Source of the DNA: Ostreococcus lucimarinus
Lineage: Eukaryota
Strand: one strand, 5' to 3'
NCBI GenBank assembly: GCA_000092065.1
Contig: CP000588.1
Length of the DNA: 64,000 nucleotides
Shown: positions 1-64,000 of the stretch, piece after piece
Numbering within the stretch: position 1 is the first letter of the stretch
Layout of the letters: every line of letters begins with the position of its first letter
Position numbers and translations under genes: made by a program
The notes under the pieces: generated by a model
What the model was told of the DNA's origin: nothing
Database searches by the model: none
Seen by the model: the letters and a program-made list of their open reading frames with translations, nothing else

Positions 1-91
1 GAAGGGCGCGACGGGCGGCGAGAGCGGGGCGAGGGACAATTCTTCGGGGGCGAGGGAACGCTTCGACGGCGAGGATGACGCGCGCGAGCGA

Positions 92-1309
92 GTGAAGGAG
101 GAGAAGAAGCGGAAAAAGGCGCCGAGCGATATAGCGTCGATGATTGACGCGCTGGACGATGAGGATGAGCGCGATGGTGGGTCGCAGGCCGGACCGTCGA
201 AGGCGTTGGCGGCGTTCCGGGGCGAAGACGCTAAAGCCAACCTGCCGGTGTCCATCTTCGGTAGACACGCAAACGCGGCGACTGGGGCGAATATCGCGAA
301 GAGATTGGCGAGCGAATGGCCGGAGCCGGAGTGGCGAGCGCCGTGGAAGCTTTATCGTGTGATTTCGGGACACCAAGGGTGGGTGAGATCGTGCGCCGTC
401 GACCCGGGGAACGAGTGGTTCGTCACGGGCAGCGCAGATCGCACCATCAAGGTTTGGGACTTGGCGAGTGGCAGCTTGAAGCTCACTTTGACCGGTCACA
501 TCGAACAAGTCACCGGTATCGTGGTGAGCCAGAGGCATCCGTACATGTTCTCGTGCGGTTTGGATAAAAAAGTCAAGTGCTGGGACTTGGAGTACAACAA
601 GGTGATTCGTAACTATCACGGGCACCTTTCGGGAGTGTATTCGATCGCGATGCACCCGACTTTAGATCTGTTGATGACGGGCGGTCGAGACAGTGTGTGC
701 AGAGTTTGGGACATGCGCACAAAGAGACAAGTGTACTGCCTCACTGGACACGAGAACACCGTTGGATCCATATTAGCGCAAGACGAGAATCCGCAGCTCG
801 TCACCGGTTCGTACGACAGCACGGTTCGCTTGTGGGACTTGGCGACTGGTAAAACGATACATACACTGACTCATCACAAGAAGGGCGTGCGTGCTATGGC
901 GATGCACAAGAAGGAATTCGCATTCGTTTCCGCTTCAGCTGACAACATTAAAAAATTTTCGTGCCACGGTGACTTCATGCACAACATGTTGAGCAAACAG
1001 AATTCCATCGTGAACACGCTGTCTATGAACGACGATGATGTTGTCTTTAGCGGTGGTGATAACGGTAGCATGTGTTTTTGGGACTACAAGTCTGGGCATT
1101 GCTTCCAACAAGAAAAGGCGTTGGTGCAACCCGGTTCGTTGGAAGCCGAATGCGGGATCTACGCCTCCACTTTTGACGTCACCGGTTCGCGCTTGATCAC
1201 GTGCGAGGCCGACAAAACGATCAAGATGTGGAAGGAGGACACCGAGGCTACGCCTGAGAGTGCGCCGATTCTTCCCTTTGCCCCACCCAAGAATATTCGG
1301 CGAAGTTGA
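92..1309 (+). CDS. PLRG1: WD40-repeat pleiotropic regulator PRL1/PLRG1 (Prp46), a spliceosome NTC component. The reading frame is open to base 2, so the N-terminus probably lies upstream of the window.
   Basis: Seven WD repeats with WDL and GH motifs. The segment [21 protein letters not shown]...[21 protein letters not shown] is typical of PLRG1. The frame stays open upstream of the first ATG. Confidence 0.85.
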
Positions 1310-1340
1310 TTAGTAGTAGCGATATTAATACAAGTCGTTC

Positions 1341-2357
1341 TCAAAGTTCGTCTTTCACCGCCTTCTTCTTCTCCAGGCTTTCTTTGTGCTGCTTGAACAT
1401 TTGCTTCGTGTCGTAGTCGGCGCGCATCAGATTTGCCAAGGCTTCCACGTCGATACCCCGCTTGTTCTTGATGAAGATGTCCGCGCCGTTCGACATCAGT
1501 CCCCACGCCGCGTGGATGTGATCGCCGCGAATCGCCTTGTGGAGCGGCGTTTCACCGTCCGCGTCTTGCGCGTTCACGTCCGCACCGGCATCGATCAACA
1601 CCTTCACCATTTCGAAGGAGGATTTATGCGCCGCCTCGTGCAGCGGCGTTGTCAAGTTGCCCGTGCTCCGGCGCGCGTTTGGATCTACGGCTTCCGCCTC
1701 GAGTAACGTCTGCATGTAAGGAATGCAATACTTCTTCCACCCTCGCGCCGCGATGTGAATCGGTTGGTACCCTTGATCCGTTTCCTCGATCGGATCCGCC
1801 CCGTGTTCCAACAGCGCGTGCAAAATCGGCACGCTTCCTCGCTGTCCGCACGACCCCGCGTTGAAGTGAATCGCCTTGCCTCCGTACAGTTTCGCGTTGG
1901 TATCCGCCCCGAGTTCGATCACCGTCCGCACGTACGTATCGTTCCCGACCAATATCGCGTGTTTCAGCGCCGTCAACCCACTTCGGTGCAACGGCGCGTT
2001 TATGTCGTGATGATCCGGAAATTTTTCAAATTGATTTCGCAGCTCCTCGTGATCCATGCGATGGCCCACGTGCAGCAGGTTCGCCGGCTTCTCTTCCTCG
2101 GGTTCCGGTTCGGCTTCGCGCGCGTTCGGGTCCGGGACGACGTCGTGTTCGGCGTCGGCTTCGCGACCGCCGAGTCCGTACGTGCGTTGCAGTTCACTGT
2201 ACAGCGAGCTTCGTCCGAATCCGCCCGCATCGACCCGTCGCGCGTGACGCAGCAGCGTCAGCGCGGCGATGACGACGATGACGACGACGCGCGATGGCGC
2301 GAACGCGACGCGCGCGCGACGAAGGCGCGCGTCGCGCGACGACTCGCGGCGCGGCAT
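1341..2357 (-). CDS. Ankyrin-repeat protein with an N-terminal hydrophobic segment
   Basis: Tandem ankyrin consensus units (TPLHEAAHKSSFEMVKVLIDAGADVNAQDADGETPLHKA). The ATG at 2357 is confirmed. A hydrophobic stretch follows an R-rich N-terminus. Confidence 0.7.
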   Translation of the reverse strand: MPRRESSRDARLRRARVAFAPSRVVVIVVIAALTLLRHARRVDAGGFGRSSLYSELQRTYGLGGREADAEHDVVPDPNAREAEPEPEEEKPANLLHVGHRMDHEELRNQFEKFPDHHDINAPLHRSGLTALKHAILVGNDTYVRTVIELGADTNAKLYGGKAIHFNAGSCGQRGSVPILHALLEHGADPIEETDQGYQPIHIAARGWKKYCIPYMQTLLEAEAVDPNARRSTGNLTTPLHEAAHKSSFEMVKVLIDAGADVNAQDADGETPLHKAIRGDHIHAAWGLMSNGADIFIKNKRGIDVEALANLMRADYDTKQMFKQHKESLEKKKAVKDEL

Positions 2358-2663
2358 CGGTCGCGGTTCGCGATTTTCCTCGCGATCCGAGCGATCGAGG
2401 ATTCGCGGCGCGCGCGCGAAGGGTCGCGAACGAGGCGACGCGACGTGCCGACACGCGATCGCTGGGTGTTCAGTTGTCTTTTTTTTTTTTGGCTCGACGA
2501 AGGAAGGCGCGAACGAGACGCCGTTACAATCTGAGCTAACGCGTGCGTGCGGTGCGCGTCGCGGTGAGTTTACCGCGTGACGACGAACGCGCGCGCGAAC
2601 GAGTGATGGGAAGAATCGCGCCGCGGCGAGGGCGCGGAGACGCGGCGAGAGCCGCGAAGGCGA

Positions 2664-3203
2664 CTACGCCGCGGCGGGCTCGCGAGAGACAAACTTTCGC
2701 AGCGCCACGCGACCGCACTTTTTATATTCGTCCACGAGATCGTGGCACGCGGTGACGTTCGCGGCGTTGGCGCCGTAACACGCGCGAACGCTCGCGGCCT
2801 CGACGGCGCACGGCGGCTCGCGCGCGCCGTTGAATGGATCGCGCTCGAGCGCGTCGAGCTCCTCGACGAATCGACGCGTTCGAGCGATTTCTCCCTCCTC
2901 TCGCTTGAGCAATAAATCTCCCACGCGCTCGCTCGCGCGAAGCGCGCCGTCTACATCTGGGTGTCTGCGTCTCACCGCCTCGTCCGCGATCGCCTCGCGA
3001 TGATTCCCCGGCGCGACGCGCGCCGTCGACAACAGGTCCGCCGGCGCGAAGAGCCCGCGCGCCGCCGTCCCCGGTTTCGCCCCGATCCCGCTCGTCGACG
3101 CGCCTCCCCGTTCGCCTCCGCTCGCCGCTCGCGCGTCCCGCTCATTTTCACCGACGTCTTCCCCGCTCGCCCGTCTTCGCGCCCTCTCGAGCTCGCGAAC
3201 CAA
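2664..3203 (-). CDS. Twin Cx9C (CHCH-domain) protein. The ORF contains no ATG, so a 5' micro-exon is expected.
   Basis: The C-terminus CAVEAASVRAC...CHDLVDEYKKC forms two Cx9C pairs. The listed start is TTG. A branch motif GACTGACG (minus strand, + coordinates 3239-3246) followed by AATAG (acceptor around 3216) lies immediately upstream. A candidate ATG sits at 3270-3268. Confidence 0.45.
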   Translation of the reverse strand: MVRELERARRRASGEDVGENERDARAASGGERGGASTSGIGAKPGTAARGLFAPADLLSTARVAPGNHREAIADEAVRRRHPDVDGALRASERVGDLLLKREEGEIARTRRFVEELDALERDPFNGAREPPCAVEAASVRACYGANAANVTACHDLVDEYKKCGRVALRKFVSREPAAA

Positions 3204-3354
3204 GCGCGCCGTAATCTATTCGCCTCGCCGCCGCGCGTCGTCAGTCGTCGCGCCGCGTTCGAACCTCCATCGCGTTCGAGCCTCCGCTCGCGCGTCGCCG
3301 TCCGTTCGGCCGCGCGCGGACGACGACGACGGCACCGTTCGCGTCGTCGGACGC

Positions 3355-3356
3355 GT

Positions 3357-3411
<55 letters not shown>
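3355..3411. repeat. (GTC)n/(GAC)n microsatellite of about 19 units with one interruption. It lies in the divergent spacer between the CHCH gene and the HA-repeat gene.
   Basis: Direct reading of gtcgtcgtcgccgtcgtcgtc... Confidence 0.95.
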
Positions 3412-3746
3412 CTTCGCATCGCGCGTCGTCGCGTCGTCTCGCGCACCCGTATCCGCGCCTGCGCGCCCGATCGAGCGTCGTTCGCCCGCGCCGCGCTCTT
3501 CGACGCGCCCATGGCCGTCGCGTCGCCGTCTCGCGCCGTCGCGCGCGCGCGCCGCGGTGGCGCCGCGCGCCCGAGATCGAGACTGTGCGTCACACACGGA
3601 CTGAGAATGAAACGAGACTGCGTATCACACACGGACGACGGGATAAGGTCGGACGGTCGTCGCGCGCGCGCGCGCACACGGCGCCGCGGCCTCGGCGCCG
3701 AGCACGGCGCGAGCGATGACGAACGAACGCGCGCGAACGTGAGGAC

Positions 3747-5744
3747 ATGGTGGCGACGGCGCGGGCGACGGCGCGGGCGATAAGGACGCGCGATGGCACG
3801 CGATGGCACGCGAGGGGACGCGCGCGGAGGCGCGCGGACGCGCGACGCGGGACGCGCGCGAGAGGGACGTCGCGCGAGGACGCGGACGTGGACGTGAGCG
3901 GAGACGCGAGCGCGCGCGCGGAGGCGAGGGAAGACGACGAAGCGATTCGAGAGGAACGGCTGACGCCCGAGGATGAACTCTTGGCGAAGATTGAGGCGAG
4001 ACGAGAGGCGATGTTTCGAAGGAGCGAACGGACGAGGGCGACGAACGCTGGGCGCGATGAAGACGGAGTGGATTCGACGATCGATCGGGAGGAGACGCGA
4101 CGGGAGGACGAGCGGGAGGCGACGACGTCTGGGCGAAGACGAGACGAGTCGCCGTCGCGTCGGCGGCGAGTCGCGTCGGCGGCGGAGGATCCGTCGGCGG
4201 TGAGATCGAATGAGAAGCGAATCGAGGGCGATAGCGTCGGTGGTAGAGCTCGTCGAGAGGACACAGAGTTAGTCTGGGTGCTCGAACGTCCGGGTGAGGG
4301 CTGGGGAGAGCAGATTTTGCCAACCATCAAAGCGGAGCGCCGCGCGGTGGAGCGCCCGGCGCCGAGAAGGGCGCTGAGCTCTAGCGAGGAGTTTTTGATA
4401 CGCGAGATCGGCTTGAGTTCGGACGAAGTCGTGGCGGCTTTGAGTGCGGCCGCGGCGTGGCGCACGACGAAGAAGGGCCGAGCGTTGGTAGATAAGCGAC
4501 GCATGCGCCTCGTTCAGCAAAACGTCCTCCCGTGCGCGCAGACGATGTTCAATTTCGGCGCGTCGAAAGAGGATATGGCGCAGATTGTGCGAGATTATCC
4601 CATCGTCTTATCCCTCGACACTTCAACGGCATGGAATATGGATTTTGTGGAGTACGTCGTTCGGCAGAAAACCGAAAGCGGGGGCACGAAGGGTCGCATT
4701 CGAACGAAGGCGTACACAGGACGTCGCCCTACTGTCAAATCCATCTACAGACCCGAAAGAGTTTCCGATCACATGACTGAGTGGATCAGTCAGCAGCGTA
4801 GCGATCGTGACGAAGGTTTACTCAATCAAGAGCAGTTGTACTTACTCGACGCTATCGGATTCGACGCTGATAGATACGTCACGCAAGACATGTTGTTGAA
4901 ACGAAAAGGTAGAAAGGTTTGGGAGAAGTGGTTCGAAGAGCTCATCACTTTTCAGCAGCGCACCGGGCTGACGAATCCACCTTACGAAGAGGGTGTGACC
5001 ACAGGTCTCGGCGCTTGGCTGGAAGAGCAGCGGGAGTTGTACCGCATCGGCGAATTAGTCGATAAGCGAGAGGAGCGCTTGCGCGCGCAGGGCATCGCTT
5101 TTGACTCGCTCGAAGCGCTCGAGGAAGTCAAGAGGTTGAACTCGTTCGTTCGCGATACGACCATCGAACCTGTCGAGAACATACTTGCAAACACGCAGTT
5201 CACGCAGCTTGCTTTAGAACTCCGAGCTTTCCTCAACGAGAATGGGGAATACGCGGAGCCCAACGTCAATTCACCGCTCGGCGTGTGGGTCATCAAGACG
5301 CGCGCCAAAGTGCGAGACGGCACGATTCGCGACGAAGACATGCAGGCTTTAGAGCAACTCAACCTCGATATGGTCTACATCCCGGAAAGTTGGGTTGCGA
5401 TGTTAAACGTTTACGCGGACATGCGTGCGAGGCGCTCGAATTCCCTCGGCGTGGACATCATGAGAGTGAAAGCTTGGCAACGCGAACAGCTCGACCTCAT
5501 GAGGCGCAACGATGGCTCACTCACGCAGGCGCAGGTCAATCGTCTGCGCCACGTAGCCGCGATCGACAACATCGCTGGCTTCGCGTCAAACGCAGTACGC
5601 AGCGCGCGCGAAGAGCGTGCGAGAGAGTTTGCCGAGTTTGAGGCGCGCGTCGCCGCACGCAAGGCACGCTTGGAAGCGCTCGAAAAAGTCAAGCTGTCCA
5701 TTGACGAAGAACAAGACGAAGAACACGAAACGGACAATACTTAG
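3747..5744 (+). CDS. Protein with an R/E-rich N-terminal extension, mTERF-like motifs and C-terminal helicase-associated (HA, PF03457-like) repeats
   Basis: mTERF-like units LIREIGLSSDEVVAAL...NFGASKEDMAQIVRDYPIVLSLD. Three HA-like units with the W..F..L..F....G...P...LG.W...QR pattern (WEKWFEELITFQQRTGLTNPPYEEG, LGAWLEEQRELYRIGEL, WVIKTRAKVRDG). ATG at 3747. TGTAA at 5761, 17 nt after the stop. Confidence 0.5.
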   Translation: MVATARATARAIRTRDGTRWHARGRARRRADARRGTRARGTSREDADVDVSGDASARAEAREDDEAIREERLTPEDELLAKIEARREAMFRRSERTRATNAGRDEDGVDSTIDREETRREDEREATTSGRRRDESPSRRRRVASAAEDPSAVRSNEKRIEGDSVGGRARREDTELVWVLERPGEGWGEQILPTIKAERRAVERPAPRRALSSSEEFLIREIGLSSDEVVAALSAAAAWRTTKKGRALVDKRRMRLVQQNVLPCAQTMFNFGASKEDMAQIVRDYPIVLSLDTSTAWNMDFVEYVVRQKTESGGTKGRIRTKAYTGRRPTVKSIYRPERVSDHMTEWISQQRSDRDEGLLNQEQLYLLDAIGFDADRYVTQDMLLKRKGRKVWEKWFEELITFQQRTGLTNPPYEEGVTTGLGAWLEEQRELYRIGELVDKREERLRAQGIAFDSLEALEEVKRLNSFVRDTTIEPVENILANTQFTQLALELRAFLNENGEYAEPNVNSPLGVWVIKTRAKVRDGTIRDEDMQALEQLNLDMVYIPESWVAMLNVYADMRARRSNSLGVDIMRVKAWQREQLDLMRRNDGSLTQAQVNRLRHVAAIDNIAGFASNAVRSAREERAREFAEFEARVAARKARLEALEKVKLSIDEEQDEEHETDNT

Positions 5745-5760
5745 AATAGATGCAAAAGTT

Positions 5761-5765
5761 TGTAA
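5761..5765 (+). promoter_or_regulatory. TGTAA putative poly(A) signal. It recurs 15-100 nt after + strand stops at 10450, 14662, 17811, 33237 and 59725.
   Basis: UGUAA is the known polyadenylation signal of chlorophyte algae (established knowledge). Here it is found downstream of 6 of about 12 + strand genes inspected. Confidence 0.45.
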
Positions 5766-5805
5766 AACGCTCGCGATACATCATACAAATTCTGTTTAGT
5801 CGACT

Positions 5806-6753
5806 TTATACGGCCTGCACGTTCCACGACGTGTTCGTGTTGCGCCTCCCACTCATAGCATTGTACTTCGCAAAGCTCGGATGTTCCTCTAACGCGCCGC
5901 TCTTGAGAAGCGTGTACAGCTTATACGTCTCTGCCAGCGTAAACGCACCCACAAAAACTGGCATAACCCGAACGAGCCAGAATCCATAAGCTATCACTCC
6001 CAAACTCATCACGGTGGAGAGGCAAATGATGGTCGTCGCCGTCGTAGTCAAAGACACAGAGCACATGGCCAAGAGCGCCATCAGCATGCGGCAGCCATCT
6101 AATGGATACGCCGGGATGCACACGTTGAATAAGAACAAGAAAATGTTCAGCCAACATCCTTCGTACGCGAGTGCTCCCACAAAATTATCTCGAGGCCACT
6201 CGCTGATGTCCGTGCTCCCAGTGGCCAACGCAAAACTCGCCACCCATCCGGCGAGCATCGGCGCGTGCGTCAATGGACCCGCGAACGAGACAAAAAAGTC
6301 TCCCTTGGCGTCCGTCGCGTCGACGTTCACGTATGCTAGTCCCCCGAGCGGCCAGAGCAAAATATGACTCACCTGTCCTCCTACCGCGCGCGCCGCCGCG
6401 CAATGTCCGAGCTCGTGCACCAGCACCGTGAAGAAGAGCAACACGCTAGCGAACGCCTGCAGCGCGAAAAGGAAGAAACTCGCCGAAAACGCGGCGAGCA
6501 CCAGCGTGAACACGATGTAGGTGTATAAAAGCGGACTCACGTGCACGTCGATGCCCATGATGGTGAACAGCTTGGGTGAGCGCGAGTACCACGGCTCGTT
6601 CGTTTCCGCATCGTCGGCACGCGGGGTGAAGACGGGATTGCCGATCGCGGGAAACGGTTCTGCGCTCTGGCTCGGCGCGCTCGGGGCGTCGGAGCGCTGG
6701 AATGGGTTCATTGGAACGACATCATCCGTGGCGCGCGCGCCGCCGGAGGACAT
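5806..6753 (-). CDS. Site-2-protease-type (peptidase M50) intramembrane metalloprotease
   Basis: HExxH motif inside a transmembrane helix (LVHELGHCAAARAVGG) with multiple hydrophobic helices. The first ATG is at 6753. The ORF's listed start at 6801 is TTG. Confidence 0.7.
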   Translation of the reverse strand: MSSGGARATDDVVPMNPFQRSDAPSAPSQSAEPFPAIGNPVFTPRADDAETNEPWYSRSPKLFTIMGIDVHVSPLLYTYIVFTLVLAAFSASFFLFALQAFASVLLFFTVLVHELGHCAAARAVGGQVSHILLWPLGGLAYVNVDATDAKGDFFVSFAGPLTHAPMLAGWVASFALATGSTDISEWPRDNFVGALAYEGCWLNIFLFLFNVCIPAYPLDGCRMLMALLAMCSVSLTTTATTIICLSTVMSLGVIAYGFWLVRVMPVFVGAFTLAETYKLYTLLKSGALEEHPSFAKYNAMSGRRNTNTSWNVQAV

Positions 6754-6897
6754 CGCGAGAGCGTGGCGCGACGGTGAGTGGGCCGATTGCGCCAACTCCA
6801 ACTGTTCACTTTTGAAACTGCAAACGACGCGACGAAGAGGCTGAAAGAACAGGGACGCTCGTTACAAGAATACAGCGAACGTATCGACTAGTTAGAT

Positions 6898-8030
6898 TTA
6901 ATACGGGCACGCCTTCGGAAGCTTGGTCTTGGCATTGCGGCCGCTCATGTCAAACTTCTTGTTCGCGCTTCCACCCATGACCATGAGGTCGCCTTGGTAC
7001 TTGCGCAAGGCGCGCTGCGCTCGACGGTGCACCAAGGAAATTTGGGTTGGCAACGTCGGGTAGTCTCTGCGAGTGATTCCACCGCCACTACCACGACAAA
7101 CGCCGTCGCTTGAAACTTGCATGCCGGCGTGTCGAGCGTTGGCGCGAACAGAATCGCGACTGTCGCTCGGACGGTGATTTTGCTTGTAGTATCGTCGAAA
7201 CTCTCGCGGACCGATGCGCTTTGCCTTTCCATCGGCGCCGATAATGATGAGTTCGTAGCCGTTGTCGGCCAGACGCACTGGACCATTCGTGAGTTCTTCC
7301 ATGGAAAATGCCGGGGCGTCATCGTCCATATCTTCATCGCTACTCTCCGCCTCTTGCGCGGCGCGTTCGATGTTCGCCAGCGCCTCTTGCGTTTCATCTT
7401 CGTCCATTTCTTCCCATTCACCATCGTACTCGTCCACGTCGTCGTCGTCGTCATCCTCTTCGCCTCGTCGTCGCGAGATTTCATCCAACAACGCCTCCGG
7501 AACCTCTTCTCCCCGCGCGATGTACGCGTCCACCTTGGCCAGCGTCTCCTTGTGCGCCTCGGCCCACTTCTCGAATCGCTGCGCCCGCAACACGCTTCTC
7601 GGAAGCTCATCCTTGCGCTTCAGATGCGATTTTCCCGCCTTAGCCGTCCCTCCTTCTGACCTCTTCTTACTCGCCGCCTCCTGCGCCGCCGCTTGCGTCA
7701 TCACGCGGTCGAACAAGTCCTTCCCGACCACCGGCAAACCGGCGACGCCGCGCTTCAAGTTGTACCGATGCCAATCCGATTTGTAATGCAGCTTCAGCGC
7801 ATCCATGGTATCGAACACCACGCCCTAACGTCGCGCGAACAAACGTGCATCACAGTCGTCAGTCACCGCGCGCGTCGACGGCGACCACCGCGCGTCTCTC
7901 GTCGTTCGACCCGTCGTCGTCGCGCGACCATCGCGCGAGGGCACGCGTTTCGTCTTTCCCTCGTCATCGCCGCCTCGTTTCGACGCACCGGCGCGGTGTG
8001 ACACGTCAACCCAGCCCCGGTATCACTCAT
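6898..8030 (-). CDS. REI1: REI1/ZNF622-type C2H2 zinc-finger factor for cytoplasmic 60S maturation. Two exons: join(8030..7989, 7824..6898).
   Basis: LHYKSDWHRYNLKR and REFRRYYKQN are REI1/ZNF622 signatures. The ORF start is GTG, preceded by TAG. Upstream there is an acceptor TTAG at 7825, a branch GACTGACG (+ coordinates 7857-7864) and a donor GTGCGTCG (+ coordinates 7981-7988). Exon 1 is ATG..MSDTGAGLTCHTAP (42 nt), which supplies the missing zinc-finger residues. Confidence 0.7.
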
Positions 8031-8283
8031 CTCGCGCTTCGCTGGCGCTCGCTCGCCTCGATCGCGCTCGGCGCGACGCGAAGTGTCGCCAAATCCCCGC
8101 CGCCGCCGCCGCGAGCGATGGACGCGCTCGAGAGACGTCTTTCGACGCCGCACATCGCGACGACGGGGCGCATCGCGCGCGCGAAGGCGAAGGCGAACGA
8201 AACGCGAACGAAACGCGACGACGCGACGACGCGACGACGCGTGACACGCGAGACGGCAGGCGGACGCGCGACGACACGCCGTC

Positions 8284-10437
8284 ATGGCGAAGAAACAGCG
8301 CGGCGGCGGCGGTCGCGCCGGTGGAGGCTCGAACGCCTCCGGAAGCGCGCAGAAGGAGAAACCTAAACACTCCATGAGCGTCACGAATCGCACGAACAAC
8401 ATGAACCCGCACGAGCGCAGCGCGGCGACGGTGCGGCGTTTGGCCATGTACAAGCAAAAGGCGGTGCGAGATAAAAAGGGGAAAATTTTAAAGCAAGACT
8501 TGCAGAGTAAGGCTTTGCCGTCGACGCGAATCGTGCCCGATCGACGATGGTTCGGGAACACGCGGGTGATTGGGCAGAAACAGTTGGAGGAGTTTCGAGA
8601 GGAGATGGCGACGAAGAGCCGAGACGGATACACGGTGCTCATTAAACAAAAGAAGCTGCCGCTGTCGTTGCTCAAGGATGAGGAGCGAGGACGAGCCCGT
8701 CGAGTGAATTTATTGAGTCAGAGCACGTTTGCGGAAACGTTCGGGGCGAATAAGAGACGGAAAAAGCCTAAACTGGCGATGGATAATCTCGAAGCCATGC
8801 TTAGCACGGCGTCAAAGATGGGGGAAGTTTATCAAGAAGGCGTGGAAACTGGCGCGATTATGGATAGGGACTTGATGCGCGCTGATGACGGTGTGCGAGT
8901 GGAAGCTAAGCAGAGCATGTTTGAAAAGGGACAATCCAAGCGTATTTGGGGTGAGTTGTATAAGGTTGTCGATTCTTCGGACGTCATCATTCAAGTTTTG
9001 GATGTTCGCGATCCCATGGGGACGAGGTGCTACCATCTCGAGCAACACTTAAAAAAGGACGCGATGAAGCGACATAAGCACATGATTCTGCTGTTGAACA
9101 AAGTTGATTTGGTCCCCGCGTGGGTCACAAAGCGTTGGTTACACACGTTGTCGCGTGAGTTCCCCACGATTGCGTTTCATGCGTCAGTGAGTAATCCGTT
9201 TGGTAAAGGAGCCGTGTTGTCTCTCCTTCGTCAGTTTAGCCGTCTTCGAATGGACAAGCAAAACATCTCTGTGGGTTTTGTGGGGTATCCCAACGTCGGG
9301 AAGTCGTCAGTGATTAACGCACTGCGTTCTAAACGCGTGTGCCTGACTGCGCCTATTCCGGGTGAAACCAAGGTTTGGCAGTATGTCAACCTCACGAAGA
9401 GAATTTTCTTGATTGATTGCCCAGGCGTCGTGTACCAGGACACTGAAGACACCGACACGGATGCCGTACTCAAGGGTGTAGTTCGTATATCCAATCTCGA
9501 AGATGCGCAAGAGCATATTCCTGATGTGATCGCTCGAGTCAAAGCTGAGTATTTGCGACGAGCATACAAGACGCCAAGTTGGACCGATCCTGACGACTTT
9601 CTGCGTCAAGTTGCTCGTATGAGTGGTAAATTACTCAAGGGTGGCGAAGAGGACGTAAACGCCGTCGCAAAATCTATTTTGCACGATTGGCAACGTGGTC
9701 GCATTCCGTGGTTCACGCCGCCACCTTCTCTTCCTGATGGACCGTCTCAAACGACCGTAAACGTGTTAGAAACTGCGTCCTCTGCGGAAAAAGACGCCGC
9801 GCAAGGCTTTGCTTCGGCGGCGGCAGAAGTGACGATGAAGCAAGTCCATCGGCGGATGCCACAGGCGCATGGTTTATTTGACGAAGAAGATAGACACGAT
9901 CAAGAGTACGCGACGGAGGATGAAGATGAACCAGAATCTGAGGACGACGGTGAAGGAGACGACGACGACGAGGACGACGGCAAGGCGAACAAGTCTAAGC
10001 GCAAGCGCGAAGAAGTATCCGACGAGGACGAACGACAGGATGAAGACGAACATGGCGAACTATCTGAAAGCGAAGACGTCGATCTTAACGATGAACGCGT
10101 CGGCGATGGTGTTGACGCGGAAACTCTCAAGAAGTTTGCGTCCGACGAAGACGAAGACGAAGACGACGAAGACGACAAGGGGAACGACAGCGATAGCGAC
10201 AGCGACGGTTACGGCCCGGGAGGTTTATCATTCGATCAGGTACTCGCTGAAATGAAAGGTGAGGTCAAAGAGAAGCCATCTGGTGTCAGTGGTAAATCCA
10301 CGGCGAAGAAATCGCGCGATAACAAGCGCAAGAGCGCCGACGCCTTTGGCGCCTCATCCTCGGGCAAAGAAGAGCGCACGGTGAGTTTCGTCCCCTCGAA
10401 GAAAAAGTCTGCCGCTCGCAAACCCGTTCGGAAGTAG
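8284..10437 (+). CDS. NOG2: Nucleolar GTPase NOG2/GNL2 with a circularly permuted GTPase domain and an acidic C-terminal tail
   Basis: PDRRWFGNTRVIGQKQL, KRIWGELYKVVDSSDVIIQVLDVRDPMGTR, NKVDLVP, GYPNVGKSSVINAL and DCPGVV are colinear with yeast Nog2. The D/E/S-rich C-terminus is typical. TGTAA at 10450. Confidence 0.9.
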   Translation: MAKKQRGGGGRAGGGSNASGSAQKEKPKHSMSVTNRTNNMNPHERSAATVRRLAMYKQKAVRDKKGKILKQDLQSKALPSTRIVPDRRWFGNTRVIGQKQLEEFREEMATKSRDGYTVLIKQKKLPLSLLKDEERGRARRVNLLSQSTFAETFGANKRRKKPKLAMDNLEAMLSTASKMGEVYQEGVETGAIMDRDLMRADDGVRVEAKQSMFEKGQSKRIWGELYKVVDSSDVIIQVLDVRDPMGTRCYHLEQHLKKDAMKRHKHMILLLNKVDLVPAWVTKRWLHTLSREFPTIAFHASVSNPFGKGAVLSLLRQFSRLRMDKQNISVGFVGYPNVGKSSVINALRSKRVCLTAPIPGETKVWQYVNLTKRIFLIDCPGVVYQDTEDTDTDAVLKGVVRISNLEDAQEHIPDVIARVKAEYLRRAYKTPSWTDPDDFLRQVARMSGKLLKGGEEDVNAVAKSILHDWQRGRIPWFTPPPSLPDGPSQTTVNVLETASSAEKDAAQGFASAAAEVTMKQVHRRMPQAHGLFDEEDRHDQEYATEDEDEPESEDDGEGDDDDEDDGKANKSKRKREEVSDEDERQDEDEHGELSESEDVDLNDERVGDGVDAETLKKFASDEDEDEDDEDDKGNDSDSDSDGYGPGGLSFDQVLAEMKGEVKEKPSGVSGKSTAKKSRDNKRKSADAFGASSSGKEERTVSFVPSKKKSAARKPVRK

Positions 10438-10704
10438 TGCACACTTTGTTGTAAACTCATTCAACTGTAGACTTATTCAACCGCCTTTTTTAGCTCACGA
10501 ACGCGAGCTCCAAAAGGATTCGTTCCTGCACCACGCGTCGTCCAGGCTAAATTTGGCCGATAACGCTCGTTTTGTCTTCCCGTCTCCCACCGAAAACGCC
10601 AAAACGGCTGCGTCACAATAAGGACGCGCGGTCGACGCCGTGAGCGAGCGAGCGCGTCTCGGGACGCGTTAATAGTGCCACGCCCGTCGAACACTTACCG
10701 CCTC

Positions 10705-11787
10705 ATGTCCACAGCACTCGCCGCGCTCGCAACGACGGCGATGGCGACGACGACCGCGTGGGCGACCGCCGAGGACACTGCGAGAAAAGATCTTGACGAC
10801 GCGGCGAAACGCTGCGACGACGACGCTCACCGCTGGAGAAAGTATGGACACAAGAAGATCGGAAAGCGAGATAAAACGTCGAACGACCTCAGCGAGCGAT
10901 CGTATTACCGATGCTCGTTCGAAGGATGCCCAGCGCGAAAGCGCGTCGGGTGGTGTCCAGAGACAGGACACACGCGCGTGTGGTATGAATTCGAGCACAC
11001 GTGCGGGCAAGTGATGCGCGGACCGTGTTCGCAGTGCGGTACGAAAGAGTCACCGCAGTGGCGCCGCGGGACTTGCGCGAAACCGGTGCTTTGTAACGCG
11101 TGTGGGGTGCGTTACAGGAAGACGCAAGCGGTGCGTGACGAGACAGACGAAATGAACGCACAAGGTCCGGTTAAGAAGCGCCCTATGGTCACGGATCCTG
11201 CGAATAACGACGTTGGTGAGAAGAGAGCGAATGTTGTTACCAGTAATGGACAGGTTGCGCGTATAAAGAGAGGAAGGTCGAAAAAGTCAGTGCCCAAAGA
11301 GCTTTTATCAGCCGCCAAGCGGGTCGTGGAGCTCAGTCGAGCGCCGGAGGGAAATTCGCTGTTTCAGCACGTTTTGATTCCACGCGCGCCGCGGACGAGC
11401 GCCACAGTCGCGACAAAGCCATTGATACCCGCACCAAAGCCGTTGACTGTACCGGAAGGCGTTAGAAACATCCGGTTGTTCGCTCGCGTGCAAACTGAAA
11501 ACGGCAACAAGACGGTGCTGAAGCCAGTGCGCGTGATGGTTTCATCGCAAGTCGAAGTCGAGAAGCTCCGCACCCAACTTACCATCAGAGATGCGAGCTT
11601 GAAGGCCGAACGAGCTCGTGCGCAAGCACTCGAGGCGAAAGTCAATTTTTTGCGCGCTCAGTTAGAGTGCAAAGCTCTTCGCGCGCGCCTGCGCGAAACG
11701 GCAGTCAGCAAGGCACCGGAAGAACGGCCGAGATCGTCGCCATCGATGAACGAGCAGGCGCGCGAGAAATTGGAAGTAGATTTGTAG
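10705..11787 (+). CDS. Transcription factor with a WRKY-type zinc finger, a GATA-type zinc finger and a C-terminal coiled coil
   Basis: WRKYGHKK...YYRCSFEGCPARKRV...HTRVWYEFEHTC is a WRKY C2HC-like finger. CSQCGTKESPQWRRG...LCNACGVRYRK is a GATA CX2CX17CX2C finger. The C-terminus has a heptad-like pattern EVEKLRTQLT...LRAQLECKALRARL. The first ATG is at 10705. The ORF-track start is GTG. Confidence 0.75.
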   Translation: MSTALAALATTAMATTTAWATAEDTARKDLDDAAKRCDDDAHRWRKYGHKKIGKRDKTSNDLSERSYYRCSFEGCPARKRVGWCPETGHTRVWYEFEHTCGQVMRGPCSQCGTKESPQWRRGTCAKPVLCNACGVRYRKTQAVRDETDEMNAQGPVKKRPMVTDPANNDVGEKRANVVTSNGQVARIKRGRSKKSVPKELLSAAKRVVELSRAPEGNSLFQHVLIPRAPRTSATVATKPLIPAPKPLTVPEGVRNIRLFARVQTENGNKTVLKPVRVMVSSQVEVEKLRTQLTIRDASLKAERARAQALEAKVNFLRAQLECKALRARLRETAVSKAPEERPRSSPSMNEQAREKLEVDL

Positions 11788-11848
11788 AGTAAACATAAAG
11801 CGCGTAAGTGTCTAAAATAATACCAACAACATTCTAATGGCGAATCAC

Positions 11849-12748
11849 CTAGCGAGGCTGTTGCATCTCCGCGGCGTCGCCGATGAGTGGAAGCTTGATT
11901 TCCTTCCCAGCGGTTGAACCGACGGCGCCGACGGTGCAGCAGATGTACGTGAACAAAAACACACTGTTGAAAAAGATGATTTCCGCTTGTAGTCCAGCTC
12001 CTCCGGTCGGTCCCGAGCCATCGATCCCTTGAAACGTTCGCGTCAAGAGGTCCGGCACGATTAACAAAATATCCAACAGCACCGCTTGTTGCGCATTGAA
12101 TCGCACAAAACGCTTCATGTTTTGATTTTGCACGACGCCCAAGTAAGTGGCGAAAAACACCGCAATCTGCAAAAACCCGAGGTTGAACCAAAGCGAAATC
12201 AGGGGACTGAGCGGCAGCAGCGCGAGACTGAACGCGGGAAACTGAAGCAACAAAAACTTGCTATACTTCAAGCTATCCAACAGCGGCAACATGTAAACCA
12301 ACGCCGCGATCGCGCGTTCGCTGTAATCATACTCCTCCTCCGGTGCGTTCTTATTCTGTCCTCGTCCTTGTCCCATCATTCCCGCCTTCTCTCGCGCGAT
12401 CCTCGCCTGGGCTTTCGCCAAATCCGCCGCCACTCTCGCGCCGTCCGCCTTGGCCTCCGCGTCCAGCGCCCTCGGCGGCGCCGCCGCCGGTTCCTCCCTC
12501 TCCGGCACCGCCCCGAAGTCCCCGAGCAATTTATCCAGGTTACTGATCGTCTCGTCTTCGTCTCCAGACGCGCGCATCACCGCGTCGCGCCGCGCGCGCG
12601 CGCCCACCACCGCGTCGAGCGCGCGATGAAGATGACGCTCGCGCCGCGTCGCGCGCGCCGAAACGCGTCGCGCGTCGCGCGTCGCCGTCGTCGTCGCGCG
12701 TCGCGGTGCGGCGCACGCACCGCGCGCGCACTGCGATGACGCGATCAT
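11849..12748 (-). CDS. TIC20: Tic20-family plastid inner-envelope translocon protein with an N-terminal transit-peptide-like region
   Basis: ALVYMLPLLD...RFVRFNAQQAVLLDILLIVP matches the Tic20 family motif, with four predicted transmembrane segments. An R/A/S-rich presequence begins at the ATG at 12748. Confidence 0.7.
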   Translation of the reverse strand: MIASSQCARGACAAPRRATTTATRDARRVSARATRRERHLHRALDAVVGARARRDAVMRASGDEDETISNLDKLLGDFGAVPEREEPAAAPPRALDAEAKADGARVAADLAKAQARIAREKAGMMGQGRGQNKNAPEEEYDYSERAIAALVYMLPLLDSLKYSKFLLLQFPAFSLALLPLSPLISLWFNLGFLQIAVFFATYLGVVQNQNMKRFVRFNAQQAVLLDILLIVPDLLTRTFQGIDGSGPTGGAGLQAEIIFFNSVFLFTYICCTVGAVGSTAGKEIKLPLIGDAAEMQQPR

Positions 12749-12882
12749 CGCCACCGAGCGTCGAGGAGTGCGGCGACGGCGACGCGCGCGCGCGAGTCCC
12801 ACTCGCGAAACGCGTGACGTCGATCGAGCGTGATTTTTTAGAGCCGCGCGACGTCGCGCGAACAACAATCGTAAAGTCGAAA

Positions 12883-13486
12883 TTACATGCCCTGAGACGC
12901 CAAGTAGTCGCCGAACTGCTCGACGTGCGCGCTGACTTGTCTCGTCTCCAAGTTATCGCCGTGAATGCCGATCACGAACGCCGTTTTGGTCTTTTTGATC
13001 ACGACGCCGTGCTGCGCGCCGCGCTTGCCGCGCACGACGCCGTAGTCGTCGCCGCCGTTGAGAAAGACGTAGCGCGAGCCACCGATGGTGATGCCCTCGC
13101 TCGCGCGCTCGATGGGATCAGCGAATAACGCCATCAACGCCCGCGCTTCATCGGCGTTGAAACCTGGGAATTGCGCGCTTTGTCCCCAGACGTTTCCCGC
13201 GTGGTCCGCGATGCAGCACGCGCTCAGCGCCGCGGCGTCGCCGTCGGGGACGGCGATCACGCTCAGCGACTCGATCATGGCCTGCGATCGACGATATGAT
13301 CATCGCGCCCGTCATCGTCAGTCCCCGCGCGCGTCTTCGCGTCCGTCCGCGTCGTCATCATCGAGTCTCTTCCCACGCCGACGAGACGTTTCGTTCGTTC
13401 GTTCGTTCGTTCGTTCGTTCGTTCGTTCGTTCGTTCGCGCCGTCGCCGTCGTCGTCTCGTCTCGCACGCACGTCCCAGCCCGACAT
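12883..13486 (-). CDS. PFN: Profilin. Two exons: join(13486..13472, 13281..12883), with a 15-nt start micro-exon.
   Basis: Exon 2 carries profilin signatures (AAALSACCIADHAGNVWGQSAQFP...GGSRYVFLNGG...KTAFVIGIHGD...QFGDYLASQGM). Exon 1 is ATGTCGGGCTGGGAC (MSGWD), followed by donor GTGCGTG. The 190-bp intron (13282-13471) has branch GACTGACG 38 nt before its CAG acceptor. The (GTTC)11 repeat lies inside this intron. Confidence 0.7.
13393..13436. repeat. (GTTC)11 microsatellite inside the profilin 5' intron and the profilin/TLC divergent spacer
   Basis: Direct reading of tcgttcgttcgttc... Confidence 0.95.
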
Positions 13487-13718
13487 CGTCGTCGTCGTCG
13501 TCCGCGCGCGCGTCTCGCGCTCGATCGCCCCCCCGCGTCGCTCGCGCCGCGCTCTGCGTCGTCGGAGCGACGCGACGGCGACGCGACGCGACGCGACGAC
13601 GGCCTGACGGCGCAACACCTGTTGCGAGATCTGGGTGTCCGCGGGACACCCAGACGCGCGCGGACGACGCGGTGAACGAGGAAAACGCGAACGAAAGACC
13701 GCTCGCGCGCGGACGCCG

Positions 13719-14633
13719 ATGTCGAACCACCCGAGCGTGGCGTGGAGCGCCGCGCGCGTGGCGCTGGGCGTGCTGTTTTGGGAGGGACAATTTCAGATCT
13801 CGAAACAATGCTTTGCGAAGAGATTGCCGGAGACGAGCGAGAAGGAACGGACGTATAAACGCGCGGTGAGCTCGTACATCGTGTCGTTCGTGCACGCGTT
13901 TTTCTTGACGTGGGCGGGGTGGAGGATCGTGTTTAAACTGCGACTGGGGAGCGTGGCGGAACGACTGTCGCTGTACGCCAACGCGGACGCGTCCTTCGTG
14001 GGATTCGTCGAGGTCGTGACGATCGCGTTTTTTAGTTACGTGGTGTATGATTTGTTACACGTGATTGAACAGTACCCAGATTTGGGAGGCGTGGATATCT
14101 TGGCGCATCACTTGGGGTTTTTCACCGCGTCGCTGTTGGCGTACGCGTACGGGGCGTATCCTTTCATGTTGGGGTGGTTGTGCACGTGCGAGACGTCGAC
14201 GCCCATACTCAACACGCGGTTTTTCATCAAGTCGTGGCGAGAGATGGAGTACACGCTACCGAATATCGATGCCTTGGCGAAATTTTTCGGGATGAAGACA
14301 CGAGGCGTGGTGGCTGGCAACTGGCTCGAGTATTACGTGAGCGTGGCGTTTTTGTGGGTCTTTGTTGCCGTACGCGTGGTGGGTTACGGTGGCGCCTTGA
14401 TCGCGTTGACGTTTGATTTGAAGTCAGTGGAGGATAATTACATCCCGTACCCCGTGCGGGCGACGCTGTACGCACTCACGTGCTGTGGATTTGTACTCAA
14501 CGCCGTCTGGACGTACAAGATTTACGGGATGGTCAAGCACTTTCGCCGAAAGACGTTGAAGCAGCGCGACGCGTGCGAAGAGCCGATCAGCGACAGCGAA
14601 GAGGAAGATCCCTCGGTCCAAAAGCGAAGTTAG
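13719..14633 (+). CDS. TLC-domain (TRAM/LAG1/CLN8) membrane protein
   Basis: Multi-pass membrane protein with HHLGF...Y...E(T)STPxLN(T)RFF, a TLC-like signature. ATG at 13719. TGTAA at 14662. Confidence 0.6.
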   Translation: MSNHPSVAWSAARVALGVLFWEGQFQISKQCFAKRLPETSEKERTYKRAVSSYIVSFVHAFFLTWAGWRIVFKLRLGSVAERLSLYANADASFVGFVEVVTIAFFSYVVYDLLHVIEQYPDLGGVDILAHHLGFFTASLLAYAYGAYPFMLGWLCTCETSTPILNTRFFIKSWREMEYTLPNIDALAKFFGMKTRGVVAGNWLEYYVSVAFLWVFVAVRVVGYGGALIALTFDLKSVEDNYIPYPVRATLYALTCCGFVLNAVWTYKIYGMVKHFRRKTLKQRDACEEPISDSEEEDPSVQKRS

Positions 14634-14728
14634 TATTTTAGCGTGTTTGGGTTGGCGATGATGTAAACCGTAGTTTGTTGTGCATATATGAAGAATTCTT
14701 GTTTAAGTGACTACAACCTGTGCGCCGC

Positions 14729-16108
14729 TTAGCGGCGCATGAAACCGCCGCCGCCTCTGCGTTCGCTGCCTCGGTTCCACGGGAGTCTCGACTCTCTCGG
14801 CGGCGCGGGTGCATCGTCTTGTTGTCGCGAGCGGCCTCCAACTGCAGCTTGTTCGCGGAATTTACCACCCGGTCCAGCTGGTTGGAAACCCGTCGCGACG
14901 ATGGTCACCGCGATTTCACCCGTGTGCTTCTCGTCGACGACAGAACCGAAGATGACGTTCGCTGACGGGTCCGCAAGCGAGGTGACGACTTCGGAAACGG
15001 TGTTGACCTCCATGAGCGTCATGTCCGGACCACCGGTGATGTTAAACACGATACCAGTCGCTCGGTCAATGGAGTGCTCAACGAGAGGAGCGCTCATGGC
15101 GGCTCTCGCGGCCTCCTCGGCGCGGCCCTTACCGCTCGCCACGCCGACACCGAGCATGGCGGTACCGCTGTCCTTCATTACCGCGCGAACATCGGCGAAA
15201 TCGACGTTGACGAGACCTGGAATCGTGATAATGTCAGAAATACCTTGCACACCTTGACGCAAGACGTCGTCGGCGAGCAAAAACGCCTCCTGAAGAGCAG
15301 TGCCTTCCTCCACGACATCGAGCAAGCGATCGTTCGGAATAACGATCAAAGTGTCAACATTCGCTCTAAGCGCTTCGATGGCTTCGGTGGCTTGTTGAAT
15401 TCGTCGTCTTCCTTCGAACGAGAAGGGGTACGTCACGACGCCGACGGTCAAGATGCCCTTCTCGCGCGACATCTTCGCAACCACCGGCGCGGACCCACTC
15501 CCGGTTCCGCCGCCCATGCCCGCGGTAATGAACACGAGATCGGCGCCCAATACTGCCCGTTCGAGCTCCTGTCGGCTTTCAGTCGCCGCGATCTCCCCGA
15601 GCTCAGGGTTACCGCCCGCGCCCAAGCCTCGCGTCACCTGCTCGCCGATTTGGCACTTGTTCGGCGCGAGCGAGTTCACCAGCGCCTGAGAATCCGTGTT
15701 GACCGCCCAGAATTCCACGCCCTACCGCGTCGAAACATCACACCGCCGTCAGTCATTCGCGTCCGCGCGCCGTTCGTCGAGCGCGTCGTCGCGCGCGCGT
15801 CCTCGACCCGCGGCTTCGTCGTCGCGTTTGAATCGCGCGCGCCAGACGCGGCGCCAGCTCGCGCGTCCCACCTGTAATCCGCTGCTGATCATGCGATTCA
15901 CCGCGTTCCCGCCCCCCCCGCCGCATCCGATCACCTTGATCACCGCCGCGCTCGCCCTCGCGTCCACCGCGCGTCGTCGCGCGCGCGTCGTTCCTCCCAC
16001 GCGTCGCGTCCGCGTCGCCATCGGCGTTCGCCCGAACGCCGCGAGCTCGTTCGTCTTCGCGCGCGCGCGCGCGCCGAGCGCGCCGTGCGCGCGCGTCATC
16101 GCCGCCAT
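14729..16108 (-). CDS. FTSZ: Plastid-division GTPase FtsZ with a transit peptide. Two exons: join(16108..15862, 15721..14729).
   Basis: [14 protein letters not shown] (exon 1), then [10 protein letters not shown]...[16 protein letters not shown]...NVDFADV. The 140-bp intron (15722-15861) has a GTGGGACG donor and a GACTGACGG branch 28 nt before TAG. There are about 50 aa of S/R/A-rich presequence after the ATG at 16108. Confidence 0.85.
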
Positions 16109-16468
16109 CGCGAGCGTCGATATCGGATGCTCGACCGGTCGTGCGCGCGCGTGTGACGGCGCGGGCGCGAGTCGCGCGCGACGGATCGTCGTCCCAGCGC
16201 GATTTCGAACGAAACAATGATTTTGGCGGGAACCCGCGGACCGGGGCGGGGCGACACCGCGGCGACACCGCGGCGCGCGCGAGCGAGCGCGATGGTGCAC
16301 GCGAGCGGGACGAGCGACGTGGACGTGCGTGAACGAACGAACGCGCGGGCGACCGCGCGCGCGCGCGAGGAGCGCGAGCGCGAGCGCGACGCCGCGACGA
16401 CGACGGGGGCGGGAGACTGACGGGAACGGGAACGGGAACGCGCGCAGAGCTCGCAATTGCGAGTGAAG

Positions 16469-17711
16469 ATGACGGGACGACCGCTGCCGAGATGCGCGGA
16501 CGAAGAACTCGGGTTCGGGACGGTGCGCGCGCGATGCGAGGCGACGCGCGCGCGCGTTGGGCTTTGATTCGGGACGCGGCTTTGGTTTGTGCTTTGGTCG
16601 GGGCGACGCGAGGAGGCAAAAGGGGACGCGATGACCGATGACTGACGACGCGCGCGGGGACGATGTGAACGAACAGGTCATCACCGATCACATGTTGAAG
16701 ATTGAGTGGAACGTCGAGCGCGGTTGGAACCATCCGATGATTCTCCCGAGCGGACCGGTGGGGTTGCACCCGTTCGCGCACGTGTTTCATTACGCCGTGG
16801 AGTGCTACGAGGGCATGAAGGCGTACGTAGACAATAATGGATCGGTGCGATTGTTTAGGCCAGAGATGAACATGCAGAGATTTCGCGTCTCCGCGAAGCG
16901 AATGTCTCTCCCGGATTTCGACGGAGAGCAACTGCTAAAATGTATCGAAACGTTGGTTGACATAGACAAGGACTGGATTCCGAAGCAGAGAGGGTACTCT
17001 ATGTACCTGCGACCGGTGATTTTCTCCACTACGCCTTGGTTGGGCTTGACGCAGTGCGCGGAGGCGATGATTCTCGTGTTGTGCTGTCCCGTGGGGCCGT
17101 ATTTCAAGTCTGGATTCGTGCCGATTAAGTTGAGCGTCGACTCAAAGTACATTCGAGCGTGGCCTGGGGGCACCGGTAACGTCAAATCAGGCGGTAATTA
17201 CGGTCCTACGGTAATTTCTCAGGCCGCCGCGACCGCGAATGGGGCTTCTCAGTCGCTGTTCGTGTATGATAAGCACGAATACGTGACCGAGGCAGGGACG
17301 ATGAACATTTTCTTCCTCATTCGCAACGAGCAAGGGGTGAAACAACTCATCACGCCTTCGTTAAAAGATGGTACAATCTTGCCTGGAGTCACGAGGCAAA
17401 GCGTGATTGAGCTTAGCCAACAATGGAACGAATGTGAGACTGTAGAAAAGATGATTCCTTTCGCCGAGATCAAGGCGGCGTTTGAGAGAGGCGACGTGTT
17501 GGAAATCTTTGGCACCGGCACCGCCGCGGTGATCCAACCAATCAATGGTATCGTGTACGAAGGCAAGGAGTACAAACCGGTCGTTCCATTTGATGATTCG
17601 ATGCTTCAGGTTCGGCTCACGAATTTCCTCATCGGTGTGCAGTACGGAGACATCGATCACCCGTGGTCGCACGTCGTCCCACCCTCGACGACTTGGTCCA
17701 AACCCATGTGA
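16469..17711 (+). CDS. BCAT: Branched-chain amino-acid aminotransferase (class IV PLP). The simple model is ATG 16638..17711. An alternative model is join(16469..16522, 16677..17711).
   Basis: ITDHMLKIEWN...YEGMKAY...LFRPEMNMQRF match BCAT. Two consecutive perfect intron signatures lie upstream: branch GACTGACGG at 16431 plus CAG at 16440-16442, and a donor GTGCGCGC at 16523 with branch GACTGACG at 16639 plus CAG at 16674-16676. This makes the ATG at 16638 possibly intronic. TGTAA at 17811. Confidence 0.8.
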
Positions 17712-17957
17712 TGTGCGAGGCGGACACACAGTCGTTAAACAAGTCCCTTAAGTCTATTCTTCCACACATAGTTTTTAGCGCTCGACGGCTATTCTGTCGC
17801 GAGTATCTAATGTAAATCGCGTTGTTTCAAACTCTTTCACTAGCCAAGGCCAGAAAGGCCAAGTGACGGTCGACAACTCTTTTCTCTAGCGCCACACTCG
17901 TCAAACACCGCGCGTGCGAGACGCGGCGCGCGCGACGCGACGCAAAGCTCGATCAAA

Positions 17958-18923
17958 ATGAGCTCGAACGTAACAATTTCATCTCCTCGAGCGCTCGCGG
18001 CGCGTTCGTCCGCGCACGCGCGCGGCGTCAGCGCGAAACGCGTCGCGGGGGACCGTTATTCGTGCCACGGTCGGACGCGAGGTCGAGTGCGCGCGAAGCC
18101 GACGATCGCGCGATGTGCGCGCTCGACCGACGATACAACTCGCGCAATAACGTGTGTTTCTTCGTTCATGAGCGCTCGCGACGGTCAAAACGCGCTGAAC
18201 ATGTCGACACGTGCGCGATCGATCATCGCTCGAGCGTCGAGCGACTTTGGGAGCGCAAACGCTGGGACGCCGCCTCCGCCAAAGGCGACGAATCCGATCG
18301 ATACATTCGTCGGTGGATTGAAAGATAGATTGGAGATGGACTCGAACTTTTTCTTCAAACTCGGGGCGGAGATCTCGATCGATTTCGTCATAACGTTGCT
18401 CGTAAACTTGGCGGTTCGAGGAAACCCTTCATACTGGACTCTGTCGGCGACTCTCATGGTGTTGTGCCAACTCATCACGGCGGCGATCAACGATACGTTG
18501 ATTGTTTACTTTTTGGCGCCGACTAAGGCGAGCGTGGGGAAGAAACCTGAGATTGCGAACGTGTTCGCGAAGGGTGACTACTCGCTTGCGCAGCGCGCGA
18601 TGTGCTACTTGAACAAGGGGAAATTTTACGGTATACTAGGCTCACTATCTTGCGTCCTATCCATGTTTCTGGCGTTGGCGTTGGCGGGCAACGCCGCAGG
18701 ATTCACACAAGAGGTATTGTTCCGTTCTCTTGCGTGTGGAGCATTGCATATGGGGATCAGCTCTAATACAAGATATCAGCTCGTGAACGGCGTCGAACGT
18801 TTGGCGTACGACGTCGCACCCACGAACGTCGCCAAACTAATCTCTGTGTCGGTACGAATGGGGAATAACTTTCTAGGTGCGAGACTTTGGATGATGGTGG
18901 CCGTACTCACCGGTCTTCAGTAG
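17958..18923 (+). CDS. Plastid-targeted polytopic membrane protein, possibly of the RETICULATA-related (DUF3411) family
   Basis: S/R/A-rich presequence, then hydrophobic helices with NDTLIVYFLAP...GNAAGF. The family assignment is tentative. Confidence 0.35.
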   Translation: MSSNVTISSPRALAARSSAHARGVSAKRVAGDRYSCHGRTRGRVRAKPTIARCARSTDDTTRAITCVSSFMSARDGQNALNMSTRARSIIARASSDFGSANAGTPPPPKATNPIDTFVGGLKDRLEMDSNFFFKLGAEISIDFVITLLVNLAVRGNPSYWTLSATLMVLCQLITAAINDTLIVYFLAPTKASVGKKPEIANVFAKGDYSLAQRAMCYLNKGKFYGILGSLSCVLSMFLALALAGNAAGFTQEVLFRSLACGALHMGISSNTRYQLVNGVERLAYDVAPTNVAKLISVSVRMGNNFLGARLWMMVAVLTGLQ

Positions 18924-18992
18924 TTAGATTGCCATGTATTACTAACAATCTTCGGTCGTTTGTGCTATGGCCAGACACCCTTCTTTCCATCG

Positions 18993-20390
18993 CTAATCGA
19001 ATAGAGCGAACGCGTCTGAGTCGTCCTTCGACCCTTTCGCACGGTTGTGGCTGTGCTTGTTCACGAACTCTGTCAACGTGAGCAACGCAGAATTTAGAAT
19101 TGCGCGCTCGGAGTTTATCAACTGAATTGCCAACTCAACACGCGGAGGCGAGACGCCGCCATCTATGTTTGTTTGCGAACGATACAAGCTCAAGCGCCGT
19201 TCAATCGCGAGCGAAATAACATCCGCAACCTCCGGCGTGAGCGTTGACGGGTTGTTTCCACGTATTTTCATTGTGTTGATTGCCGTAGAGACTGTTTCTA
19301 TGGCGTGTAGTGCGTCCGCATGCCGATTTGTGTGCCTAATTTTCTGAAACGCGTCCTCGCTCGCGACCAAGGTCCAGACCACCGCACAGAGCTCTTCACT
19401 AATAGCTTGCGATTTTGAAATCGAAAACGACGCATCTGGGGCACACACTTGCGTCCGTTCGAGCCATTCGAATCGTTTTGTCAGCTGTGTCCCAGAACAC
19501 ACGCCTGCTAACGCCGCTTCGGTGCGAATGTTCGTAGTCGTCAGTCGCACTTCGTCCGCTGGATTGTCGTTTTGAGTGAATCCATAACTATTGAGTAGCT
19601 TCGCGTTCCCATGAAATCCATACGTGTTAAAAATCTCATCTCCACGGCGGACGCCTTGCTCGTTCGTCACCTTCACGCACAATGCCTCACCACCAGTCTC
19701 TGAACGCACGACGGCATCGCCATCGCCCACGTTGACGTGATGGTTGCCGGTGAGATGGTTAAACGCATCGGCAATCGGCACCAACCCAACGCCCGCGTTC
19801 GGGCTTAAAGTGAACGCGCGACTACTCACTACAGTACGCGCTTCGATAAATTGCTCGAACGAACACTCTACGCCGTGCTCCTTAAATACTGGCGCGACGA
19901 CGCGTTCCCACTCGTTCTTTGCAGCCGCCGCCTCGTCCCTGAGAGAAGTTTCGACTTCCGTGCCCGCGAGATAGCTCCGCTCGCCATCGTTCCACGCGCA
20001 CACGACGTTAGCTTCACACCTCGGTAACACTCTATCGTACGCGAAGTACCGCGACTTCAACCCGAGAGAACGCTCCACGCAAAGCGCCGCCGTCAACCCG
20101 CACAACCAACTCGCCTCTGTCTTCGTCTTCACTAAAGCCTCCTCCACGCTCGCCGCCACGTCCGCGCGCGAACACGTCTTCAGCGTCAAGCACGCTTCGA
20201 ATGGGATCACCGCCAAAATAGCGCCGCGCTCGAGCGCGCGCTTGGCCGTCACGCCGCGGTCCTTGTTCGCCTTTTGCACGGCAAAAGTGAATTCAACGTC
20301 ATCCTCGCGCACTTCGATCGCGTTCGCTCGACACCATCGCAAAAAAGCGTCGAACGCGTCATCGTTCGCCTCGTCACCGTTCTCTTTCAT
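18993..20390 (-). CDS. SET-domain protein lysine methyltransferase (RBCMT/SETD6-like)
   Basis: FNH...GDEIFNTYGFHGNAKLLNSYGFTQ... is a SET core with a Rubisco-LSMT-like substrate-binding region. ATG at 20390 confirmed. Confidence 0.7.
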   Translation of the reverse strand: MKENGDEANDDAFDAFLRWCRANAIEVREDDVEFTFAVQKANKDRGVTAKRALERGAILAVIPFEACLTLKTCSRADVAASVEEALVKTKTEASWLCGLTAALCVERSLGLKSRYFAYDRVLPRCEANVVCAWNDGERSYLAGTEVETSLRDEAAAAKNEWERVVAPVFKEHGVECSFEQFIEARTVVSSRAFTLSPNAGVGLVPIADAFNHLTGNHHVNVGDGDAVVRSETGGEALCVKVTNEQGVRRGDEIFNTYGFHGNAKLLNSYGFTQNDNPADEVRLTTTNIRTEAALAGVCSGTQLTKRFEWLERTQVCAPDASFSISKSQAISEELCAVVWTLVASEDAFQKIRHTNRHADALHAIETVSTAINTMKIRGNNPSTLTPEVADVISLAIERRLSLYRSQTNIDGGVSPPRVELAIQLINSERAILNSALLTLTEFVNKHSHNRAKGSKDDSDAFALFD

Positions 20391-20480
20391 CTCGCGACGC
20401 GCGCGCGAGTGGCGTGCGAAAGCGCGTCAGGCCAAAAGTGTGTTGATACAAGTCTCTACGGCGTCTCGAGCGCGCGTCCG

Positions 20481-20796
20481 TCACGCCTTCCACAGTGATT
20501 TCACCGTTCGCGTGATCCCGTCGCCCTGCGTGTTCAATTTAAACAATCCCACCGCCGTCGCCGCCGTCAGCGCGAGCGTCGCCGCTCTCGTCGGTCCTCG
20601 CGCCCCCTTCGGCACGTAATCGCTGATGATCTGCGTCCCGTCGCCCGCGCGCCGCTCGTCAGTCAATCGTTCCCCATCGCATCGCGCGCGTCGTCGATGC
20701 GCCGAGTCCCGCGCGCGTCCCGCGCGCGCGGTGCCCGCGTGCGATCCCGTCCGCGCGATGGCGTCCGATTTCGCATCGATCACGCACGAAATTCAT
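20481..20796 (-). CDS. Candidate small single-pass membrane protein of about 53 aa with a 9-nt start micro-exon. Two exons: join(20796..20788, 20630..20481).
   Basis: ATGAATTTC followed by donor GTGCGTG. The 157-bp intron has branch GACTGACG (+ coordinates 20657-20664) 24 nt before CAG. Exon 2 encodes IISDYVPKGARGPTRAATLALTAATAVGLFKLNTQGDGITRTVKSLWKA with one transmembrane helix. No homolog recognised. Confidence 0.3.
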
Positions 20797-21112
20797 CGCA
20801 ATGTGCGAGTGCACCGGCATCGCCGCGCCGAGCGCGACGTCGATCGCGAGCTGTCCCTCGGGCATCGCCGCCGCCGCTGGCGCGAGCGCGGCGAGCGCGA
20901 TCGAGCTCGCGTGATAGATCTTCATCATCCCGCGCCCGCGATCGGCGTTCAGGACGCCCGACATCGCGCGCGGCGTCCACGCGCGAGGCGATGTGACGCG
21001 CGCGGTCCCGACCGGACGGACGTCGGGCCGTCGAGCCGGCGGGACAGACGCGCGATTTTCAAAAACGCGCGTCACACGCGAGCGACGACGACGGCGACGA
21101 CGACGGGCGAAC

Positions 21113-22282
21113 ATGGGAATCAAGGGCCTGACGGCGCTGATGCGAGACAACGCCCCCGGGGCGATCAAGGAGCAAAAGTTCGAGTCCTACCTCGACCGGC
21201 GCGTCGCGATCGACGCGTCGATGCACATTTATCAATTCATGATGGTGGTGGGGAGACAGGGCGAACAACAGCTGACGAATGAGGCGGGAGAGGTGACGTC
21301 GCACTTGCAGGGGATGTTGAATCGAACGTGCCGAATGCTCGAGGCGGGAATAAAGCCGATTTACGTGTTCGATGGGAAGCCGCCGGTGATGAAGGGAGGA
21401 GAGCTGGCGAAGCGCAAGGACAAGCGAGAAGAGGCGGAGGCGGCGTTGAAGGCGGCGAGAGAGGCGGGAAATCAAGAAGAGGTGGAGAAACTGTCCAAAA
21501 GAACGGTGCGAGTGAGCAAGCAACACAGTCAAGAGGTGATGAAACTCGCGTCGTTGCTCGGAGTGCCCGTGTTCGAGGCGCCGTGCGAAGCCGAGGCGTC
21601 GTGCGCGGCGATGTGCAAGGCGGGACTGGTGTGGGCGGTGGCGACGGAGGATATGGATACACTCACGTTCGCCGCGCCGCGGTTGGCAAGAAATTTGATG
21701 GCACCCAAGTCTCAGGACAAGCCGGTGCTGGAGTTTGACTACGACAAAGTTCTAGCCGGTCTCGGGCTCACGCCCGAGCAATTCATCGACATGTGCATCT
21801 TGTGCGGGTGCGACTATTGCGACACCATTCGCGGGATCGGTCCGAAGACGGCGTTGAAGCTTATCAAAGAACACGGTTCCATCGAAAAGATTCTCGAAGA
21901 GATCGACACTGAGAAGTATCCTCCGCCTCAGGATTGGGATTTTGCCGGCGCTCGTGAGTTGTTCAAAAATCCCGAAGTCATGGACACGACGGGCATCGCA
22001 TTGAGTTGGAAGGCGCCAAACGAGGAAGGATTGATTGACTTTTTGGTCAAGGAAAAGCAATTTAACGAGGAACGCGTGCGCGCCGTGTGCGCCAAAGTCA
22101 AGAAGGCGCGCCAAGGTAAAGCGTCGCAAAACCGCCTCGAGAGCTTCTTCGGCCCGCCGACCATAATCTCCAGTACCATCGGCAAGCGCAAGGTTGAAGA
22201 AAAGAAGGGTAAAAACGGCAAGGCTGGTCTCGCGAACAAAAAGTCTAAAGGCGTCAGTGGCTTCAGACGATCGAAGAACTGA
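21113..22282 (+). CDS. FEN1: Flap endonuclease 1 (FEN1)
   Basis: [26 protein letters not shown]...[10 protein letters not shown] (XPG-N), then XPG-I and a K-rich PCNA-binding C-terminus. ATG at 21113. Confidence 0.9.
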
Positions 22283-22361
22283 TAGCTATCGAATAGAACA
22301 CTGTATGTTGTCATGTCACACCACTTCAAACACGCTTTGGACGCGACCTCCACAACTCGCC

Positions 22362-23018
22362 ATGCCGACGCTAGTGAATACCCGCGCCGTCGTGACATCT
22401 GAGCACGTGTCCACGTCTACGCCGCGCGCGCGTGGCGCCGCATCACGCGTTACTGTCGCACACGCGTCGTCGTTCAGCCGCAACGTGTGTGCATCTTCTC
22501 TCGCCTTGCTCGTGAATTTCACCCAAGCAAACGTAGCGTTCGCGGCACCAGCTGCGCCGTCATATAGCGGTGTGGACCCGAGCAAGAGCTCCTTCATCCA
22601 AGGATTGGTCGATAAGAGCGAGAAGGACAAGGCGAAGAACGATCAAGCGCGACTCGATAACTTTTACAGACGAGAGTATCGGATAAACCGAATCGTCGGT
22701 GGCGAAGTTCTGAAGGAGCCGTGCGATCCCCGGGATCCAGAATTTGGTTATGAGTGTAGGCCAATGCTCCCACGATTGCCGCAGGATCGAGGTGGGTTCG
22801 ATGAGCCCTTAGAGAGAGAGAAGACTGGATACGGGAAAGTACTCGGGACGCGAGATGTCGACAGAGCCGCAGACGCTCTCGTCGCTGCGGCGGTGGACGA
22901 GACGCTCGAACGAGCGATCGAGACTATCGATGGCGAATCAGACGCGAATGGTGACGCGGTAGCCCGCTTTGACTCGGATACTGAATTCTCGCCGAGCGTT
23001 CAGGGCTTGTCCGAATAG
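22362..23018 (+). CDS. Hypothetical protein with a bipartite plastid/thylakoid-lumen-type presequence, possibly PsaN-like
   Basis: S/T-rich presequence, then a hydrophobic LALLVNFTQANVAFA AxA-type motif. The mature part LVDKSEKDKAKNDQARL...C...C resembles PSI-N loosely. An alternative ATG is at 22305. Confidence 0.3.
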   Translation: MPTLVNTRAVVTSEHVSTSTPRARGAASRVTVAHASSFSRNVCASSLALLVNFTQANVAFAAPAAPSYSGVDPSKSSFIQGLVDKSEKDKAKNDQARLDNFYRREYRINRIVGGEVLKEPCDPRDPEFGYECRPMLPRLPQDRGGFDEPLEREKTGYGKVLGTRDVDRAADALVAAAVDETLERAIETIDGESDANGDAVARFDSDTEFSPSVQGLSE

Positions 23019-23155
23019 TTTTATGAATTTATATTGACGCCGCTGGCTTAGAGTTTTAATACAAGGATTGGAATATAGTTACAGCAATCGCAAACTAATG
23101 CAAGTCATTTCGCTCGCTCGCGCGCCCGCCAAAGTGTGCGCTTTCGCATTGTCTA

Positions 23156-24208
23156 TCAATACGTGATGGGCCCTTGAAGGCTACCGGTGGCGAACTGTCG
23201 CACGATGGGCTCGTCCGTCGTATCAAATTCCTCCACCGTTCCTTCCCACGCAACCTTGCCTTGGTGTAAGAAAACGATTCTGTCGACCGATCGACGAATC
23301 GTACTATGCTGGTGCGTGACGACGATGTAGCTCGACACCCCACCGTTCACTTCACAATGCTCATCCGGTTTGCAGTGCAATGATCGCATCAAGTCCTCCA
23401 CTACCGTGCTCGCCACCGGGTCCAATCCAGCGGTCGGTTCGTCGTACATCACCACCTCCTCGATTGGGTCATCATCGCTCTCACGCTCTTCTTTGATAAT
23501 CGCGCGGGCCAACGCCGCGCGCTTCTTCATCCCTCCCGAAAGCTGCGCCGGGTACTTGTCCTCGCACCCCGGCAATCCAACCGCCGCTAGACTCTTTTTC
23601 ACTGCTCGCTCAACCTTCGCCTTGGGCAAGTCGCTGTGCTCGTATAACTTAAATCCAACATTTTCACCCACCGTCAAAGAATCGAACAGCGCCGAGGACT
23701 GAAACACCATTCCGACGTGCAACTCTGGATGCGCCTCGTCGCTCGCCAACCCTTTCCTGCGTTTGCCTCGGATGTACACTTCGCCCTCGTCCGGTATCAA
23801 TAGCCCAGCCATGATGCGCAGCACGGTGGATTTCCCAGTCCCACTCGGTCCGATGATCCCGACCGCCTCGCCTCGTCGAACCTTAAAGCTCGCTCCGTCC
23901 AGGACTACTTTCTCGCCGAACGCCTTCTTCACCCCTCGGAGCTCGATTAACACTTCAGACGACGATTCGTTCGACGTGCCGTTTCGTCGCGCGACCGCGG
24001 GCGCTTTTTCGCCCGCGTCTGCGTCGACATCATCGTCGTTCGTCTCTTCAGCGTTTGCCGCCGATCCGCCGTCCACGACCGCGCGCGCGACGCTTCTTCG
24101 TCCTCGTCCGTGCGCAATCGCTCCACCTCGCGCGCGACGAGAACCGCTCGTCGACGCGCGATGGCACGCGGGGGAGCGCGCGGGACGAGCGTAAGACGCG
24201 GAAGTCAT
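23156..24208 (-). CDS. TGD3: TGD3-type ABC ATPase (MlaF-like) of the plastid lipid-import system, with a transit peptide
   Basis: LIELRGVKKAFGEKVVLDGASFKVRRGEAVGIIGPSGTGKSTVLRIMAGLLIPDEGEVYIRGKRR is nearly colinear with plant TGD3. LSGGMKKRAALARAI is present. ATG at 24208. Confidence 0.8.
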   Translation of the reverse strand: MTSASYARPARSPACHRASTSGSRRARGGAIAHGRGRRSVARAVVDGGSAANAEETNDDDVDADAGEKAPAVARRNGTSNESSSEVLIELRGVKKAFGEKVVLDGASFKVRRGEAVGIIGPSGTGKSTVLRIMAGLLIPDEGEVYIRGKRRKGLASDEAHPELHVGMVFQSSALFDSLTVGENVGFKLYEHSDLPKAKVERAVKKSLAAVGLPGCEDKYPAQLSGGMKKRAALARAIIKEERESDDDPIEEVVMYDEPTAGLDPVASTVVEDLMRSLHCKPDEHCEVNGGVSSYIVVTHQHSTIRRSVDRIVFLHQGKVAWEGTVEEFDTTDEPIVRQFATGSLQGPITY

Positions 24209-24499
24209 CGCTATGCGACTCCGCGTGCGCGCGGTAGTGGGAACAAACGCCACTCGCACGAACACGCCGTCGACTTACGCCGCAGTGTGGCGATCGGGCG
24301 GTCGGTCTCTTGGGTCTCTTGATAGATAACGCGTTTACCAAGTGCGGACGCTAGTGCGAGAAACGAAAGGCGAGGTTGCCGCTGGTAACACTTAAGGTGA
24401 TAATATGATACTAAAACGACGTCAAAGTGGCTCACTGGTCCATGACGCATTCGCCTTGCGACGGCGCGGATGGAAACTGAGCTTTTCTCTTGGACGCCG

Positions 24500-25834
24500 T
24501 CACGCGGCGGGAAAGGCGCCGCGGCGTTCTTCGTCTTGTCTACTCGAAGTGGACGCGTCGTTGGAGGTTTGAGACTTGTTCTGTGACGCAATTGGTGGAA
24601 TGATTGCGTCGTTGTAACGATGATACAGCACGTTTGCCACCGCACGATCGATGTAATTGGAGTCTTTGTCGACGCTCCCGGAGGACGCGAGTTCATTTTC
24701 AGCGACTTCGGAAGACCGCATGAGCCGGAGCAAACTTTCTCTGAAATTCGTACGAGTGGCGTCCGGAAGATTGCGGACAATCATCTCAAGCTGCGCGAGC
24801 ACTGCTCTGTCTTCAGTCGCAATCAAATCGCTCGTCGTGGATGGCATTTGCGAGTTCGATGCACCGCCCGGTACGCGCAGCAATGTCCCGGTAGAGCCCG
24901 ACATTGAACCAGAGTGCGATCCAGATGTACCCTTGGAGACTTGGCTATAATGTTGGGTACGATAAGACCTCGCGGCGGATGGTAGAACGCCCCTCGCTAA
25001 TTCTTCCTCTTGACGTGCCGAAGCTTTTCTACCGACTGTCATCGCATTCTGCGTTGGCACAGATTTCAATAGTGCTCCATGCTCTTGCTGCTTCAGCGCA
25101 TCAGTTGCACCTACTGACGCATATCCTAAGCCTTGCGATTCCCCCGGTACAGACGTATTCGTAAACGGATCTAATCCGCGGGCGTACAAACTTGCGCCGT
25201 CAAAGCCGTCAAACAATTCGTGTTCCACTGTCCTCGCCGTCGCCCCGCCAAGCAGATCTCCAGCATGTGCGAGCGATTGAAACGAAAATGACGACATTTT
25301 TGGAGGTGCGAATGGATTCAACACGCTCAAATCAGGATCGAGAATGCCCTCAGAACTTGGTGTGGCAAGTTCCACCATGATGGTTTGAGTGTGCACGCCT
25401 AAAAAGGCGTCGAGTTCCATCTTGGATTCAATCGCACTCGAGACGCTCGTGTGGTTCGACAGTTTCGCTCGCTTATTCGGTGAAGATGGTGAAGACGTTG
25501 CCGCCCGGCGCCGAGAATCGCTCGCCTTCTCGCTTGCCATGAATTGCTTCTTCGTCGCCTCAGCGCTCTTCGTCTGAGCCCCTTTCGCCAACGCCGCTCC
25601 ACCGGCCTTTGTGCTCGTCGTCTTCTCTGTTTTTAAAGTTTTCACCTCCCTTTTCTCCGCGTTCTTACCCCCATCTCGACTCGTCGACACTTCACCGTTC
25701 GTCGTCGCTCTCTCGCACGCCCCCTCGCCTTTGACCGCCAGCGAGGCAGAGTCCCCGCCGCCCGCGCTCGACGTCCAACGCATCCCGCGCCTTCGCGCAC
25801 CGCTCGTCGATGGCACACGCGCATCTCTCACCAT
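24500..25834 (-). CDS. Hypothetical S/T/A-rich nuclear-type protein with a KRAKL NLS-like motif
   Basis: Long ORF with an ATG at 25834. It is low-complexity and no domain was recognised. Confidence 0.35.
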   Translation of the reverse strand: MVRDARVPSTSGARRRGMRWTSSAGGGDSASLAVKGEGACERATTNGEVSTSRDGGKNAEKREVKTLKTEKTTSTKAGGAALAKGAQTKSAEATKKQFMASEKASDSRRRAATSSPSSPNKRAKLSNHTSVSSAIESKMELDAFLGVHTQTIMVELATPSSEGILDPDLSVLNPFAPPKMSSFSFQSLAHAGDLLGGATARTVEHELFDGFDGASLYARGLDPFTNTSVPGESQGLGYASVGATDALKQQEHGALLKSVPTQNAMTVGRKASARQEEELARGVLPSAARSYRTQHYSQVSKGTSGSHSGSMSGSTGTLLRVPGGASNSQMPSTTSDLIATEDRAVLAQLEMIVRNLPDATRTNFRESLLRLMRSSEVAENELASSGSVDKDSNYIDRAVANVLYHRYNDAIIPPIASQNKSQTSNDASTSSRQDEERRGAFPAA

Positions 25835-27010
25835 CGCGCCCCTCCTTGGACGCGTTCACCGAGTCCACGACGCGCGCGCGAGTAAACTAACTCGCCGACG
25901 CCGATCCTCCCGCGTCGACAGAATTCGCGCGATGACGCCCTCTATCGCTCGTCTCGACGTCCAACGCTGGGTTCGTTCGCGCGCGCGTTCGACGACGACG
26001 CGCGATCGCGACCGCGCGCGATCGTCGGCGGCGGCGGCGCGCGACGAGGCCGCGCGCGTCGATGACTGGGCTGGGCACGCGTGTTTGTTGGGCATCGGAC
26101 TGCTTTCCATACGATTTGGCGCCGAATGTCCGAACATCGCCCACGAAAAAGTCGAGATATTTTCAGCGGCGTTTCAGAACGCGTCGACGCGCGGTGGGCG
26201 ATCGGGCGACGGACGTCGACGCGACGATTGATCGGACGATTTTTTACCCAACCCTGACGCGATCCCCCCACCGCGCGTCGCTACGCGTCGTTGACGATGC
26301 GGTGGAAGCGCGGCGCGCTCGAGGCGAGGCGCCGCGGCCGCGCGAACGCGAGCGCGCTGAGCGTGCTGTGGTTCATCGCGATCAAAGGCGGGGAGAGCGA
26401 AAGGAGCGAAAGCAGAGTTCACGCATTAGATTTGAGTGATGTCGCATCGCGCGTGCGGTGGCGGGACGACGTCGCGATGGTGGACGTGTTGTCGTACGTC
26501 GCGTCGCGTCGCGACGAGCGCCGCGAGTGGGCGAGTCGCGCCGTCGAGCGCGTCGAGCGCGAGATGACCGCGGTGAGCGCAAACGCGCTCACGACGAAGT
26601 TTGCGTTCGCGATCGTCAACTCCACGCACGGCACGCGAGGCGTGCGCGCGTTCGAAGACTTTTTCTTCTCCGGCGGTCGCGTTCTCGACGATGACTATGC
26701 CGTCTTCGTCGCCGCGCACCGTCAACCGTCGGACGTTCGTGCGTCCGCGCGCGTCGATTGTCCTCCCAGCGATGATAGCATATTTTGCGTCGATCGCATC
26801 GCTTTCGCCCTTCGCGACGTCCTCGATCGCGTCCGCGAGAGGAGCTCGTAGTCGGTCTCGCGTCCCCGGCGCGCCCGAGGTCCACTCGAGGGGGGCTGTG
26901 TCGGTGATTTGATTATCCACGTTATCCACTCGCGTCGACCCGCACTTTTCGACCGTCGCGCGCGTCTTCGTGCGCGAACGTTTGATTTCCTAACAGAGCC
27001 GTCCTCGCGC

Positions 27011-28018
27011 ATGTCTTGCGCTCGAACGATCGCGCCGCACGCGCGCGTCGCCGCGCACGCGCGTCGACACACGACGAGTGGGAAATCGACGATGTCCCGC
27101 TCCGCCGTCGTCCCGCGCGCGAAGGCGAACCGCTTGCAAGAGAAGAGCGCGCAGGAGTTGGTCGACGCCACGGAAACGTTCATCTTTGACTGCGACGGTG
27201 TCATCTGGAAGGGTGACTCGCTGATCGAAGGCGTCCCGGAGACGCTCGAACTGCTGCGCTCAATGGGCAAGCGATTGATCTTCGTGACGAACAACTCCAC
27301 CAAGTCTAGAGCCGGGTACACGAAGAAGTTCGAGTCGCTGGGATTGAAAGTGAACGCCGAGGAAATCTTTTCTTCGTCCTTCGCCGCGGCGGCGTATTTG
27401 GAATCGATCGATTTCAAGAAGAAGGCGTATGTCGTCGGAGAGACGGGCATCTTGGAGGAACTCGACGGCGTCGGCATCAAGCACATTGGTGGTGAATCGG
27501 ACGCTGGCAAGCAAGTCACGCTGGCGAGTGGTGAGTTGATGCACCACGACGAGGATGTCGGGGCGGTTATCGTTGGTTTTGATCGCAACATCAACTACTA
27601 CAAGATCCAGTACGCGACGCTTTGCATCCGCGAGAACCCGGGTTGCATGTTCATCGCGACAAACACCGACGCTGTGACGCACTTGACCGACGCCCAAGAG
27701 TGGGCTGGTAACGGTTCCATGGTCGGTGCCATCAAGGGTAGCACGAAGAGAGAACCGATCGTCGTCGGCAAGCCCGCGGCGTTCATGTTGGATTACATTG
27801 CCAACAAGTTCCAGATTCGCAAGGATCAAATCACCATGGTCGGCGATCGCCTCGACACCGATATCCTCTTCGGTAACGACGGTGGCTTGAATACTATGCT
27901 CGTGTTATCCGGCGTGACCACGAAAGACATGCTTTGCAGCGACGACAACACCATTGCGCCGACTTACTACACCGATAAATTGGCTGATTTATTGTGCGTC
28001 GGCAAGGTCGCAGCTTAA
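27011..28018 (+). CDS. PGLP1: Phosphoglycolate phosphatase (HAD IIA, PGLP1-type) with an organellar presequence
   Basis: FIFDCDGVIWKG...LIFVTNNSTKSR...GKP...MVGDRLDTDILFG is HAD-IIA/pNPPase-like. ATG at 27011. Confidence 0.85.
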   Translation: MSCARTIAPHARVAAHARRHTTSGKSTMSRSAVVPRAKANRLQEKSAQELVDATETFIFDCDGVIWKGDSLIEGVPETLELLRSMGKRLIFVTNNSTKSRAGYTKKFESLGLKVNAEEIFSSSFAAAAYLESIDFKKKAYVVGETGILEELDGVGIKHIGGESDAGKQVTLASGELMHHDEDVGAVIVGFDRNINYYKIQYATLCIRENPGCMFIATNTDAVTHLTDAQEWAGNGSMVGAIKGSTKREPIVVGKPAAFMLDYIANKFQIRKDQITMVGDRLDTDILFGNDGGLNTMLVLSGVTTKDMLCSDDNTIAPTYYTDKLADLLCVGKVAA

Positions 28019-28098
28019 ACGCGTTGTTATATACCTCTACCGGTCCTTGCTACGTTTTATGATCTAATGACAATGAATTGTTTTCTAAGTGTTCTTCT

Positions 28099-29004
28099 CT
28101 ATCGTGCTCTGTCGTAATCTCTACTGTCTCGTCGTCGCACGCGTCTCTCGCTCGGGCTACGGCTGCGGCTACGGCGACGGCCACGGTCCGAGCTCGAATT
28201 ATGCGCAGACCTTTCACGTTGTTTCGTCTCACGTTCGCTCCCTCGCCCACTTAAACACTTATAGTCTACTTTTTCCACCGCGTGAAATGCCGTGATTGTC
28301 TCAGCGATGGCTTCTAAATTCTCCTTTGTCACGCCGTCGACTAGGCAAAACCACGGCGGCGACGACGGTAAAGCCTTGCCCAATTCCTTCGCAGCTAAAT
28401 ATATGCATCCACACGCGATGACATCCGGCTTGTATTGCACGCAAAGCGCCGTCATTGCGCTGTCGTTGCACAGCACCCACGCCCGTTTCACCAAATCGTC
28501 GTCCAATTCTAAGTGTGTACCCAGTGTGTACGCGAACGGGTGCGGCGGCGTTACGTGCGCAAAGAACCCAAACTCTCGCAGCATCACCATCTCCATGTTC
28601 TTAGCGTCTGATTTGTACTCTTCATACTCTGGTGTATTGATCGCCATCACAACTCGCGGTTTGTTCTCGTGTCTCTGCGCCGCCCTACGCGTGGCATTCA
28701 GCACGTCTCGCAGCTTGCGATCTTTTTCCTCCAGCTTGCACGCTAAGGCGATGGAAGCCGTCGCGACGAGCTTGACATCGTAATCAGTGAGAGATTTTTT
28801 CGTGTAGAATCGATGTAACAGCGTCTGAGCCGTGATGACCACGCTCAGAGGCGAGCGCAAGAGCAAACACGCCGAACGAATGAGTGAGGCGCCGTAAATT
28901 CTTTGCACAAACTCGGTTTCCTCATCGACGTCCTTCGACCTCGATGGCGTGTTCTTAACGTCGACGACGTAGAAGTTATCGACCGCAGTCGATGTGTGAA
29001 TCAT
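28099..29004 (-). CDS. CCNL: Cyclin L (cyclin box plus a C-terminal RS domain)
   Basis: LIRSACLLLRSPLSVVITAQTLLHRFY is a cyclin box. The C-terminus is RRRSRSRSPSERRVRRRDSRDYDR. ATG at 29004, about 110 nt downstream of the upstream gene's stop. Confidence 0.8.
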   Translation of the reverse strand: MIHTSTAVDNFYVVDVKNTPSRSKDVDEETEFVQRIYGASLIRSACLLLRSPLSVVITAQTLLHRFYTKKSLTDYDVKLVATASIALACKLEEKDRKLRDVLNATRRAAQRHENKPRVVMAINTPEYEEYKSDAKNMEMVMLREFGFFAHVTPPHPFAYTLGTHLELDDDLVKRAWVLCNDSAMTALCVQYKPDVIACGCIYLAAKELGKALPSSPPWFCLVDGVTKENLEAIAETITAFHAVEKVDYKCLSGRGSERETKQRERSAHNSSSDRGRRRSRSRSPSERRVRRRDSRDYDRAR

Positions 29005-29115
29005 TATCGTCCGCACTCGCCCGCACACGACGAGCTGGGGAGTGGCGGTTCCTTCAAGCGCCGCGCACTTCAGTTTCAACGAGTGTTGACATTTTACAAA
29101 GATGTCGAGCAATGG

Positions 29116-30261
29116 CTAGTCTAAGCTGACTTCTAGAAGGCCTGCCTGACGTTCGCTGAATCGCCAGTGGTGTTCCTGTAAGAAGGTTTCAACTGCAACG
29201 GGAAGCCGAGAAGGCGTTCTCGACCCGACGGTGTGATGCCCAGTCCCCACTAAAATTTGCGCATGCGAACATCCACTACCGCGGAGCCTAGACAATTCGC
29301 GGCGTAGAAGGGACAATGCTTCTGCAACGTGTAGACCGTGCAAATCGATCACGCCGTCGCTACCGCCACCTCTGCTATGATAAATGTTGTGTGCGGCCTG
29401 CGCATGGGCCTGAGACATCTTTGCCGCAGCCTCGCGGCCTTGACGAGATAACTCTTTAGCCAAAGCTTTGTTACCGCTCAAGTACGCATTCGTAGCTTGC
29501 TCGTAGCATACATTTCGCACTCTGGCGTAGTCGCGCGCCTCGTCTCGATTTGCGGCGTAAAGCTGCGACACCGCGGCTCCCGTTTCTACCCACTCAATCT
29601 TCGTCTTTGTACCATCCCGTACGCCTCGCTCAATCTTACCACTCGCCGAAACCGATGCCGTCTCCGTTTTTGTCGCTCGTGTGTTCCAATTCACCGACGC
29701 AGACGCTTTATTGACGTTCGACATTCCACCCGAAAGGAATATTTTCTTTGGCAGTGGTTCTGGCGCTCGAGGCGCGGACGTGGACGTCCCGCCGCCACCG
29801 CCTCCAAGCGATGGAAACGCCTCTGCGTCGTCCACGTCCGGAGCGGGTATATCGGGTATCTCATCGTCCATCAACAGCTCCATGGCGAGCTCGACATCGC
29901 CCCCAGTATTCATCAACGCCTCCTCCAAACACGCCCAGTCCATGTTTGGGAACATGTCTCCCAAAAAGGTGAGAGAGTCATCGAAATCGCTCGGCGACGG
30001 CTCTTCGCCTGCGAGAGCGGCGTAAGGCTCGATCGGCCTTTCTCCACCGCTCGAAGCGAAAGCACTCTCGTCCGCGGCATCGACGGCGTTCTCGTCGTCC
30101 TCCTCGTCCTCGCTCACCAGGCCGAGCGCACCGAACTCGTCGACGACTTTTTCCAAACGAACTGGAGGCGTCGCTGGACGTCCGCGCGGCTTGAACACGA
30201 ACGCCGACGCCGACGGATTCAGCGCCGACGCGCTCGTTTCTGGGCCGTCGTTCCCGGACAT
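29116..30261 (-). CDS. CUE-like/DUF1771/Smr-domain protein (Cue2/N4BP2-family endonuclease)
   Basis: The C-terminus VIDLHGLHVAEAL...ILVGTGHHT is an Smr domain, preceded by a DUF1771-like helix. A CUE-like LEEALMNTGGDVELAMELLM lies mid-protein. ATG at 30261. Confidence 0.7.
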   Translation of the reverse strand: MSGNDGPETSASALNPSASAFVFKPRGRPATPPVRLEKVVDEFGALGLVSEDEEDDENAVDAADESAFASSGGERPIEPYAALAGEEPSPSDFDDSLTFLGDMFPNMDWACLEEALMNTGGDVELAMELLMDDEIPDIPAPDVDDAEAFPSLGGGGGGTSTSAPRAPEPLPKKIFLSGGMSNVNKASASVNWNTRATKTETASVSASGKIERGVRDGTKTKIEWVETGAAVSQLYAANRDEARDYARVRNVCYEQATNAYLSGNKALAKELSRQGREAAAKMSQAHAQAAHNIYHSRGGGSDGVIDLHGLHVAEALSLLRRELSRLRGSGCSHAQILVGTGHHTVGSRTPSRLPVAVETFLQEHHWRFSERQAGLLEVSLD

Positions 30262-30382
30262 CGCGCGAAGCAGTGGCGGCTAATGGCTGATTGAGTTTGG
30301 TTTCGTTCGAGTTTGACTCGGTGTCGAGCCAAAGGTTGATATGAATGACAATCACAAACTAATACGCGCTACACATAAAATC

Positions 30383-31333
30383 TCACAGTTCAGTCGCTTG
30401 ATGCACGGTGAACGAACCGACGGCGAGCAAGATGGTGCCTATGAAGAGAGTCAGCCACTCGCGCGAGAAATATTTCAACACGCGCACGCCGAGAGCGACT
30501 CCGACCAATCCGCACGGCAAAATCAAAAGCACGAGCCCGGGGTCGGGCTTTTTTCCACGAGCAGTGGTGCTGACGATCGCTGCGATACCTAAGAATACGC
30601 TCTGAATCGCACTCATCGATAACATCACCTTGCGGTTCACCTTGCCTTTCCACAGTACTACAATCGGCAGGAAGCTTATCGGGCCGCCGGTTCCGGTGAG
30701 CACGCTGAGCATCCCCACGACGACACCGATGCTGAACAACAACCACATCTCGCGAGTCGTAGGTTCTAACCAGTACTCATCGCTTTTGCTCTCGCTCTCG
30801 TTCGCGTCGACCGCGTCCGCGCCGTCCATCTCGAGCGCCGCGTCTCCGTCGTCTCCGTCGTCTCCGCCGTCTTCCACCGTCACCACCGTCTCCCCCTCTC
30901 CCGCGCGTGACCGCGCCGCGCGCGAGCGCAATCGCCGCGCGCTGTCTGCGACGTCTTTCCCTCCCGCCACCAGCGCGACGAGACCTATGACGTACGTCAG
31001 CGCCTCTCTCGGGACGACGTCCAGGAGCGCGCCCCCGGCGACGCTCGCGCCGCACGCCCCTCCCGCCGCGGCGACGCCTCCCAGCCGCGTCGGAAACCGA
31101 TCGCGCGGCACTATTTTTCTCAGCATCCACACCCTGAGCGCCATCGTCGGCGTGAACGCGACGAACAGGGACACGATCCCGACCTCGGGCGTGCACGCCC
31201 TCGCGAGCAGGAGCGCGGGCAAGATGACGACGCCTCCCAGACCGACCGCGCCGACGAGCAGCGCGCCCGCGACGCACGCCGCGACGACGACGGCGACTTG
31301 TCCGAGCGTCAGCGCGCGCACGACGGTGTTCAT
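30383..31333 (-). CDS. TauE/SafE (DUF81) family anion exporter membrane protein
   Basis: Two halves of 4-TM repeats with G-rich helices (LGGVVILPALLL...GTGGPISFLPIVVL). The first ATG is at 31333. The ORF-track start is GTG. Confidence 0.65.
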   Translation of the reverse strand: MNTVVRALTLGQVAVVVAACVAGALLVGAVGLGGVVILPALLLARACTPEVGIVSLFVAFTPTMALRVWMLRKIVPRDRFPTRLGGVAAAGGACGASVAGGALLDVVPREALTYVIGLVALVAGGKDVADSARRLRSRAARSRAGEGETVVTVEDGGDDGDDGDAALEMDGADAVDANESESKSDEYWLEPTTREMWLLFSIGVVVGMLSVLTGTGGPISFLPIVVLWKGKVNRKVMLSMSAIQSVFLGIAAIVSTTARGKKPDPGLVLLILPCGLVGVALGVRVLKYFSREWLTLFIGTILLAVGSFTVHQATEL

Positions 31334-31521
31334 CGCGTCGCCGGGCGCGCCGCGGGGACGTCGAGCGACGCGACCGTCGAGCGACGGCGCGTCCGTCACC
31401 GCGCGCGGGCGTCGCGTAACGAACGCGCGGGCGCGCCGAACCCCGGGCCGGGCCGGGCGGTCGGCGCGCGCGTCGGCGCGTCGTCTTTTTCGCGCGCGGG
31501 CGTCTCCGTGATCTCGTCTCG

Positions 31522-33183
31522 ATGGCTTCGCGGGACGCGCTATACGAGGGCCGATCGATCGCGCGCGGCGATCGATCGATCGATCGATCGCGCGGTCGGT
31601 CGCCGCGCGCGGTTGACCGACCGACGCGCGCGGTGGGCCGCGAGAGCGCGACGCGACGTCGCGCGATGACGGCGGACGACCGAGGGTGGTGCGCGTACCC
31701 GAGCGAAGCGAAACGCGATCCCGCGAGCACGCTCGATCTGCCGCGCGGCGAGGACGACGGGAACGCCGCGTCGAGGGCGTCGAGAGTCGCGATGACGCGA
31801 GTCAAGGTGCCGAGCGCGTGCTGCGAGTTCGACGAGGACGCGACGGATGGGGGCGAAGCGGACGAGGATGGGTTGATCGAGGTGGACGTGACGATCGACG
31901 TCGATCGGGGGATGATCGAAGGCGTGCGCGAGTCGACGAGCACGAGGACGAGGACGGTGGGGGAGGAGGAGACGGCGGATTACGCGGAGAGCGACGAGGA
32001 CGAGGACGGCCGTCGCGGGCTTCGAGTGGCGATGGGCGGGAGGATGTGCTTACCGACGTTCGTGGACATACACACACATATAGATAAGGCACACACGTGT
32101 GAGAGGAGCCGAAATTTAAACGGCACCCTCGCTGGCGCGGACGCCGCGTGCGCGAACGATTTCCAACACTGGACGCTCGAAGACGCCAAGCGGCGCATGG
32201 GCTTTGCGATTCAGTGCGCGTACGCGTACGGGACCTCCGCCATGCGCACGCACTTGATGTCGGGTGAGGAGAGACAGAGCAAAATCGCCTGGGAAGCGTT
32301 CGGGAAGTTACGCGAGGAATGGAGAGGGAAAGTTGAGTTGCAAGGCGTGTCACTCTCGGTGTTGAGCTTTTTCCGCGACGAGACCAAGGCGCGCGCGCTG
32401 GCTCGCATGGTGAAATCTTATGGAGGTATACTTGGCGCCGCCGTGTCGTGTAGCGATGCAGGTGGTACACCACTGGATGTCCACACGACGTGCGGTGCCG
32501 ATATGCCCAAGTTATTGGACGTCATTTTCTCTCTGGCGAAGGAATACAATTTGGATGTCGACTTTCATTGCGACGAGAACGGCAATGAATCCTCCAAAGG
32601 CTTGCTCCACATTTCTGAGGCCGTCATTCGAAACAATTTCAAAGGATCTGTGGTGTGCGGTCACTGCTGCAGTCTCGCAGTTCAGCCAAACGAACAGGCA
32701 AAGCGCATCATCGACGCCGCCCGCGAAGCGGGCGTCACCGTTGTTTCGCTTCCAATCGTTAACCAATGGCTTCAAAATCGTGATCCAACGAACGAAGCGA
32801 CGCCAACGCGGCGAGGCGTTACTCGGGTGAAGGAGCTTGCCCGAGCTGGCGTGCCGGTGTGCCTTTCGAGTGATAATACGCGAGATCAATTTTTTCAATA
32901 CGGTGACTGTGATATGCTCGAGGTATTTCGATCGAGCGTTTGCATCGCGCATCTCGATCGACCTTTTGGATCGTGGCCGTTGGCTTTAGCTGCGAACCCA
33001 TCGCGCGCGATGCGACTTGGCGAAAAGTCGGGAATGATTGCTCCAGGAGCGAAGGCAAACTTTGTCTTGTTTCGCGCTAGGAATTACAGCGAGCTGTTTT
33101 CTAGATCGCAACATGATCGAGTCGTCATTCGTGATGGTGTCCGCATCGCTACTGCTTTACCAGATTATGAAGAGCTAGACTAA
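31522..33183 (+). CDS. Bacterial-type cytosine deaminase-like amidohydrolase (CodA family) with a long low-complexity N-terminal extension
   Basis: CLPTFVDIHTHIDKAHT is the CodA metal-binding HxH motif, followed by downstream amidohydrolase motifs (FHCDE, HCCSL). The first roughly 170 aa are R/D/E-rich and unrelated. The true ATG is uncertain. TGTAA at 33237. Confidence 0.7.
   Translation: MASRDALYEGRSIARGDRSIDRSRGRSPRAVDRPTRAVGRESATRRRAMTADDRGWCAYPSEAKRDPASTLDLPRGEDDGNAASRASRVAMTRVKVPSACCEFDEDATDGGEADEDGLIEVDVTIDVDRGMIEGVRESTSTRTRTVGEEETADYAESDEDEDGRRGLRVAMGGRMCLPTFVDIHTHIDKAHTCERSRNLNGTLAGADAACANDFQHWTLEDAKRRMGFAIQCAYAYGTSAMRTHLMSGEERQSKIAWEAFGKLREEWRGKVELQGVSLSVLSFFRDETKARALARMVKSYGGILGAAVSCSDAGGTPLDVHTTCGADMPKLLDVIFSLAKEYNLDVDFHCDENGNESSKGLLHISEAVIRNNFKGSVVCGHCCSLAVQPNEQAKRIIDAAREAGVTVVSLPIVNQWLQNRDPTNEATPTRRGVTRVKELARAGVPVCLSSDNTRDQFFQYGDCDMLEVFRSSVCIAHLDRPFGSWPLALAANPSRAMRLGEKSGMIAPGAKANFVLFRARNYSELFSRSQHDRVVIRDGVRIATALPDYEELD
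31545..31583. repeat. (CGAT)5-6 palindromic microsatellite in the TauE/amidohydrolase divergent spacer
   Basis: Direct reading of gcgatcgatcgatcgatcgatcgcg. Confidence 0.9.
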
Positions 33184-33267
33184 CTTGGCTAACATATTAC
33201 AATGATGAATCGTTCTTACTTTTGGCTATGTTGAATTGTAATCACTTGCTTTTTGTACCACACGTCG

Positions 33268-35559
33268 CTACACCAGCGCACTTAAAAGCTGAACCCTCGA
33301 TTTGCAACTCTTCGACAATGACTTGACTTGGACTAATGCCCAGCTTTTCAAAATTTTTGATGAACTGAGGATTTTTAAGCCGACTAACGCGCTTGACATG
33401 AGGAGCACCTCGCAAGAGTGACTCTCCGGAAATCTTGACGCGCAACTCAACGCATCAAGGATATTGCACACGCACATAAAAGCGCTTCGTACAATCACCT
33501 CGGAGTCCGTATCAGAGATGAACGTTTCTTTCGCATCGGATGTGAGCGTCGAGGTGAGTTGAGTAAAGTGACGGCAAATTGTAAACGCCCGTTGTGGAGA
33601 CTCACGAATGGCAAACACTGTAGCGTGTGATAAAACATCCAGTACCACAGCCGAGACTGGTATGCCAGCTGCGGTTATGCGTCGCATTTCGAGCAGTTTT
33701 GGCAAACCAATGCGTGATATGCGGTCAAACTCTGGTCCAGATGTGTTCGGCAAGACCGCTACGCATGCAACTAAGAGACTTTGACGAAATTTACTCAAAT
33801 CGCTTTCACAGTCTTGAAAGTCTTGAAACGTCCGCAGCAACTCGAGCAGCATCCTATCGTTTGCATTCGCATTCGAGCGATAAAGCTTCAAAATATCTAC
33901 AGTGATCGACGTCATGTCCTTTGAATCGAGCGAAGGGGGGCGCGGCGACGAGATTCTCTCCATGCGACCAAGACGCATGACGGGCTCTATCGCCAAGCGC
34001 GAGTCCCATTCTATAACGCTAGCGGCTACTTCGTCCGCAAGTCTGAGAGCAATTGCCATTTCTTTGCTAGGCGAAATTTTTGCAATAGATTCCAACAGCC
34101 CTTTGCTGATTTCACGAGCCAGCGATGTGGCTAAAATCTGAGTTGATGTCATTCGTTGCTTCCGTGACCATTCAATGACACGTGCCAATGCAAGGAGTAC
34201 ACCCTCGGGGAACGTGCGCTCAATGACCCTCACATCTACCTGTCCTTCGTTCATGGTTATTAGTTTCAAAATTCTCAGAGCAAAGTGGGCTCCATGAAAC
34301 GGACCAGTAGCAGGGGAACTAAGTTGTACCGCAGTCAACATTGGAAGCACGATGAAGAGTAAACCGTCTTGCAACTCTAAGAGATGCATTTTGCCAGAAT
34401 TGCTCCCAAAGAAGGCTTCACAGATATATTCGATGGAATCCATGGCTTTAATATTCGCAAAGTCATTCGGAAAATCCCGGAGCAAGTCGACGAATGCAAC
34501 AAGCAAGCACGCCGGCGAGTTGCCGCAACGCTTCACCTTGACAAAACTTGGTACCAAGCGGAAAGTTTCGATAATGATTGCACCCTGGGACGAGTGTGCA
34601 ACTGCTGTATGAATCAAACGACGATAAACGAGGTCTGGTGCGATGAGTATGGGCCACAGCAAATCATTCGCTAGATTCAACTTCATGCGATTGGTGACGC
34701 TTGTGCTTGCACTCGCTGTGATGCGGTTCAATGCGACAATGACATCGCGCTCTATGACTTTTGAATCAAAATCTTGTTGCGTGATGAGCATATTTCTGAA
34801 GAGATGAAACTCGTCGGAGCATAGCACTGTGGATATGATTTCTAAGACGTCATCTTTTGGAAAGCGAGATACCAATTTTTCTTTGGCTGTCTTTGGTTCT
34901 GTGCACGCCAACAGGTCTCGGAGAAACTTTTCCACCTGAGATGGTTCTGCAACCAGTGGCGATGAACATATCACGTCTACGCTGACGGTTGGTTCATCAT
35001 CCGTCGTTCGTGATTGAGTTTTCCTCGCGGTTGGAGTGTATCCGGACGTAGAGAAAATTACCGTCAGTTGCTCAATTACCTCTGTTCTGGTTTCACTCGT
35101 AAACAAAGCCTTCGTCATCGTCTCTTTCGCTCGATCAGAAGCATGTAGCATCGCATTGTAGAACAAATCCTTCATTTCTAGCACTGTGATCAACTCTGCG
35201 AACATCGGCGTGGGTAGCGACCACTTGGCTCTTCGGCAGAACGGGTCAATTGTTTCTTGAATTGGCTCCCCATCACCGCCTATGAGCTTGGCGCACCACA
35301 CACTGAACAACACCGCAAACACATGCTCTCGAGAGTCTTTTTCCCCTTTACTCGGGCGTCTGAGCACTCGACGTAAGCCTGGAACGACCACGGTGTCCAG
35401 CGCAGAGACGGCGTCCCCGAGTCCCTCACGTTGCTCGATGGCGTCAAACAGTGGGCCCATCGCCGCCTCGATCGCCACTCCTTCGTCATCATAGGATAAC
35501 GAACGCAACGATTGTAGCGCTACTATAGTTGTGGACGCGTGCACTCCCGAGATCATCAT
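33268..35559 (-). CDS. Hypothetical large alpha-helical protein. Its GC content (about 45-50%) is lower than the surroundings.
   Basis: Uninterrupted 785-codon frame. The first ATG is at 35559 and the listed start is GTG. No domain recognised. Confidence 0.4.
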   Translation of the reverse strand: MMISGVHASTTIVALQSLRSLSYDDEGVAIEAAMGPLFDAIEQREGLGDAVSALDTVVVPGLRRVLRRPSKGEKDSREHVFAVLFSVWCAKLIGGDGEPIQETIDPFCRRAKWSLPTPMFAELITVLEMKDLFYNAMLHASDRAKETMTKALFTSETRTEVIEQLTVIFSTSGYTPTARKTQSRTTDDEPTVSVDVICSSPLVAEPSQVEKFLRDLLACTEPKTAKEKLVSRFPKDDVLEIISTVLCSDEFHLFRNMLITQQDFDSKVIERDVIVALNRITASASTSVTNRMKLNLANDLLWPILIAPDLVYRRLIHTAVAHSSQGAIIIETFRLVPSFVKVKRCGNSPACLLVAFVDLLRDFPNDFANIKAMDSIEYICEAFFGSNSGKMHLLELQDGLLFIVLPMLTAVQLSSPATGPFHGAHFALRILKLITMNEGQVDVRVIERTFPEGVLLALARVIEWSRKQRMTSTQILATSLAREISKGLLESIAKISPSKEMAIALRLADEVAASVIEWDSRLAIEPVMRLGRMERISSPRPPSLDSKDMTSITVDILKLYRSNANANDRMLLELLRTFQDFQDCESDLSKFRQSLLVACVAVLPNTSGPEFDRISRIGLPKLLEMRRITAAGIPVSAVVLDVLSHATVFAIRESPQRAFTICRHFTQLTSTLTSDAKETFISDTDSEVIVRSAFMCVCNILDALSCASRFPESHSCEVLLMSSALVGLKILSSSKILKSWALVQVKSLSKSCKSRVQLLSALV

Positions 35560-35803
35560 CCAGTGCCGCGATTGAGACGCTTCAACAACTTGAGTGGCAA
35601 AATGTAGAACACGAGAATGCAGCACAGCGATAGCAATACGAAATCGACTGGCTTTAAGGCGTAGATGATAATATCATCATCGTACATGTGCCTTCTTCTC
35701 TTGCGCTTGTGCGAGCGCACACTCGATGTGCGCGTGCGAGTTTGTGGCTTCTTGGGGAGGTCGGTTACCGTGTAAAGTGAACGCCCTGACCGTTCTAATT
35801 AAA

Positions 35804-37543
35804 TTACAACGCCGCCTTCTTAGCTGCTTTTGCTTTTTGATTGTGATGCTTGTGTGTAAAATCTTTTGCAGTCAGTCCTCTCGTTTGTCGTCCGCCAGAC
35901 CCTCTTCCTCCGCGACCGGCACCCCCGTTTGCCCTGGGTTGTTCTTTGGCCGAAGCACTTGTCGACAATCCCCTTGGCGTGAAAGGTACCGCGCTTGTGC
36001 TCGGGGTGAATGCTGAATCGAACCGTGACTTATTTCCACCCGCACCGAGTCCTTCTATCTCGTTTCTTTTCGTTTTTTCTTGGGCCAGGGCGATCGTTGA
36101 CGCTTCCTCTGCGCTATGCGCGAAGATTTTCTCGGCGCCGGCTTTGTGGGAGTGATAGACTTTGCCGTCGGCCACATAGAAGACACGCTTCGATGCGTTT
36201 GCACGTTCTTTGCGACCGTCTCCATCTTCTAATTCGTCCGTACCGAGCGTGACGTTCGCTACTTGCACTGGGAGATCGTCGAATGAATCATCGTATTCAT
36301 CCTCGTATTCCAAATTGCGCGCTGCCTTCAGCACTCGCTTCTTATCTTCCACTGAAAGTTCGAGGTCAGCTTCCTTGTTCAATCTCTTGCCAACGGGTAT
36401 ACTGGGCTGAGGACGACTCCGCCAGGTCAACTTTGACGCGGGTGGCGGCCATCCCAGCTGTCTATCAAGCGACCGCAAATCAGGCGGAAGCGACTCCTCA
36501 AACAAATGCTGCACAATTGACTCAGCGTTGGGACCAAAATGGTCTACGCATGCCTTAAGAAACCCAATGCCGACATCGGGTAGGATGATTCTAACAGATT
36601 CAATCGTGTTCACGACCACTGGAGCCAGTCCTACGTACTTATCGCGCTCTGCATCCACGGGTTCTCCATCTCCTCCTCCTCCTCCTCCTCCTCCTCCTCC
36701 TCCATCTGCACTTCTCAGAAAGGAAATTGCCGCGCCTAAAGAACCTCTCACCGTATCTAAACTATCACTATCGCAAGTTGCCATGGACTGGAAGCTAGAA
36801 AGTACCATACTTCGGATCTTTTCGAGCGCACCTGTCAGATTCCCATCACGACGCAACCATTCTGCGGCTTCTGGATACACGGTGACGAGTGAAACAAGTG
36901 AAATAGCAACGTCGTGAAAGTATGACAGCGATTCACTCAACCCGTCTGGTGGGAGCTCGTTAGCTTCAGCCGCAGGAGTCACTCGCGCTGCCATATCTTT
37001 CAAGTTCTTTTCGATCATCAATCCAGTGCGCCCAAAATCGTCTTCGAGAGTCGGCAACAGTTTCACAGCATTTTCTAGCACTTCGTGCACTAGATCCCTG
37101 TTATCGCTTCCATAAATCACCGTCAAGTCAATCAATTTCGGTACGTCGATCAGGTTATGCTTTAAAACCGCCTGCCTCCGCTCTTCGAGAGTTAAGCAGC
37201 TTCGCTCTCGAGCGCCGTCATTCACCAGTCTGAGCATCGTGAGGAAGACCTTCCTTCCCAACTCGTCCTCCGTAACTGAAGTCGACGGTTCGGCCCCCCG
37301 ACCTCGAGTTTCGAATGGCCGCGTTTTAAACTGCAAGTACGTGTCCAGACTCCTCCCGAGCCCTCGTCCGTTTCTCTGCACGTGCGCCCAAAACGCTTCA
37401 CTCGTCTTTCGCAGCGCACTATCGAGGGCGTCCACTAGCGCTTGACACGCCTCCGTAGCGCGCTCGTCCAAAGGATCGTCGTCGCCGGGCAGATAGGAGA
37501 TGTACGTCACCGTCGCTGGCGCGACGCGTGACGCGCGTGACAT
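35804..37543 (-). CDS. CUE-domain protein, possibly ASCC2-like, with a poly-Gly tract
   Basis: IESVRIILPDVGIGFLKACVDHFGPNAESIVQHLFEESLP is a CUE domain. The ORF track 5' extension to 37957 is antisense to HGH1. The first plausible ATG is at 37543. Confidence 0.45.
   Translation of the reverse strand: MSRASRVAPATVTYISYLPGDDDPLDERATEACQALVDALDSALRKTSEAFWAHVQRNGRGLGRSLDTYLQFKTRPFETRGRGAEPSTSVTEDELGRKVFLTMLRLVNDGARERSCLTLEERRQAVLKHNLIDVPKLIDLTVIYGSDNRDLVHEVLENAVKLLPTLEDDFGRTGLMIEKNLKDMAARVTPAAEANELPPDGLSESLSYFHDVAISLVSLVTVYPEAAEWLRRDGNLTGALEKIRSMVLSSFQSMATCDSDSLDTVRGSLGAAISFLRSADGGGGGGGGGGGDGEPVDAERDKYVGLAPVVVNTIESVRIILPDVGIGFLKACVDHFGPNAESIVQHLFEESLPPDLRSLDRQLGWPPPASKLTWRSRPQPSIPVGKRLNKEADLELSVEDKKRVLKAARNLEYEDEYDDSFDDLPVQVANVTLGTDELEDGDGRKERANASKRVFYVADGKVYHSHKAGAEKIFAHSAEEASTIALAQEKTKRNEIEGLGAGGNKSRFDSAFTPSTSAVPFTPRGLSTSASAKEQPRANGGAGRGGRGSGGRQTRGLTAKDFTHKHHNQKAKAAKKAAL
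36671..36703. repeat. (TCC)11 microsatellite, equal to (GGA)11 on the coding strand. It encodes a Gly run inside the ASCC2-like gene.
   Basis: Direct reading of tcctcctcc... Confidence 0.95.
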
Positions 37544-37682
37544 CCCACGCGTCCGACGGCGCGCCTCGAAGTATCGACGGACGCGAGTGCGCGCTGTAGG
37601 CGCGCACGCGCTCGCGGGCGAAGGCGGCACAGTCAGACGTGCGCGCTGCGTCCCGTCGAGGACGACATCCGCGCTAGAATTC

Positions 37683-38732
37683 ATGGCCGACGAACTCGAC
37701 GAGGTGATCGGGTTTTTGTCCGATAAGAACCCGGCCGTGCGAGAGCAGGCGGCGCACATCATCCAAGGCTTGACTGGAACGGATGACGGCGCAAAGTTAC
37801 TGTGCGCTAAAGCCGACTCACTGGTGCCAAAACTGTTGCACGCGCTCGGCAAAGAAGGCGCAGAATCAAAGTATGCCGCGACAGCGCTGGTAAACTTGAC
37901 GCACGACCCGGAGGTGATCGTCAAGGCTGTGAACAAGGGTGTCGTGGAGCGAGCCATGGACGGGCTTCGCGATGGCGACGGTGCACCGGTAGACCTCTTG
38001 CTGTCTATTTTAGCGAACGTGACGACGGCGGAGAGCGGTGTACACGTGATAAGTCAAGAGGGTAAGCCACTAGAAGGATTTTACGTGTCAAAGTTGATCC
38101 AACTCTTGTCCACCGGAAAGCCGGAGGAAGACTACGACCATGCCGCGTCAGTCTTGACAAACATCTCGCGCGACCCGATCGGTCGACGAGTCTTCTTAGA
38201 TCCGAAGCGAGGATTGTTAGCATCAGTTGTTTCAATTATGAGTGAATCGAACGACCTCAGACGTGAGCGTGTCGCAGCGGCGTTGCGGAATTGCTGCATG
38301 GATGACATTCAGCGTAAAGCGCTTTTGGACTTTGTCAGCCCAGGTGCACAGGAGGCAGCAGGGGATGTCCTACGCGCGCTCCTTCGGCCGATCAGCGGGA
38401 AGCAGGTCGGAGCAGAATTATCTGATCATGTTCGTCAGGCCTGTGCGGAAGCGATCTACGCGTTGGCGAAAGACGAAGAAGGCCGGATGTGGCTTGGCAA
38501 GTTGGACGCTCCTCGGACTCTGCGAGACGGATACGAACTTGAGGAACACGCAGAAACTTGTGCTGCATTGGTTGCCGCCGGAGATTTGTTCCTGAAGCAC
38601 GGCATGGTGCCCGAAGACCTTCAAGAAGGCTTGAATCAGCCGCAAGCCGTCGAAGTGATTGACGATGACGAAGCCGTGGTCATGATGGGACCAGGCGTTG
38701 GTGGTGGTGGATTTATTAGTGGCGTGGATTGA
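37683..38732 (+). CDS. HGH1: HGH1 (FAM203/Brp16) ARM-repeat protein
   Basis: MADELDEVIGFLSDKNPAVREQAAHIIQGLTG matches the HGH1 N-terminus, with ARM-like repeats through the protein. ATG at 37683. Confidence 0.7.
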   Translation: MADELDEVIGFLSDKNPAVREQAAHIIQGLTGTDDGAKLLCAKADSLVPKLLHALGKEGAESKYAATALVNLTHDPEVIVKAVNKGVVERAMDGLRDGDGAPVDLLLSILANVTTAESGVHVISQEGKPLEGFYVSKLIQLLSTGKPEEDYDHAASVLTNISRDPIGRRVFLDPKRGLLASVVSIMSESNDLRRERVAAALRNCCMDDIQRKALLDFVSPGAQEAAGDVLRALLRPISGKQVGAELSDHVRQACAEAIYALAKDEEGRMWLGKLDAPRTLRDGYELEEHAETCAALVAAGDLFLKHGMVPEDLQEGLNQPQAVEVIDDDEAVVMMGPGVGGGGFISGVD

Positions 38733-39827
38733 TTTGTCAATTGAGTAAATCGTTCGCTCGCGTCGTTCGCAATTTTAAAGCGAGAATTCCGCGCAGATAA
38801 TAGTGTATTAAAATCATATCGTATTCGTTGAAGCTCGCGTGGGTTAGTGACAGTATTGTGCGCGCCCCGTTTCGTACGTTGCGATGTAAATAATTAAATC
38901 AACTGCATCAAAGATGACGGCTTGTCAAAGCTCACAATGAAGTGGACGCGTGCGGATCGCGTGCTCATTTAAACGTGGTGTCGCGAATATCGATTGTGTG
39001 ACGTTCGTGTGTTGTTTTGCATGCATCTAGCGCCTATCTAAGAGCGCACTCCTGGAGAGTATTTATTTAATAAATTAATTAATTTTGATCGTGACGTCGT
39101 TGTCGGCGTGTTTGTCTTGATTACTCAATAAAATTGCTCGCTTGGCCGTCCACTACATCGAGCGATCTGGACTGCCTGTTTGCGACACATGGATGTGCAA
39201 AACGGGTTACGGGTGAATTAATTTCAATTATTTTCTCCTTCTCGATAAAACACCGACAACGTCGTTGTCTATGGACGCTCTGGCCGGCCGTGCGCGAGCT
39301 CCATGCCTCTTGGATGCTCGTTGGTGCCGTACGTTTCGGAGTTTTGCGTCCCGGAAGCTTTGATTCGTTGCCACGCGTTACGTTGGCGAACGTTTGTATT
39401 AAATTTATTTATTACAAAGACGCACATTTCACTTTGTACGAAAATAACGAACGCGCTCGAGTAATTACCACGTAAGAACAATGAAAATGACCTTTCGGAC
39501 GTCTCGTGCGCTTACGCTGCGTTTACATCGACTTCGTCGTCTCACGAGGGCGTGTTTTGCCGTCATTCGCGATTATTCGATAATTAATTACTTTTGTAAT
39601 CTGTTGCATCGCGAAGCCAGAAACGATCAGTTCAATATCCCTTAACGAGCATCCCGCGAGATCGCAGTCGTGGTTGTGCGCGCGCTTACGAGTGATGGGT
39701 GATTAATGTCTGTATGCACACTTGAATTGAAAAGAACTACATAGCAACCAAGACACTGAGACAGGTTCGCAGGCACTTCTTCCTCAACGAACAATATTTC
39801 TCAATACATTATAGCCACACCATGAAC

Positions 39828-41064
39828 CTACGCAGCCAGCGGCTTCTTCATGACGATGAGATACATCGGAGAGAAGATGCCGAGATCACCGCCTTTCTCG
39901 AGGTTGACCGCAGCCTTCAACAACATGGTGTGCACGGCTTGCGTCCCCTTGGGCGCGAAGCCGATGAACTCGAGCACGCCGGTGAGGACGTGCGTCAAGT
40001 ACGCCGCCCGGCGAGCAGATTTCATGGCTTGTTGCCACGGAACGGCTCCAAGGGTGGCGCGATCAAAAGTAAACTGCACGTCGAAGCCCGCCGCCTTCGC
40101 GGCTTCAACGCAATCTTCGATGGTGCGCACTTCCGGCAGTGCGTTACCTTCAGCGATGCCATCGACGACGTCGACGTGAACCTTATTATTCGGGTCGTAT
40201 TGATCGGTGCGCAACCACTCGTAGGACGCAAAGAGGGCACCCGGTTTGAGGACTTGGAACACTTGCTTGTACAAAGCAGTGGTGTTCGACGCGTGGCACG
40301 CGGCTTCAATGGCATACGCGCCGTCAAAGGATCGACCCTTGAACACCTTCGCGAGGTCCATGAAGTTACCTTGAACGATCTCCGTCAAATCTTCCAGGCC
40401 AGCCTGCTGGTTCAAAGTGTTGCAGCGGCCAACTTGGTACTCATTGATAGTGATACCAGTCACCTTACCGCCCGTGGCCTTGACGATGTTGCGCATCGGA
40501 CCCCCAACGCCGCAGCCAAGGTCCAACACGTTCATCCCCGCCTTCAAACCAATGTTCTCCGCGATCGCTGTGCGTGTAAAACGGGTAAAGTCGCGTCAGT
40601 CGAATGCCTGCTTTTCACGGATATGCGTGTAGAACGCGTTCACGGATTCGAGACGAGTGATGCGCGCGAGACGAGCATGACGTACCGACTTCCTGGCGAA
40701 TGATGGAGTCTTCAAAGCTCTCCCCCTTTTCGCGTGCGGCGAAGTGGAAGCTTTCGCCCCAACCGTACTCGTAAAAGTCGGTGATGAGGGAGTAAAACTT
40801 GTTCACGAAGTCCGGGGTGGACAAGATGCGCGATCCGACCCCCTTACCGTCTTCTTGGTCGAAGAACTCGTTGTAAGATTTTATCCCTTTGTCCACCATC
40901 GTCTTCGCCATCGCCCCGGTCTTCCCGCCGAACGAGCGCAGCGGGTTCTTGCGGAACCAAGACAACTTCACCGCGACGTAGATACCACCAGTCAGCGTCA
41001 CCCCACCGACGATCATCTGGACTTTCTTGTCCTCGAGCGCGTCCATGACGCGCGCGGTAGCCAT
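39828..41064 (-). CDS. SMT1: Sterol 24-C-methyltransferase (SMT1/ERG6-type). Two exons: join(41064..40686, 40567..39828).
   Basis: Exon 1 reads ...YEYGWGESFHFAAR...ESFEDSIIRQEV. Exon 2 reads AIAENIGLKAGMNVLDLGCGVGGP... and carries SAM-methyltransferase motifs. The 118-bp intron has donor GTACGT and branch GACTGACG. Confidence 0.85.
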
Positions 41065-41741
41065 CTCGAGAGACCTTTGGCGCGAAAAGTCGAGCGCGCA
41101 AGATGCGATCTCGCGCCGAACTCCGAAGCTTTACGAGCGCGGACGGCGCGTGGAGGGCGTGCGGACGTGCGAAGGGTGGCTATGGACTCCCTCGAGGACG
41201 GACGTTCGAACGAATCGAAGTCGTCGTGTGCGGCGGCGGTAATCTTTCGGAACGCCTCGTGACGTCTTCGCGGATACGAGCGCCGCCGCTGCGAATCCGA
41301 ACCCGCCGCGGGCGCGACGAAAGGCCAGACGTCGTCGGGGGACTCGCGACGAGTCGTGATTCGATCGCGTCGCACGTTTTTTATCGATCATCCGCGTCAA
41401 AGGTGAAAGATCTATCATGGCTTTGAATACGGTAAAATTGACATCGGGGGAGATGCAGAGCCTCCCGCGGACATATCGACCTAGCCCTAGATCGCCAAGT
41501 TTCGGCGCTGAGCCCTGCGCAATCAGTCGTTGTGACGCCTCACACGGACCCATATCGACTTTCTCGACTTTCTCGACTTCTACGACGCCGACCGTCGCGC
41601 GCGATTTCGCGAAAGGGCTTATGCGATCTAACGTGGATGCGGTTCAGATGATGAGATCGCTGGAGTGGTGGATTAATGGATGAATGAATTGAAATGAGTC
41701 CTAGTATATATAAAAGCGTCGCGACGGGCGTCGGTGAGCTT

Positions 41742-42736
41742 TTACGGCTTGGTCGAAACCTTCACCATCGAAGCACGGATGAGGCTACTACCGATCTTAT
41801 AGCCCTTTCTGAATTCTTCAATGATGGTATCTTCATCCATCTCGTCGTTCTCTTCCCGCATGATAGCCTCATGGTCGTTCGGGTCGAACGGTTCACCGAC
41901 GCCCGCGACGACTTGGAGGCCTTGCGATGAAAGAATTTCCATCAACTGCTTGTGCATGTTTTGATATCCCGTCAATATCTTCTCCTCACCTTCGGTCGAA
42001 CCCTTGATATTCTTCTCTGCGAGGTCAAAGTTATCGAGCACGGGCAAGAGAGCCTTGACAAAGTCCCCCTTGGCGCTGCTCGCGAGGTTCTCCTTTTCCT
42101 TGAGCGTTCGCTTGCGGAAGTTGTCGAAGTCTGCGTTCAAACGCAAGTATTGATCCTTCATCGCGGCCACTTGGTCTTCCATACCGACCATCTTTGCGTT
42201 TGCATCACCGATTTCTCCCTTGAGGGAGGCCACAAGCTCCGCTGCGTCGGCGTTATCGCCGACGACGACCTCGAGTCGACCGACGAGCGCGCTCAACGCG
42301 GTCTCCTCTTCTTCCGCACCTCCTGCGACTTCTTCGTCGTCCTCGACGACTTCAACTTCGGGCACTTCTTCTTCAGTCTCAACAGTTTCACCCTGCGCGG
42401 TGCGAGAACACGCGTTGTTTCGTCAGTCGTTCGTTCGTCCTCGTCGACCGATACCCTCGTCGCCCCGCTCCCTCGTCGCTCGCCCGTCTAATCCTCGATC
42501 CCTCGCGCGCCGTCGGCCTCGCGCGTCGCCCTCGAGTCTCGCCACGCGTCGTTCTATCGCACCTCTTCTTCCCCCGCGCGCGCGATGATCTTCATCGCTC
42601 GCGCCTCGCGCGTCGCCCCCGAAGGTGTCGAACACGCTCGAAGATTCATCTTCGCGCGCATCGTCGTCGTCGTCGTCGTCGCGCGGGCGCGCGCGCGCGC
42701 GGGCGCCGACGCGATCGAGATCGTGATCGCGGACAT
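41742..42736 (-). CDS. GRPE: GrpE nucleotide-exchange factor, organellar. Two exons: join(42736 or 42659..42563, 42392..41742).
   Basis: NADFDNFRKRTLKEKE...KALLPVLDNFD...EFRKGYK...RASMVKV is GrpE. The 170-bp intron (42393-42562) has donor GTGCGAT and branch GACTGACG. Exon 1 encodes a presequence. Start-codon choice is ambiguous and a (GTC)7 tract sits at 42660-42680. Confidence 0.8.
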
Positions 42737-42888
42737 CCTCGGTGCGCCCGCGCGTCGGCTGCTCGACGGTTCGCGCGCGAACGAGTGGCGCGCGACGGGG
42801 TTTCCCTCGCCCTCGCGTCGTCGTCCACGCCGCACGCCGCGTCGCACCCTCGGTCGTCGTCGCCGAGACGACGCGACGACGACGGGCG

Positions 42889-43719
42889 ATGCTCGATGAC
42901 GGCGAACGACGCGCGATGACGCTCAGCACGCTCGCCGGACTCGCGACGACGCTCGGCGCGGTGGTGGCGGTGTGGAAGAAACCGGACGCGCGCGCGATGG
43001 CGTTCTTGCTCGGCGTCGCGATCGGAGTGATGACGTCGCTGTCGTTCGTGGAACTGTACGCGAAGAATGTCATCGAGCACGGGTTCTGGAGCGTCACCGC
43101 GGCGACGCTGGGGGGGGCGGGGACGTACGCGTGCGCGGCGCCGCTGTTGCCGAATCCAGAGACGCACCACGAGGCGAACGCGGGGACACCACCGAACGAA
43201 CGAACGACGATGAACGCGACGTCGAAGAGCGACGATGAAAAGGATGCCATCGCCGCTGGAAGAGTGAGCAGGGCGCGGTTGTTGCGATTGGGGATTTTGA
43301 TGGCGTTCGCGATGACGCTGCACAACTTGCCAGAGGGGTTCGCGGTGGCGTGCGCGTCGTATACGACGATTGGACCGACGATGGCGTTCGCGATCGGAAT
43401 GCATAACGTCCCAGAGGGTATCATCATCGCTGCCCCGGTGTATGCAGCGACTGGAAGCCGAAGTCGAGCCATTCTTCTCGCCACCGCGAGCGGGTTGTCG
43501 GAACCAGTCGGGGCGCTCATCGCTTTGAAATTCATGAAACCGTACCTCACTCCAACGCGTTTGGAACATCTCCTCGCCGGCACTGGTGGGATTATGGTTG
43601 CTGTGTGTGCGCTTGAATTGTGGCCCGAGGCGAGAAAATGTGGAAATAGTGACAATATGTACCGTGGGGTCATCTTTGGCGCCGCTCTGATGATGCTCAC
43701 GTTGTATCTCGGCGCGTAA
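42889..43719 (+). CDS. ZIP-family (ZupT/GufA-like) metal transporter
   Basis: HNLPEGFAVA...GMHNVPEGIIIAAPV are ZIP signature helices. The ATG at 42889 follows an R-rich upstream frame. Confidence 0.8.
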   Translation: MLDDGERRAMTLSTLAGLATTLGAVVAVWKKPDARAMAFLLGVAIGVMTSLSFVELYAKNVIEHGFWSVTAATLGGAGTYACAAPLLPNPETHHEANAGTPPNERTTMNATSKSDDEKDAIAAGRVSRARLLRLGILMAFAMTLHNLPEGFAVACASYTTIGPTMAFAIGMHNVPEGIIIAAPVYAATGSRSRAILLATASGLSEPVGALIALKFMKPYLTPTRLEHLLAGTGGIMVAVCALELWPEARKCGNSDNMYRGVIFGAALMMLTLYLGA

Positions 43720-43768
43720 AAAATCTGTTGTAGCTTTAGATTGCTCCAAACTCTATGTTGCTAGCGTT

Positions 43769-46579
43769 CTATAACAATCCTCGCAAGCTGATAACGTTAC
43801 GAGTGCTTGGCGATAGCATCGACTCGCACCGCCCGTTTGTATTCCCAGTTTCTGGAATCCCGTGCGAAACAGCTCGCATCTTCTTTTCCGTGCTCGTATT
43901 CGCTCGATAGTTTTGCCATGACGTTCCATTACTGTCTAGTAGCGTGCCTCCCCACGCAGCGTCTTCCGTAGCCGTAGATAGAAGCTCAGCCACGCGTGTC
44001 TTCACTTGCGCTTTGCCGCTGCGGTGATCCAACTCTATCGGGCCTTTACTCTCGCGCTTCAGCGTGGCGATCCCCTGAAAAAAGAGAAACTTTTGCTCCG
44101 CATCAACGCTGCTGATGAGTGAGATACTATGCATCGAACCGGGGAACCCGACTCGCATATCGCGGAGATCTTCCTCAACGAGCACCCCAGCTTCGAAGAG
44201 TTGTCTGACAAACCGTTTCAGTACGACGCAGTGCTCCTTGAAGCGCTCGTATTCCAGAAGTCCCGCACGGTTAGTGATGAATGTGTTAAACTTCTGCTGA
44301 AGATCGAGTTGACCAGTTTTCTTTTGCAACTTTTGGAACCTCACTGGTCCGAGGTTTCTGAGCAGCCTTCGACGCTGGGCTTCGTTTCGAGCAGCGAGCA
44401 TGCGCACTCCCAAATCCTCGATGGCGAACATGATAACTCGTCGAAAGCTCAGTGGGCTACAGCCAATACTGTACTTGCCCATGCTTTTGATCATATTTAC
44501 GTACACGCTACAAAGCTGCGGATTCAATAGCATCTCTTCAAATCCAGAACAGAAAATGTGAGCCAGTACGTTTTCATGGTACACGCCGTACATGACCATC
44601 TGTTTCACCAGATTTTGAAAGATGTGTTCGTCCACCTTCAAGTTTGCAAAAGTTGAACCCATCATTACCACCTGGTTCTCATTCCACTTTGACAAAGACT
44701 CTTTCATGAGTTCATCAACGTTGGTGCGGTGTTTGTTCACCGGATGACCAAATGCTCCACTTCCACATACGTACAAATTCTCGCTCCCTCGAGCAACGAC
44801 AAACGTGGATGATTTGGATGCGTAAACCTGCTCAGCTTTAACTTCATACATCGGATGTCGCTCGATCTCTTCTATTTCCGACTTCTTCAAGGCGAGACGA
44901 TCGGTGACTGATAACGCTGGCTGTAACTTTTTCGGCGTAGTCGCCGTGGCGATTGACCCGTCGCCGAGTTGACCAAAGTCGTTTGATCCACAGACAAAAA
45001 CGTCGCCAAGCGTTGTCAACATGACGGTGTGATTATCACCAGCTCCGATTTGAACGATGAAAACGTTCACCATAGTAGACACCAGTGTCACCAAACTTCG
45101 ATCTACCGTGTCGCTCAATCCCAACTGTCCATCGGAACCGCGTCCGCAGACGTATACTCGACCCTTCTCTGTTAGCATTACTGTGTGCTCCTCTCCCCCG
45201 ACGACCTGCACGACCTTGTGACGAACCTTTTCCAACGCCACACAGCTTTCGCTTACGTCTTTGAGAGCCGTCATCTCGTTGATGAACCTCTGTTCAAGCT
45301 GGACCGAGTCGAGATGGATTTCTTCCACGTCGACTCGTTCCGGAACACCGCCGACGAACTCGTCGTGCCCCATGCGTCTGGGAATGAAAATATTCGAAAA
45401 GTCACCGCATCCGAGCTGACCACAACTATTTGAGCCAAATCCATAAACGTAACCCGAATCGGTCACTACGAGTGTGTGATTGCTACCGCAAGCCACTGAA
45501 GACACGTTCATAAGAGTGACAGATTCCACGAGCTTTGGCTTGGCGTAGTTAACCCCATCTCCGTGACCGAGTTGACCGCAATCTCCAACGCCGAAAGTGT
45601 AAACTTGCCCTGAGCCCGTTGTTATGACCGTGTGTGCTGAGCCCGCGGCACAAGACACCACCTTCGTCGTGGCGTTGGTCATCCAGTACATCCACTTTGG
45701 TGTGTTGTGAATCCGATTCAAACCGCTCTCACCGTGGCCAGTGCAACCGCCTACATCTTCCCCCCACGTCAAGCACTCCTGTCCTGATGTCACCGCTACC
45801 GAGTATCGGCCGCCTGCGGCGACATCTACAGCCTTCGCTCCGTCAATGACGTCGAGCGCCACCGGAACGTCCTGAGACGTCGTCGTTCGAAGACCGAGTT
45901 GCGATGACTCATCGGATCCCATAACAAGTATCCGTCCGTCGTGATCAGTATACGTAGGAGCGATATGTTCCAGCGCCTCTGGGTTGGATTCAAGAAGAAT
46001 AAGCGCATGATCGTCCCCACCAGATATTTTCTTCACCCGCGACCCCAATGGTAGACTGAACACAACTGGCTTGACGAACCGGTGCAAATGAGACGGCACT
46101 CCACGTAAGTTCTTCAATCGAGTCTCCATGTAAGCCACTCTCTCTTCGGACGTCGCATTGGCCTTACTCCCGCGATTACGAAATAAAATATTCATATATC
46201 CACCGACCGCAGGTTCACCGTCCGCGTCTACATCGTCGTCGGCTGCGTCGGTTGTTGTCAACGTTAAAGACGTCGCTGGTTCGTCCAAACGCGAGGCGCC
46301 TTTCTCCGCGAGCATCGCAACCGCAAGTTCTTCTTTCTCCACTTCGCGATCGGATCGTAATATTTCTACATCTTCTTCGTCATCGGACTCGCTCCATCTT
46401 AGCTCATCCACATCATCCGGGTTGCGGAACGCCCCCGTCTCGCGCTCGCGCCACTCGACGCGATGAATCGTCTCTACAAACTTTTGCTTTACTCGGTCCT
46501 CTTCGGTGTAACGAAGGACTGGAATACCCCAAGCGTTGATATTGACATCATCCCCATTGTTTGCGCCCGAGGGTTCCAT
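43769..46579 (-). CDS. RCC1-repeat protein with additional N-terminal and C-terminal regions
   Basis: Repeated GQLGHGD, CGQLGCGD, GSDGQLGLSD and GSNDFGQLGDG blades. ATG at 46579 confirmed. Confidence 0.7.
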   Translation of the reverse strand: MEPSGANNGDDVNINAWGIPVLRYTEEDRVKQKFVETIHRVEWRERETGAFRNPDDVDELRWSESDDEEDVEILRSDREVEKEELAVAMLAEKGASRLDEPATSLTLTTTDAADDDVDADGEPAVGGYMNILFRNRGSKANATSEERVAYMETRLKNLRGVPSHLHRFVKPVVFSLPLGSRVKKISGGDDHALILLESNPEALEHIAPTYTDHDGRILVMGSDESSQLGLRTTTSQDVPVALDVIDGAKAVDVAAGGRYSVAVTSGQECLTWGEDVGGCTGHGESGLNRIHNTPKWMYWMTNATTKVVSCAAGSAHTVITTGSGQVYTFGVGDCGQLGHGDGVNYAKPKLVESVTLMNVSSVACGSNHTLVVTDSGYVYGFGSNSCGQLGCGDFSNIFIPRRMGHDEFVGGVPERVDVEEIHLDSVQLEQRFINEMTALKDVSESCVALEKVRHKVVQVVGGEEHTVMLTEKGRVYVCGRGSDGQLGLSDTVDRSLVTLVSTMVNVFIVQIGAGDNHTVMLTTLGDVFVCGSNDFGQLGDGSIATATTPKKLQPALSVTDRLALKKSEIEEIERHPMYEVKAEQVYASKSSTFVVARGSENLYVCGSGAFGHPVNKHRTNVDELMKESLSKWNENQVVMMGSTFANLKVDEHIFQNLVKQMVMYGVYHENVLAHIFCSGFEEMLLNPQLCSVYVNMIKSMGKYSIGCSPLSFRRVIMFAIEDLGVRMLAARNEAQRRRLLRNLGPVRFQKLQKKTGQLDLQQKFNTFITNRAGLLEYERFKEHCVVLKRFVRQLFEAGVLVEEDLRDMRVGFPGSMHSISLISSVDAEQKFLFFQGIATLKRESKGPIELDHRSGKAQVKTRVAELLSTATEDAAWGGTLLDSNGTSWQNYRANTSTEKKMRAVSHGIPETGNTNGRCESMLSPSTRNVISLRGLL

Positions 46580-46840
46580 CGCGTGACGCTCGCGTGCGGG
46601 GGCACGCGAGCGTTCGCGCCGGTTCGTTGGATGTCCCGCGGCTCTTCGAGTCGCGTACGAATCCCTCGCGCGCCGTCTACGACGGCGTCGTCAATCGTCG
46701 AACGCACGCGCGGTCGGCGATAACACTCCCTACGCGTCGTTTCCCGCCCCGCGGTGGGTGGACGGTGGACGGCCTTCGTGCGCACTGCCGCGTAATGCCG
46801 CGCCCGACGCGACGGCAAGTCCCCCTGTCCCTCGACGCCC

Positions 46841-47140
46841 TCGACGGGGTCGATCGACGGGGTCGATCGATACGATCGACCGAATGCTTCGACGCGATCG
46901 ACGCGATCGATCGATCGGATACGATCGACGTCGATCGACGTGATCGATCGATCGAATGTTTGACGCGATCGACGTCGATCGATGCGATCGATCGATCGGA
47001 TACGATCGACGTCGAACGACGTGATCGATCGATCGAATGCTTCGACGGGATCGACGTCGATCGACGCGATCGATGCGATCGAACGATCGAACGCGATCGA
47101 ACGATCGGATGCGATCGACGGGATCGACCGAACTCGATCG
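46841..47140. repeat. Minisatellite of about 2.3 copies of an 81-82-bp unit built from TCGATCGA/CGATCG palindromes. It lies in the 770-bp divergent spacer between RCC1 and iPGAM.
   Basis: cggatacgatcgacgtcga(t/a)cgacgtgatcgatcgatcgaatg(t/c)tt... recurs at 46910 and 46991, with partial copies on both flanks. Confidence 0.85.
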
Positions 47141-47350
47141 ATCGACGGCGCACCGTTCCCCTCGCGACGTTCGCGAAAGCGCGGCCGTCCAACCTCAGAG
47201 CGTCGATCGATCGACCTCGCGATCCGGACAAAGGAAATCGGGTGTTTGCCCTAGCCCTCCGAAAAGTACCGAACGCGCCGCCCTCTCTCACGCGCGGGGC
47301 GCGTGGCGTCGCACTTCATCGCGCGCGCTCGAAGACGACGGGGAACGATC

Positions 47351-48994
47351 ATGGAGCTTCATCCGCACCCGACAATCCCGCAAAAGAAGCCCGTCTTGGT
47401 GTGCATCCTCGACGGTTGGGGAGAGAATGAATACGAGGACGAGCACAACGCCGTGCATGTGGCCAAGACGCCGACGATGGACGCGCTCAAGGCGAAAGGT
47501 CAATCGTTCTATCGCACCGTCCAGGCGCACGGTACGGCCGTTGGCCTGCCCACCGATGCGGACATGGGGAACTCCGAAGTCGGGCACAACGCCCTGGGCG
47601 CGGGGAAGGTGATCGCGCAGGGAGCGTCCCTGGTTGACATTGCGCTTGAGACAAAGAACATGTTTAGCGACGCCGGGTGGGGGTACATCAAGCCCGCGTT
47701 CGCGAACAATACGCTTCACGTGATTGGATTATTGAGTGATGGCGGTGTGCACTCGCGCACGGATCAAATATTTGGCTTGATGCGAGGCGCGCTCGCGGAT
47801 GGGTGCAAAAAGTTGCGCCTGCACGTGCTCACCGACGGACGAGACGTTCCGGATGGTACATCGCACGAGTACATGGCAAAACTCGTCGCTGAACTCGACT
47901 CGTACACCGCGCAGGGATGTGATGCGAAGGTTGCTTCCGGTGGTGGACGCATGGCGGTGACCATGGATCGTTACGAAGCCGACTGGGGTATGGTTGAGCG
48001 GGGCTGGCGCGCGCACGTTTTGGGTGACGCCCCGCATAAGTTCAAGTGCCCGAAAGAAGCTTTGACGGAGCTTAAGAAGGATGGAGCCACCGACCAGTAC
48101 GTTGCACCGTTTGTCATCGTTGGCGATGATGGCGAAGCGGTCGGTACGATCCAAGACGACGATGCCGTCGTCATCTGCAACTTCCGCGCAGATCGCGTTG
48201 TCGAAATTTCCAAGGCTTTCGAGTATGCAGACTTTGACTCGTTCGATCGCGTGCGATTTCCCAAGACAAAGTTTGTGGGACTGATGCAGTACGATGGCGA
48301 CTTGAAGCTACCGGCGAACTATCTCGTTCCACCCCCGCTCATCGAGCGGACTTCTGGCGAATGGCTCGCGAAGAATGGATTGAAAACCTTCGCGTGCTCC
48401 GAAACTCAAAAGTTTGGTCATGTCACCTTCTTTTGGAACGGTAACCGCTCTGGGTACTTCAACGAAAATCTTGAAACATATGTCGAGATTCCGAGCGACA
48501 ATGTGCCTTTTAACCAAGCGCCGTTGATGAAGGCTCGCGAAATCACCGCAGCCGGGAAGGAGGCGTTGCTCTCTGGGAAGTACGACGTCGTTCGGATCAA
48601 CTACGCTAACCCTGATATGGTTGGTCACACCGGTGACATGGCGGCCACCGTTGCGGCTTGCGAAGAGTGCGATGCGTGCGTGAAGGAACTTCTCGACCTC
48701 GTGGAAGAGTTGGGTGGTATGTTCCTGGTCACCGCCGATCACGGCAACGCCGACGACATGGTGCAGCGCGACAAAAAGGGTGGCGCGTTGAAGGACGACA
48801 GCGGCGCACTCTTGGCTCTCACTTCGCACACTCTCGCTCCAGTTCCGGTCGCAATCGGTGGTCCGGCGTTGCCCACGGGTGTCAAGTTTCGCGACGATCT
48901 CCCAAAGGCTGGTCTCGCCAACGTCACGGCGACGTACATCAACCTCATGGGATACGAGGCGCCGGCTGAGATGGAGCCCAGTCTCATCGCGTGA
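47351..48994 (+). CDS. PGM: 2,3-bisphosphoglycerate-independent phosphoglycerate mutase (iPGAM)
   Basis: KKPVLVCILDGWGENEYEDEHNAV...TPTMDAL...VGHNALGAG... is colinear with plant iPGM. ATG at 47351. Confidence 0.9.
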   Translation: MELHPHPTIPQKKPVLVCILDGWGENEYEDEHNAVHVAKTPTMDALKAKGQSFYRTVQAHGTAVGLPTDADMGNSEVGHNALGAGKVIAQGASLVDIALETKNMFSDAGWGYIKPAFANNTLHVIGLLSDGGVHSRTDQIFGLMRGALADGCKKLRLHVLTDGRDVPDGTSHEYMAKLVAELDSYTAQGCDAKVASGGGRMAVTMDRYEADWGMVERGWRAHVLGDAPHKFKCPKEALTELKKDGATDQYVAPFVIVGDDGEAVGTIQDDDAVVICNFRADRVVEISKAFEYADFDSFDRVRFPKTKFVGLMQYDGDLKLPANYLVPPPLIERTSGEWLAKNGLKTFACSETQKFGHVTFFWNGNRSGYFNENLETYVEIPSDNVPFNQAPLMKAREITAAGKEALLSGKYDVVRINYANPDMVGHTGDMAATVAACEECDACVKELLDLVEELGGMFLVTADHGNADDMVQRDKKGGALKDDSGALLALTSHTLAPVPVAIGGPALPTGVKFRDDLPKAGLANVTATYINLMGYEAPAEMEPSLIA

Positions 48995-49262
48995 TCGCGA
49001 CCCGCGGAGCTCTTTGCGACGCGTCTCCACGCGCACTCAAGGTGCTTAATCTCGAATCACCATTAATCAGTCCTCATGTCAACATCAGATTTTTTCTTTA
49101 GACGCACCGTCCCGGCGACGCGTCTGTCCGCACTCTGCGATGCGCGTCGACGGCGCTTCCTCGGCGTCCCTCGCGCGTGCGTCCGTCCCTCGCGTCGCGC
49201 GTGCGAGCACCGCTCGTTCGACAAGGCACCGCGCTCGTTCACATCGCGCGCGCGTCGTCGCC

Positions 49263-50713
49263 ATGTCCACCACCGTCAAGTCTTGGGACGAACTTCGCGC
49301 GTCCCACACCGCGTCGACGTCGAGCTGCGTGAAACGGCTGACGGAAGACGCGCAGGCGCGCGCGCGCGGCGGTGGACCGGCGCATCAGGACAACGCGCTG
49401 CGATTGTTCGGCGCGCGCGAGGAGGACGTGCGGGTGACGTTTTATCGCGACCACGCGGGGGTGCGTGCTGAAGCGACGCGCCGTCGCGTCGGCGCCCCAG
49501 CGCGCCGCCCGAGCGCGCGGTTTGGATTTGGCGATTCGCGGCGAACGGAGAACGAAAGACTGACGCACGAACGCTCTCACTCGCGCAGTGGTGCCCGTAC
49601 TGTCAAAAGCTTTGGATCATGCTCGAAGAAAAACAAATCCCGTACCGAGTGGAGAAGATCAACATGCGATCGTACGGCGATAAACCAAAGGCGTTTCTGG
49701 ACAAGATTCCGAGCGGGCTGTTGCCGGTGGTGGAGATCGACGGGAATATGATCACGGAGAGTTTGGTCATCATGCAAATCCTCGAACGCGAGTTCCCGGA
49801 GCGACCGACGCTTCCCGAGGATAAGTTTGAGGCGGCGAACGTGCTTTTGAAGCTCGAACGTCAGTTGTTTTCGGATTGGTGCGGCCTCGTGTTTCGGCCC
49901 TCGATGCCGGGACCGCTGGGAGCGAGAGCGGGATTCGAAAAGACGTTGGACAAGGTCGACGAAGCGCTCGGCTCTACGGAAGGACCATGGTTTCTCGGGG
50001 GAGAAAGTCCAAGCATTGTGGACTTTCAGTACGTCTCGCACGTCGAGCGCATGAACGCGAGCGTTCTGTATTGGAAGGGACTGCAAATGCGCGGCACAAA
50101 GCGTTGGGCCAACATAGAAAGGTGGCTCCTCGCGTTTGAGGCGAGACCGACGTATCAGGCGACAAAGAGCGACTACTACACGCACATCATGGATATCCCA
50201 CCTCAATATGGACCGGGATACGCCGATAAAAACGCCGCGGTGGACGAAGCTGTGGCGGTCATCGGCGGCGAAAAGAGTTGGCGATTACCGGTTTCTCTAT
50301 CTGCTGACGGCTTGGAGCCGCTTCCGGAATCTATGAACCGAGGTGAAGAGGACGCAAAGCATGAAGCAGCGTATAAACTGATTGCAAACTCTGCAAATAT
50401 CGTCAAGTTTGCTTGCAGAGGTATGGGCGAGCCAGGTCGCAAGCAGTTCGGTGCTCCGCTCGCGGATCCTTATGCGGTCCCGAATTTAAACTACGAAAGT
50501 CGCGTCGATGAATGCTTGCGAAAGGTGGCGCAGGCTCTGATCGAGGGTACCGCCGAGCCATCGGAACCAAGTTCGAATACAAGCTCGGAGGCGAAATCCG
50601 TTCGTAAATGTCTAGCATACCTGCGCGATCGCGTCGGGGTCCCGCGAGATATGAGCTATCCCGCGGCGATGCAACTCAGAGCGCACTTAAACTGGTGCGC
50701 CGACTCGCTTTAG
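49263..50713 (+). CDS. GST-superfamily thiol transferase with a glutaredoxin-like CPYC active site. Two exons: join(49263..49460, 49589..50713).
   Basis: Exon 1 reads ...RLFGAREEDVRVTFYRDHAG. Exon 2 starts WCPYCQKLWIMLEEKQIPYRVEKINM..., followed by a GST C-terminal domain. The 128-bp intron has donor GTGCGTG and branch GACTGACG. Confidence 0.75.
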
Positions 50714-50757
50714 ATCGCTTGCTTAGTATTGATACAGAGATTTTTCTATGCGCTAAT

Positions 50758-51330
50758 TCATCTACCATCTAATCGCTTCTCTCGCTCGATAGTTTCTCGC
50801 TCGAACTTCATCAATATATTCGTCGTTCGTCGCCCCGACGCGTCCCCGGGGGCCTGTTCCGAGTAATAGCAGCTCACCTTGGATGGAAATCCCGCGCTTC
50901 GCAAGATTCCCCCCACCATCCCCGCCGCGAATGCTCCGCAATTCAGATCGCCGTAATCTTTTGGCACGCTCACGAATCGATTCACGAGCAAGTCCCGATC
51001 GGACAGCAGGTACTCGTCGTCGTCGTACACCTCCAACGAATCCGCCGCGCGCCCGAACGCGTTTTTCCAAAACGAGCTCTGAATGAATTGCAATAGCGGT
51101 AACAACCGATTCTCCCGCTTCCCCGGCCCGCGCTCACGGAAACTCTGCGCCTCGTACATTCGCCGTCCCACGTCCGCGCCCGCGTCCTCGAGCGCGCGTT
51201 CGAGTTCGCTCGTATCCTTGGCGCGACTCTTGTGGTACTGGACGAGTTCGGAAAATAACAGCGCGTAGGCGCTCAGCGCGACGTCACGCTTGCCTCGAGT
51301 GAGGGTTTTGGGCGTCGTCGACGCATTCAT
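50758..51330 (-). CDS. TRAPPC5: TRAPP complex subunit 5 (Trs31/TRAPPC5)
   Basis: ALLFSELVQY...FWKNAFG...FVSVPKDYGDLNCGAFAAGMV...KFERETIEREKRL is colinear with human TRAPPC5. ATG at 51330. Confidence 0.8.
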   Translation of the reverse strand: MNASTTPKTLTRGKRDVALSAYALLFSELVQYHKSRAKDTSELERALEDAGADVGRRMYEAQSFRERGPGKRENRLLPLLQFIQSSFWKNAFGRAADSLEVYDDDEYLLSDRDLLVNRFVSVPKDYGDLNCGAFAAGMVGGILRSAGFPSKVSCYYSEQAPGDASGRRTTNILMKFERETIEREKRLDGR

Positions 51331-51537
51331 CGTCGTCGACGCGCCTCGGTCGACGACGCGCGCGTCGAAGTCACGACACCACGCGTCGACGAGGACGCGG
51401 ATTCGGATTTCAGCAAAAGTCTAGGGTACAGCGCGCGCGGGACACTCCGACGCGTCGCGGGTCTGTCCGATCGAGCTCGCGCGGCCGAGCGACGCGCGCG
51501 CAATCGCACAGACCCGTGCACGCGCGTCGCCCGCATC

Positions 51538-52548
51538 ATGGGGGGCATACGAGGCAAGAGCGCGCGTAAGCGCGCCAAGATGGCGCAAAACTCGAAAACT
51601 TTCGACCGCATCTCGGGACGGTTTTACGACGAGAAAGTGGCCATGCCTTCGGGAAAGGTGAGCGAAGATGTGATGCTGAGCGCGCCGAAGTCGTTCAAGC
51701 GATTTCTCGCCGCCAAAGCCGCGGCAGAGTCGCGATCGAAGCGACGAGACCGCGTCGAAGACGACGATAGCGAAGAAGAAGAACCGGCGGCGGCCAAAGA
51801 GAGAGGCGAAGAAAAGGTCGATGACGTCGGCGAGGAGTCGTCGGAGGACGACAGGGGAGAGGCCACGAATAGAAATATCAGCGGAGAAGGAGCACTGACC
51901 TCAGTAGCGCCACTGGTGCGAGCACAACCCGATAAAGGGAACGCCACGCTGAGGGCGATGGATGAAAAAGCGGCGACGGCGGCGCGGGAGGCTGAGGCCG
52001 AGGCAAAGAAGAAAAAGAAGAAACATCTTTCTCTAAGAGAGCGGAAAAAACGGGATCGAGTGGCGTTGCGGGCGCAGAAAGAAGAAGAGGCAGAGTTCTT
52101 GCGAGGGGGTGGAAACACGGTGCGGTTTGGCGAAGTCGCCGAGGCGCCACCGACAATTACGCTCAAGCGAAAAAGCGGAGGAAAGGGGGAAAAGGAGGTT
52201 CCGATCGCGCAGAGTGGGCATAAAATAGTCGAAATTGCCGAAAATCAAACCGGAGGGAAGTCTAATAGGCAGTCGAAAATATTTGCCGACCTCTTGAGCG
52301 CTGCAAAAGGATCTTCGGCGAAGAGTAAGAAAAAGTCTGAGACACAAGGGCTCAAACGTACGGCGGATTTAGCGGCGTTGCGGGCGCAAGTGATCTCAGA
52401 TTATCGTTCGATGAAGGGTCGCCCCATGAATAACGGGCGCAACGTCAAGCTCGCGAGTAACCCGACGAAACTTTTCCAGTCTGGCGCCGGGTCTCTGCAA
52501 GGCGTCGGGGGTATCAGCGCCGCGCAACTTCGCAAGGATCGTCGATGA
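51538..52548 (+). CDS. Hypothetical K/E/R-rich nucleolar-type protein
   Basis: ATG at 51538. Basic low-complexity sequence with coiled-coil character. No domain recognised. Confidence 0.35.
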   Translation: MGGIRGKSARKRAKMAQNSKTFDRISGRFYDEKVAMPSGKVSEDVMLSAPKSFKRFLAAKAAAESRSKRRDRVEDDDSEEEEPAAAKERGEEKVDDVGEESSEDDRGEATNRNISGEGALTSVAPLVRAQPDKGNATLRAMDEKAATAAREAEAEAKKKKKKHLSLRERKKRDRVALRAQKEEEAEFLRGGGNTVRFGEVAEAPPTITLKRKSGGKGEKEVPIAQSGHKIVEIAENQTGGKSNRQSKIFADLLSAAKGSSAKSKKKSETQGLKRTADLAALRAQVISDYRSMKGRPMNNGRNVKLASNPTKLFQSGAGSLQGVGGISAAQLRKDRR

Positions 52549-52619
52549 GCCAGTTTAGTGGTATGTAGTAATAAGATTAGCATGACAAACCGTAAATTTA
52601 GTCGCAATTTAGTGAAGCT

Positions 52620-55600
52620 CTAGAAGAAATCTTGCAAGGCATCCATCACCAAGTCATTCTGTTGCAAGACTCTGACGGCGCCAACAGTCGCCTTCGCGCC
52701 AGCGATCGTCGTCACCATAGGAACCTTGAGGCCAACCGCGGTGCGACGGATCTCGCGACCATCCACCAAATCTTGAGCGTCACCAGACGAGGTGACAACC
52801 ATCAAACCAATCTCACCGTTGCGGATCATGTCACCAATATGAGGGCGGCCCTCGTGGACCTTCTTCACCTTGGTAACGGGAACGCCCGCGTTTTCTAAGT
52901 GGCTCGCCGTACCGCCGGTCGAGAGGACCGTATATTTCATGGCGACGAGGTCACGCGCTATGTCAACTATGGCATCCTTATCACCATCACGGACGGAGAT
53001 GAACACATTGCCAGAAGTTGGCAAACGTTGTCCAGCAGCGAGCTGCGCCTTGCAGTAGGCACGGCTGAAGTCCTTGTCGATGCCCATCACTTCACCGGTA
53101 CTTCTCATCTCCGGACCGAGCAACGTGTCGGCGCCCGGGAACTTATCGAACGGAAGAACCGCTTCCTTGACGGCGACGTGGTTGAGCTTCACTTCTTCCG
53201 TGAAGCCGATTTCCTTCAACGTTTTTCCCGCCATCACCAAAGAGGCATACTTCGCCAATGGGTGACCGATCGCCTTAGCAACAAACGGCACCGTACGAGA
53301 CGCACGAGGGTTTGCCTCAATAATATAAGGAGTGCCGTCCGGAGTCACGGCGTACTGAATGTTTATGAGACCAACAACTCCAAGTCGACGAGCAAGCTTA
53401 GGAGTCCATTCGCGGATAGTCGCCAAGGCAGATTCAGGGATGGTTTGGGTCGGCAAAGAGCACGCAGAGTCACCGGAGTGCACACCTGCCTGTTCGATAT
53501 GTTCCATGATCCCACCAATGACAACGTTGCCTTCCATGTCGCACAGAGCATCGCAATCAATTTCCGTCGCGTTTTGGAGGTACTTGTCAACGAGGACGGG
53601 TCGTTCCGGATCAACTTCCACCGCAGTGTTGATGTATCGCTTCAAATCGGCAGTAGAACCAACGATTTCCATCGCACGACCACCAAGAACATAAGACGGG
53701 CGAACCATGACCGGGTAACCGAGTTTTTCAGCCACCTTCAGCGCCTCTTCCTCGGAGCGAGCGACGCCGCCCGGGGGTTGAAGGATTTCAAGTTCATCCA
53801 AAATATCGATCCAACGCTCACGATCTTCAGCCGCATCGATGGAGTCCGGAGGCGTACCCAAAATCTTCGTGAAGCCGTTACCGGACGCCGCCGGAATCGG
53901 GTTCGCGTTTAGCGCGGCCTCAAGCTTCGTGGCAAGGCTCAACGGAGTTTGGCCGCCGAACTGCACGATAATGCCTTCCGGACGCTCAGTCTCGCACACG
54001 TTCAAGACATCTTCCACCGTCAAAGGTTCAAAGTACAAGCGATCAGAAGTGTCGTAGTCCGTCGACACAGTTTCTGGGTTACTGTTGAGCATAATAGTCT
54101 CAAAGCCTGCATCGGCAAGCGCGAACGCGGCGTGGCAGCAGCAGTAATCGAACTCGATACCTTGGCCAATACGGTTCGGGCCACCACCCAAAATGAGAAT
54201 CTTACGGTTGTTCGTCGGTTCGGCTTCATCATTTCCATCGTAGGAAGAGTACATATAAGGCGTGTCCGCTTGGAACTCCGCCGCGCAAGTATCGACGCGC
54301 TTCATCGACGGGACGCAGCCCTTGCCGGTGCGGGCCTTGCGGATAGTCATCTCATCCGTGCCAGGGAAAGCGACAGAGATTTGAGCGTCGCTGAAACCAC
54401 GTCTCTTGACTTCAAGCCAATCGTTTTCGCTAAGTTCATCGATCGACTTGAGCGACTTTAACCAACACTCGGTTTCGTAAAGTTCACCGAGTTGGCGAAC
54501 AAACCATGGGTCCATCGTCGTGAGGTTGATGATCTCCTTCTCCGTAAATCCAGCCAGGAACGCTTCGTGGATGGTCACAATTCTTTCAGGGTTCGGAATA
54601 GTAAGACCATCGCGAATGGCGGAGACATCACCTTGCATGAAGCCATCCTTCTTGCTGAGACCCCAACCAGAGAAGCCCGTCTCGAGAGAGCGGAACGCCT
54701 TTTGGAAGGACTCTTGCCAGGTGCGACCCATGGCCATCGCTTCACCGACGGACTTCATTTGAGTCGTGAGCACCGCCTTAGCACCCGGAAACTTCTCGAA
54801 AGCGAATCGAGGAATCTTAGTGATGACGTAATCGATCGACGGCTCAAACGACGCCGGCGTCTTGAGCGTAATATCGTTCGGGATGCCGTCGAGGGTGCAA
54901 CCGACCGCAAGCTTTGCAGCCATCTTAGCGATCGGAAAACCAGTCGCCTTGGAAGCCAAAGCAGAAGATCTAGACACGCGCGGGTTCATCTCGATAATCA
55001 TGACTTGACCATCGACTGGGTTGACAGCCATCTGCACGTTCGAACCACCGCACTCTACGCCGATCTCACGAATAATAGCAACCGAGGCATCGCGAAGACG
55101 CTGGTATTCCTTATCCGTGAGCGTCTCAGCCGGGGCAACAGTGATGGAATCACCGGTGTGCACGCCCATGGGATCGAAGTTTTCGATCGAGCACACGATG
55201 ACGACGTTGTCGGCAAGATCACGCATCACCTCGAGCTCGTACTCCTTCCAGCCGAGCAAAGATTGCTCAATCAAAACTTGGCTCGTCGCAGACGCATCGA
55301 GACCACCCTTGACGATGTTTTCAAACTCAGCCATGTTATACGCGATACCACCCCCAGAACCGCCGAGAGTGAAAGCAGGACGGATGATGAGCGGCATGGT
55401 GCCGATGTCCGCCGCGATGGTTTGCGCCTGCGCCCACGTCTCGGCTGTGCCAGACTTGGGCGTGTTCAAGCCAATCTTGTCCATCGCATCCTTAAAAAGC
55501 TGACGATCTTCAGCCTTGTTGATAGCATCAAGCTTAGCACCGATCAACTCGACGTTGTACTTGGCCAAAATCCCGGACTCCGCGAGCGCCTTGGTCAAGT

Positions 55601-56347
55601 TGAGCGCGGTTTGCCCGCCCATCGTCGGCAACAAGGCGTCCGGCTTTTCGCGCGCGATGATTTGCTCAACGCTCTCCGGCGACATCGGCGTCACATACGT
55701 GCGACTCGCCGTCTCTGGATCCGTCATAATCGTCGCCGGGTTCGAGTTCACGAGCACGACTTCGTATCCTTCGGCGCGCAACGCCTTGCACGCCTGGGTC
55801 CCAGAGTAATCAAACTCGCACGCCTACCAAAGTTCAAACTCGCACCACCGTCAGTCTTTCCGCGCCCGTGTCGAGACGACGAACGAAACACAATTAATTC
55901 TCACTAAACCGTTCGCGCCAATCCCCCGAAGCGTCGCTACCCCGCGCGTCGCTCCCTCGCGATCGCCCCCGCCGCGGTTTGAATATTTAAAAACGCGCCC
56001 GCGCTCGCGTTCGCGATCACCCCCTCCCATCCCGCGCCGTTCGCCTCTCCTCCCTCCCCGAGCGCGTCATCGCGCGCGCGCACCTGTCCGATCACGATCG
56101 GTCCCGCGCCCAGGATCATGATCTTCTTCAAGTCGGTTCTCTTTTGGCTCTTCGTCGCCTGATCCCACGCTCGAAAAACCTCGCTCTCGCCACCCATCGC
56201 GCGCGCCGCGTTCGCGACGCCGCGTTTGAGCGCGTTCGGGCGCGCGTTTCCGCGACTCGCGCGTTTCTTCTCGCGCGTGATCGAGTTTTTCCGCGCGAAC
56301 TCGCGTCGGAGCGCGACGCGCGCGGGGGCGAGCGCCATCGTCGCCAT
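52620..56347 (-). CDS. carB: Carbamoyl-phosphate synthase large subunit (CarB-type), plastid-targeted. Two exons: join(56347..56084, 55823..52620).
   Basis: Exon 1 carries the presequence plus [15 protein letters not shown]. Exon 2 starts [31 protein letters not shown] and runs through both ATP-grasp halves and the MGS domain. The 260-bp intron (55824-56083) has donor GTGCGCGC and branch GACTGACGG. Confidence 0.9.
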
Positions 56348-56430
56348 CGACGCGGCGGCGCGCAGTGCGGCGCGGCGATCGCGGCGGGGCGATCGCGGGA
56401 CGCCTGGTGGCGTGCGCGACGATGGGGCAC

Positions 56431-56540
56431 ACCGTCGGCGAGTCACGAACCGTCGACGAGTCACGAACCGTCGACGAGTCACGAACCGTCGACGAGTCAC
56501 GAACCGTCGGCGAGTCACGAACCGTCGGCGAGTCGGCGCG
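56431..56540. repeat. About 5.5 tandem copies of an 18-bp unit GAGTCACGAACCGTCGRC in the carB 5' region
   Basis: Direct reading. It produces the spurious RRRFVT and SHEPST repeats in ORF-track entries on both strands. Confidence 0.9.
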
Positions 56541-56857
56541 TCGTCCCCGCGGACGCCCGTCGCGCCGTCGGCCCGTCGCGCGCGGGGCGTCGCGCGCGCG
56601 CGACGCGCGCGCGATTCGTTCGCGGACGACGACGCGACGGCGCGACGCGCGACGCGCGAGGGGCGAACGTCGGACGCGTCGCCGGCGACGCGCGACGGAC
56701 GACGATGGCGACGCGACGCGCGCGAGCGACGACGCGACAGCCGCGCGCGAAGGACGCCGCGGCGGACGCGGCGGACGCGCGCCGGGGGAAGGGCGCGGCG
56801 TCGACGCGGGAACCGCGACGGGCGGAGCTGCGCGCGGAGAAGGCGGCGCGATGGCCG

Positions 56858-57367
56858 ATGTGCATGGCGATCGCGATCGAGAAGACGACGGTGGTGCGAG
56901 GGGTGGTCGTCGCGTGCGCGGCGGTGGCGCTGGCGGTGGCGCTGACGTTGATGGATTGGAGCGACGACGGGGCGGGGGCGTTTTTGAGAAAGATTCGATG
57001 GGCTCTGAACCCGTTGAGCGTGTTCGTGGCGTGCGAACTTAACGTTCTCATCACCGCGTTCGTGGTGTTGTTTCCGGTGACGTACGCGCAGGCGGCGATC
57101 GACGAGCGAGAGGGAGTGGAGGAGAGCGACACGCTGCGGTTGTTAAAACTGCCAGCCATCGTCGCGGAGTTCGCGGTCGGGAGCAAGGTGGCGATCGCGC
57201 GCTTGGGGGACGTCATCGTCAGAGATTTTTCGCTCTTCATGGTCGTTTACTTGTCGTTCGCTGGGTATTGGCTCGCGTTGGATGGCGATCCGATCGATAG
57301 CGGCGTCGGCGCGTCGAGCGTGCACGAAATGGAGGGCGGCGTCTCCGTGCACTCGTTGGTGCAATAG
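56858..57367 (+). CDS. Hypothetical small membrane protein (about 170 aa, 3-4 TM)
   Basis: ATG at 56858/56864. The hydrophobic helices VVVACAAVALAVALTL, VFVACELNVLITAFVVLF and FMVVYLSFAGYWLAL are codon-like, in contrast to the upstream R-rich part of the same ORF, which is spurious. Confidence 0.3.
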   Translation: MCMAIAIEKTTVVRGVVVACAAVALAVALTLMDWSDDGAGAFLRKIRWALNPLSVFVACELNVLITAFVVLFPVTYAQAAIDEREGVEESDTLRLLKLPAIVAEFAVGSKVAIARLGDVIVRDFSLFMVVYLSFAGYWLALDGDPIDSGVGASSVHEMEGGVSVHSLVQ

Positions 57368-57646
57368 ATGGACGCCGAGCGTCGACGATGAGGATCTAGT
57401 CGTACCATTAGCGTTGTATGAGATGTAATTTTTCGCGCAAATCAGCACGCTCGATTAATCATCGGTCGATCGGGTCGGCGCCGTCGCCGCACAGCGCGAC
57501 GCGGCGGCGAGCCGGTCGCGCGCATGCGCTGCGTCCTCGCATCGCAGCGCGCGAGTCAGACGGGGACATCAGTAACGCCATACCGCGTTCGTCGCACGCG
57601 CACCGCGTCTCGTATCCTCGCACGCTCGTCCTTCGGGTCCGTCGTC

Positions 57647-57934
57647 ATGAGTTCTGGCGAACACGAAATCGTTCGCTCGGGGACGTGTTTTTGCGAACAC
57701 GCCAAAGTCACGGTCACTGGATCCCCAGTGGCGGTGAGCATATGTCACTGCACGATCTGCCGCAAGCTCTGTGGGGCGCCGTTCTCCGCACAAGCGCTGT
57801 GTAAGGCGGAGCAAGTGAAGATCGAGCACGAGGGCGAACCGACGGCGACGGCTTCGAGCGCAAACGTTGATCGATGCCGGTGCGCAAAGTGTGGAAGCCC
57901 GATATACGCATCGTTGATGAAGGTACGACCGTAG
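57647..57934 (+). CDS. Gfa/CENP-V-family zinc-binding domain protein
   Basis: GTCFCEHAKV...ICHCTICRKLCGAPFS...CRCAKCGSP shows the Gfa-like cysteine pattern. ATG at 57647. Confidence 0.55.
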   Translation: MSSGEHEIVRSGTCFCEHAKVTVTGSPVAVSICHCTICRKLCGAPFSAQALCKAEQVKIEHEGEPTATASSANVDRCRCAKCGSPIYASLMKVRP

Positions 57935-58322
57935 ATTGAAAATTAGAATTCGCCACCGTCATCGCGACGAAGCCGACTGACGCGCGTCGTCGCTTGAAAA
58001 ACAGGGAAAAATGATCGCCGTACCGCTCTCCGTGCTCAATACGCGCGCGAGCGACGACTTGAAGCCGACGCATCACATGTACTACGGACAGAGAATCGTG
58101 GAATGCGCGGGGGATGGTTTGCCCAAATTTTTAAAATCCAAGGGCGAGCTCTGGACGCCCGAAAGCGACGCAATGATGTAACAACAAAGCCCAAGCCCCC
58201 GAGCCCACCCAAGCCAGAGCGAAGCGAAGCACGAAGCGACGCACCGCCGCCGTCATTCGACGCCGCTCCGCGCGCGCGCCGTCGGGAATTCGCGCGACGC
58301 GCACGGACAGAGCGCGGTAATC

Positions 58323-59701
58323 ATGGGTGGGGGTTTAGGTACGTCGTTCGTCCGTCGTCGTTTCGTTCGTTCGTTCGCGTGCGGCCGCGTGGGTGCCGCT
58401 CGAAGACGTGAGAATCGTCTCAACTTTTGCGGCGACTGACCGCGCATTTTCGTTCGTTTGCGACAGCTTTTTTGCACAAGAAATCATGGCATACCGCGGG
58501 TATGGCGGTGCAGGAAGACGTGTGGAAGCGGGAGCAGCAGGCGGAGCACGAAAAACGACGGCTGGAGGAGATGAAGAAGGAAATTGAAGACGAGCGCAAG
58601 CAGGCGGAAATGAAAGCGGAGGCGGTTGCGTCGGGTCACGTGATGAAACCAACGCAAGAACGCTTGGAATTCATGTATAAAGGACGCGTTGGGGAAGCTG
58701 CTCCGGCTCCAGTATCTGTAGACGAGCGCGTGATTGGTAAGAAGCGGTTCGAGCTCGCGGTGGAGGAAGGGGCCAACTTGGCGGCGCAGGCAGAGGAGAG
58801 GCAGGAAGAGGCGCACTCGAAGAACGAAGCCTGGAACAGACTGAATGCCGATCCGTTGTTAGTGATGAAGCAGCGCGAGTTGCAGTCAAAGCAGTACATC
58901 ACGAATAATCCGGTGAAAATGGCACAATTGAAGGATGAAAGCCGGGCTGAGAAGGAGCGGAGGCGAGCAAAAAAGGAGGCAAGACGAGACAAAAAGCGTT
59001 CGAGCAAACGCGATAAACGCAGTAGAAAATGCGACTCAAGCTCGGAGTCGAGATCTCGCAGTAGAAGTCCGAAGAGAGAGCGTCGTAGACATCGTTCGCG
59101 CTCGCCACGTCACCGTAGTAGGCGCTCGCGATCCCGTTCTCGGTCTCGCAGCAGAAGCCCGAGGCGGTCAGACAGGCGAAGTAGAGACGATCGCGACCGA
59201 CGTGATCGACGCGATTTACGAGACAGCCGTGGCTATGACGACAAGTACGATCGTAAGAGGCACCGTGATGGAATTGCTCGCGACGATGCGCACGCACAAG
59301 ATGCGTCAAAAGGATTCGGGTTGACGTATGCCCATGAAACAGCCGAGGATGCGGCGGCTATTCGGCGAGGCAAACGATCAAAATGGCGCGAAGAAGAGGC
59401 AAAACGCGCGGCAGAGCGCGCACCAGAGCCGGAATGGCGAGGTGGAAACAACGCTGGTCATAGAACGGGAAGATTGACCGCTGAAGAAAAAGCCGCGCGA
59501 CTAGCCGCAATGTCGGCGGATGCTTCAGCGCACGACGAGGCGAGGATTTCAAAACTGCGCAAGAACGTCGGAGAATTAGGTGAAGAGATGAGTTTCGTGG
59601 AGGAAGCGGCGCGAGGACCCGATAGACACCATTCAGATGCGCCTGCGTTCATCGCGAAAGCGCGTTCATCCGTGTATGGCGAGCCGTCGTCAAGACGTTA
59701 G
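58323..59701 (+). CDS. CWC25: Pre-mRNA splicing factor CWC25 with an RS/RD-rich C-terminus. Two exons: join(58323..58338, 58467..59701), with a 16-nt start micro-exon.
   Basis: Spliced N-terminus MGGGLAFLHKKSWHTAGMAVQEDVWKREQ matches Cwc25 MGGGDLNLKKSWHP...VWKAEQ. The intron 58339-58466 has donor GTACGT and branch GACTGACC. TGTAA at 59725. Confidence 0.75.
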
Positions 59702-59922
59702 TGCGTTAGCGAGCGAGGAGCACTTGTAATTTTCATGGGATTTTAGGTTGTTATTGAGAGTTGCGTGGTGCGGTCCGCTGAAAAATGCACCCTAACTCGT
59801 TCTATGTTATTGATCTACGGTAGGTCTTGTGAATGAGACGTTCGATTTCCAAGCAGCAATCATTGTACACGTTCGATGTCTCAGGCATGCGAAACTCCGA
59901 GGGAAGAATCAGAGAAAAAATT

Positions 59923-60627
59923 TTAGTACATGGCGTTCGTCGGAACTTGTTGATCGAAATTCGGAACGGCCAGCTCATCGTCCATCATGCCGTCCATGGC
60001 AGCCCAATTCTCCGAGAATATGTCTCCCCAGAAATTGTTCTCATCCGCCGTGGATTTCTCCATGTGCTTGCGACCCTCCTCCTCGCCGAGCAAGCCTGTC
60101 ATGAAGTTCTCGAACACTCCCGGCGCCAAATCATCGATTGACGGCACGGTTGCGTCTTCAGAAGGCACAGATGCCTTCTGTTGTCTGTTGTACTTTCTCT
60201 GTGATGGTAAAAAACCGTAAAAAATAGTCAGTCTCTGAGTTCTCATTCGCCGCCTCATATGGACAAGTGAAGATAAACGACGCACCTTTCTCCCAACCTC
60301 CTCTTGCTCAAACTGCGGCACCGTGTGCTCGGCGGCGCTATCACTCGGAGACATTCTTGTCCCAGCTTCTTCACCCGCGCCCATCGCCTCGAGCTCGACT
60401 CTGGTGTTCGCGAACAAAAATCTCTGATGCTTCCTGGACGTCGCGTTCGCCTCGTGAATGCTCACGTCGCACACGCGGCACAAAAACGCCCGGTCCTCGT
60501 GACAAATCACGTACGCCGGATTCATTTGGCACACATCGCACGAAAGTTCGTCCGAGCCATTCCCACTCGCTTGTCTCAATCCGACGCGTTGCGTCGTCGA
60601 TCGTCCACTGCCGCGCTTCGCCGTTTG
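59923..60627 (-). CDS. Plant-type B-box zinc-finger protein (BBX/CONSTANS-like). The 5' exon is unresolved.
   Basis: CDVCQMNPAYVICHEDRAFLCRVCDVSIHEANATSRKHQRF is the CX2CX8CX7CX2CX4HX8H B-box. There is no ATG upstream of the finger in this exon. An acceptor (branch GACTGACC plus CAG at about 60628) marks the exon 2 boundary. Confidence 0.65.
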   Translation of the reverse strand, partial: QTAKRGSGRSTTQRVGLRQASGNGSDELSCDVCQMNPAYVICHEDRAFLCRVCDVSIHEANATSRKHQRFLFANTRVELEAMGAGEEAGTRMSPSDSAAEHTVPQFEQEEVGRKVRRLSSLVHMRRRMRTQRLTIFYGFLPSQRKYNRQQKASVPSEDATVPSIDDLAPGVFENFMTGLLGEEEGRKHMEKSTADENNFWGDIFSENWAAMDGMMDDELAVPNFDQQVPTNAMY

Positions 60628-61418
60628 CCTGTTCGCTCGAAATAATCACCGCGGTCAGTCCAAGGCTCGTTGTGCGGCGGTAATCCAGCGCCACGCGCCG
60701 CGCTGATTATCCGCGCTTTTCCATCGCCGCGCATCGCCGTTCGCGTCGGATTCGCGCGCGGACGGTGGAGAGAATTTACGCGCATCGATCGCCCCGCGCG
60801 CGCGTCCACGCCCGCGCGCGCGCGCGCCGCGACGCGCGCGCCAACCCTCACCCAACCCATGGGTGCCTCGCGACCGCGGCGTTCGAATCCGCGACGCATC
60901 GCGCGCGTGCGCACCTCGTATCGCACCGCGCGCACGCGCACAGCGCGACGCCGGTTTGGGATTCCACGCGCACGACCGCCGCAGGGGCTTCCGCGCACGT
61001 TCCGCACATCACGTCCGGCATGACGCGCGAAAGATCGTTCGAAGTCGTCCGCGGACGGCTTTGCGTGTGCCGAAGTGCCGCGCGCGGTCGCGCGGCGTCG
61101 CGTCGCGTCCCGCGCGCGCTTCGTCGAGTCATGATCGGTCGATCGACCCACTCGAAAACCCACACTGAATCCGATCCCAAACGAGCGGCCGACGCGTTCC
61201 CGCGCGTTAGCGTTGATGGATAAGAATATACAGGGGGGACACGCGTTGAGTCACGATCGGCCGAACGACGCGCGGGAAAAAACTTTTTCCAAAAAAGGCG
61301 GCGCGAGGTCGTTAAATACGCGGGAAAAAGACGTTGGACTGTTGGAAAAGCGAAGCGCGACGGCGCGGTCGGTCGGTCGGTTGGGAGGGCGGCCGTCGTT
61401 GCAGAGACAAGGTTCTAT

Positions 61419-63659
61419 CTACGCCTCGAGCGCGCGCTCGAGGTCTTTGCTCGCGGCGTGGGCGATAACTTCGGGGAATAAGCTCACGATGAAGGCCTCC
61501 AAGGCGACGAAACCGATGTGACGACAGCACGTCGGGCTTTGGAGCAAGGAGTAGACGTCGAGCGCCGCTCTCGCGCTCGCGCGCGTTCCCATGATGGTTT
61601 GCACGGTTTCGTTCGTGAAGACGCCGAGCAAAGCTTGTCGAGCGGTTTCTGCTTCACGTGCCAAGCGAGCTGGGGTGTCTGGGGGATACGGCGACTCGGG
61701 CCAAACGACGCGACGAATCCACGAGAGCGCGCGCGCCATGGAACCGGCGCTGCGAAAGTCACGGAAACGCTTGCTAATCGATCGCTCGATGGAGAAAAAA
61801 AACTCAATTGTCTGACGCACCAAAGAAACGAGTGCGCGTCGCATCATCGGTTTCGAGCGCAACGTGAAGACGCACTCAAAGAGGTCGAGCACGGGTCCGT
61901 TCATGCAACTCTCAACCTCAGCCACGAAGGCGTCTTCGTCCTCGCCATCGCCGTTCGTCTCGGAAGCGCTCTCGCTTCGCGTCGTCTTCGACGTCGGCTC
62001 AATGGATGATGAGTTCACACTCGGTACCGTGGGTGTGGGTTCTTTGTACATGGACGACATCCGAGTGTGTCGCGGAGGCTTTTTTGAGCCAAGCGTCGGC
62101 GCTTCACCTGGCGCTCTATCTTCGTCAACAGTCTCCCCACCGCCCATTAAATCACTCGTTGAGTTCGAAACCATCGTTGCCATGCCCTCCATTGCTTCTG
62201 TCATGGTTTTCATGAGCTCGGGGGCGATGCTCCCACGGTCGGGATCGTAAATTCCTGGCCGCGCGTCTAAAAACGTAAACAGCTCGCTACTCTCCGCGAG
62301 ACTTTTGCTCGCCAGGATCGATTTCATGTACGTATCGAGTGCCTTTCTACGAGTTTCCATGAAAACACCGCTCAGAGATGTCCTTATCCACGATTTACTC
62401 GGGAACTCTAAACCGTTCGTGGCTTCTCTGTCGACGTCGCGAAGGCGTCGATGAAGCGTTTCAAAATTACGAAACCGCCGAGGGACAACCCAAGTTTGAT
62501 CTTCGTTCGTGTTCACAGTCACCAGATACACGGCATATGACGAACTTCCAGAACCCACGATCTCCGCACCCGTGATGCGAGCGGAGAGTTTGAAGTCTGA
62601 GTACAACCCTGTCAACGCTGCGTCGATGCTATCGCTCGCCGTTCGACTGTGAGTCGCCAACGCATTTGTCTCAGAACGTCGTTCAGAGACATTTGCCGAG
62701 TCATCAACAACCGTCGTGCCTTCAGATTCTATCGACAACATATCCTTGACTTCCTCTTCGTCGTAATCGACGTTTGTACCTGTCAAGTACAGAACACCTC
62801 GATTCGCCCATCTCGGCTCGGCGAATCGAAGAAGAGGCCTGAGCAATGAAACGACGATGAGTTCGCGCACGAGTGCGGTCGTGAGACCCGAAGCGAATTC
62901 ACCATCCATCAAAGCATCCGACATCACCAAAGATAGGGCTCGAAGCGCGCGTGTGGTCTCGATTTCGCCACTCACCGCCGGGTGAAGCTCTCCTTGCTTT
63001 CGCAAGACGCACGCCAATACGTCCTCCGCGTCTTCCGCGCAAAGCTTCCGGAATTCGGACTCACCCACCTCCTCGCGAGCACTACGATACGATTCTAAAC
63101 TCTGCGACAGCACGTCTGGAATTTCTCTCAACGCAAAAGACACCAGGTCCATCTCTCGCGCTCGTCGAGCTAGCTCTGCGAACGCACCATCGAGTATTAT
63201 TCGAATCGCATTCGGGACGTCCAAGTCATCCGTCATCGACTCGTACCACAACGAAACCACGTACTCCGTTATAATCTTTTCTCTCACTTCCCCCCACGCC
63301 GCAAAAACCTCCGGATAATCGCTCAAGAGTTCCTCCACCGACGCCTTAATATTCCTCGTCGCCGCCGCCTCGCGCGTCTCGTCGCCGCGCGTCGCCGCGC
63401 CCCAGCGCCTCTCCCTCCTGGATGACCGTCGTTCGCCACCCCTCGCGAGCGCGCTCGCGACCACGACGCACACCGCCGTCACGACGCTCGCCACGGGCGC
63501 GTTTCCCAGCGTCGATCGCGACGTTTTCGCCAGCGCGTGCGCGACCAGCGTCGTCATCGCGAGCGCGACGCCGAGCACCATCCTCAACTCGCGCGTCGTC
63601 TTCACGCCCAATCGCGCGCGCAGGACGCGCGCGACGCCATCGATCGCGTCGCGGGGCAT
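61419..63659 (-). CDS. Sorting nexin of the PXA-RGS-PX-nexinC type (SNX13/Mdm1-like) with N-terminal TM helices
   Basis: PXA (EELLSDYPEVFAAWGEV), PX (WVVPRRFRNFETLHRRL...ALDTYMK) and a C-terminal nexin_C-like region. Start is uncertain (ATG 63659 or 63782). The ORF-track extension to 63992 overlaps the Rab gene. Confidence 0.7.
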   Translation of the reverse strand: MPRDAIDGVARVLRARLGVKTTRELRMVLGVALAMTTLVAHALAKTSRSTLGNAPVASVVTAVCVVVASALARGGERRSSRRERRWGAATRGDETREAAATRNIKASVEELLSDYPEVFAAWGEVREKIITEYVVSLWYESMTDDLDVPNAIRIILDGAFAELARRAREMDLVSFALREIPDVLSQSLESYRSAREEVGESEFRKLCAEDAEDVLACVLRKQGELHPAVSGEIETTRALRALSLVMSDALMDGEFASGLTTALVRELIVVSLLRPLLRFAEPRWANRGVLYLTGTNVDYDEEEVKDMLSIESEGTTVVDDSANVSERRSETNALATHSRTASDSIDAALTGLYSDFKLSARITGAEIVGSGSSSYAVYLVTVNTNEDQTWVVPRRFRNFETLHRRLRDVDREATNGLEFPSKSWIRTSLSGVFMETRRKALDTYMKSILASKSLAESSELFTFLDARPGIYDPDRGSIAPELMKTMTEAMEGMATMVSNSTSDLMGGGETVDEDRAPGEAPTLGSKKPPRHTRMSSMYKEPTPTVPSVNSSSIEPTSKTTRSESASETNGDGEDEDAFVAEVESCMNGPVLDLFECVFTLRSKPMMRRALVSLVRQTIEFFFSIERSISKRFRDFRSAGSMARALSWIRRVVWPESPYPPDTPARLAREAETARQALLGVFTNETVQTIMGTRASARAALDVYSLLQSPTCCRHIGFVALEAFIVSLFPEVIAHAASKDLERALEA

Positions 63660-63780
63660 CGCGTCGTCGCGCGTCGCGCGTCGCGCGTCACCGCGTCGCG
63701 CGGTGACGACGCTCGTCGGCACAATCCGTCGCGTCGCGTCGTCCGCGTCGCGAGCGCGAACGAACACGACGGAGCGGAAC

Positions 63781-64000
63781 ATGGCGAGCGACGGCCGTGG
63801 GGCGGCGATCACGCAAGCGAAACTGGTGCGCGAGCGACGCGCGGGCGCGCTGACGCGACGACGCGCGCGCGTCGTCGGCGCGACGCGTTTTTCTCGACGT
63901 GAGATTCCGCCAACGACCTCGACTGACGACTGCTTGCGGCTCGCGACGACGCGCACAGGTGCTCCTGGGGGACATGGGGGCTGGGAAGTCATCGCTAGTG
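63781..64000 (+). CDS. RAB5: Rab5-family small GTPase (RABF/Rha1-like), 3'-truncated at the window edge. Two exons: join(63781..63825, 63959..>64000).
   Basis: Spliced product MASDGRGAAITQAKL|VLLGDMGAGKSSLV matches the Rab5/Rha1 N-terminus KLVLLGDxGAGKSSLV (G1 box). The intron 63826-63958 has donor GTGCGCG and branch GACTGACG 30 nt before CAG. Confidence 0.65.
   Translation, partial: MASDGRGAAITQAKLVRERRAGALTRRRARVVGATRFSRREIPPTTSTDDCLRLATTRTGAPGGHGGWEVIAS

What the first reader, a model, noticed from the sequence alone, without database searches (positions are those of the whole stretch)
10705..11787. One polypeptide carries both a WRKY zinc finger and a GATA zinc finger plus a coiled coil
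WRKY and GATA fingers are two unrelated sequence-specific DNA-binding folds. A WRKY (WRKYGHKK...C-x4-C...HxC) sits about 70 aa upstream of a canonical GATA CX2CX17CX2C finger in one uninterrupted ORF, followed by a leucine-zipper-like tail. This is not a standard plant or algal architecture: plant WRKYs pair with NBS-LRR or ZF-SNAP domains, and GATA factors are usually single. It suggests a bipartite-site regulator, or a chimeric factor specific to this lineage.
Basis: partly seen in the sequence, partly recalled or inferred. Interest (0 to 1): 0.6.

Follow-up and report, generated by a model that had tools for sequence, protein, structure and literature searches.

The report
WRKY factor with inserted GATA finger
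One intact gene of a marine Ostreococcus picoalga encodes a transcription factor with a WRKY zinc finger followed seven residues later by a GATA zinc finger; the GATA finger is found only in one young clade, in an otherwise conserved, positionally fixed WRKY gene, so it is a rare natural case of a regulator gaining a second, unrelated DNA-reading module.

Summary
The ORF 10705-11787 (+), 360 aa, scores above Pfam's curated cut-offs for WRKY (54.7 bits against 21) and GATA (44.6 against 26.8). There is no stop between the fingers, and only 7 residues separate the last WRKY zinc ligand from the first GATA cysteine.

Two details need correcting. The GATA loop is CX2CX18CX2C, not X17. The "zipper" is a predicted 54-residue helix after a beta-hairpin, not a bZIP.

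The gene is the positional orthologue (NGP1 GTPase, WRKY, TIC20, profilin, LAG1, FtsZ) of O. tauri "DNA-binding WRKY" XP_003080785. That protein, and three further Ostreococcus-level lineages, have the WRKY domain and the same C-terminal domain but no GATA finger. Only the window's lineage (O. lucimarinus-like) and two relatives carry it. They form one clade (100% bootstrap), and dN/dS over the finger is 0.17-0.36.

Among the 150 best hits from 1.84 billion representative proteins, no protein outside this clade has both fingers.

The inserted finger most resembles a pan-chlorophyte small GATA family that includes O. tauri XP_003078018.

Best reading: a recent, selectively maintained domain insertion produced a dimeric factor with two DNA-binding domains. 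DNA binding and transcript structure were not tested.

I rate it a new variant of a known kind, of moderate interest.

The parts
10705..11787 (+). Whole gene: uninterrupted ORF of 360 aa plus stop, encoding the WRKY-GATA-coiled-coil protein
   Evidence: The N-terminus MSTALAAL is shared with orthologue P0002. The same ORF is found on hundreds of independent contigs.
10705..10779 (+). N-terminal Ala/Thr-rich hydrophobic stretch (aa 1-25). It is present in the window protein and in P0002 (the 5' end of L005 is missing from its contig) and absent from the GATA-less orthologues.
   Evidence: alignments; AF2 predicts a low-confidence helix; function not tested
10819..11004 (+). WRKY domain (aa 39-100): WRKYGHK heptad at 10834-10854, zinc ligands C70, C75, H98, C100
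   Evidence: Pfam 54.7 bits; motifs; four-stranded sheet at pLDDT 70-82; Foldseek matches to AtWRKY1 and AtWRKY33 domains, TM 0.67; PDB sequence hit 6j4g
11005..11025 (+). Seven-residue linker GQVMRGP between the last WRKY zinc ligand and the first GATA cysteine; it also marks the left edge of the insertion relative to GATA-less orthologues
   Evidence: alignments
11026..11124 (+). GATA zinc finger (aa 108-140): CSQC-X18-CNAC followed by GVRYRKT
   Evidence: Pfam 44.6 bits; PDB sequence hits to AtGATA18 8j48, GATA1 and GATA3; 24-25 of 34 residues identical to the chlorophyte small GATA family; dN/dS 0.17-0.36; AF2 confidence low
11164..11184 (+). GPVKKRP motif (aa 154-160). P155, K157, K158 and R159 are invariant across the nine aligned orthologues. 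It is a likely nuclear-localisation signal and marks the right edge of the insertion.
   Evidence: invariant columns; the NLS role is an inference
11269..11280 (+). RGRS (aa 189-192), a degenerate copy of the AT-hook-like RGRP/KGRP core seen in orthologues P0002, O. tauri and P0004-6
   Evidence: function inferred
11452..11544 (+). Conserved family-specific block P(D/E)GVRNIRLFARV..NG..T.LKPVRVMVSSQ (aa 250-280), predicted as a beta-hairpin
   Evidence: most conserved block of the family; strands at aa 256-263 and 270-277; no Pfam family
11548..11709 (+).
   Evidence: AF2 helix with pLDDT above 90; best heptad register has 9 of 15 a/d positions filled by L/I/V/M/F; conserved in all orthologues
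8284..10437 (+). Upstream neighbour: nucleolar GTPase (NGP1NT + MMR_HSR1), used as a synteny anchor
11849..13278 (-). Downstream neighbours: TIC20 (11849-12868, including the extended start) and profilin (12883-13278), used as synteny anchors. The profilin is identical to O. lucimarinus XP_001419358 over 131 aa.

Best explanation
This is a real single-polypeptide transcription factor of an Ostreococcus lucimarinus-like picoalga. An old, fast-evolving but positionally fixed Ostreococcus WRKY gene has this layout: a single C2HC WRKY domain, a KKRP basic motif, a family-specific beta-hairpin and a long dimerising helix. In the ancestor of one young clade it acquired a GATA zinc finger, inserted 7 residues after the WRKY domain. 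The insert was probably copied from a member of the chlorophyte-wide small GATA-factor family (inferred). The insertion has since been kept under purifying selection. Inferred mechanism: the helix pairs two chains. Each chain places a WRKY module (W-box-like TTGACY site, possibly shifted by the Q-to-H change in WRKYGHK) and a GATA module (GATA-type site) on adjacent major-groove positions, because the linker is so short. The factor would therefore read a composite site that its GATA-less orthologues cannot read, changing its target set in this clade. Shown here: the domains, ORF continuity, synteny, clade restriction, selective constraint and rarity of the architecture. Inferred: the donor of the finger, the direction of change (gain), dimerisation, DNA binding by both modules, and the regulatory consequence.
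For: Both domains score above Pfam's curated cut-offs. The WRKY fold is recovered by AF2 and Foldseek. The ORF is continuous and the modules are 7 aa apart. The same ORF occurs on hundreds of independent contigs with the same neighbours. Two further lineages carry both fingers in frame: P0002 at 88% identity and L005 at 66%. The four GATA cysteines are retained in all three. The finger segment scores identically in all 11 full-length members of the window protein's cluster that were examined. dN/dS over the finger is 0.17, 0.36 and 0.31 in the three pairwise comparisons, similar to the WRKY domain at 0.19-0.28. Positional orthologues with the gene order NGP1, WRKY, TIC20, profilin, LAG1, FtsZ have the WRKY domain and C-terminal domain but no finger and no cysteine remnants. 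These are L001-3, L015/16, L017 and O. tauri XP_003080785. The GATA-bearing sequences form a clade with 100% bootstrap support. Synonymous divergence inside the clade is 0.19-0.81, against about 1.7 (saturated) to the GATA-less relative L002, the only one measured. The nearest fingers all belong to one family with the signature GGPCDHCG..ESPQWRRGP..KP.LCNACGTRYRRT, found in O. tauri, Pterosperma, Tetraselmis, Gonium and Chlamydomonas. The helix at aa 282-335 has pLDDT above 90 and a heptad pattern.
Against: There is no transcript, protein or binding evidence. AF2 gave low confidence for the finger (pLDDT about 40, 49-66), most likely because few alignment rows contain it, so the fold is supported by sequence only. 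The finger departs from its otherwise very conserved donor family at about 10 of 34 positions: CDHC to CSQC, RRGP to RRGT, and a shortened basic tail followed by acidic residues. In L005 the CNACG glycine is W and RY is RH. This could mean relaxed constraint or a role other than DNA binding. The Q-to-H change in the WRKY heptad, and R/C/E at that position in orthologues, makes classical W-box recognition uncertain. The direction of change (gain rather than loss) rests on an unrooted gene tree plus published Ostreococcus phylogeny recalled from memory; no Bathycoccus or Micromonas outgroup orthologue was recovered. Close W-box/GATA pairs in the 64-kb window are not enriched (4 observed against 1.8 expected, 30 of 200 simulations reach 4), though this test has little power.
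Confidence: 0.6

Rival explanations
1. The fusion is real, but the GATA module is not a second sequence-specific DNA reader. It would serve as a protein-interaction or structural zinc knuckle (as the GATA-1 N-finger binds FOG), or it is slowly decaying. The protein would then still act as an ordinary single-specificity WRKY factor.
For: The finger has diverged at about 10 of 34 positions from a donor family that is otherwise nearly invariant across chlorophytes. The basic tail after the finger is short and runs into acidic residues. L005 carries G-to-W and Y-to-H changes next to the last cysteine pair. AF2 confidence for the finger is low.
Against: All four cysteines and the core W, RR and LCNAC residues are kept in three lineages. 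dN/dS is 0.17-0.36. The Pfam score is well above the cut-off. The finger segment scores identically in all 11 full-length members of the window protein's cluster that were examined.
Confidence: 0.25
2. The GATA finger is ancestral to the Ostreococcus gene and was lost in the other lineages; it was not gained in the O. lucimarinus clade.
For: The gene tree is unrooted. If the root lies on the stem of the GATA-bearing clade, a single loss explains the pattern as well as a single gain does. The gene evolves fast enough (31-45% identity against 72-88% for its neighbours) to erase any remnants.
Against: Gain needs one event under every rooting, whereas loss needs two or more under all rootings but one. 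The GATA-bearing clade is shallow (dS 0.19-0.81). The four GATA-less lineages, including O. tauri, show no cysteine remnants, only a short variable linker. From memory of published phylogenies, clade A is not the earliest Ostreococcus branch.
Confidence: 0.1
3. This is an artefact: two genes, or a gene plus an intron, merged by reading an ORF, or an assembly chimera.
Against: There is one frame with no stop. Only 21 nt separate the two zinc modules. The identical ORF occurs in independent assemblies across 503 blocks of the collection. The ORF is in frame and under purifying selection throughout in two other lineages. The conserved C-terminal domain lies downstream in the same frame, as in all orthologues.
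Confidence: 0.03

Closest known systems
Ostreococcus tauri 'DNA-binding WRKY' XP_003080785.1 / Q013H7 (also OUS46970.1 'WRKY transcription factor 33')
   Same: It is the positional orthologue: it lies on the same O. tauri chromosome record (717,457 bp) as FtsZ XP_003080788, three accession numbers away, and FtsZ is a neighbour of this locus in every lineage examined. It has a single C2HC WRKY domain with the same C-X4-C-X22-H-X-C spacing, the KKRP motif, the beta-hairpin block and the long C-terminal helix.
   Different: It has no GATA finger; about 25 unrelated residues sit in its place. It lacks the Ala/Thr-rich N-terminus, has the heptad WRKYGCK, and is only about 40% identical.
Chlorophyte small GATA factors (O. 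tauri XP_003078018.2 'Zinc finger, GATA-type'; Gonium KXZ42539; Chlamydomonas incerta KAG2430936; Pterosperma and Tetraselmis transcripts)
   Same: The finger type is CX2CX18CX2C with the signature GPC..CG..ESPQWRRG...KP.LCNACG.RYR.T. 24-25 of 34 residues are identical, closer than to any other GATA class recovered.
   Different: Those proteins carry the finger alone, near the C-terminus, with no WRKY domain. Their fingers are nearly invariant, whereas this one has about 30% substitutions.
Plant WRKY factors (for example the AtWRKY33 N-terminal domain 6j4g and AtWRKY1 6j4e) and chimeric R-protein-WRKYs (RRS1/AtWRKY52)
   Same: The WRKY fold and zinc ligands match, and the structural match is TM 0.67. 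Like the R-protein-WRKYs described in PMC4350883, it is a lineage-restricted chimera built on a WRKY domain.
   Different: The partner domain here is a second sequence-specific DNA-binding finger, not NBS-LRR or TIR. The heptad is WRKYGHK. [quoted passage not shown] Whether this gene belongs to that type was not tested here.
Factors with two unrelated DNA-binding domains, such as plant RAV1 (AP2 + B3), Pax (paired + homeodomain) and POU proteins (analogy from general knowledge)
   Same: They share the proposed working principle: two different DNA-reading modules on one chain recognise a bipartite site.
   Different: There is no sequence relationship. The WRKY plus GATA pairing and the 7-residue linker have no described precedent in the literature I could search. 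Bipartite binding is untested here.

Membership tests
WRKY domain family (PF03106) | Profile HMM score above the curated gathering threshold over the whole domain | tested here: met
   54.7 bits against a cut-off of 21, covering profile positions 1-58 of 59
WRKY domain family (PF03106) | WRKYGQK heptad at the start of the DNA-contacting strand | tested here: met
   WRKYGHK at aa 44-50. W, R, K, Y, G and K are invariant in all nine aligned orthologues; the Q position varies (H, R, C, E).
WRKY domain family (PF03106) | Zinc ligands C-X4-5-C-X22-23-H-X-H/C | tested here: met
   C70-X4-C75-X22-H98-X-C100. C70, C75, H98 and C100 are invariant across the aligned orthologues.
WRKY domain family (PF03106) | Four-stranded antiparallel beta-sheet fold | tested here: met
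   AF2 strands at aa 44-51, 64-70, 78-84 and 89-95 with pLDDT 70-82. Foldseek matches 6j4e and 6j4g with probability 1.00 and TM 0.67.
WRKY domain family (PF03106) | Binding to the W-box TTGACY | not testable with these tools
   Needs EMSA, DAP-seq or PBM. The Q-to-K exchange in AtWRKY11 strongly lowers W-box affinity (PMC3834811), so the Q-to-H change here may matter.
GATA zinc finger family (PF00320) | Profile HMM score above the curated gathering threshold | tested here: met
   44.6 bits against a cut-off of 26.8, covering profile positions 1-33 of 36
GATA zinc finger family (PF00320) | C-X2-C-X17-20-C-X2-C with conserved W-R-R and L-C-N-A-C-G | tested here: met
   CSQC-X18-CNAC at aa 108-133, with SPQWRRG and LCNACG present. 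The loop has 18 residues, as in every nearest finger listed.
GATA zinc finger family (PF00320) | Treble-clef fold (two beta-hairpins plus a helix) | tested here: inconclusive
   AF2 pLDDT is about 40 and 49-66. Few alignment rows contain the finger and no zinc is modelled.
GATA zinc finger family (PF00320) | Binding to (A/T)GATA(A/G) | not testable with these tools
   Needs a binding assay
bZIP / leucine zipper | Basic DNA-binding region immediately N-terminal to a heptad leucine repeat; Pfam bZIP match | tested here: not met
   No bZIP family at E up to 1. The helix at aa 282-335 is preceded by a beta-hairpin, not a basic region. The heptad a/d positions are a mix of V, L and A, with charged residues at several d positions. 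It is a putative coiled coil, not a bZIP.
Ostreococcus syntenic WRKY + C-terminal-domain family (O. tauri XP_003080785 type) | Position between the NGP1 GTPase and TIC20/profilin, plus the block PDGVRNIRLFARV..LKPVRVMVSSQ and the following helix | tested here: met
   The same gene order is seen in the window, L001-3, L009-14, L015-17 and O. tauri. The C-terminal block matches with phmmer E from 1e-6 to 1e-28 and has invariant columns.

The most novel reading that the evidence does not exclude
A GATA finger was inserted seven residues behind the WRKY domain of a resident transcription factor within the recent history of one Ostreococcus clade. This created a new composite DNA specificity and rewired that factor's regulon in O. 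lucimarinus-type populations of the open ocean. Because syntenic orthologues exist with and without the finger, this would be a rare natural before-and-after pair for studying how transcription factors gain specificity through domain insertion, and possibly for how Ostreococcus ecotypes diverge in gene regulation.
Probability: 0.3. Interest if true: 0.65.

Novelty: new variant of a known kind. Interest (0 to 1): 0.5.

Why it matters
Polypeptides that combine two unrelated sequence-specific DNA-binding folds are uncommon. It is rarer still to catch one soon after it formed, with the unmodified orthologue still present at the same locus in sister species.

The case gives a compact, testable system. 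Ostreococcus has small genomes, and O. tauri can be transformed (from memory). One can ask whether adding a finger changes the recognised motif and the target set.

It also corrects the picture in WRKY surveys, which treat Ostreococcus WRKY proteins as plain single-domain or double-domain factors. It shows that this WRKY gene evolves far faster than its neighbours.

The protein sequence is already in public collections. What is new is the recognition of the architecture and its history, not a new fold or a new principle.

Tried and rejected
1. A search of the 5.8-billion-protein collection with the 53-aa GATA segment alone returned nothing, because the word filter found no candidate. One search was wasted. 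The donor family was instead taken from the HMMER representative hits.

2. AF2 on the full protein and on the WRKY+GATA segment did not give a confident GATA fold. I treat this as inconclusive, not as evidence against.

3. Foldseek against the PDB gave only WRKY matches. The C-terminal hairpin plus helix has no informative match.

4. I looked for enrichment of closely spaced W-box and GATA motifs in the window. There were 4 against 1.8 expected, which is not significant. The gene's own upstream region has one GATAA and no W-box.

5. I looked for a second WRKY or GATA gene in the window; there is none.

6. A four-taxon comparison of neighbouring proteins could not resolve the branching order of the Ostreococcus lineages; it is star-like, with NGP1 at 81-85% identity for all pairs.

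7. I considered a transposase-type WRKY-GCM1 domain (PMC1702500). I rejected it because the domain scores as a classical WRKY and the gene is syntenic across species.

8. I could not determine whether the O. lucimarinus CCE9901 reference annotation contains this gene model. Only 40 of the 91 cluster members were read, and none of them carried that name.

Full report

The + strand carries one uninterrupted ORF from the first ATG at 10705 to the stop at 11785-11787, 360 aa long. An upstream in-frame GTG at 10675, used by prokaryotic gene callers, adds only ten residues. The MSTALAAL start is shared with the closest orthologue.

hmmscan against Pfam-A gives exactly two families, both well above their curated cut-offs:
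- WRKY PF03106: 54.7 bits against 21, aa 39-100, nearly the whole profile.
- GATA PF00320: 44.6 bits against 26.8, aa 108-140.

Read directly from the sequence, the motifs are WRKYGHK (aa 44-50), C-X4-C-X22-H-X-C (aa 70-100) and C-X2-C-X18-C-X2-C (aa 108-133).

- The GATA loop has 18 residues, not 17.
- The two zinc modules are only seven residues apart (C100 to C108).
- The C-terminal "zipper" is not a bZIP.

Sequence comparison with solved structures finds the AtWRKY33 N-terminal domain (6j4g), then GATA1 (3vd6), GATA3 (4hc7) and AtGATA18 (8j48). An AlphaFold model recovers the four-stranded WRKY sheet (pLDDT 70-82). Foldseek matches that sheet to the AtWRKY1 and AtWRKY33 domains with TM 0.67.

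The GATA segment was modelled with low confidence in two attempts. Few alignment rows contain it, so I treat the fold test as inconclusive and rely on the profile score for that domain.

**2. Is it an artefact?**

No. The exact protein is listed in 503 blocks of the public assembly collection. The six contigs shown, which include independent Tara Oceans metagenome assemblies, all have the same neighbours. Nineteen full-length cluster members carry all four parts of the protein: 11 from the window protein's cluster and 8 from P0002's cluster.

**3. What organism is it?**

The window's profilin (12883-13278, minus strand) is identical over all 131 residues to O. lucimarinus CCE9901 XP_001419358. 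That model only adds six residues from an upstream exon. The window therefore comes from O. lucimarinus or a very close relative. Mean GC is 57.8%.

**4. The family and its history**

The gene sits between a nucleolar GTPase (NGP1NT/MMR_HSR1, 8284-10437) and TIC20, profilin, a LAG1-type gene and FtsZ.

The same gene order is found in four other lineages whose neighbouring proteins are 70-92% identical to each other and to the window's. That level of similarity indicates other Ostreococcus-level species:
- L001-3, carrying P0004-6 (292 aa).
- L015/16, carrying P0298 (344 aa).
- L017, carrying P0041 (374 aa).
- O. tauri, where "DNA-binding WRKY" XP_003080785 and FtsZ XP_003080788 lie on the same chromosome record.

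All these positional orthologues share five features:
- a single WRKY domain with the same C2HC spacing;
- a GPVKKRP-like motif in which the P, K, K and R residues are invariant;
- often an AT-hook-like RGRP core;
- a strongly conserved block, P(D/E)GVRNIRLFARV..NG..T.LKPVRVMVSSQ;
- a long C-terminal helix.

None of them has a GATA finger. A short, variable, cysteine-free linker occupies that position.

The finger is present, in frame, in only three lineages:
- the window;
- P0002 (88% identity; L006-8);
- a third, more divergent lineage seen on L005 (66% identity).

In a neighbour-joining tree built from the shared columns, these three form a clade in 100% of bootstraps. Synonymous divergence inside the clade is 0.19-0.81. 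To the GATA-less relative L002, the only one measured, it is about 1.7, which is saturated.

A gain needs one event under any rooting of this tree. Loss needs two or more events unless the root lies exactly on the stem of this clade. I therefore read it as a recent insertion. No outgroup genus was recovered, so I give the loss scenario about 10%.

The transcription factor evolves much faster than its neighbours: 31-45% identity between lineages, against 72-88% for the neighbouring proteins compared with the window.

**5. Where did the finger come from?**

Ranking every GATA finger recovered by the exhaustive HMMER scan shows a clear pattern. The nearest fingers, at 22-25 of 34 identical residues, nearly all belong to one family of short proteins with the signature GGPCDHCG..ESPQWRRGP..KP.LCNACGTRYRRT.

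Named members of that family come from O. tauri (XP_003078018.2), Pterosperma, Tetraselmis, Gonium and Chlamydomonas incerta.

This is consistent with the insert being copied from a resident paralogue of that family. The family itself is almost invariant, while the inserted copy differs at roughly ten positions. It has therefore evolved quickly since insertion, either through adaptation to a new context or through partly relaxed constraint.

**6. Is the finger maintained?**

All four cysteines are retained in the three lineages. The flanking W-R-R and L-C-N-A-C residues are retained in all three; the G of LCNACG is kept in the window and P0002 but is W in L005.

The finger segment scores identically in all 11 full-length members of the window protein's cluster that were examined.

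dN/dS over aa 101-146 is 0.17, 0.36 and 0.31 in the three pairwise comparisons. This is comparable to the WRKY domain at 0.19-0.28. The counts are small.

**7. How rare is the architecture?**

phmmer read all 1.84 billion representative proteins and found 1423 hits. I split the best 150 by domain. Only sequences of this clade contain both a WRKY and a GATA match. A protein carrying both domains would be expected to rank near the top.

A profile search of the 5.8-billion-protein collection found both Pfam domains precomputed only for P0001 and P0002.

Literature searches found no description of a WRKY-GATA fusion:
- Babu et al. noted three single-WRKY proteins in O. tauri (PMC1702500).
[quoted passage not shown] They also describe a single-domain algal WRKY type with no higher-plant counterpart. 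They do not mention GATA (PMC4350883).
- Brand et al. used the O. tauri orthologue XP_003080785 in their phylogeny (PMC3834811).

**8. How it most likely works**

Shown by the analyses above:
- there are two zinc modules on one chain, seven residues apart;
- the C-terminus has a conserved hairpin and a 54-residue helix (pLDDT above 90) with a moderate heptad pattern.

Inferred:
- the helix dimerises the protein;
- the KKRP motif is a nuclear-localisation signal;
- both modules contact DNA.

Because the linker is so short, the two modules would have to sit on adjacent major-groove sites. The protein would then read a composite W-box-like plus GATA-like element that the GATA-less orthologues cannot read.

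The H in WRKYGHK occupies the position of the Q of the WRKYGQK heptad, and the orthologues have R, C or E there. Exchanging that Q for K changes affinity and specificity in Arabidopsis WRKY11 and WRKY50 (PMC3834811). The WRKY half-site may therefore not be a canonical W-box.

A crude count of closely spaced W-box/GATA pairs in the window was not significant.

The main rival is that the finger has become a protein-interaction or structural module. I give this about 25%.

**9. Verdict**

It is a new variant of a known kind: a WRKY factor with an inserted GATA finger, restricted to the O. lucimarinus clade. Its origin can be reconstructed clearly, and the orthologues without the finger provide natural controls.

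Binding, dimerisation and transcript structure remain untested.

Interest is moderate (0.5).

Noticed in passing
window 10705-11787 compared with L002 8001-8879, L015 3957-4991 and L017 8001-9125: This WRKY gene evolves far faster than its syntenic neighbours. It is 31-45% identical between Ostreococcus-level lineages, while the adjacent NGP1 GTPase, TIC20 and profilin are 72-88% identical to the window's (FtsZ is 87-92% among L002, L015 and L017). Only the WRKY core and the hairpin-plus-helix block are held constant.
   Followed up: partly
window 10705-10779 (aa 1-25): The protein has an Ala/Thr-rich, uncharged N-terminal stretch (MSTALAALATTAMATTTAWATA) that looks like a signal or transit peptide. 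It is also present in P0002 and is absent from the GATA-less orthologues; the L005 contig lacks this end. No targeting predictor was available, so its meaning is open.
   Followed up: no
window 11269-11280; orthologues P0002, P0245 and P0004-6: Orthologues carry an AT-hook-like core (RGRP in P0002 and O. tauri, KGRP in P0004-6) between the DNA-binding domain and the C-terminal domain. In the window protein it is RGRS, and in L005 it is lost (KRESP). This suggests a minor-groove contact that is decaying in the GATA-bearing clade.
   Followed up: no
window 12883-13278 (-) and upstream: The profilin ORF starts 6 residues later than the O. lucimarinus RefSeq model (MSGWDA + 131 identical residues). 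This implies a short 5' exon and an intron in this otherwise intron-poor region.
   Followed up: no
window 1-64000: GC content in 2-kb windows ranges from 49% to 70% (for example 2001-4000 at 0.70, 34001-36000 at 0.49 and 56001-58000 at 0.67). This is strong local heterogeneity around a mean of 57.8%.
   Followed up: no
L005 1-987 (third GATA-bearing lineage; locus GC 51.5%): In this lineage the finger reads CNACWLRHRK instead of CNACGVRYRK, and TSYW instead of SPQW. These changes fall at residues that are conserved in every other nearest finger recovered, which may signal relaxed constraint there. The contig is short and the 5' end of the gene is missing.
   Followed up: partly

Follow-up and report, generated by a model that had tools for sequence, protein, structure and literature searches.

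A spliced minus-strand gene beside FEN1 in Ostreococcus lucimarinus very probably encodes SDH4, the predicted small membrane anchor of mitochondrial complex II

The 64-kb stretch of Ostreococcus lucimarinus CCE9901 DNA analyzed here (the window, to which all positions refer) contains, at 20481..20964 on the minus strand, a gene that we identify with very little doubt as nuclear SDH4 (SDHD, CybS). As judged from homology, its product would serve in mitochondria as the small subunit of the membrane anchor of complex II (succinate:ubiquinone oxidoreductase). The gene and its neighbours are compiled in Table 1. The initial annotation had placed a small, spliced membrane-protein gene between SET and FEN1, and such a gene indeed exists. 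Between the SDH4 stop codon and the ATG of the SETD6-like gene, which follows downstream, lie 90 nt. Pfam returned no match for this neighbour even at E ≤ 5; in the PDB, it matched human SETD6 (3qxy_A, 2.5e-20) and Rubisco LSMT (3.7e-4). Genes for the complex II partners SDH1–SDH3 were not found in the region of the window that was examined.

Table 1. Features of the SDH4 locus and the adjacent genes (window positions).
Feature	Position	Strand	Description
SDH4 exon 1	20788..20964	-	177 nt, 59 codons; ATG at 20964; translation ends with HSHIAMNF
SDH4 intron	20631..20787	-	Spliceosomal, 157 nt, phase 0, between Phe59 and Ile60; 74% GC
SDH4 exon 2	20481..20630	-	150 nt, 49 codons plus TGA; translation IISDYVPKG...SLWKA and stop
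SDH4/FEN1 spacer (head-to-head)	20965..21112		148 nt; 5' UTR and promoter region, non-coding
FEN1 (flap endonuclease 1)	21113..22282	+	389 aa; Pfam XPG_N and XPG_I; exact match to XP_001419144.1 / A4S1G4 of O. lucimarinus CCE9901
SETD6 / Rubisco-LSMT-like SET-domain methyltransferase	18993..20390	-	465 aa; PDB sequence matches

The spliced SDH4 mRNA contains 327 nt of coding sequence and specifies a product of 108 aa. Exon 1 encodes transmembrane (TM) helices 1 and 2 as well as His52; exon 2 encodes Asp63-Tyr64, TM helix 3 and a short C-terminal helix, and its translation is IISDYVPKGARGPTRAATLALTAATAVGLFKLNTQGDGITRTVKSLWKA followed by a stop codon. All of the elements named in the initial annotation, that is, the sequence motifs, the donor, the 157-nt intron, the acceptor and the downstream exon, are present on the minus strand. 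Its gene model was correct with respect to the intron and exon 2 and failed on the 5' side, where the last three codons of exon 1 had been taken for the whole first exon. The motif ATGAATTTC, from which translation had been thought to start, occupies 20796..20788 (minus strand) and represents the final 9 nt of exon 1 (codons 57–59, MNF). The reading frame that contains this motif is open far upstream, and the conserved start, the ATG at 20964, is located 168 nt beyond it. Exon 1 therefore comprises 177 nt and not 9 nt, and the real product has 108 aa, in place of the 53 aa that had been claimed and the 52 aa that the earlier model actually yields.

The gene had also been described as hidden. 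However, an exact-sequence look-up retrieved the 108-aa product as GenBank ABO97654.1, RefSeq XP_001419361.1 and UniProt A4S1G3, all from O. lucimarinus CCE9901. In GenBank, ABO97654.1 bears just the title 'predicted protein'; its functional name is taken from UniProt/UniRef, where A4S1G3 is called 'Succinate dehydrogenase [ubiquinone] cytochrome b small subunit', and from the record of the O. tauri orthologue XP_003080792.1, a protein of 108 aa with 77% identity that is named CybS. In the literature, the search for Ostreococcus SDH4 returned one incidental match and nothing specific. Databases and literature already cover the gene with its exon structure, its family and its splice signals, and the finding is an ordinary one. 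Its biological weight is small: complex II needs SDH4, and the reference annotation already has the identical exon structure.

The family assignment is based on several comparisons. The 108-aa product matched the Pfam family CybS (PF05328) with an E-value of 4.6e-14 and a score of 52.7 bits (cut-off 27), residues 18–107 being aligned with profile positions 40–133 and exon 2 with positions 82–133. No homolog had been recognised in the initial annotation, but the 52-aa fragment alone passes the same cut-off (32.9 bits versus 27). The small subunit of a respiratory complex had been listed there among several options, and this guess agrees with the product being the SDH4/CybS subunit of complex II. 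A phmmer search of the PDB retrieved the SDHD chains of pig (1zoy_D, 1.5e-8) and human (8gs8_D, 2.6e-8) as well as those of chicken, yeast and Ascaris, with E-values ranging over the SDHD chains from 1.5e-8 to 1e-3. The alignment with SDHD is nearly gapless over residues 21–107 and continues without interruption across the splice junction (HSHIAMNF-IISDYV versus HGHWGIGQVVTDYV; the hyphen marks the junction).

Three hydrophobic segments were detected in the Kyte-Doolittle profile of the 108-aa protein. The AF2 model, which was obtained from a shallow alignment (5 orthologues) and has a moderate pLDDT of 77.3, contains helices at residues 2–33, 39–64, 67–93 and 98–107. The best Foldseek matches of this model in the PDB were the D chains of complex II from human, pig, chicken and yeast (TM 0.78–0.89, rmsd 1.4–2.2 Å), to which the protein is 29–34% identical. 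A single TM helix, as had been claimed, is at odds with the three found by both approaches. The description as tail-anchored-like does not apply either, since some 15 residues, including another helix, lie between the last TM helix and the C-terminus, and the protein is polytopic.

His52 lines up with the first His of the LHGHWG motif of pig and human, and Asp63-Tyr64, which is located four residues past the splice junction, lines up with TDYV of pig. Neither the HSH nor the SDY motif varies among 5 orthologues or among the 79 environmental loci covering the junction. In E. coli SdhD, His71 is a heme ligand and Tyr83 is a quinone ligand (PMC2785890), and the His-to-Tyr spacing of 12 in SDH4 is the same as in the E. 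coli protein. The protein is thus a member of the CybS family: it matches the family profile, is modelled with three TM helices in the SDHD fold, and has a His at the axial-ligand position and an Asp-Tyr pair at the spacing of 12. By homology to solved complex II structures, SDH4 would fold as three TM helices with a short helix at the C-terminus and, together with SDH3, would form a membrane anchor of four to six helices onto which SDH1/SDH2 dock. On the same grounds, His52 may supply one axial ligand of heme b, and Asp63-Tyr64 is predicted to be part of the ubiquinone reduction site. Assembly of the protein into complex II and its mitochondrial location are likewise to be expected from homology.

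The three-helix fold is shared with yeast Tim18, a component of the TIM22 complex (6LO8 chain D), which was among the Foldseek matches (6lo8_D; TMq 0.67, probability 1.00). Moreover, an SDHD protein would usually have a long presequence, which is missing here. Both observations could be accommodated if the protein were a Tim18-like paralogue with a structural role in the TIM22 carrier translocase, and not a working complex II anchor. We consider this very improbable, because the true SDHD chains outscore Tim18 in structural similarity (the TM values given above, with an rmsd of about 1.5 Å) as well as in sequence similarity (29–34% identity versus 20%). The redox-site residues are kept in the Ostreococcus protein, and every orthologue examined has the heme-ligand His and the quinone-site Asp-Tyr without exception, as predicted for a catalytic-site subunit. 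In addition, searches for orthologues and in metagenomes revealed one type of CybS orthologue per lineage, and a second paralogue was not found.

Translation of SDH4 starts at the ATG at 20964, as annotated, because a frame-shifting indel is located upstream of it, the upstream region cannot be aligned with that of O. tauri, and the N-terminus is conserved. Two other starts were weighed. Initiation at the in-frame ATG 21114..21112, up to which the frame is open, would add 50 residues that are Arg-rich and resemble a mitochondrial presequence overlapping the FEN1 start; the upstream extension of O. tauri is also open in one Logan ORF call (P0042). Such a product of 158 aa is extremely improbable, however, because a 4-nt indel near 21010 breaks the frame in wild O. 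lucimarinus-like sequences (L001–L004 versus the window), and the stretch 20965–21112 is unalignable with the upstream region of O. tauri. The N-terminus MSxxLxADxGRxMMK, which O. tauri, O. mediterraneus and the environmental orthologues share, starts at MS..L.AD, and the RefSeq model begins at 20964. Furthermore, the upstream ATG and the FEN1 ATG (21113..21115) share nucleotides in a CATG palindrome.

Initiation within ATGAATTTC (20796), that is, the separate, unannotated, single-pass and tail-anchored-like protein of 52/53 aa favoured by the initial annotation, has a similarly negligible chance of being correct. An ATG is present in this motif, and the 52-aa product has one hydrophobic segment, but this segment is helix 3 of a three-helix bundle, and the roughly 15 residues behind it include one more helix. 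Upstream of the motif, another 56 codons are open in frame and strongly conserved, and they align with helices 1 and 2 of SDHD. The product recorded in the databases is the 108-aa form, the cDNA-type contigs and P0025 (see below) reach upstream of 20964, and nothing suggests internal initiation at Met57. In the 108-aa protein that starts at 20964, only about 15 residues precede helix 1, and therefore SDH4 has no obvious cleavable mitochondrial presequence.

The splice signals of the SDH4 intron are the donor GTGCGTG (20787..20781), the branch site GACTGACG (20664..20657, with the branch A at 20659) and the acceptor CAG (20633..20631), all on the minus strand. The distance from the branch A to the G of the acceptor AG is 28 nt, and the gap between GACTGACG and CAG is 23 nt. 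The donor heptamer is not enriched in the window (17 copies versus 15.1 expected, with 33 of 100 shuffles reaching 17) and was rejected as stand-alone evidence, because it occurs at chance level. Only the branch octamer exceeds chance: 15 copies were found versus 4.5 expected, none of the 100 shuffles reached 15, and 14 of the 15 copies in the window are followed by a YAG 24–36 nt past the branch A. For EST-confirmed O. lucimarinus introns outside chromosome 2, the consensus of the 5' site is GTGCGTG, and 66.5% of these introns have GACTGACG (Irimia & Roy, 2008; PMC2483917). The motifs of the SDH4 intron equal this published consensus, and therefore the "intron signature" by which the gene had been noticed is the known consensus of the species. 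With its donor, branch site, YAG spacing and exact removal, the intron is of the U2-type, non-chromosome-2 class. It is single-copy within the 64-kb window. An introner-like (repeated, mobile) element was also considered and rejected, as the only matches within the window were CG-rich chance matches of 12–21 nt.

Three 1-kb bins of the window (3001–4000, 31001–32000 and 56001–57000) have GC contents above 0.72, versus a window mean of 0.58. Several of the GC-rich bins hold GACTGACG and CGCG-rich matches; they may represent GC-rich introns or low-complexity coding sequence.

The SDH4 intron is real and correctly delimited. In four Logan assemblies from four sequencing runs (L001/L007 from SRR28369095, L002 from SRR28369057, L003 from SRR28369218 and L004 from DRR699210), SDH4 is continuous over 327 nt, lacks exactly 157 nt and is rejoined at TTC-ATC, so that the splice junction of the initial annotation is confirmed by cDNA-type sequences. 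The contig L007 has a length of 12.2 kb and is more than 99% identical to window 26067..13593. Its 5' end is GTGGTATCAACGCAGAGTACGGG, the SMART cDNA primer/template-switch sequence, and therefore it is derived from cDNA. A second GT..AG intron, located in FtsZ (15871..15722, 150 nt), is also exactly absent from L007. Both consensus introns of an aminotransferase gene on the opposite strand are retained, which fits an RNA read in the minus-strand sense. We regard the Logan contigs as cDNA because of the adapter sequence, the precision of the GT..AG removals and the retention of the intron in all 26 intron-bearing metagenome loci, 6 of which are lucimarinus-like.

Because L007 keeps the aminotransferase introns, intron-less DNA alleles were considered as the source of the four spliced contigs. 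This origin was rejected because of the SMART oligonucleotide in L007, the exact removal of the FtsZ intron, the antisense orientation of the retained introns, and the SDH4 intron being kept in all 6 lucimarinus-like metagenome loci (L010, L054–L057 and L060). The intron is also kept in a 680-kb JGI contig (L008). Strains differ in the interior of the intron, with indels whose lengths are not divisible by three, but hardly at all in the exons; the donor and the last ~45 nt of the intron are also conserved. Splicing is seen as well in P0025 (source 'merc'), a Tara-derived entry assembled at the protein level, which reaches upstream of the SDH4 ATG; we take the catalogue of this entry to be metatranscriptomic.

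Several further observations were made for the region covered by L007. The FtsZ intron (15722–15871, minus strand, 150 nt) has the non-consensus donor GTGGGAC, the branch site ATGACTGACGG and the acceptor TAG. The two introns of the opposite-strand gene, which encodes a branched-chain aminotransferase, are located at 16325–16447 and 16523–16676 (plus strand) and have the donors GTGCGTG and GTGCGCG and the branch site GACTGACG. They are retained at L007 9262–9613, antisense to the RNA orientation of the contig, which suggests that long minus-strand transcripts run through the neighbouring genes. The SMART template-switch sequence (L007 1–23) is joined directly to window 26067 (minus strand). 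An ORF of 444 aa begins about 230 nt downstream of this position, which may thus represent a capped 5' end.

The ORF is conserved in related genomes, as the initial annotation would have predicted for a genuine gene: orthologues were found in O. tauri, in O. mediterraneus and in environmental Ostreococcus-like loci. The MMETSP transcriptomes contain the same protein in O. mediterraneus (P0004) and in another relative (P0009). A scan of metagenome contigs with the alignment of the SDH4 orthologues yielded 80 loci, 79 of which span the junction. An intron of 101–180 nt is present in 26 environmental loci at the identical phase-0 site, NF-I(I/V)SDY, with the donor GT(G/A)CGT and the branch site GACTGAC(G/C); the GC contents of these loci are Ostreococcus-like (0.56–0.61). 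The remaining 53 loci have no intron at this site, have GC contents of 0.40–0.455, 0.55–0.57 or 0.65–0.67, and presumably belong to other Mamiellales. Among the intron-bearing loci, L089, whose intron measures 130 nt, encodes a protein that is 94% identical to that of O. mediterraneus, and L071 is closest to O. tauri (84%). The other intron-bearing loci include the lucimarinus-like ones and several further Ostreococcus-like environmental groups. In O. tauri itself, the genomic SDH4 gene is a continuous 327 nt without an intron (L005/L006 3001–3327).

This pattern points to a precise loss of the intron in O. tauri, an intron gain after the divergence of O. tauri being the less likely alternative. 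Two readings appear about as likely as not: the intron may be genus-wide and precisely deleted in the O. tauri lineage, and SDH4 may reach the inner membrane without a cleavable presequence, by means of internal signals. If true, a genus-wide intron missing in O. tauri would represent a clean, recent loss in a very intron-poor genome. Neither the intron loss in O. tauri nor the presequence-free import alters the identity of the SDH4 gene.

Micromonas-like relatives (L061–L070, GC about 0.66) have no intron at the Ostreococcus SDH4 site. Their own intron (L062, 1556–1709) measures about 154 nt, is in phase 1, has a GTACGT donor and the branch site GACTGACG, and is located elsewhere, after ...IALA-G. 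A further intron is possible in these relatives just before ADRG.

Two lessons for gene calling emerge from this locus. Scanning for splice signals can recover real introns in O. lucimarinus, because the consensus is unusually strict in this species. The first ATG upstream of a donor is, on the other hand, unsafe as a start codon unless the extent of the open frame is checked. In catalogues of marine metagenomes, prokaryote-style gene calls split SDH4, read through its intron or start within it (P0001, P0002, P0005, P0007, P0008, P0010–P0013 and P0018). The resulting entries include 134-aa 'hypothetical proteins' and fragments of 61 and 100 aa that are named 'succinate dehydrogenase membrane anchor subunit'. 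Owing to the indels in the intron, different strains are read through in different frames.

Compared with other O. lucimarinus introns outside chromosome 2, the SDH4 intron shows no notable difference: its donor and branch site are the exact published consensus (PMC2483917), and its branch-to-AG distance is within the narrow range of the other GACTGACG copies in the window. Within the genus, the CybS protein of O. tauri (XP_003080792.1, P0003) and the MMETSP orthologue of O. mediterraneus (P0004) also have 108 aa, are 75–77% identical to the O. lucimarinus protein and have the same termini. The genes flanking SDH4 in O. tauri are the same as in O. lucimarinus (FEN1, SET-like and RETICULATA-like), but the SDH4 intron is absent; the O. 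mediterraneus-like environmental locus L089, unlike O. tauri, has an intron at the O. lucimarinus site.

The comparison with animal and yeast SDHD revealed two differences. Human SDHD has about 56 additional N-terminal residues, whereas O. lucimarinus SDH4 is devoid of a long cleavable presequence, and the O. lucimarinus gene differs from its animal and yeast counterparts by one phase-0 intron between Phe59 and Ile60. This intron is not known to coincide with an intron of human SDHD. The length of O. lucimarinus SDH4 (108 aa) is similar to that of the mature animal subunit (103 aa). The solved D chains of pig (1ZOY), human (8GS8), chicken (1YQ3) and yeast (9QDL) have the same three TM helices followed by a C-terminal helix, and the heme-ligand His, the spacing of the quinone-site Asp-Tyr and a C-terminal LWK motif are common to solved SDHD and O. 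lucimarinus SDH4.

Follow-up and report, generated by a model that had tools for sequence, protein, structure and literature searches.

Ostreococcus lucimarinus is a very compact green alga, and the window analysed here (a stretch of 64,000 nucleotides of its nuclear DNA) raises the question of why the 5' spacer shared by two divergent genes is occupied by a tandem array rich in the palindrome CGATCG, where this array came from, and whether it does anything for the two genes that it separates. One of them encodes an RCC1-repeat protein (hereafter RCC1-like) and the other the cofactor-independent phosphoglycerate mutase (iPGAM), in the following arrangement:

43769–46579, minus strand: left neighbour, gene for the RCC1-repeat (RLD-type) protein; an open reading frame of 936 aa, with Pfam RCC1/RCC1_2/WD40_RLD in its orthologues.
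46580–47350, no strand: divergent 5' spacer common to the RCC1-like and iPGAM genes, 771 bp.
46841–47145, no strand: the array, 305 bp of higher-order tandem repeat with about 3.1–3.7 units.
47351–48994, plus strand: right neighbour, iPGAM gene; 547 aa, Pfam PF01676 and PF06415.

The array lies 262 bp from the ATG of the RCC1-like gene and 206 bp from that of iPGAM. The iPGAM protein clusters at 90% with XP_001419150.1 of O. lucimarinus CCE9901 and shares 91% identity with that of O. tauri, and 605 blocks of a public assembly collection index the identical 547-aa sequence. O. tauri and other Ostreococcus lineages keep the same succession of genes, namely GrpE, Zip, RCC1-like (minus strand), iPGAM (plus strand), GST, and TRAPP. 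Our measurement of the spacer (771 bp, 46580–47350) agrees with the 770 bp of the first-pass annotation, but the 150–350 bp that it gave for spacers elsewhere does not hold, as divergent spacers measure 207–1940 bp (median about 470 bp), on a gene map that is ORF-based and approximate and in which the longest spacers may conceal unannotated genes. Two long ORFs run across the array, one on the plus strand (46561–47430) and one on the minus strand (46677–47291); both were rejected as coding sequence and judged to be repeat-induced, being made of the translation of the repeat, and the minus-strand one is judged so also because it terminates at 46677 and fails by about 100 bp to reach the start codon of the RCC1-like gene. 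As a separate observation on the iPGAM side, four Logan contigs (L001–L004) are transcript-like and begin 3–5 nt 5' of the iPGAM ATG, in a sample biased by a query with one extra codon.

The tandem array first noted at 46841–47140 is real, and we place it at 46841–47145 with a best period of 81 bp. It has the top TRF score of the window (312, at 46849–47100, with period 81, 3.1 copies, and 81% matches), with overlapping TRF rows of periods 37, 45, 54, and 4 (63% matches for period 4), and its self-identity is maximal, at 0.55, for a lag of 81 bp. The units, together with two shorter sequences that matter below, are:

46829–46894, no strand: left edge unit, degenerate; includes a perfect 13-bp repeat (x2.3) at 46841–46870.
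46895–46975, no strand: central unit 1, 81 bp; 96% identity to unit 2 over 67 nt.
46930–46944, no strand: exact 15-mer GTCGATCGACGTGAT, common to the array and to a non-repeated patch of the sister lineage L007.
46976–47057, no strand: central unit 2, 82 bp.
47058–47147, no strand: right edge unit, degenerate; 64% identity to unit 1, with CGATCGAAC-type sub-repeats of 8–10 bp.
47202–47215, no strand: a single GTCGATCGATCGAC outside the array, 57 bp downstream of it.

The 96% identity of the central units refers to the stretches 46895–46961 and 46976–47042, and that of the edge units is about 64%; the array is homogenised centrally and decays at both edges, which is the usual picture. To call it built entirely of palindromes was too strong, since CGATCG accounts for only 50% of its bases (64% for TCGA plus GATC). 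Even so, it holds 28 copies of CGATCG, against 18.0 ± 2.4 and a maximum of 26 in dinucleotide shuffles of the array itself, as well as 13 of TCGATCGA and four of GACGTC. Successive GATC are mostly spaced by 4, 9, or 10 bp, and pure (CGAT) runs do not exceed 3.5 units.

Within the species the array is a constant feature. It was found in 12 O. lucimarinus contigs from independent metagenome assemblies (a 681-kb JGI contig and others from TARA and several coastal series), of which nine are fully resolved and three carry scaffold gaps of N in or beside it. All nine resolved contigs have an array of exactly the length seen in the window, which disposes of the suspicion that it could be an assembly artefact or specific to one strain. 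When copy number is compared between strains, array length is thus invariant over the window and the nine resolved haplotypes, and wild O. lucimarinus is fixed for the array. The window does differ from all resolved wild haplotypes in being without 11 bp at 46826, and it has G at 46860 and 46862 where the wild haplotypes have C/A and C, respectively; these two bases produce the perfect 13-bp duplication, so that the x2.3 repeat at 46841–46870 belongs to the window haplotype only. Diversity was compared over 13 O. lucimarinus haplotypes, as follows:

Array: 11 segregating sites in 305 positions, pi 0.82%.
Array, CGATCG core positions: 3 segregating sites in 154, pi 0.62%.
Array, linker positions: 8 segregating sites in 151, pi 1.02%.
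Left flanking spacer, 46580–46825: 3 segregating sites in 246, pi 0.36%.
Right flanking spacer, 47146–47350: 3 segregating sites in 205, pi 0.45%.
iPGAM four-fold sites: 9 segregating sites in 282, pi 0.71%.
RCC1-like four-fold sites: 2 segregating sites in 175, pi 0.18%.

No purifying selection is detectable on the array as a whole, because its pi is close to that of the iPGAM four-fold sites and higher than that of the flanking spacer on both sides; its rate of evolution is roughly neutral or above. The smaller number of segregating sites in cores than in linkers (3 versus 8) goes in the direction that constraint would give but is not significant with these 13 haplotypes (one-sided binomial p ~0.11).

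The most informative evidence comes from the same spacer in other members of the genus. Nine orthologous RCC1-like/iPGAM spacers were compared, representing five deep Ostreococcus lineages that are about equidistant from each other (iPGAM identity of 87–93% between them); the comparison was made post hoc, with the pattern already seen, and the lineages are few. Spacer length goes from 252–260 bp in the O. tauri type, through about 320 bp (L010), 385 bp (L109), and 529–531 bp (L007/L104), to 756–789 bp in the array-bearing L105/L106/L111. Their contents can be described as follows:

O. lucimarinus (window): the array of 81-bp units.
L007/L104: a non-repeated patch some 100 bp long with 4–5 ATCGAT, two copies of the 12-bp palindrome TTCATCGATGAA included.
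L009 (closely related to L007/L104): of the four perfect ATCGAT sites that L007 and L104 retain, three are mutated.
L105/L106: an array of their own, (GTCGATCGATGAAG)x5.7–5.9 and then (TCGATCGATGAATCCGATCGA)x4.4 (14/21-bp units).
L111: about 17 copies of a different 19-bp unit with the same TCGATCGATGA core.
L109/L110: an array with the 21-bp unit GACGTWCGATTGTGGACATKT, of related CGATTG/CGATCG core.
L107 (O. tauri-like): CGATCGATCGATCGATG at the start codon.
O. tauri: one CGATCG, beside the ATG.
L010/L011 (same deep lineage as L109): none.

L111 is the sister of L105 within one deep lineage (iPGAM third-position identity 73.5%, flanking spacer 75–79%), and L105 and L106 differ by a 13-bp indel within the array. 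The motif TCGATCGA is present in six of the nine orthologous spacers, that is, in four of the five deep lineages, and outside those spacers it occurs twice in about 71 kb of flanking sequence, over which no further large tandem array was found. The spacers of the lineages that share the motif otherwise barely align. Every array contains (CGAT)2–4 runs, and the lineage of L007/L104/L009 has no slippage-prone run at all, only (CGAT)2, with TCGATCGA in the orthologous spacer and nowhere else in 28 kb. The patch of L007 is 64–74% identical to the array units (best E = 1e-6, in a small search) and has in common with them the 15-mer listed above, which marks the ancestral segment that was later amplified. 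Since TCGATCGA is rare in the flanks and in other 5' spacers, the TCGATCGA/ATCGAT element is tied to the RCC1-like/iPGAM locus and not to promoters generally; it is also dispensable, since O. tauri, with its single CGATCG, and L010, with none, keep the gene pair. The element has been re-amplified at least three or four times, giving arrays of differing design.

What we regard as secure is the origin of the array, namely that it is a promoter minisatellite derived by tandem duplication from an older TCGATCGA-rich patch of the RCC1-like/iPGAM bidirectional promoter. In the mechanism that we propose, a short self-complementary TCGATCGA/ATCGAT patch, older than the array and proper to the 5' region of this gene pair in the genus Ostreococcus, would have been duplicated in tandem via replication slippage or unequal exchange to give the array. 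As for its role, our tentative preference is for a redundant cluster of binding sites, used by a predicted dimeric factor and acting on the RCC1-like/iPGAM pair. The core palindrome is the most likely candidate for the site of such a dimeric DNA-binding protein, and the array would be a homotypic cluster with individually redundant sites, a redundancy under which both the number and the sequence of the sites could drift and undergo new amplification, as happens with variable repeats of other promoters. We favour this binding-site cluster because the core alone is retained across lineages whose spacers barely align, because it persists in the lineage devoid of a slippage-prone run, and because it is specific to this one spacer. 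Counted against it are the absence of TCGATCGA from O. tauri and L010, the sites lost in L009, the neutral level of diversity in the array, and the extended motif ATCGATGA, present in other lineages and missing from the O. lucimarinus array. The original suggestion of a binding array between divergent genes thus finds some support in a narrower, locus-specific form, in which the TCGATCGA/ATCGAT core appears tied to a single orthologous spacer in most lineages.

The main rival to the binding-site cluster is neutral persistence, a serious possibility even if we lean away from it. A self-complementary, slippage-prone (CGAT)n sequence, after being seeded at this position, would have persisted by continual expansion, decay, and re-expansion without any function, the 81-bp array being the present state of that cycle in O. 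lucimarinus. The genomic background is favourable to such a process, as this species is documented as an extreme outlier for CpG-rich tandem repeats (PMC3152781), and the repeat-rich divergent spacers of the window agree with that published abundance. Tandem repeats of all kinds occupy 13% of the divergent spacer sequence here (9.6% without the array), compared with 1.7% of coding sequence, while convergent spacers are free of them; because repeats of every kind concentrate in divergent spacers, a position in a divergent spacer is not specific to the CGATCG motif. The second (CGAT)n array that had been reported from another divergent spacer does exist, and is placed by us at the following coordinates:

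31552–31590, no strand: second site, in the TauE/amidohydrolase divergent spacer; CGATCGATCG (31552–31561) plus (CGAT)5.5 (31569–31590).

Its run is (CGAT)5.5 in the window and (CGAT)3.5 in all five resolved wild haplotypes, and several further indels are found in the same spacer, so that (CGAT)n at 31569–31590 is an ordinary length-polymorphic microsatellite. Neutrality also accords with an array diversity at or above the four-fold-site level, with SNPs that strike cores and linkers alike, with the (CGAT)2–4 runs in every array, and with an element that is absent from O. tauri and L010 and decayed in L009. Against it stands the lineage of L007, L104, and L009, where there is no run prone to slippage and yet TCGATCGA is kept in the spacer and nowhere else nearby. 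Moreover, from what is generally known of microsatellite life cycles, the persistence of the motif between spacers that can barely be aligned is long for a neutral repeat.

A structural or insulator role, by which the array would separate the two divergent promoters, either through a protein of the BEAF-32/DREF kind or through hairpins and cruciforms that absorb negative supercoiling, seems improbable to us. The array does sit between divergent genes, ATCGAT is the core of the Drosophila DRE TATCGATA, and a single strand of the array folds at -119 kcal/mol (z = -4.2 versus shuffles); the array also contains many imperfect inverted repeats. However, the longest perfect palindromes reach only 14–16 bp (CGATCGACGTCGATCG, of 16 bp and present twice, and CGATCGATCGATCG, of 14 bp), and stable cruciform extrusion usually requires longer perfect arms; with perfect palindromes of at most 16 bp we rejected cruciform extrusion as unlikely. 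The array has a single CGATA and lacks TATCGATA, array-free lineages keep the divergent pair with spacers of 250–390 bp, and the motif is missing from the other divergent spacers of the window.

Still less credible is that the array is a replication origin, a recombination hotspot, or the remnant of a mobile element. Repeats and palindromes are present at some replication origins and recombination hotspots, and in one metagenome contig (L108) the initial 80 bp of the array are fused to another locus. That contig joins the 5' end of RCC1 and this part of the array to the locus of a PTPLA gene, and is treated as chimeric because it starts with a Nextera-like sequencing adapter; it is also the single match of the stop-free translation of the array among 5.8 billion proteins, so that a dispersed family was rejected. 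A transposable element or MITE was rejected as well: the array-specific linkers have no other copies in the window, the position of the array is fixed in all haplotypes, and neither terminal repeats nor a target-site duplication were seen at it. Also against this reading, there is no GC-skew feature at the array, and synteny is conserved across the genus. A structured RNA gene can be discarded too, since nothing in the whole window matches an Rfam family at gathering thresholds. Finally, a scan of IMG/VR for three closely spaced TCGATCGA returned 22 stretches with no connection to Ostreococcus, and a viral link was rejected; among the IMG/VR sequences, a group of nine contigs with a (TCGA)n module represents a tailed phage (terminase match), and a giant-virus MAG carries (TCGATCGAGAATGAA)x3.

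In its broadest form, the reading of the first-pass annotation would make CGATCG, in arrays and as single sites, a promoter signal of the whole genome, that is, a general cis-element of Ostreococcus 5' regions. The window as a whole contains 130 CGATCG, with 83 ± 10 expected, most of the excess being due to the array and to the (CGAT)n site, and both of these CGATCG-rich loci lie in divergent spacers. The isolated copies said to recur in other 5' spacers do recur, although only at the rate predicted from composition: there are 31 in 13.2 kb of 5' spacers with the array excluded, a count that takes in seven from the (CGAT)n site, and Markov models of first and second order predict about 27; coding sequence has 69, with 53–55 expected. 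Outside the array CGATCG is thus found at about 1.1–1.3 times expectation. The greater raw density in 5' spacers (2.35 per kb, versus 1.43 per kb in coding sequence) is due to their composition; the GC of divergent spacers is 0.52–0.77, mostly at least 0.64, with 0.2–0.29 CpG per base in all but one, and convergent spacers have a GC of 0.32–0.45. With the two repeat loci excluded, TCGATCGATG with one mismatch has about 19 matches for 15 expected, and TCGATCGA is present in three of the 26 other 5' spacers. In an unbiased enrichment CGATCG was not among the top 6-mers of 5' spacers, which are led by the GACGAC, ACGACG, and AACGAA types. Within this window CGATCG does not behave as a general word of promoters; outside the two repeat loci its rates are those expected from composition, and the promoter code, already contradicted at this scale, can hardly be true of the genome.

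The single locus matters little by itself, promoter minisatellites being common and CpG-rich repeats an already known oddity of O. lucimarinus. The new part is comparative: most Ostreococcus lineages have a common palindromic core in one orthologous bidirectional promoter, and several times this core has been amplified anew, to arrays that differ in design. Searches of open-access text found no account of the array or of recurrent arrays at this orthologous spacer, and for CGATCG, ATCGAT, or TCGATCGA together with Ostreococcus or algae they gave primers, restriction sites, and a paper on the cyanobacterial HIP1. Because of the recurrent re-amplification, alleles of the same promoter with and without repeats exist naturally, and since O. 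tauri is transformable they provide a cheap experimental handle on the tuning of promoters by repeats in a minimal eukaryote; the same handle bears on which factor reads the TCGATCGA palindrome, for which we suggest the probe sequence TCGATCGACGTCGATCGA. A tempting but unsupported idea, that of CGATCG as a general promoter code, is also removed. Beyond the binding-site cluster proposed above, the TCGATCGA patch might be a genus-wide regulatory or boundary element specific to the RCC1-like/iPGAM pair, with sites so redundant individually that the cluster repeatedly decays and is rebuilt by tandem amplification, which we consider rather unlikely; the rebuilt arrays would take new unit lengths, i.e., 81, 14/21, and 19 bp, and possibly also the 21 bp of the unit with the related core. 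If true, the smallest free-living eukaryotes would possess a "self-renewing" array of binding sites and, with it, a natural series for how the number of promoter repeats tunes a glycolytic gene.

Several known systems resemble the array in part. In Drosophila, the DRE is bound by DREF, and BEAF-32 insulators are clusters of CGATA; here too a palindromic ATCGAT core is clustered between divergent genes of housekeeping type, but the array has one CGATA and no complete DRE, the organism is a green alga, and the motif is found at one locus and not genome-wide. The cyanobacterial HIP1 (GCGATCGC) is a dispersed single octamer, over-represented 15- to 300-fold genome-wide (PMC5861425). It has in common with the array a strikingly over-represented CGATCG palindrome, but GCGATCGC occurs 0 times in the array and 12 times in 64 kb, the genome is a eukaryotic nuclear one, and CGATCG outside the array is close to expectation. 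The sequence-level features that define DRE/BEAF-32 and HIP1 are therefore both lacking in the array. With a (CGAT)n microsatellite it shares a period-4 component, and the second site is indeed a pure, length-variable run, but the array is dominated by its 81-bp period and by sub-units of 9–10 bp.

A closer likeness is with promoter minisatellites and VNTRs, such as the variable tandem repeats in yeast promoters reportedly described by Vinces and colleagues in 2009. The array also consists of head-to-tail repeats in a 5' intergenic region, its units turn over fast between species, in at least one lineage copy number appears to vary (L105 versus L106), and its diversity is near neutral. It differs in that copy number is fixed in the sampled O. 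lucimarinus haplotypes, in the higher-order 81-bp unit made from 9–10-bp palindromic sub-units, and in the presence of repeats in the same orthologous spacer of several deeply diverged species. The repeats of CG, ACG, CCG, and units longer than 6 bp reported as unusually dense in O. lucimarinus (Mayer et al., 2010; PMC3152781) belong to the same genome and the same sequence class and, in the window, are concentrated in divergent 5' spacers, although CGAT/TCGA-type repeats are unmentioned there (ACGT, ATCG, and CGAT are absent from the text) and orthologous loci are not compared. The array is thus best filed with the variable tandem repeats of promoters, as an instance of the abundance of CpG-rich repeats reported for O. 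lucimarinus.

The spacers of the window differ in composition with the orientation of the genes that they separate. Most divergent 5' spacers are very rich in GC and CpG, with GC contents of up to 0.77 and typically 0.2-0.29 CpG per base (e.g., 7807-8283); those between convergent 3' ends have little length and a high AT content, their GC contents being 0.32-0.45 (e.g., 11788-11848). Tandem repeats cover 13% of the divergent spacer sequence vs. 1.7% of the coding sequence. The window has four more repeats of considerable size within 5' regions or close to them:

3342-3438, (CGT)33
3808-3925, 48-bp unit, 2.5 copies
13390-13437, perfect (TTCG)12
56431-56534, 18-bp unit ACCGTCGACGAGTCACGA, 5.8 copies, 97% identity

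Two long stretches of lower GC content (0.45-0.52), at 35560-37499 and 38733-39827, were left without a confident choice of ORF in the gene map, and the region around 35804-38732 holds rival long ORFs that overlap one another on the two strands.

Wild O. lucimarinus haplotypes, recovered as metagenome contigs, show how variable these spacers are. The (CGAT)5.5 repeat between the TauE and amidohydrolase genes (spacer 31334-31666) is shorter by two units in all five resolved wild haplotypes (from L098-L103), and at least five other indels occur in this spacer across six haplotypes; CpG-rich spacers of this kind are therefore indel hotspots. At the left edge of the CGATCG-rich array between the RCC1-like and iPGAM genes, every resolved wild haplotype carries 11 bp (TCGCCCTCTA-type) at 46826 that the window haplotype lacks, while positions 46860 and 46862 read G,G in the window haplotype vs. 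C/A,C in the wild ones, a difference that gives the former a perfect 13-bp repeat of 2.3 copies. It follows from both differences that the odd haplotype at this edge is the reference-like strain represented by the window, and not the wild ones.

Other variation was found around the same locus. Wild haplotype L008 has a 77-bp insertion (about 355-432 of the contig), located ten bases within the 3' end of the RCC1-like coding sequence (window 43781), which would alter the C-terminus of the predicted protein. It contains an internal inverted repeat, GCTGCGGC...GCCGCAGGC, has no GT...AG borders, and could represent an insertion polymorphism of a small hairpin or MITE-like kind. In another Ostreococcus lineage, whose iPGAM is 87% identical, a 21-bp unit, GACGTWCGATTGTGGACATKT, is repeated about nine times immediately next to the RCC1-like start codon (L109 2140-2330 and L110 1-130), the order of unit variants differing between the two contigs. 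In the metagenome contig L108 (1-1000), the 5' end of the RCC1-like gene, together with the array's first 80 bp, is fused to the region upstream of a PTPLA-domain gene. The contig starts with Nextera-like adapter sequence, and is probably a chimeric assembly, less probably a rearranged haplotype.

On the iPGAM side, four short transcript-like Logan contigs (L001-L004) span 47346-49096, one of them (L001) reaching 49548. All begin 3-5 nt upstream of the iPGAM ATG, hinting at a very short 5' leader, in a sample biased by its retrieval with a query carrying one extra codon; three of the four end 81-102 nt past the stop codon. About 100 bp upstream of the ATG, a GCCCTAG/CCCTAG block is shared by O. 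lucimarinus (window 47248-47254) and the related L007/L009 lineage (about 5908-5914 in L007), with GCCCTGAAA at a comparable position in O. tauri. Judging from this sequence comparison, the block may be a conserved piece of the core promoter.

CGATCG and related motifs also occur beyond this locus. Upstream of a sterol-methyltransferase-like gene, CGATCG is followed 20-30 bp on by ATCGAT in both species:

L006 500-600, O. tauri, CGATCG and ATCGAT pair
window 41350-41400, O. lucimarinus, CGATCG and ATCGAT pair

Here the motif pair may have a second, small site of conservation; chance may also explain it. Among viral sequences, a module of GTGGGTGGGTGGGT and (TCGA)4-5 is common to nine IMG/VR contigs (L115, L116, L119, L120, L122, L123, L129, L130, and L133); L116 encodes a terminase, which makes the group a tailed phage. 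A giant-virus MAG (L117, GC 36%) contains (TCGATCGAGAATGAA)x3, similar to the array unit of L105, a further Ostreococcus lineage.

Follow-up and report, generated by a model that had tools for sequence, protein, structure and literature searches.

A 16-nt first exon of CWC25 and the canonical intron signals of Ostreococcus lucimarinus

Where does the CWC25 gene of Ostreococcus lucimarinus begin, and do the signals around its first intron reveal the 5' ends of other genes as well? The original prediction held that the gene opens with a 16-nt micro-exon and that a single template describes every intron resolved nearby. We took up both claims in a window of 64,000 nt, the whole stretch of DNA analysed here (contig CP000588.1 of GenBank assembly GCA_000092065.1). 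The GC content of the window is 49-70%, and the 701,771-bp record to which it belongs is syntenic with chromosome 8 of O. tauri, where the genes of the corresponding locus (L002) are arranged in the same order. The window is nuclear DNA of O. lucimarinus CCE9901, whose GenBank proteins XP_001419360.1, XP_001419152.1 and XP_001419371.1 are identical to ORFs in it.

The 5' end of CWC25

The gene start comprises the following features.

58323-58338, plus strand: exon 1, a 16-nt micro-exon ATGGGTGGGGGTTTAG coding for MGGGL and the first base of an Ala codon (phase 1)
58339-58466, plus strand: intron 1, 128 nt, U2-type, GT-AG
58339-58346, plus strand: 5' splice site, TAG/GTACGTCG, with the donor GTACGT, which fits the window consensus
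58434-58441, plus strand: branch-site motif GACTGACC, with GACTGAC at 58434-58440
58464-58466, plus strand: 3' splice site, CAG/CT, the intron ending in GCGACAG
58467-59701, plus strand: exon 2, up to the stop codon, assigned from Pfam domains and homologues

Spliced, these exons form a CDS of 1251 nt that encodes 416 aa; the 3' splice site lies 27 nt away from the putative branch A (58439). Unspliced, the ATG frame runs into a stop after 38 codons. The frame of exon 2 is open from its first Met (58502) upstream to the acceptor, and because this interval contains no in-frame ATG, the residues AFLHKKSWHTAG can be translated solely after splicing. The resulting N-terminus, MGGGLAFLHKKSWHTAG..., is the conserved start of the CWC25 family. 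In fact, MGGG(D)L..KKSWH is common to animal (human), fungal and green-algal homologues, including the MMETSP transcript P0032, and the family pattern MGGG(D)L.(F)L.KKSWH is matched by the spliced product alone, as MGGGLAFLHKKSWH. Pfam Cir_N (PF10197) scores 47.4 bits against a gathering cutoff of 22.6, with profile positions 1-37 on residues 12-48, and Pfam CWC25 (PF12542) scores 51.8 bits against 31.4 on residues 69-154.

The sister species is built in the same way. O. tauri CWC25 (CEG01504.1 / XP_022840998.1, 'Pre-mRNA splicing factor', CAID01000008.2) is identical to that of O. lucimarinus over its first 27 residues, and its CDS opens, at the annotated start, with ATGGGTGGAGGTTTAG (10001-10016 of L002). 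The 16-nt length of the first exon, the phase-1 position of the intron and the branch (TGACTGACCG) are shared, whereas the intron itself differs in length (156 versus 128 nt), in its donor (GTAGGT versus GTACGT) and in its diverged interior. The 16-nt exon also occurs, with synonymous differences, in relatives on three metagenome contigs (L009, L010, L011). Across five taxa it takes the form ATGGGNGGNGGNYTNG, always 16 nt long and with synonymous changes, next to diverged introns of 128-156 nt. Several Ostreococcus lineages thus share this gene start, as do two or three more distant relatives on metagenome contigs. RNA-seq validates 89% of the introns in the O. tauri annotation (Blanc-Mathieu 2014), and from this RNA-seq-guided model we infer that the CWC25 intron is also excised in O. 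lucimarinus itself.

Could CWC25 instead lack a micro-exon and begin at the internal ATG at 58502 (MAVQEDV...), with ATGGGTGGGGGTTTAG and the splice-like signals arising by chance in the 5' UTR? Prokaryote-style callers on metagenome contigs do yield such models (P0001, P0005, P0123). A search for transcripts across the junction 58338^58467, using two junction-spanning DNA patterns, also gave zero matches in JGI metagenome contigs, and the exact spliced 416-aa protein is absent from a collection of 15 billion proteins; the 399-aa protein that would start at the internal Met is likewise absent from it as an exact entry. However, AFLHKKSWHTAG, upstream of that Met and without an ATG of its own, lies within Pfam Cir_N and is conserved with O. 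tauri despite synonymous changes. Moreover, the short exon keeps its length, phase and peptide in the five taxa while the intron diverges, and the curated O. tauri model uses it. A start at 58502 is thus highly improbable. Sequence, reading frame, Pfam and the O. tauri annotation all bear out the claimed micro-exon, and we regard it as very probable that CWC25 truly begins with the flagged segment, its 5' end being made of a 16-nt exon, a 128-nt phase-1 U2-type GT-AG intron and the main exon, in the canonical class of Ostreococcus introns.

In U12-type introns the donor is /RTATCCTT, and the branch site, TCCTTRAC, lies 10-15 nt from the acceptor. With its donor GTACGTCG and its branch GACTGACC 27 nt from the acceptor, the CWC25 intron is not of this type.

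A bolder idea is that the 16-nt exon and its intron act as a putative feedback sensor of splicing capacity. It is suggested by the fact that MGGGLAFLHKKSWH is encoded by the spliced mRNA alone, combined with an intron slightly below consensus (GTACGT, GACTGACC). In yeast spliceosome structures, the N-terminal segment of Cwc25 reaches the catalytic centre. Unspliced mRNA would give rise to a 38-residue peptide, or to a truncated protein from Met 18, and if the idea were true, a splicing factor could regulate itself through its own intron. We consider such a sensor very unlikely.

Intron signals across the window

We found 16 introns in 14 of the approximately 44 genes of the window (about 0.36 per gene). 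Besides that of CWC25, they are:

3216-3446, minus strand: uncharacterised gene, intron of 231 nt predicted from grammar and reading frame; exon 1 of 66 nt, MGASKS...
7825-7988, minus strand: REI1, intron of 164 nt; exon 1 of 42 nt (8030-7989); spliced product of 322 aa, exactly XP_001419356.1
13282-13471, minus strand: profilin, intron of 190 nt; 15-nt micro-exon 1 (13486-13472, ATGTCGGGCTGGGAC); product exactly XP_001419358.1
15722-15871, minus strand: FtsZ, intron of 150 nt; donor GTGGGA, off template
16325-16447, plus strand: branched-chain aminotransferase (BCAT), intron 1 of 123 nt; exon 1 of 33 nt
16523-16676, plus strand: BCAT, intron 2 of 154 nt; same contig evidence as for intron 1
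20631-20787, minus strand: succinate dehydrogenase CybS subunit, intron of 157 nt; Pfam CybS spans the junction; product exactly XP_001419361.1
40568-40685, minus strand: sterol methyltransferase (SMT), intron of 118 nt, phase 1; spliced product of 372 aa, exactly MMETSP Transcript_3087
42393-42562, minus strand: GrpE, intron of 170 nt predicted from grammar and reading frame; junction in a low-complexity region; exon 1 codes for a presequence
49461-49588, plus strand: GST-like gene, intron of 128 nt; junction FYRDHAG/WCPYCQK; same position in the O. tauri ortholog
55824-56083, minus strand: carB (carbamoyl-phosphate synthase large subunit), intron of 260 nt; junction GAGPIVIGQ/ACEFDYSG; same position in O. 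tauri
57923-58004, plus strand: GFA-domain gene, intron of 82 nt at about 0.69 of the CDS, not 5'-proximal; also in L011
60199-60285, minus strand: B-box gene, intron 2 of 87 nt at 0.62 of the CDS
60629-60914, minus strand: B-box gene, intron 1 of 286 nt; exon 1 of 107 nt (61021-60915); same position in O. tauri
63826-63958, plus strand: Rab5, intron of 133 nt; exon 1 of 45 nt (63781-63825); junction QAKL/VLLGDMGAGKSSLV; the gene runs out of the window at its end

All 16 have GT-AG boundaries. GACTGAC stands 24-36 nt before the acceptor in every one of them, a count that is partly circular, since this motif was the search criterion and introns that lack it could have escaped. The extended branch form GACTGACG is present in 13. 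Donors of the form GT[AG]CG occur in 15/16 (FtsZ, with GTGGG, is the exception), 13 of them GTGCG and 2 GTACG, for a consensus of about G1 T2 [G13/A3] C4 G5 [T8/C5/A3]. GACTGAC is found 19 times in the window against an expected 9.2 +/- 3.0. The composite pattern, defined as a GT[AG]CG donor, GACTGAC and then YAG 12-38 nt on, has 16 sites, against 1.7 +/- 1.3 expected and a maximum of 7 in 300 dinucleotide shuffles. Fifteen of these sites are introns backed by other evidence or by the reading frame, a precision of about 15/16 within the window.

The composite site at 19546 (minus strand) was discarded as a false positive: it lies inside a SET-domain CDS whose uninterrupted product is XP_001419360.1. 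Chance matches account for GACTGAC at 38153 (minus strand), antisense to a DUF383 CDS, and at 35877 (minus strand), at the 3' end of a long ORF. When the other long ORFs were checked, not exhaustively, for an ATG and a complete Pfam N-terminus, no further motif-less intron was evident.

Pfam matches that become longer once the intron is removed, exact GenBank, MMETSP or Logan products, and positions common to O. tauri provide independent confirmation. On splicing, the start of the match moves from profile position 16 to 2 in profilin (Pfam Profilin) and from 42 to 2 in FtsZ (Pfam Tubulin), and the Pfam GFA match grows from profile positions 2-84 to 2-114; in carB, the junction falls within the Pfam CPSase_L_D1 match (profile positions 2-117). 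Two contigs (L007, L008), from the libraries SRR28369095 and SRR28369019, lack exactly the FtsZ intron segment; they may be RNA-derived or represent an FtsZ allele without the intron. BCAT is an uninterrupted 380-aa ORF on three mRNA-like Logan contigs (L004-L006), and the GenBank SMT model XP_001419368.1 spans the same junction as the MMETSP transcript. In the B-box gene, a donor ATGGGTTGG/GTGAGG for intron 1 was rejected as out of frame; comparison with O. tauri places it at GATACGAG/GTGCGC (60915/60914), and the spliced product, 241 aa, is exactly XP_001419373.1. The RNA-seq-guided O. tauri annotation contains, at shared positions, the introns of CWC25, GST, carB, B-box (two) and Rab5 (137 nt in the O. 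tauri ortholog). The O. tauri GFA ortholog is intronless and aligns colinearly over the junction. The spliced product of the 3216-3446 gene is absent from the protein collection.

Thus, the introns that the original prediction named in FtsZ, carB, GrpE, GST, SMT, profilin, REI1 and Rab5 are supported. (Of the junctions it gave as examples, 7988/7825 denotes the ends of the intron itself and the other two denote the flanking exon bases.) Its single template captures the common donor, branch and acceptor but not the FtsZ donor, GTGGGA, which is neither GTGCG nor GTACGT. The proposed lengths of 115-260 bp are too narrow for a range of 82-286 nt, and ATG-only micro-exons, said to be frequent, number zero in the window, where the smallest first exons measure 15, 16, 33, 42 and 45 nt.

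These signals are those of a published class. For O. lucimarinus introns that ESTs confirm and that lie outside chromosome 2, Irimia & Roy 2008 (PLoS Genet 4:e1000148, PMC2483917) reported ACTGAC in 87.2%, GACTGACG in 66.5% and an atypical 5' consensus, GTGCGTG; about 13% of these introns lack ACTGAC. The window likewise lies outside the low-GC, intron-rich part of chromosome 2, and the lengths of its introns are not of the short chromosome-2 type. Species, branch motif and strong donor are the same, and nothing essential differs. FtsZ has the donor GTGGGA, and the slightly off-consensus signals of CWC25 are minor variants, GTACGT versus GTGCGT and GACTGACC versus GACTGACG: the CWC25 donor GTACGTC agrees with GTGCGTG at positions 1, 2, 4, 5 and 6, and its branch contains ACTGAC with C, not G, as the eighth base.

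Related grammars exist elsewhere. In Micromonas, the donor is AG/GTGCGT, the branch NCTGAC, and most introns are found in the 5' part of their genes (Verhelst 2013, GBE 5:2393); the branch is, however, 43-52 nt from the acceptor in canonical Micromonas introns, compared with 24-36 nt in the window. As in other intron-poor eukaryotes such as hemiascomycete yeasts, introns are few and gather close to the start codon, many first exons are very short, and the donor and branch signals are near-invariant (Rogozin 2012; Irimia & Roy 2008). Unlike yeasts, which use GTATGT and TACTAAC, Ostreococcus uses GTGCGT and GACTGACG, and the density of about 0.36 per gene in the window is above that of yeast.

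How might a 16-nt exon be spliced at all? The canonical Ostreococcus introns combine a donor resembling GTGCGT with a YAG acceptor and, some 25-35 nt before it, a near-invariant (G)ACTGAC(G) branch site. These signals are unusually rich in information, as is typical of intron-poor genomes. Pairing with the U1 and U2 snRNPs can then suffice to define a short intron, whatever the neighbouring exon contributes, and such exon-independent definition would allow a first exon of only 16 nt to be tolerated.

Why introns lie near gene starts

The introns lie at a median of 141 nt from the ATG, and the first quarter of the CDS contains 12/16 of them (binomial p = 3.8e-5). The 5'-proximal placement that had been claimed for nearly all introns therefore stands as a strong bias, but not for the GFA intron (0.69) or the second B-box intron (0.62). 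That intron-poor eukaryotes carry their introns towards the 5' end is textbook knowledge, and the clustering seen here is an instance of it. The usual explanation is that 3' introns are preferentially lost by way of reverse-transcribed mRNA, that selection favours 5' introns, or both, the alternatives reviewed by Rogozin 2012 (PMC3488318).

The selective alternative, already an existing hypothesis, is that 5'-proximal introns are kept as expression-enhancing or regulatory elements and are not neutral survivors of 3'-biased loss; it concerns the cause of the pattern, not the anatomy of the genes. In O. lucimarinus, EST abundance is positively correlated with both the presence and the density of introns, highly expressed genes being enriched in introns (Lanier 2008, PMC2367439), and the strength of the position bias and the conservation of positions between Ostreococcus species point the same way. 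Against this, loss mediated by reverse transcription predicts the same pattern (Rogozin 2012, PMC3488318), the intron-bearing genes are mixed in function, and O. tauri has apparently lost the GFA intron while keeping the gene. Nor do the window introns host a known RNA: the search for snoRNAs and other RNAs gave no Rfam match at the gathering level, and the window contains no tRNAs. A regulatory role is therefore possible but, in our judgment, rather less likely than its absence.

Alternatively, the grammar could mark a mobile intron family, comparable to the introner elements of Micromonas and recently inserted near gene starts. Micromonas IE-C elements have the same GACTGACG branch motif (Verhelst 2013), and simple repeats, (CGAA)n and (GACGAC)n, are common to several window introns. 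Yet an all-against-all blastn of the 16 introns returned short low-complexity matches and none of full length, and of the eight introns in the region to which the O. tauri locus corresponds, six or seven sit at identical positions with diverged sequences. The position of the CWC25 intron is even common to more distant relatives. The marks of introner elements, full-length identity between copies and positions unshared with relatives, are thus both missing, and no such element was seen among the 16. We give a recent mobile origin next to no probability and read these introns as canonical Ostreococcus introns.

What the micro-exon means

The finding is correct but ordinary: the grammar was published for O. 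lucimarinus in 2008, and the same CWC25 structure is annotated in the sister species O. tauri. Contrary to the original prediction, the heuristic is hardly under-used, its signals having been described for this very species (Irimia & Roy 2008, PMC2483917). The many hidden 5' exons that it foresaw are mostly modelled already, with at least six of the introns in GenBank (profilin, REI1, B-box and CybS exactly; SMT by its junction). CWC25 itself is probably missing or wrong in the 2007 GenBank annotation of CCE9901. In the order of UniProt accessions, A4S1I3 to A4S1I5 leave room for only three of the four genes carB, GFA, CWC25 and the one at about 56.0-57.4 kb, so that one of them would be unannotated.

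Biologically, this locus adds one case to a pattern that is already well documented, and it raises no new question. Its use is practical. Prokaryote-style gene callers on marine metagenomes routinely truncate or read through 5' exons of this kind; in fact, each of the CWC25 models P0001-P0008 either begins at Met 18 or includes translated intron sequence. The published signal, a GTGCG donor, GACTGAC(G) and a YAG 24-36 nt past the branch A, could mend such gene models cheaply.

A 16-nt first exon in CWC25

The splicing-factor gene CWC25 had been predicted to open with a 16-nt micro-exon, and on re-inspection this description of 58323-58466 proved accurate:

58323-58338, + strand: CWC25 exon 1, ATGGGTGGGGGTTTAG, 16 nt
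58339-58466, + strand: CWC25 intron, 128 nt, starting GTACGTCG, with GACTGAC at 58434-58440 and ending GCGACAG

Joining 58338 to 58467 yields a 1251-nt CDS and a 416-aa protein with the N-terminus MGGGLAFLHKKSWHTAGMAVQEDVWKREQ, matched by Pfam Cir_N (profile positions 1-37 on residues 12-48) and Pfam CWC25. Without splicing, the ATG frame runs for 38 codons and then meets a stop. Between the acceptor and the first Met of exon 2 (58502), the exon-2 frame is open yet has no ATG, and thus the conserved residues AFLHKKSWHTAG can be translated only from the spliced upstream start. TCGT/TTCG repeats lie right behind the donor of this intron (58339-58466, + strand).

We found CWC25 homologues in animals, fungi, oomycetes and green algae by searching 5.8 billion proteins; their N-termini, including that of an MMETSP transcript (P0032), read MGGGDLN(L/M)KKSWHP or MGGGLAFLNKKSWHTG. 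The nearest relatives lie on metagenome contigs whose genes were called by prokaryote-style finders, and these models begin at the internal Met (P0001, P0005, P0006) or translate the intron as well (P0002, P0003, P0008, P0028). The curated O. tauri protein (CEG01504.1 / XP_022840998.1), a member of the P0005 cluster, has the N-terminus MGGGLAFLHKKSWHTAGMAVQEDVWKR, and its first 27 residues are identical to those of the spliced O. lucimarinus prediction. Its annotated CDS starts ATGGGTGGAGGTTTAG and is followed by a 156-nt intron (GTAGGT ... TGACTGACCG ... GCGCGCAG), at a phase 1 position common to both species. The O. tauri annotation is RNA-seq-guided and hand-curated, with 89% of introns RNA-seq-validated according to its authors (Blanc-Mathieu 2014, PMC4378021).

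The same exon/intron structure is repeated on three more contigs, from a third Ostreococcus lineage (L011), an AT-rich relative (L009) and a further relative with ~45% protein identity (L010). In all five taxa the 16-nt exon has the form ATGGGNGGNGGNYTNG with synonymous codon differences, and the introns (128-156 nt) are divergent except at donor, branch and acceptor. Purifying selection on a coding micro-exon is expected to leave this pattern. An O. lucimarinus transcript across the junction was not found, and JGI metagenome contigs gave zero matches in two scans with patterns that span it. The sequence confirms the observation, and from the splice logic, the homology and the recurrence of the same exon in five taxa, the micro-exon is almost certainly real.

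Introns of the window and their grammar

The window contains 19 copies of GACTGAC, where 9.2 +/- 3.0 would be expected. We examined each of the 19 sites and built spliced models, arriving at 16 introns spread over 14 genes. BCAT and a B-box gene have two introns each; REI1, profilin, FtsZ, sterol methyltransferase (SMT), GrpE, carB, CWC25, Rab5, the succinate dehydrogenase subunit CybS, a GST-like gene, a GFA-domain gene and an uncharacterised gene at 3.2-3.5 kb have one each. The introns of BCAT, CybS, GFA and B-box are additions to the original prediction. Since the introns were located through GACTGAC, the universality of the motif among the 16 is partly circular, and motif-less or UTR introns may have escaped. 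Every other long ORF was checked to see that its start is plausible and its N-terminal domain complete, and none showed an obvious missing exon.

The donors read G16 T16 [G13/A3] [C15/G1] G16 [T8/C5/A3]; GACTGAC is followed by G13/C2/T1, the branch A stands 24-36 nt from the acceptor, and the acceptor is [C12/T4]AG. Thirteen introns are in phase 0, with CWC25 and SMT in phase 1 and the first B-box intron in phase 2. The grammar is real: the composite pattern (GT[AG]CG donor, GACTGAC, YAG 12-38 nt later) has 16 sites, versus 1.7 +/- 1.3 expected and a maximum of 7 in 300 dinucleotide-preserving shuffles. It makes two errors, a false positive in a SET-domain CDS and a missed true intron in FtsZ. 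At the SET-domain site (19540-19546, - strand) the composite match is full (GTGCG donor, GACTGACG, YAG); the uninterrupted product is XP_001419360.1 and the matched region encodes the conserved GDEIFNTYG motif. We take this site as a false positive of the heuristic; conceivably, it is a cryptic or alternative intron.

A single template for every intron was nevertheless an overstatement, as the FtsZ donor (15866-15871, - strand) is CAG/GTGGGA, neither GTGCG nor GTACG and the sole one of 16 without C at +4. The predicted lengths of 115-260 bp were also too narrow, the observed range being 82-286 nt (median 152).

Individual introns were supported by several independent checks. Upon splicing, the Pfam match start moves from profile position 42 to 2 in FtsZ (Tubulin/FtsZ) and from 16 to 2 in profilin, and the GFA match grows from 2-84 to 2-114 of 115 positions; the carB and CybS junctions are crossed by CPSase_L_D1 and CybS matches, respectively. 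By exact look-up, four spliced products are GenBank proteins: profilin, with its 15-nt first exon (XP_001419358.1), REI1 (XP_001419356.1), the B-box protein with both introns out (XP_001419373.1) and CybS (XP_001419361.1). The SMT product after splicing is identical to an MMETSP transcript, and the GenBank SMT model crosses the same junction, its start codon being the sole difference. For BCAT, three short, mRNA-like Logan contigs, each from a different run, carry the spliced 380-aa reading frame uninterrupted, with both introns excised precisely where predicted. Two otherwise genomic-looking Logan contigs, L007 and L008 (SRR28369095, SRR28369019), encode the spliced 409-aa FtsZ; they are 99-100% identical to 13593-17608 and keep intergenic DNA and both BCAT introns, with exactly the 150-nt FtsZ intron missing. 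Whether they are assemblies derived from RNA or represent a natural intron-less FtsZ allele, the FtsZ junction is supported, and precise excision despite the odd donor is backed by both contigs. Intron positions are common to the O. tauri orthologs for GST, carB, Rab5 and both B-box introns. For GrpE and the 3.2-3.5 kb gene, the introns are predictions from the grammar plus an open reading frame.

We rejected introner elements as a source, full-length similarity among the introns being absent and positions being conserved with O. tauri. Short tandem repeats explain all weak similarity between introns. The profilin intron (13282-13471, - strand) holds about ten copies of CGAA, and the intron at 3216-3446 (- strand) a long (GACGAC)n run. 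The introns host no Rfam RNA family or tRNA.

Intron position

The median distance of the 16 introns from the start codon is 141 nt (median relative position 0.13), and the first quarter of the CDS holds 12 of them (binomial p = 3.8e-5; KS versus uniform p = 7e-5). The exceptions are GFA (0.69), B-box intron 2 (0.62) and CybS (0.54), although the CybS CDS is very short and its intron lies just 177 nt from the ATG. The smallest first exons measure 15, 16, 33, 42 and 45 nt. The ATG-only micro-exons that had been proposed were thus overstated, none being seen among the introns found in the window.

The GFA intron (57923-58004, + strand; 82 nt), of standard type and one of the few that are not 5'-proximal, is also present in the third Ostreococcus lineage (L011 ~400-490: GTACGT...CGACTGACC...AAAACAG). 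The O. tauri ortholog (locus L002, 9336-9803) is an uninterrupted ORF with colinear alignment across the junction. From this alignment, O. tauri seems to have lost the intron precisely.

Gene content and the 2007 annotation

The window carries a typical compact green-algal gene set (TIC20, RETICULATA, WRKY, FtsZ and carB among others, from Pfam scans of long ORFs), with about 44 genes counted in 64 kb. Of ten intron-free ORFs submitted to exact look-up, three are GenBank proteins of O. lucimarinus CCE9901 (XP_001419360.1, XP_001419152.1, XP_001419371.1), encoded on one 701,771-bp record. Gene order is shared with the O. tauri CWC25 locus (CAID01000008.2, chromosome 8): iPGM, GST, TRAPP, carB, GFA, CWC25, B-box, PXA/PX, Rab5.

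Two gene-poor stretches are unusually long for so compact a genome: 38730-39827 (~1.1 kb, GC lower at ~50%), where the DUF383 and SMT genes converge with their 3' ends, and 46580-47350 (~0.77 kb), from which the RCC1-repeat and iPGM genes diverge. An obvious gene is absent from both, as are Rfam and tRNA matches. With first ATGs, the ORFs at 35804-37957 (- strand) and 37500-38732 (+ strand, DUF383) overlap by ~450 nt (37500-37957), and at least one of them must start further downstream. The DUF383 gene call on sequence L001 is 381 aa long.

The original prediction presented the grammar as an under-used guide to hidden 5' exons and suggested a regulatory role for the 5'-proximal introns, which stays hypothetical. 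The evidence bears out this interpretation only in part. In fact, most of these exons are already annotated, in the GenBank record of CCE9901 or in O. tauri, and both the grammar and the 5' bias had been published before (Irimia & Roy 2008; Rogozin et al. 2012). The grammar is that described in the same strain by Irimia & Roy 2008 (PLoS Genet 4:e1000148; section 'The Peculiar Case of Ostreococcus'): among O. lucimarinus introns confirmed by ESTs and located outside chromosome 2, ACTGAC was found in 87.2% and the extended GACTGACG in 66.5%, with a 5' splice site of 4.8 bits and an 'atypical consensus GTGCGTG'. Canonical Micromonas introns carry AG/GTGCGT and NCTGAC (Verhelst et al. 2013). Introns of intron-poor unicellular eukaryotes are strongly over-represented at the 5' end, for which the two standard explanations are 3' intron loss via reverse-transcribed mRNA and selection for 5' introns (reviewed in Rogozin et al. 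2012). In O. lucimarinus, intron presence correlates with expression (Lanier et al. 2008).

Exact look-up found neither the spliced CWC25 protein nor the other plausible CWC25 model of CCE9901, starting at the internal Met, in the protein collection. Going by the order of UniProt accessions, the four genes at 52.6-59.7 kb have three slots between them (A4S1I3-I5). Taken together, the look-ups and the accession order indicate that the 2007 annotation may lack CWC25 or model it wrongly. The Smr-domain gene (29116-30261, - strand) is 279 aa in GenBank (XP_001419364.1) versus 381 aa for the uninterrupted ATG-to-stop ORF, exact copies of which occur on hundreds of contigs, and the amidohydrolase gene (31522-33183, + strand) is 379 aa (XP_001419147.1) versus 553 aa. 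These gaps suggest more imperfect models in that annotation. Once published facts are set aside, the small remainder is the possible CWC25 annotation gap.
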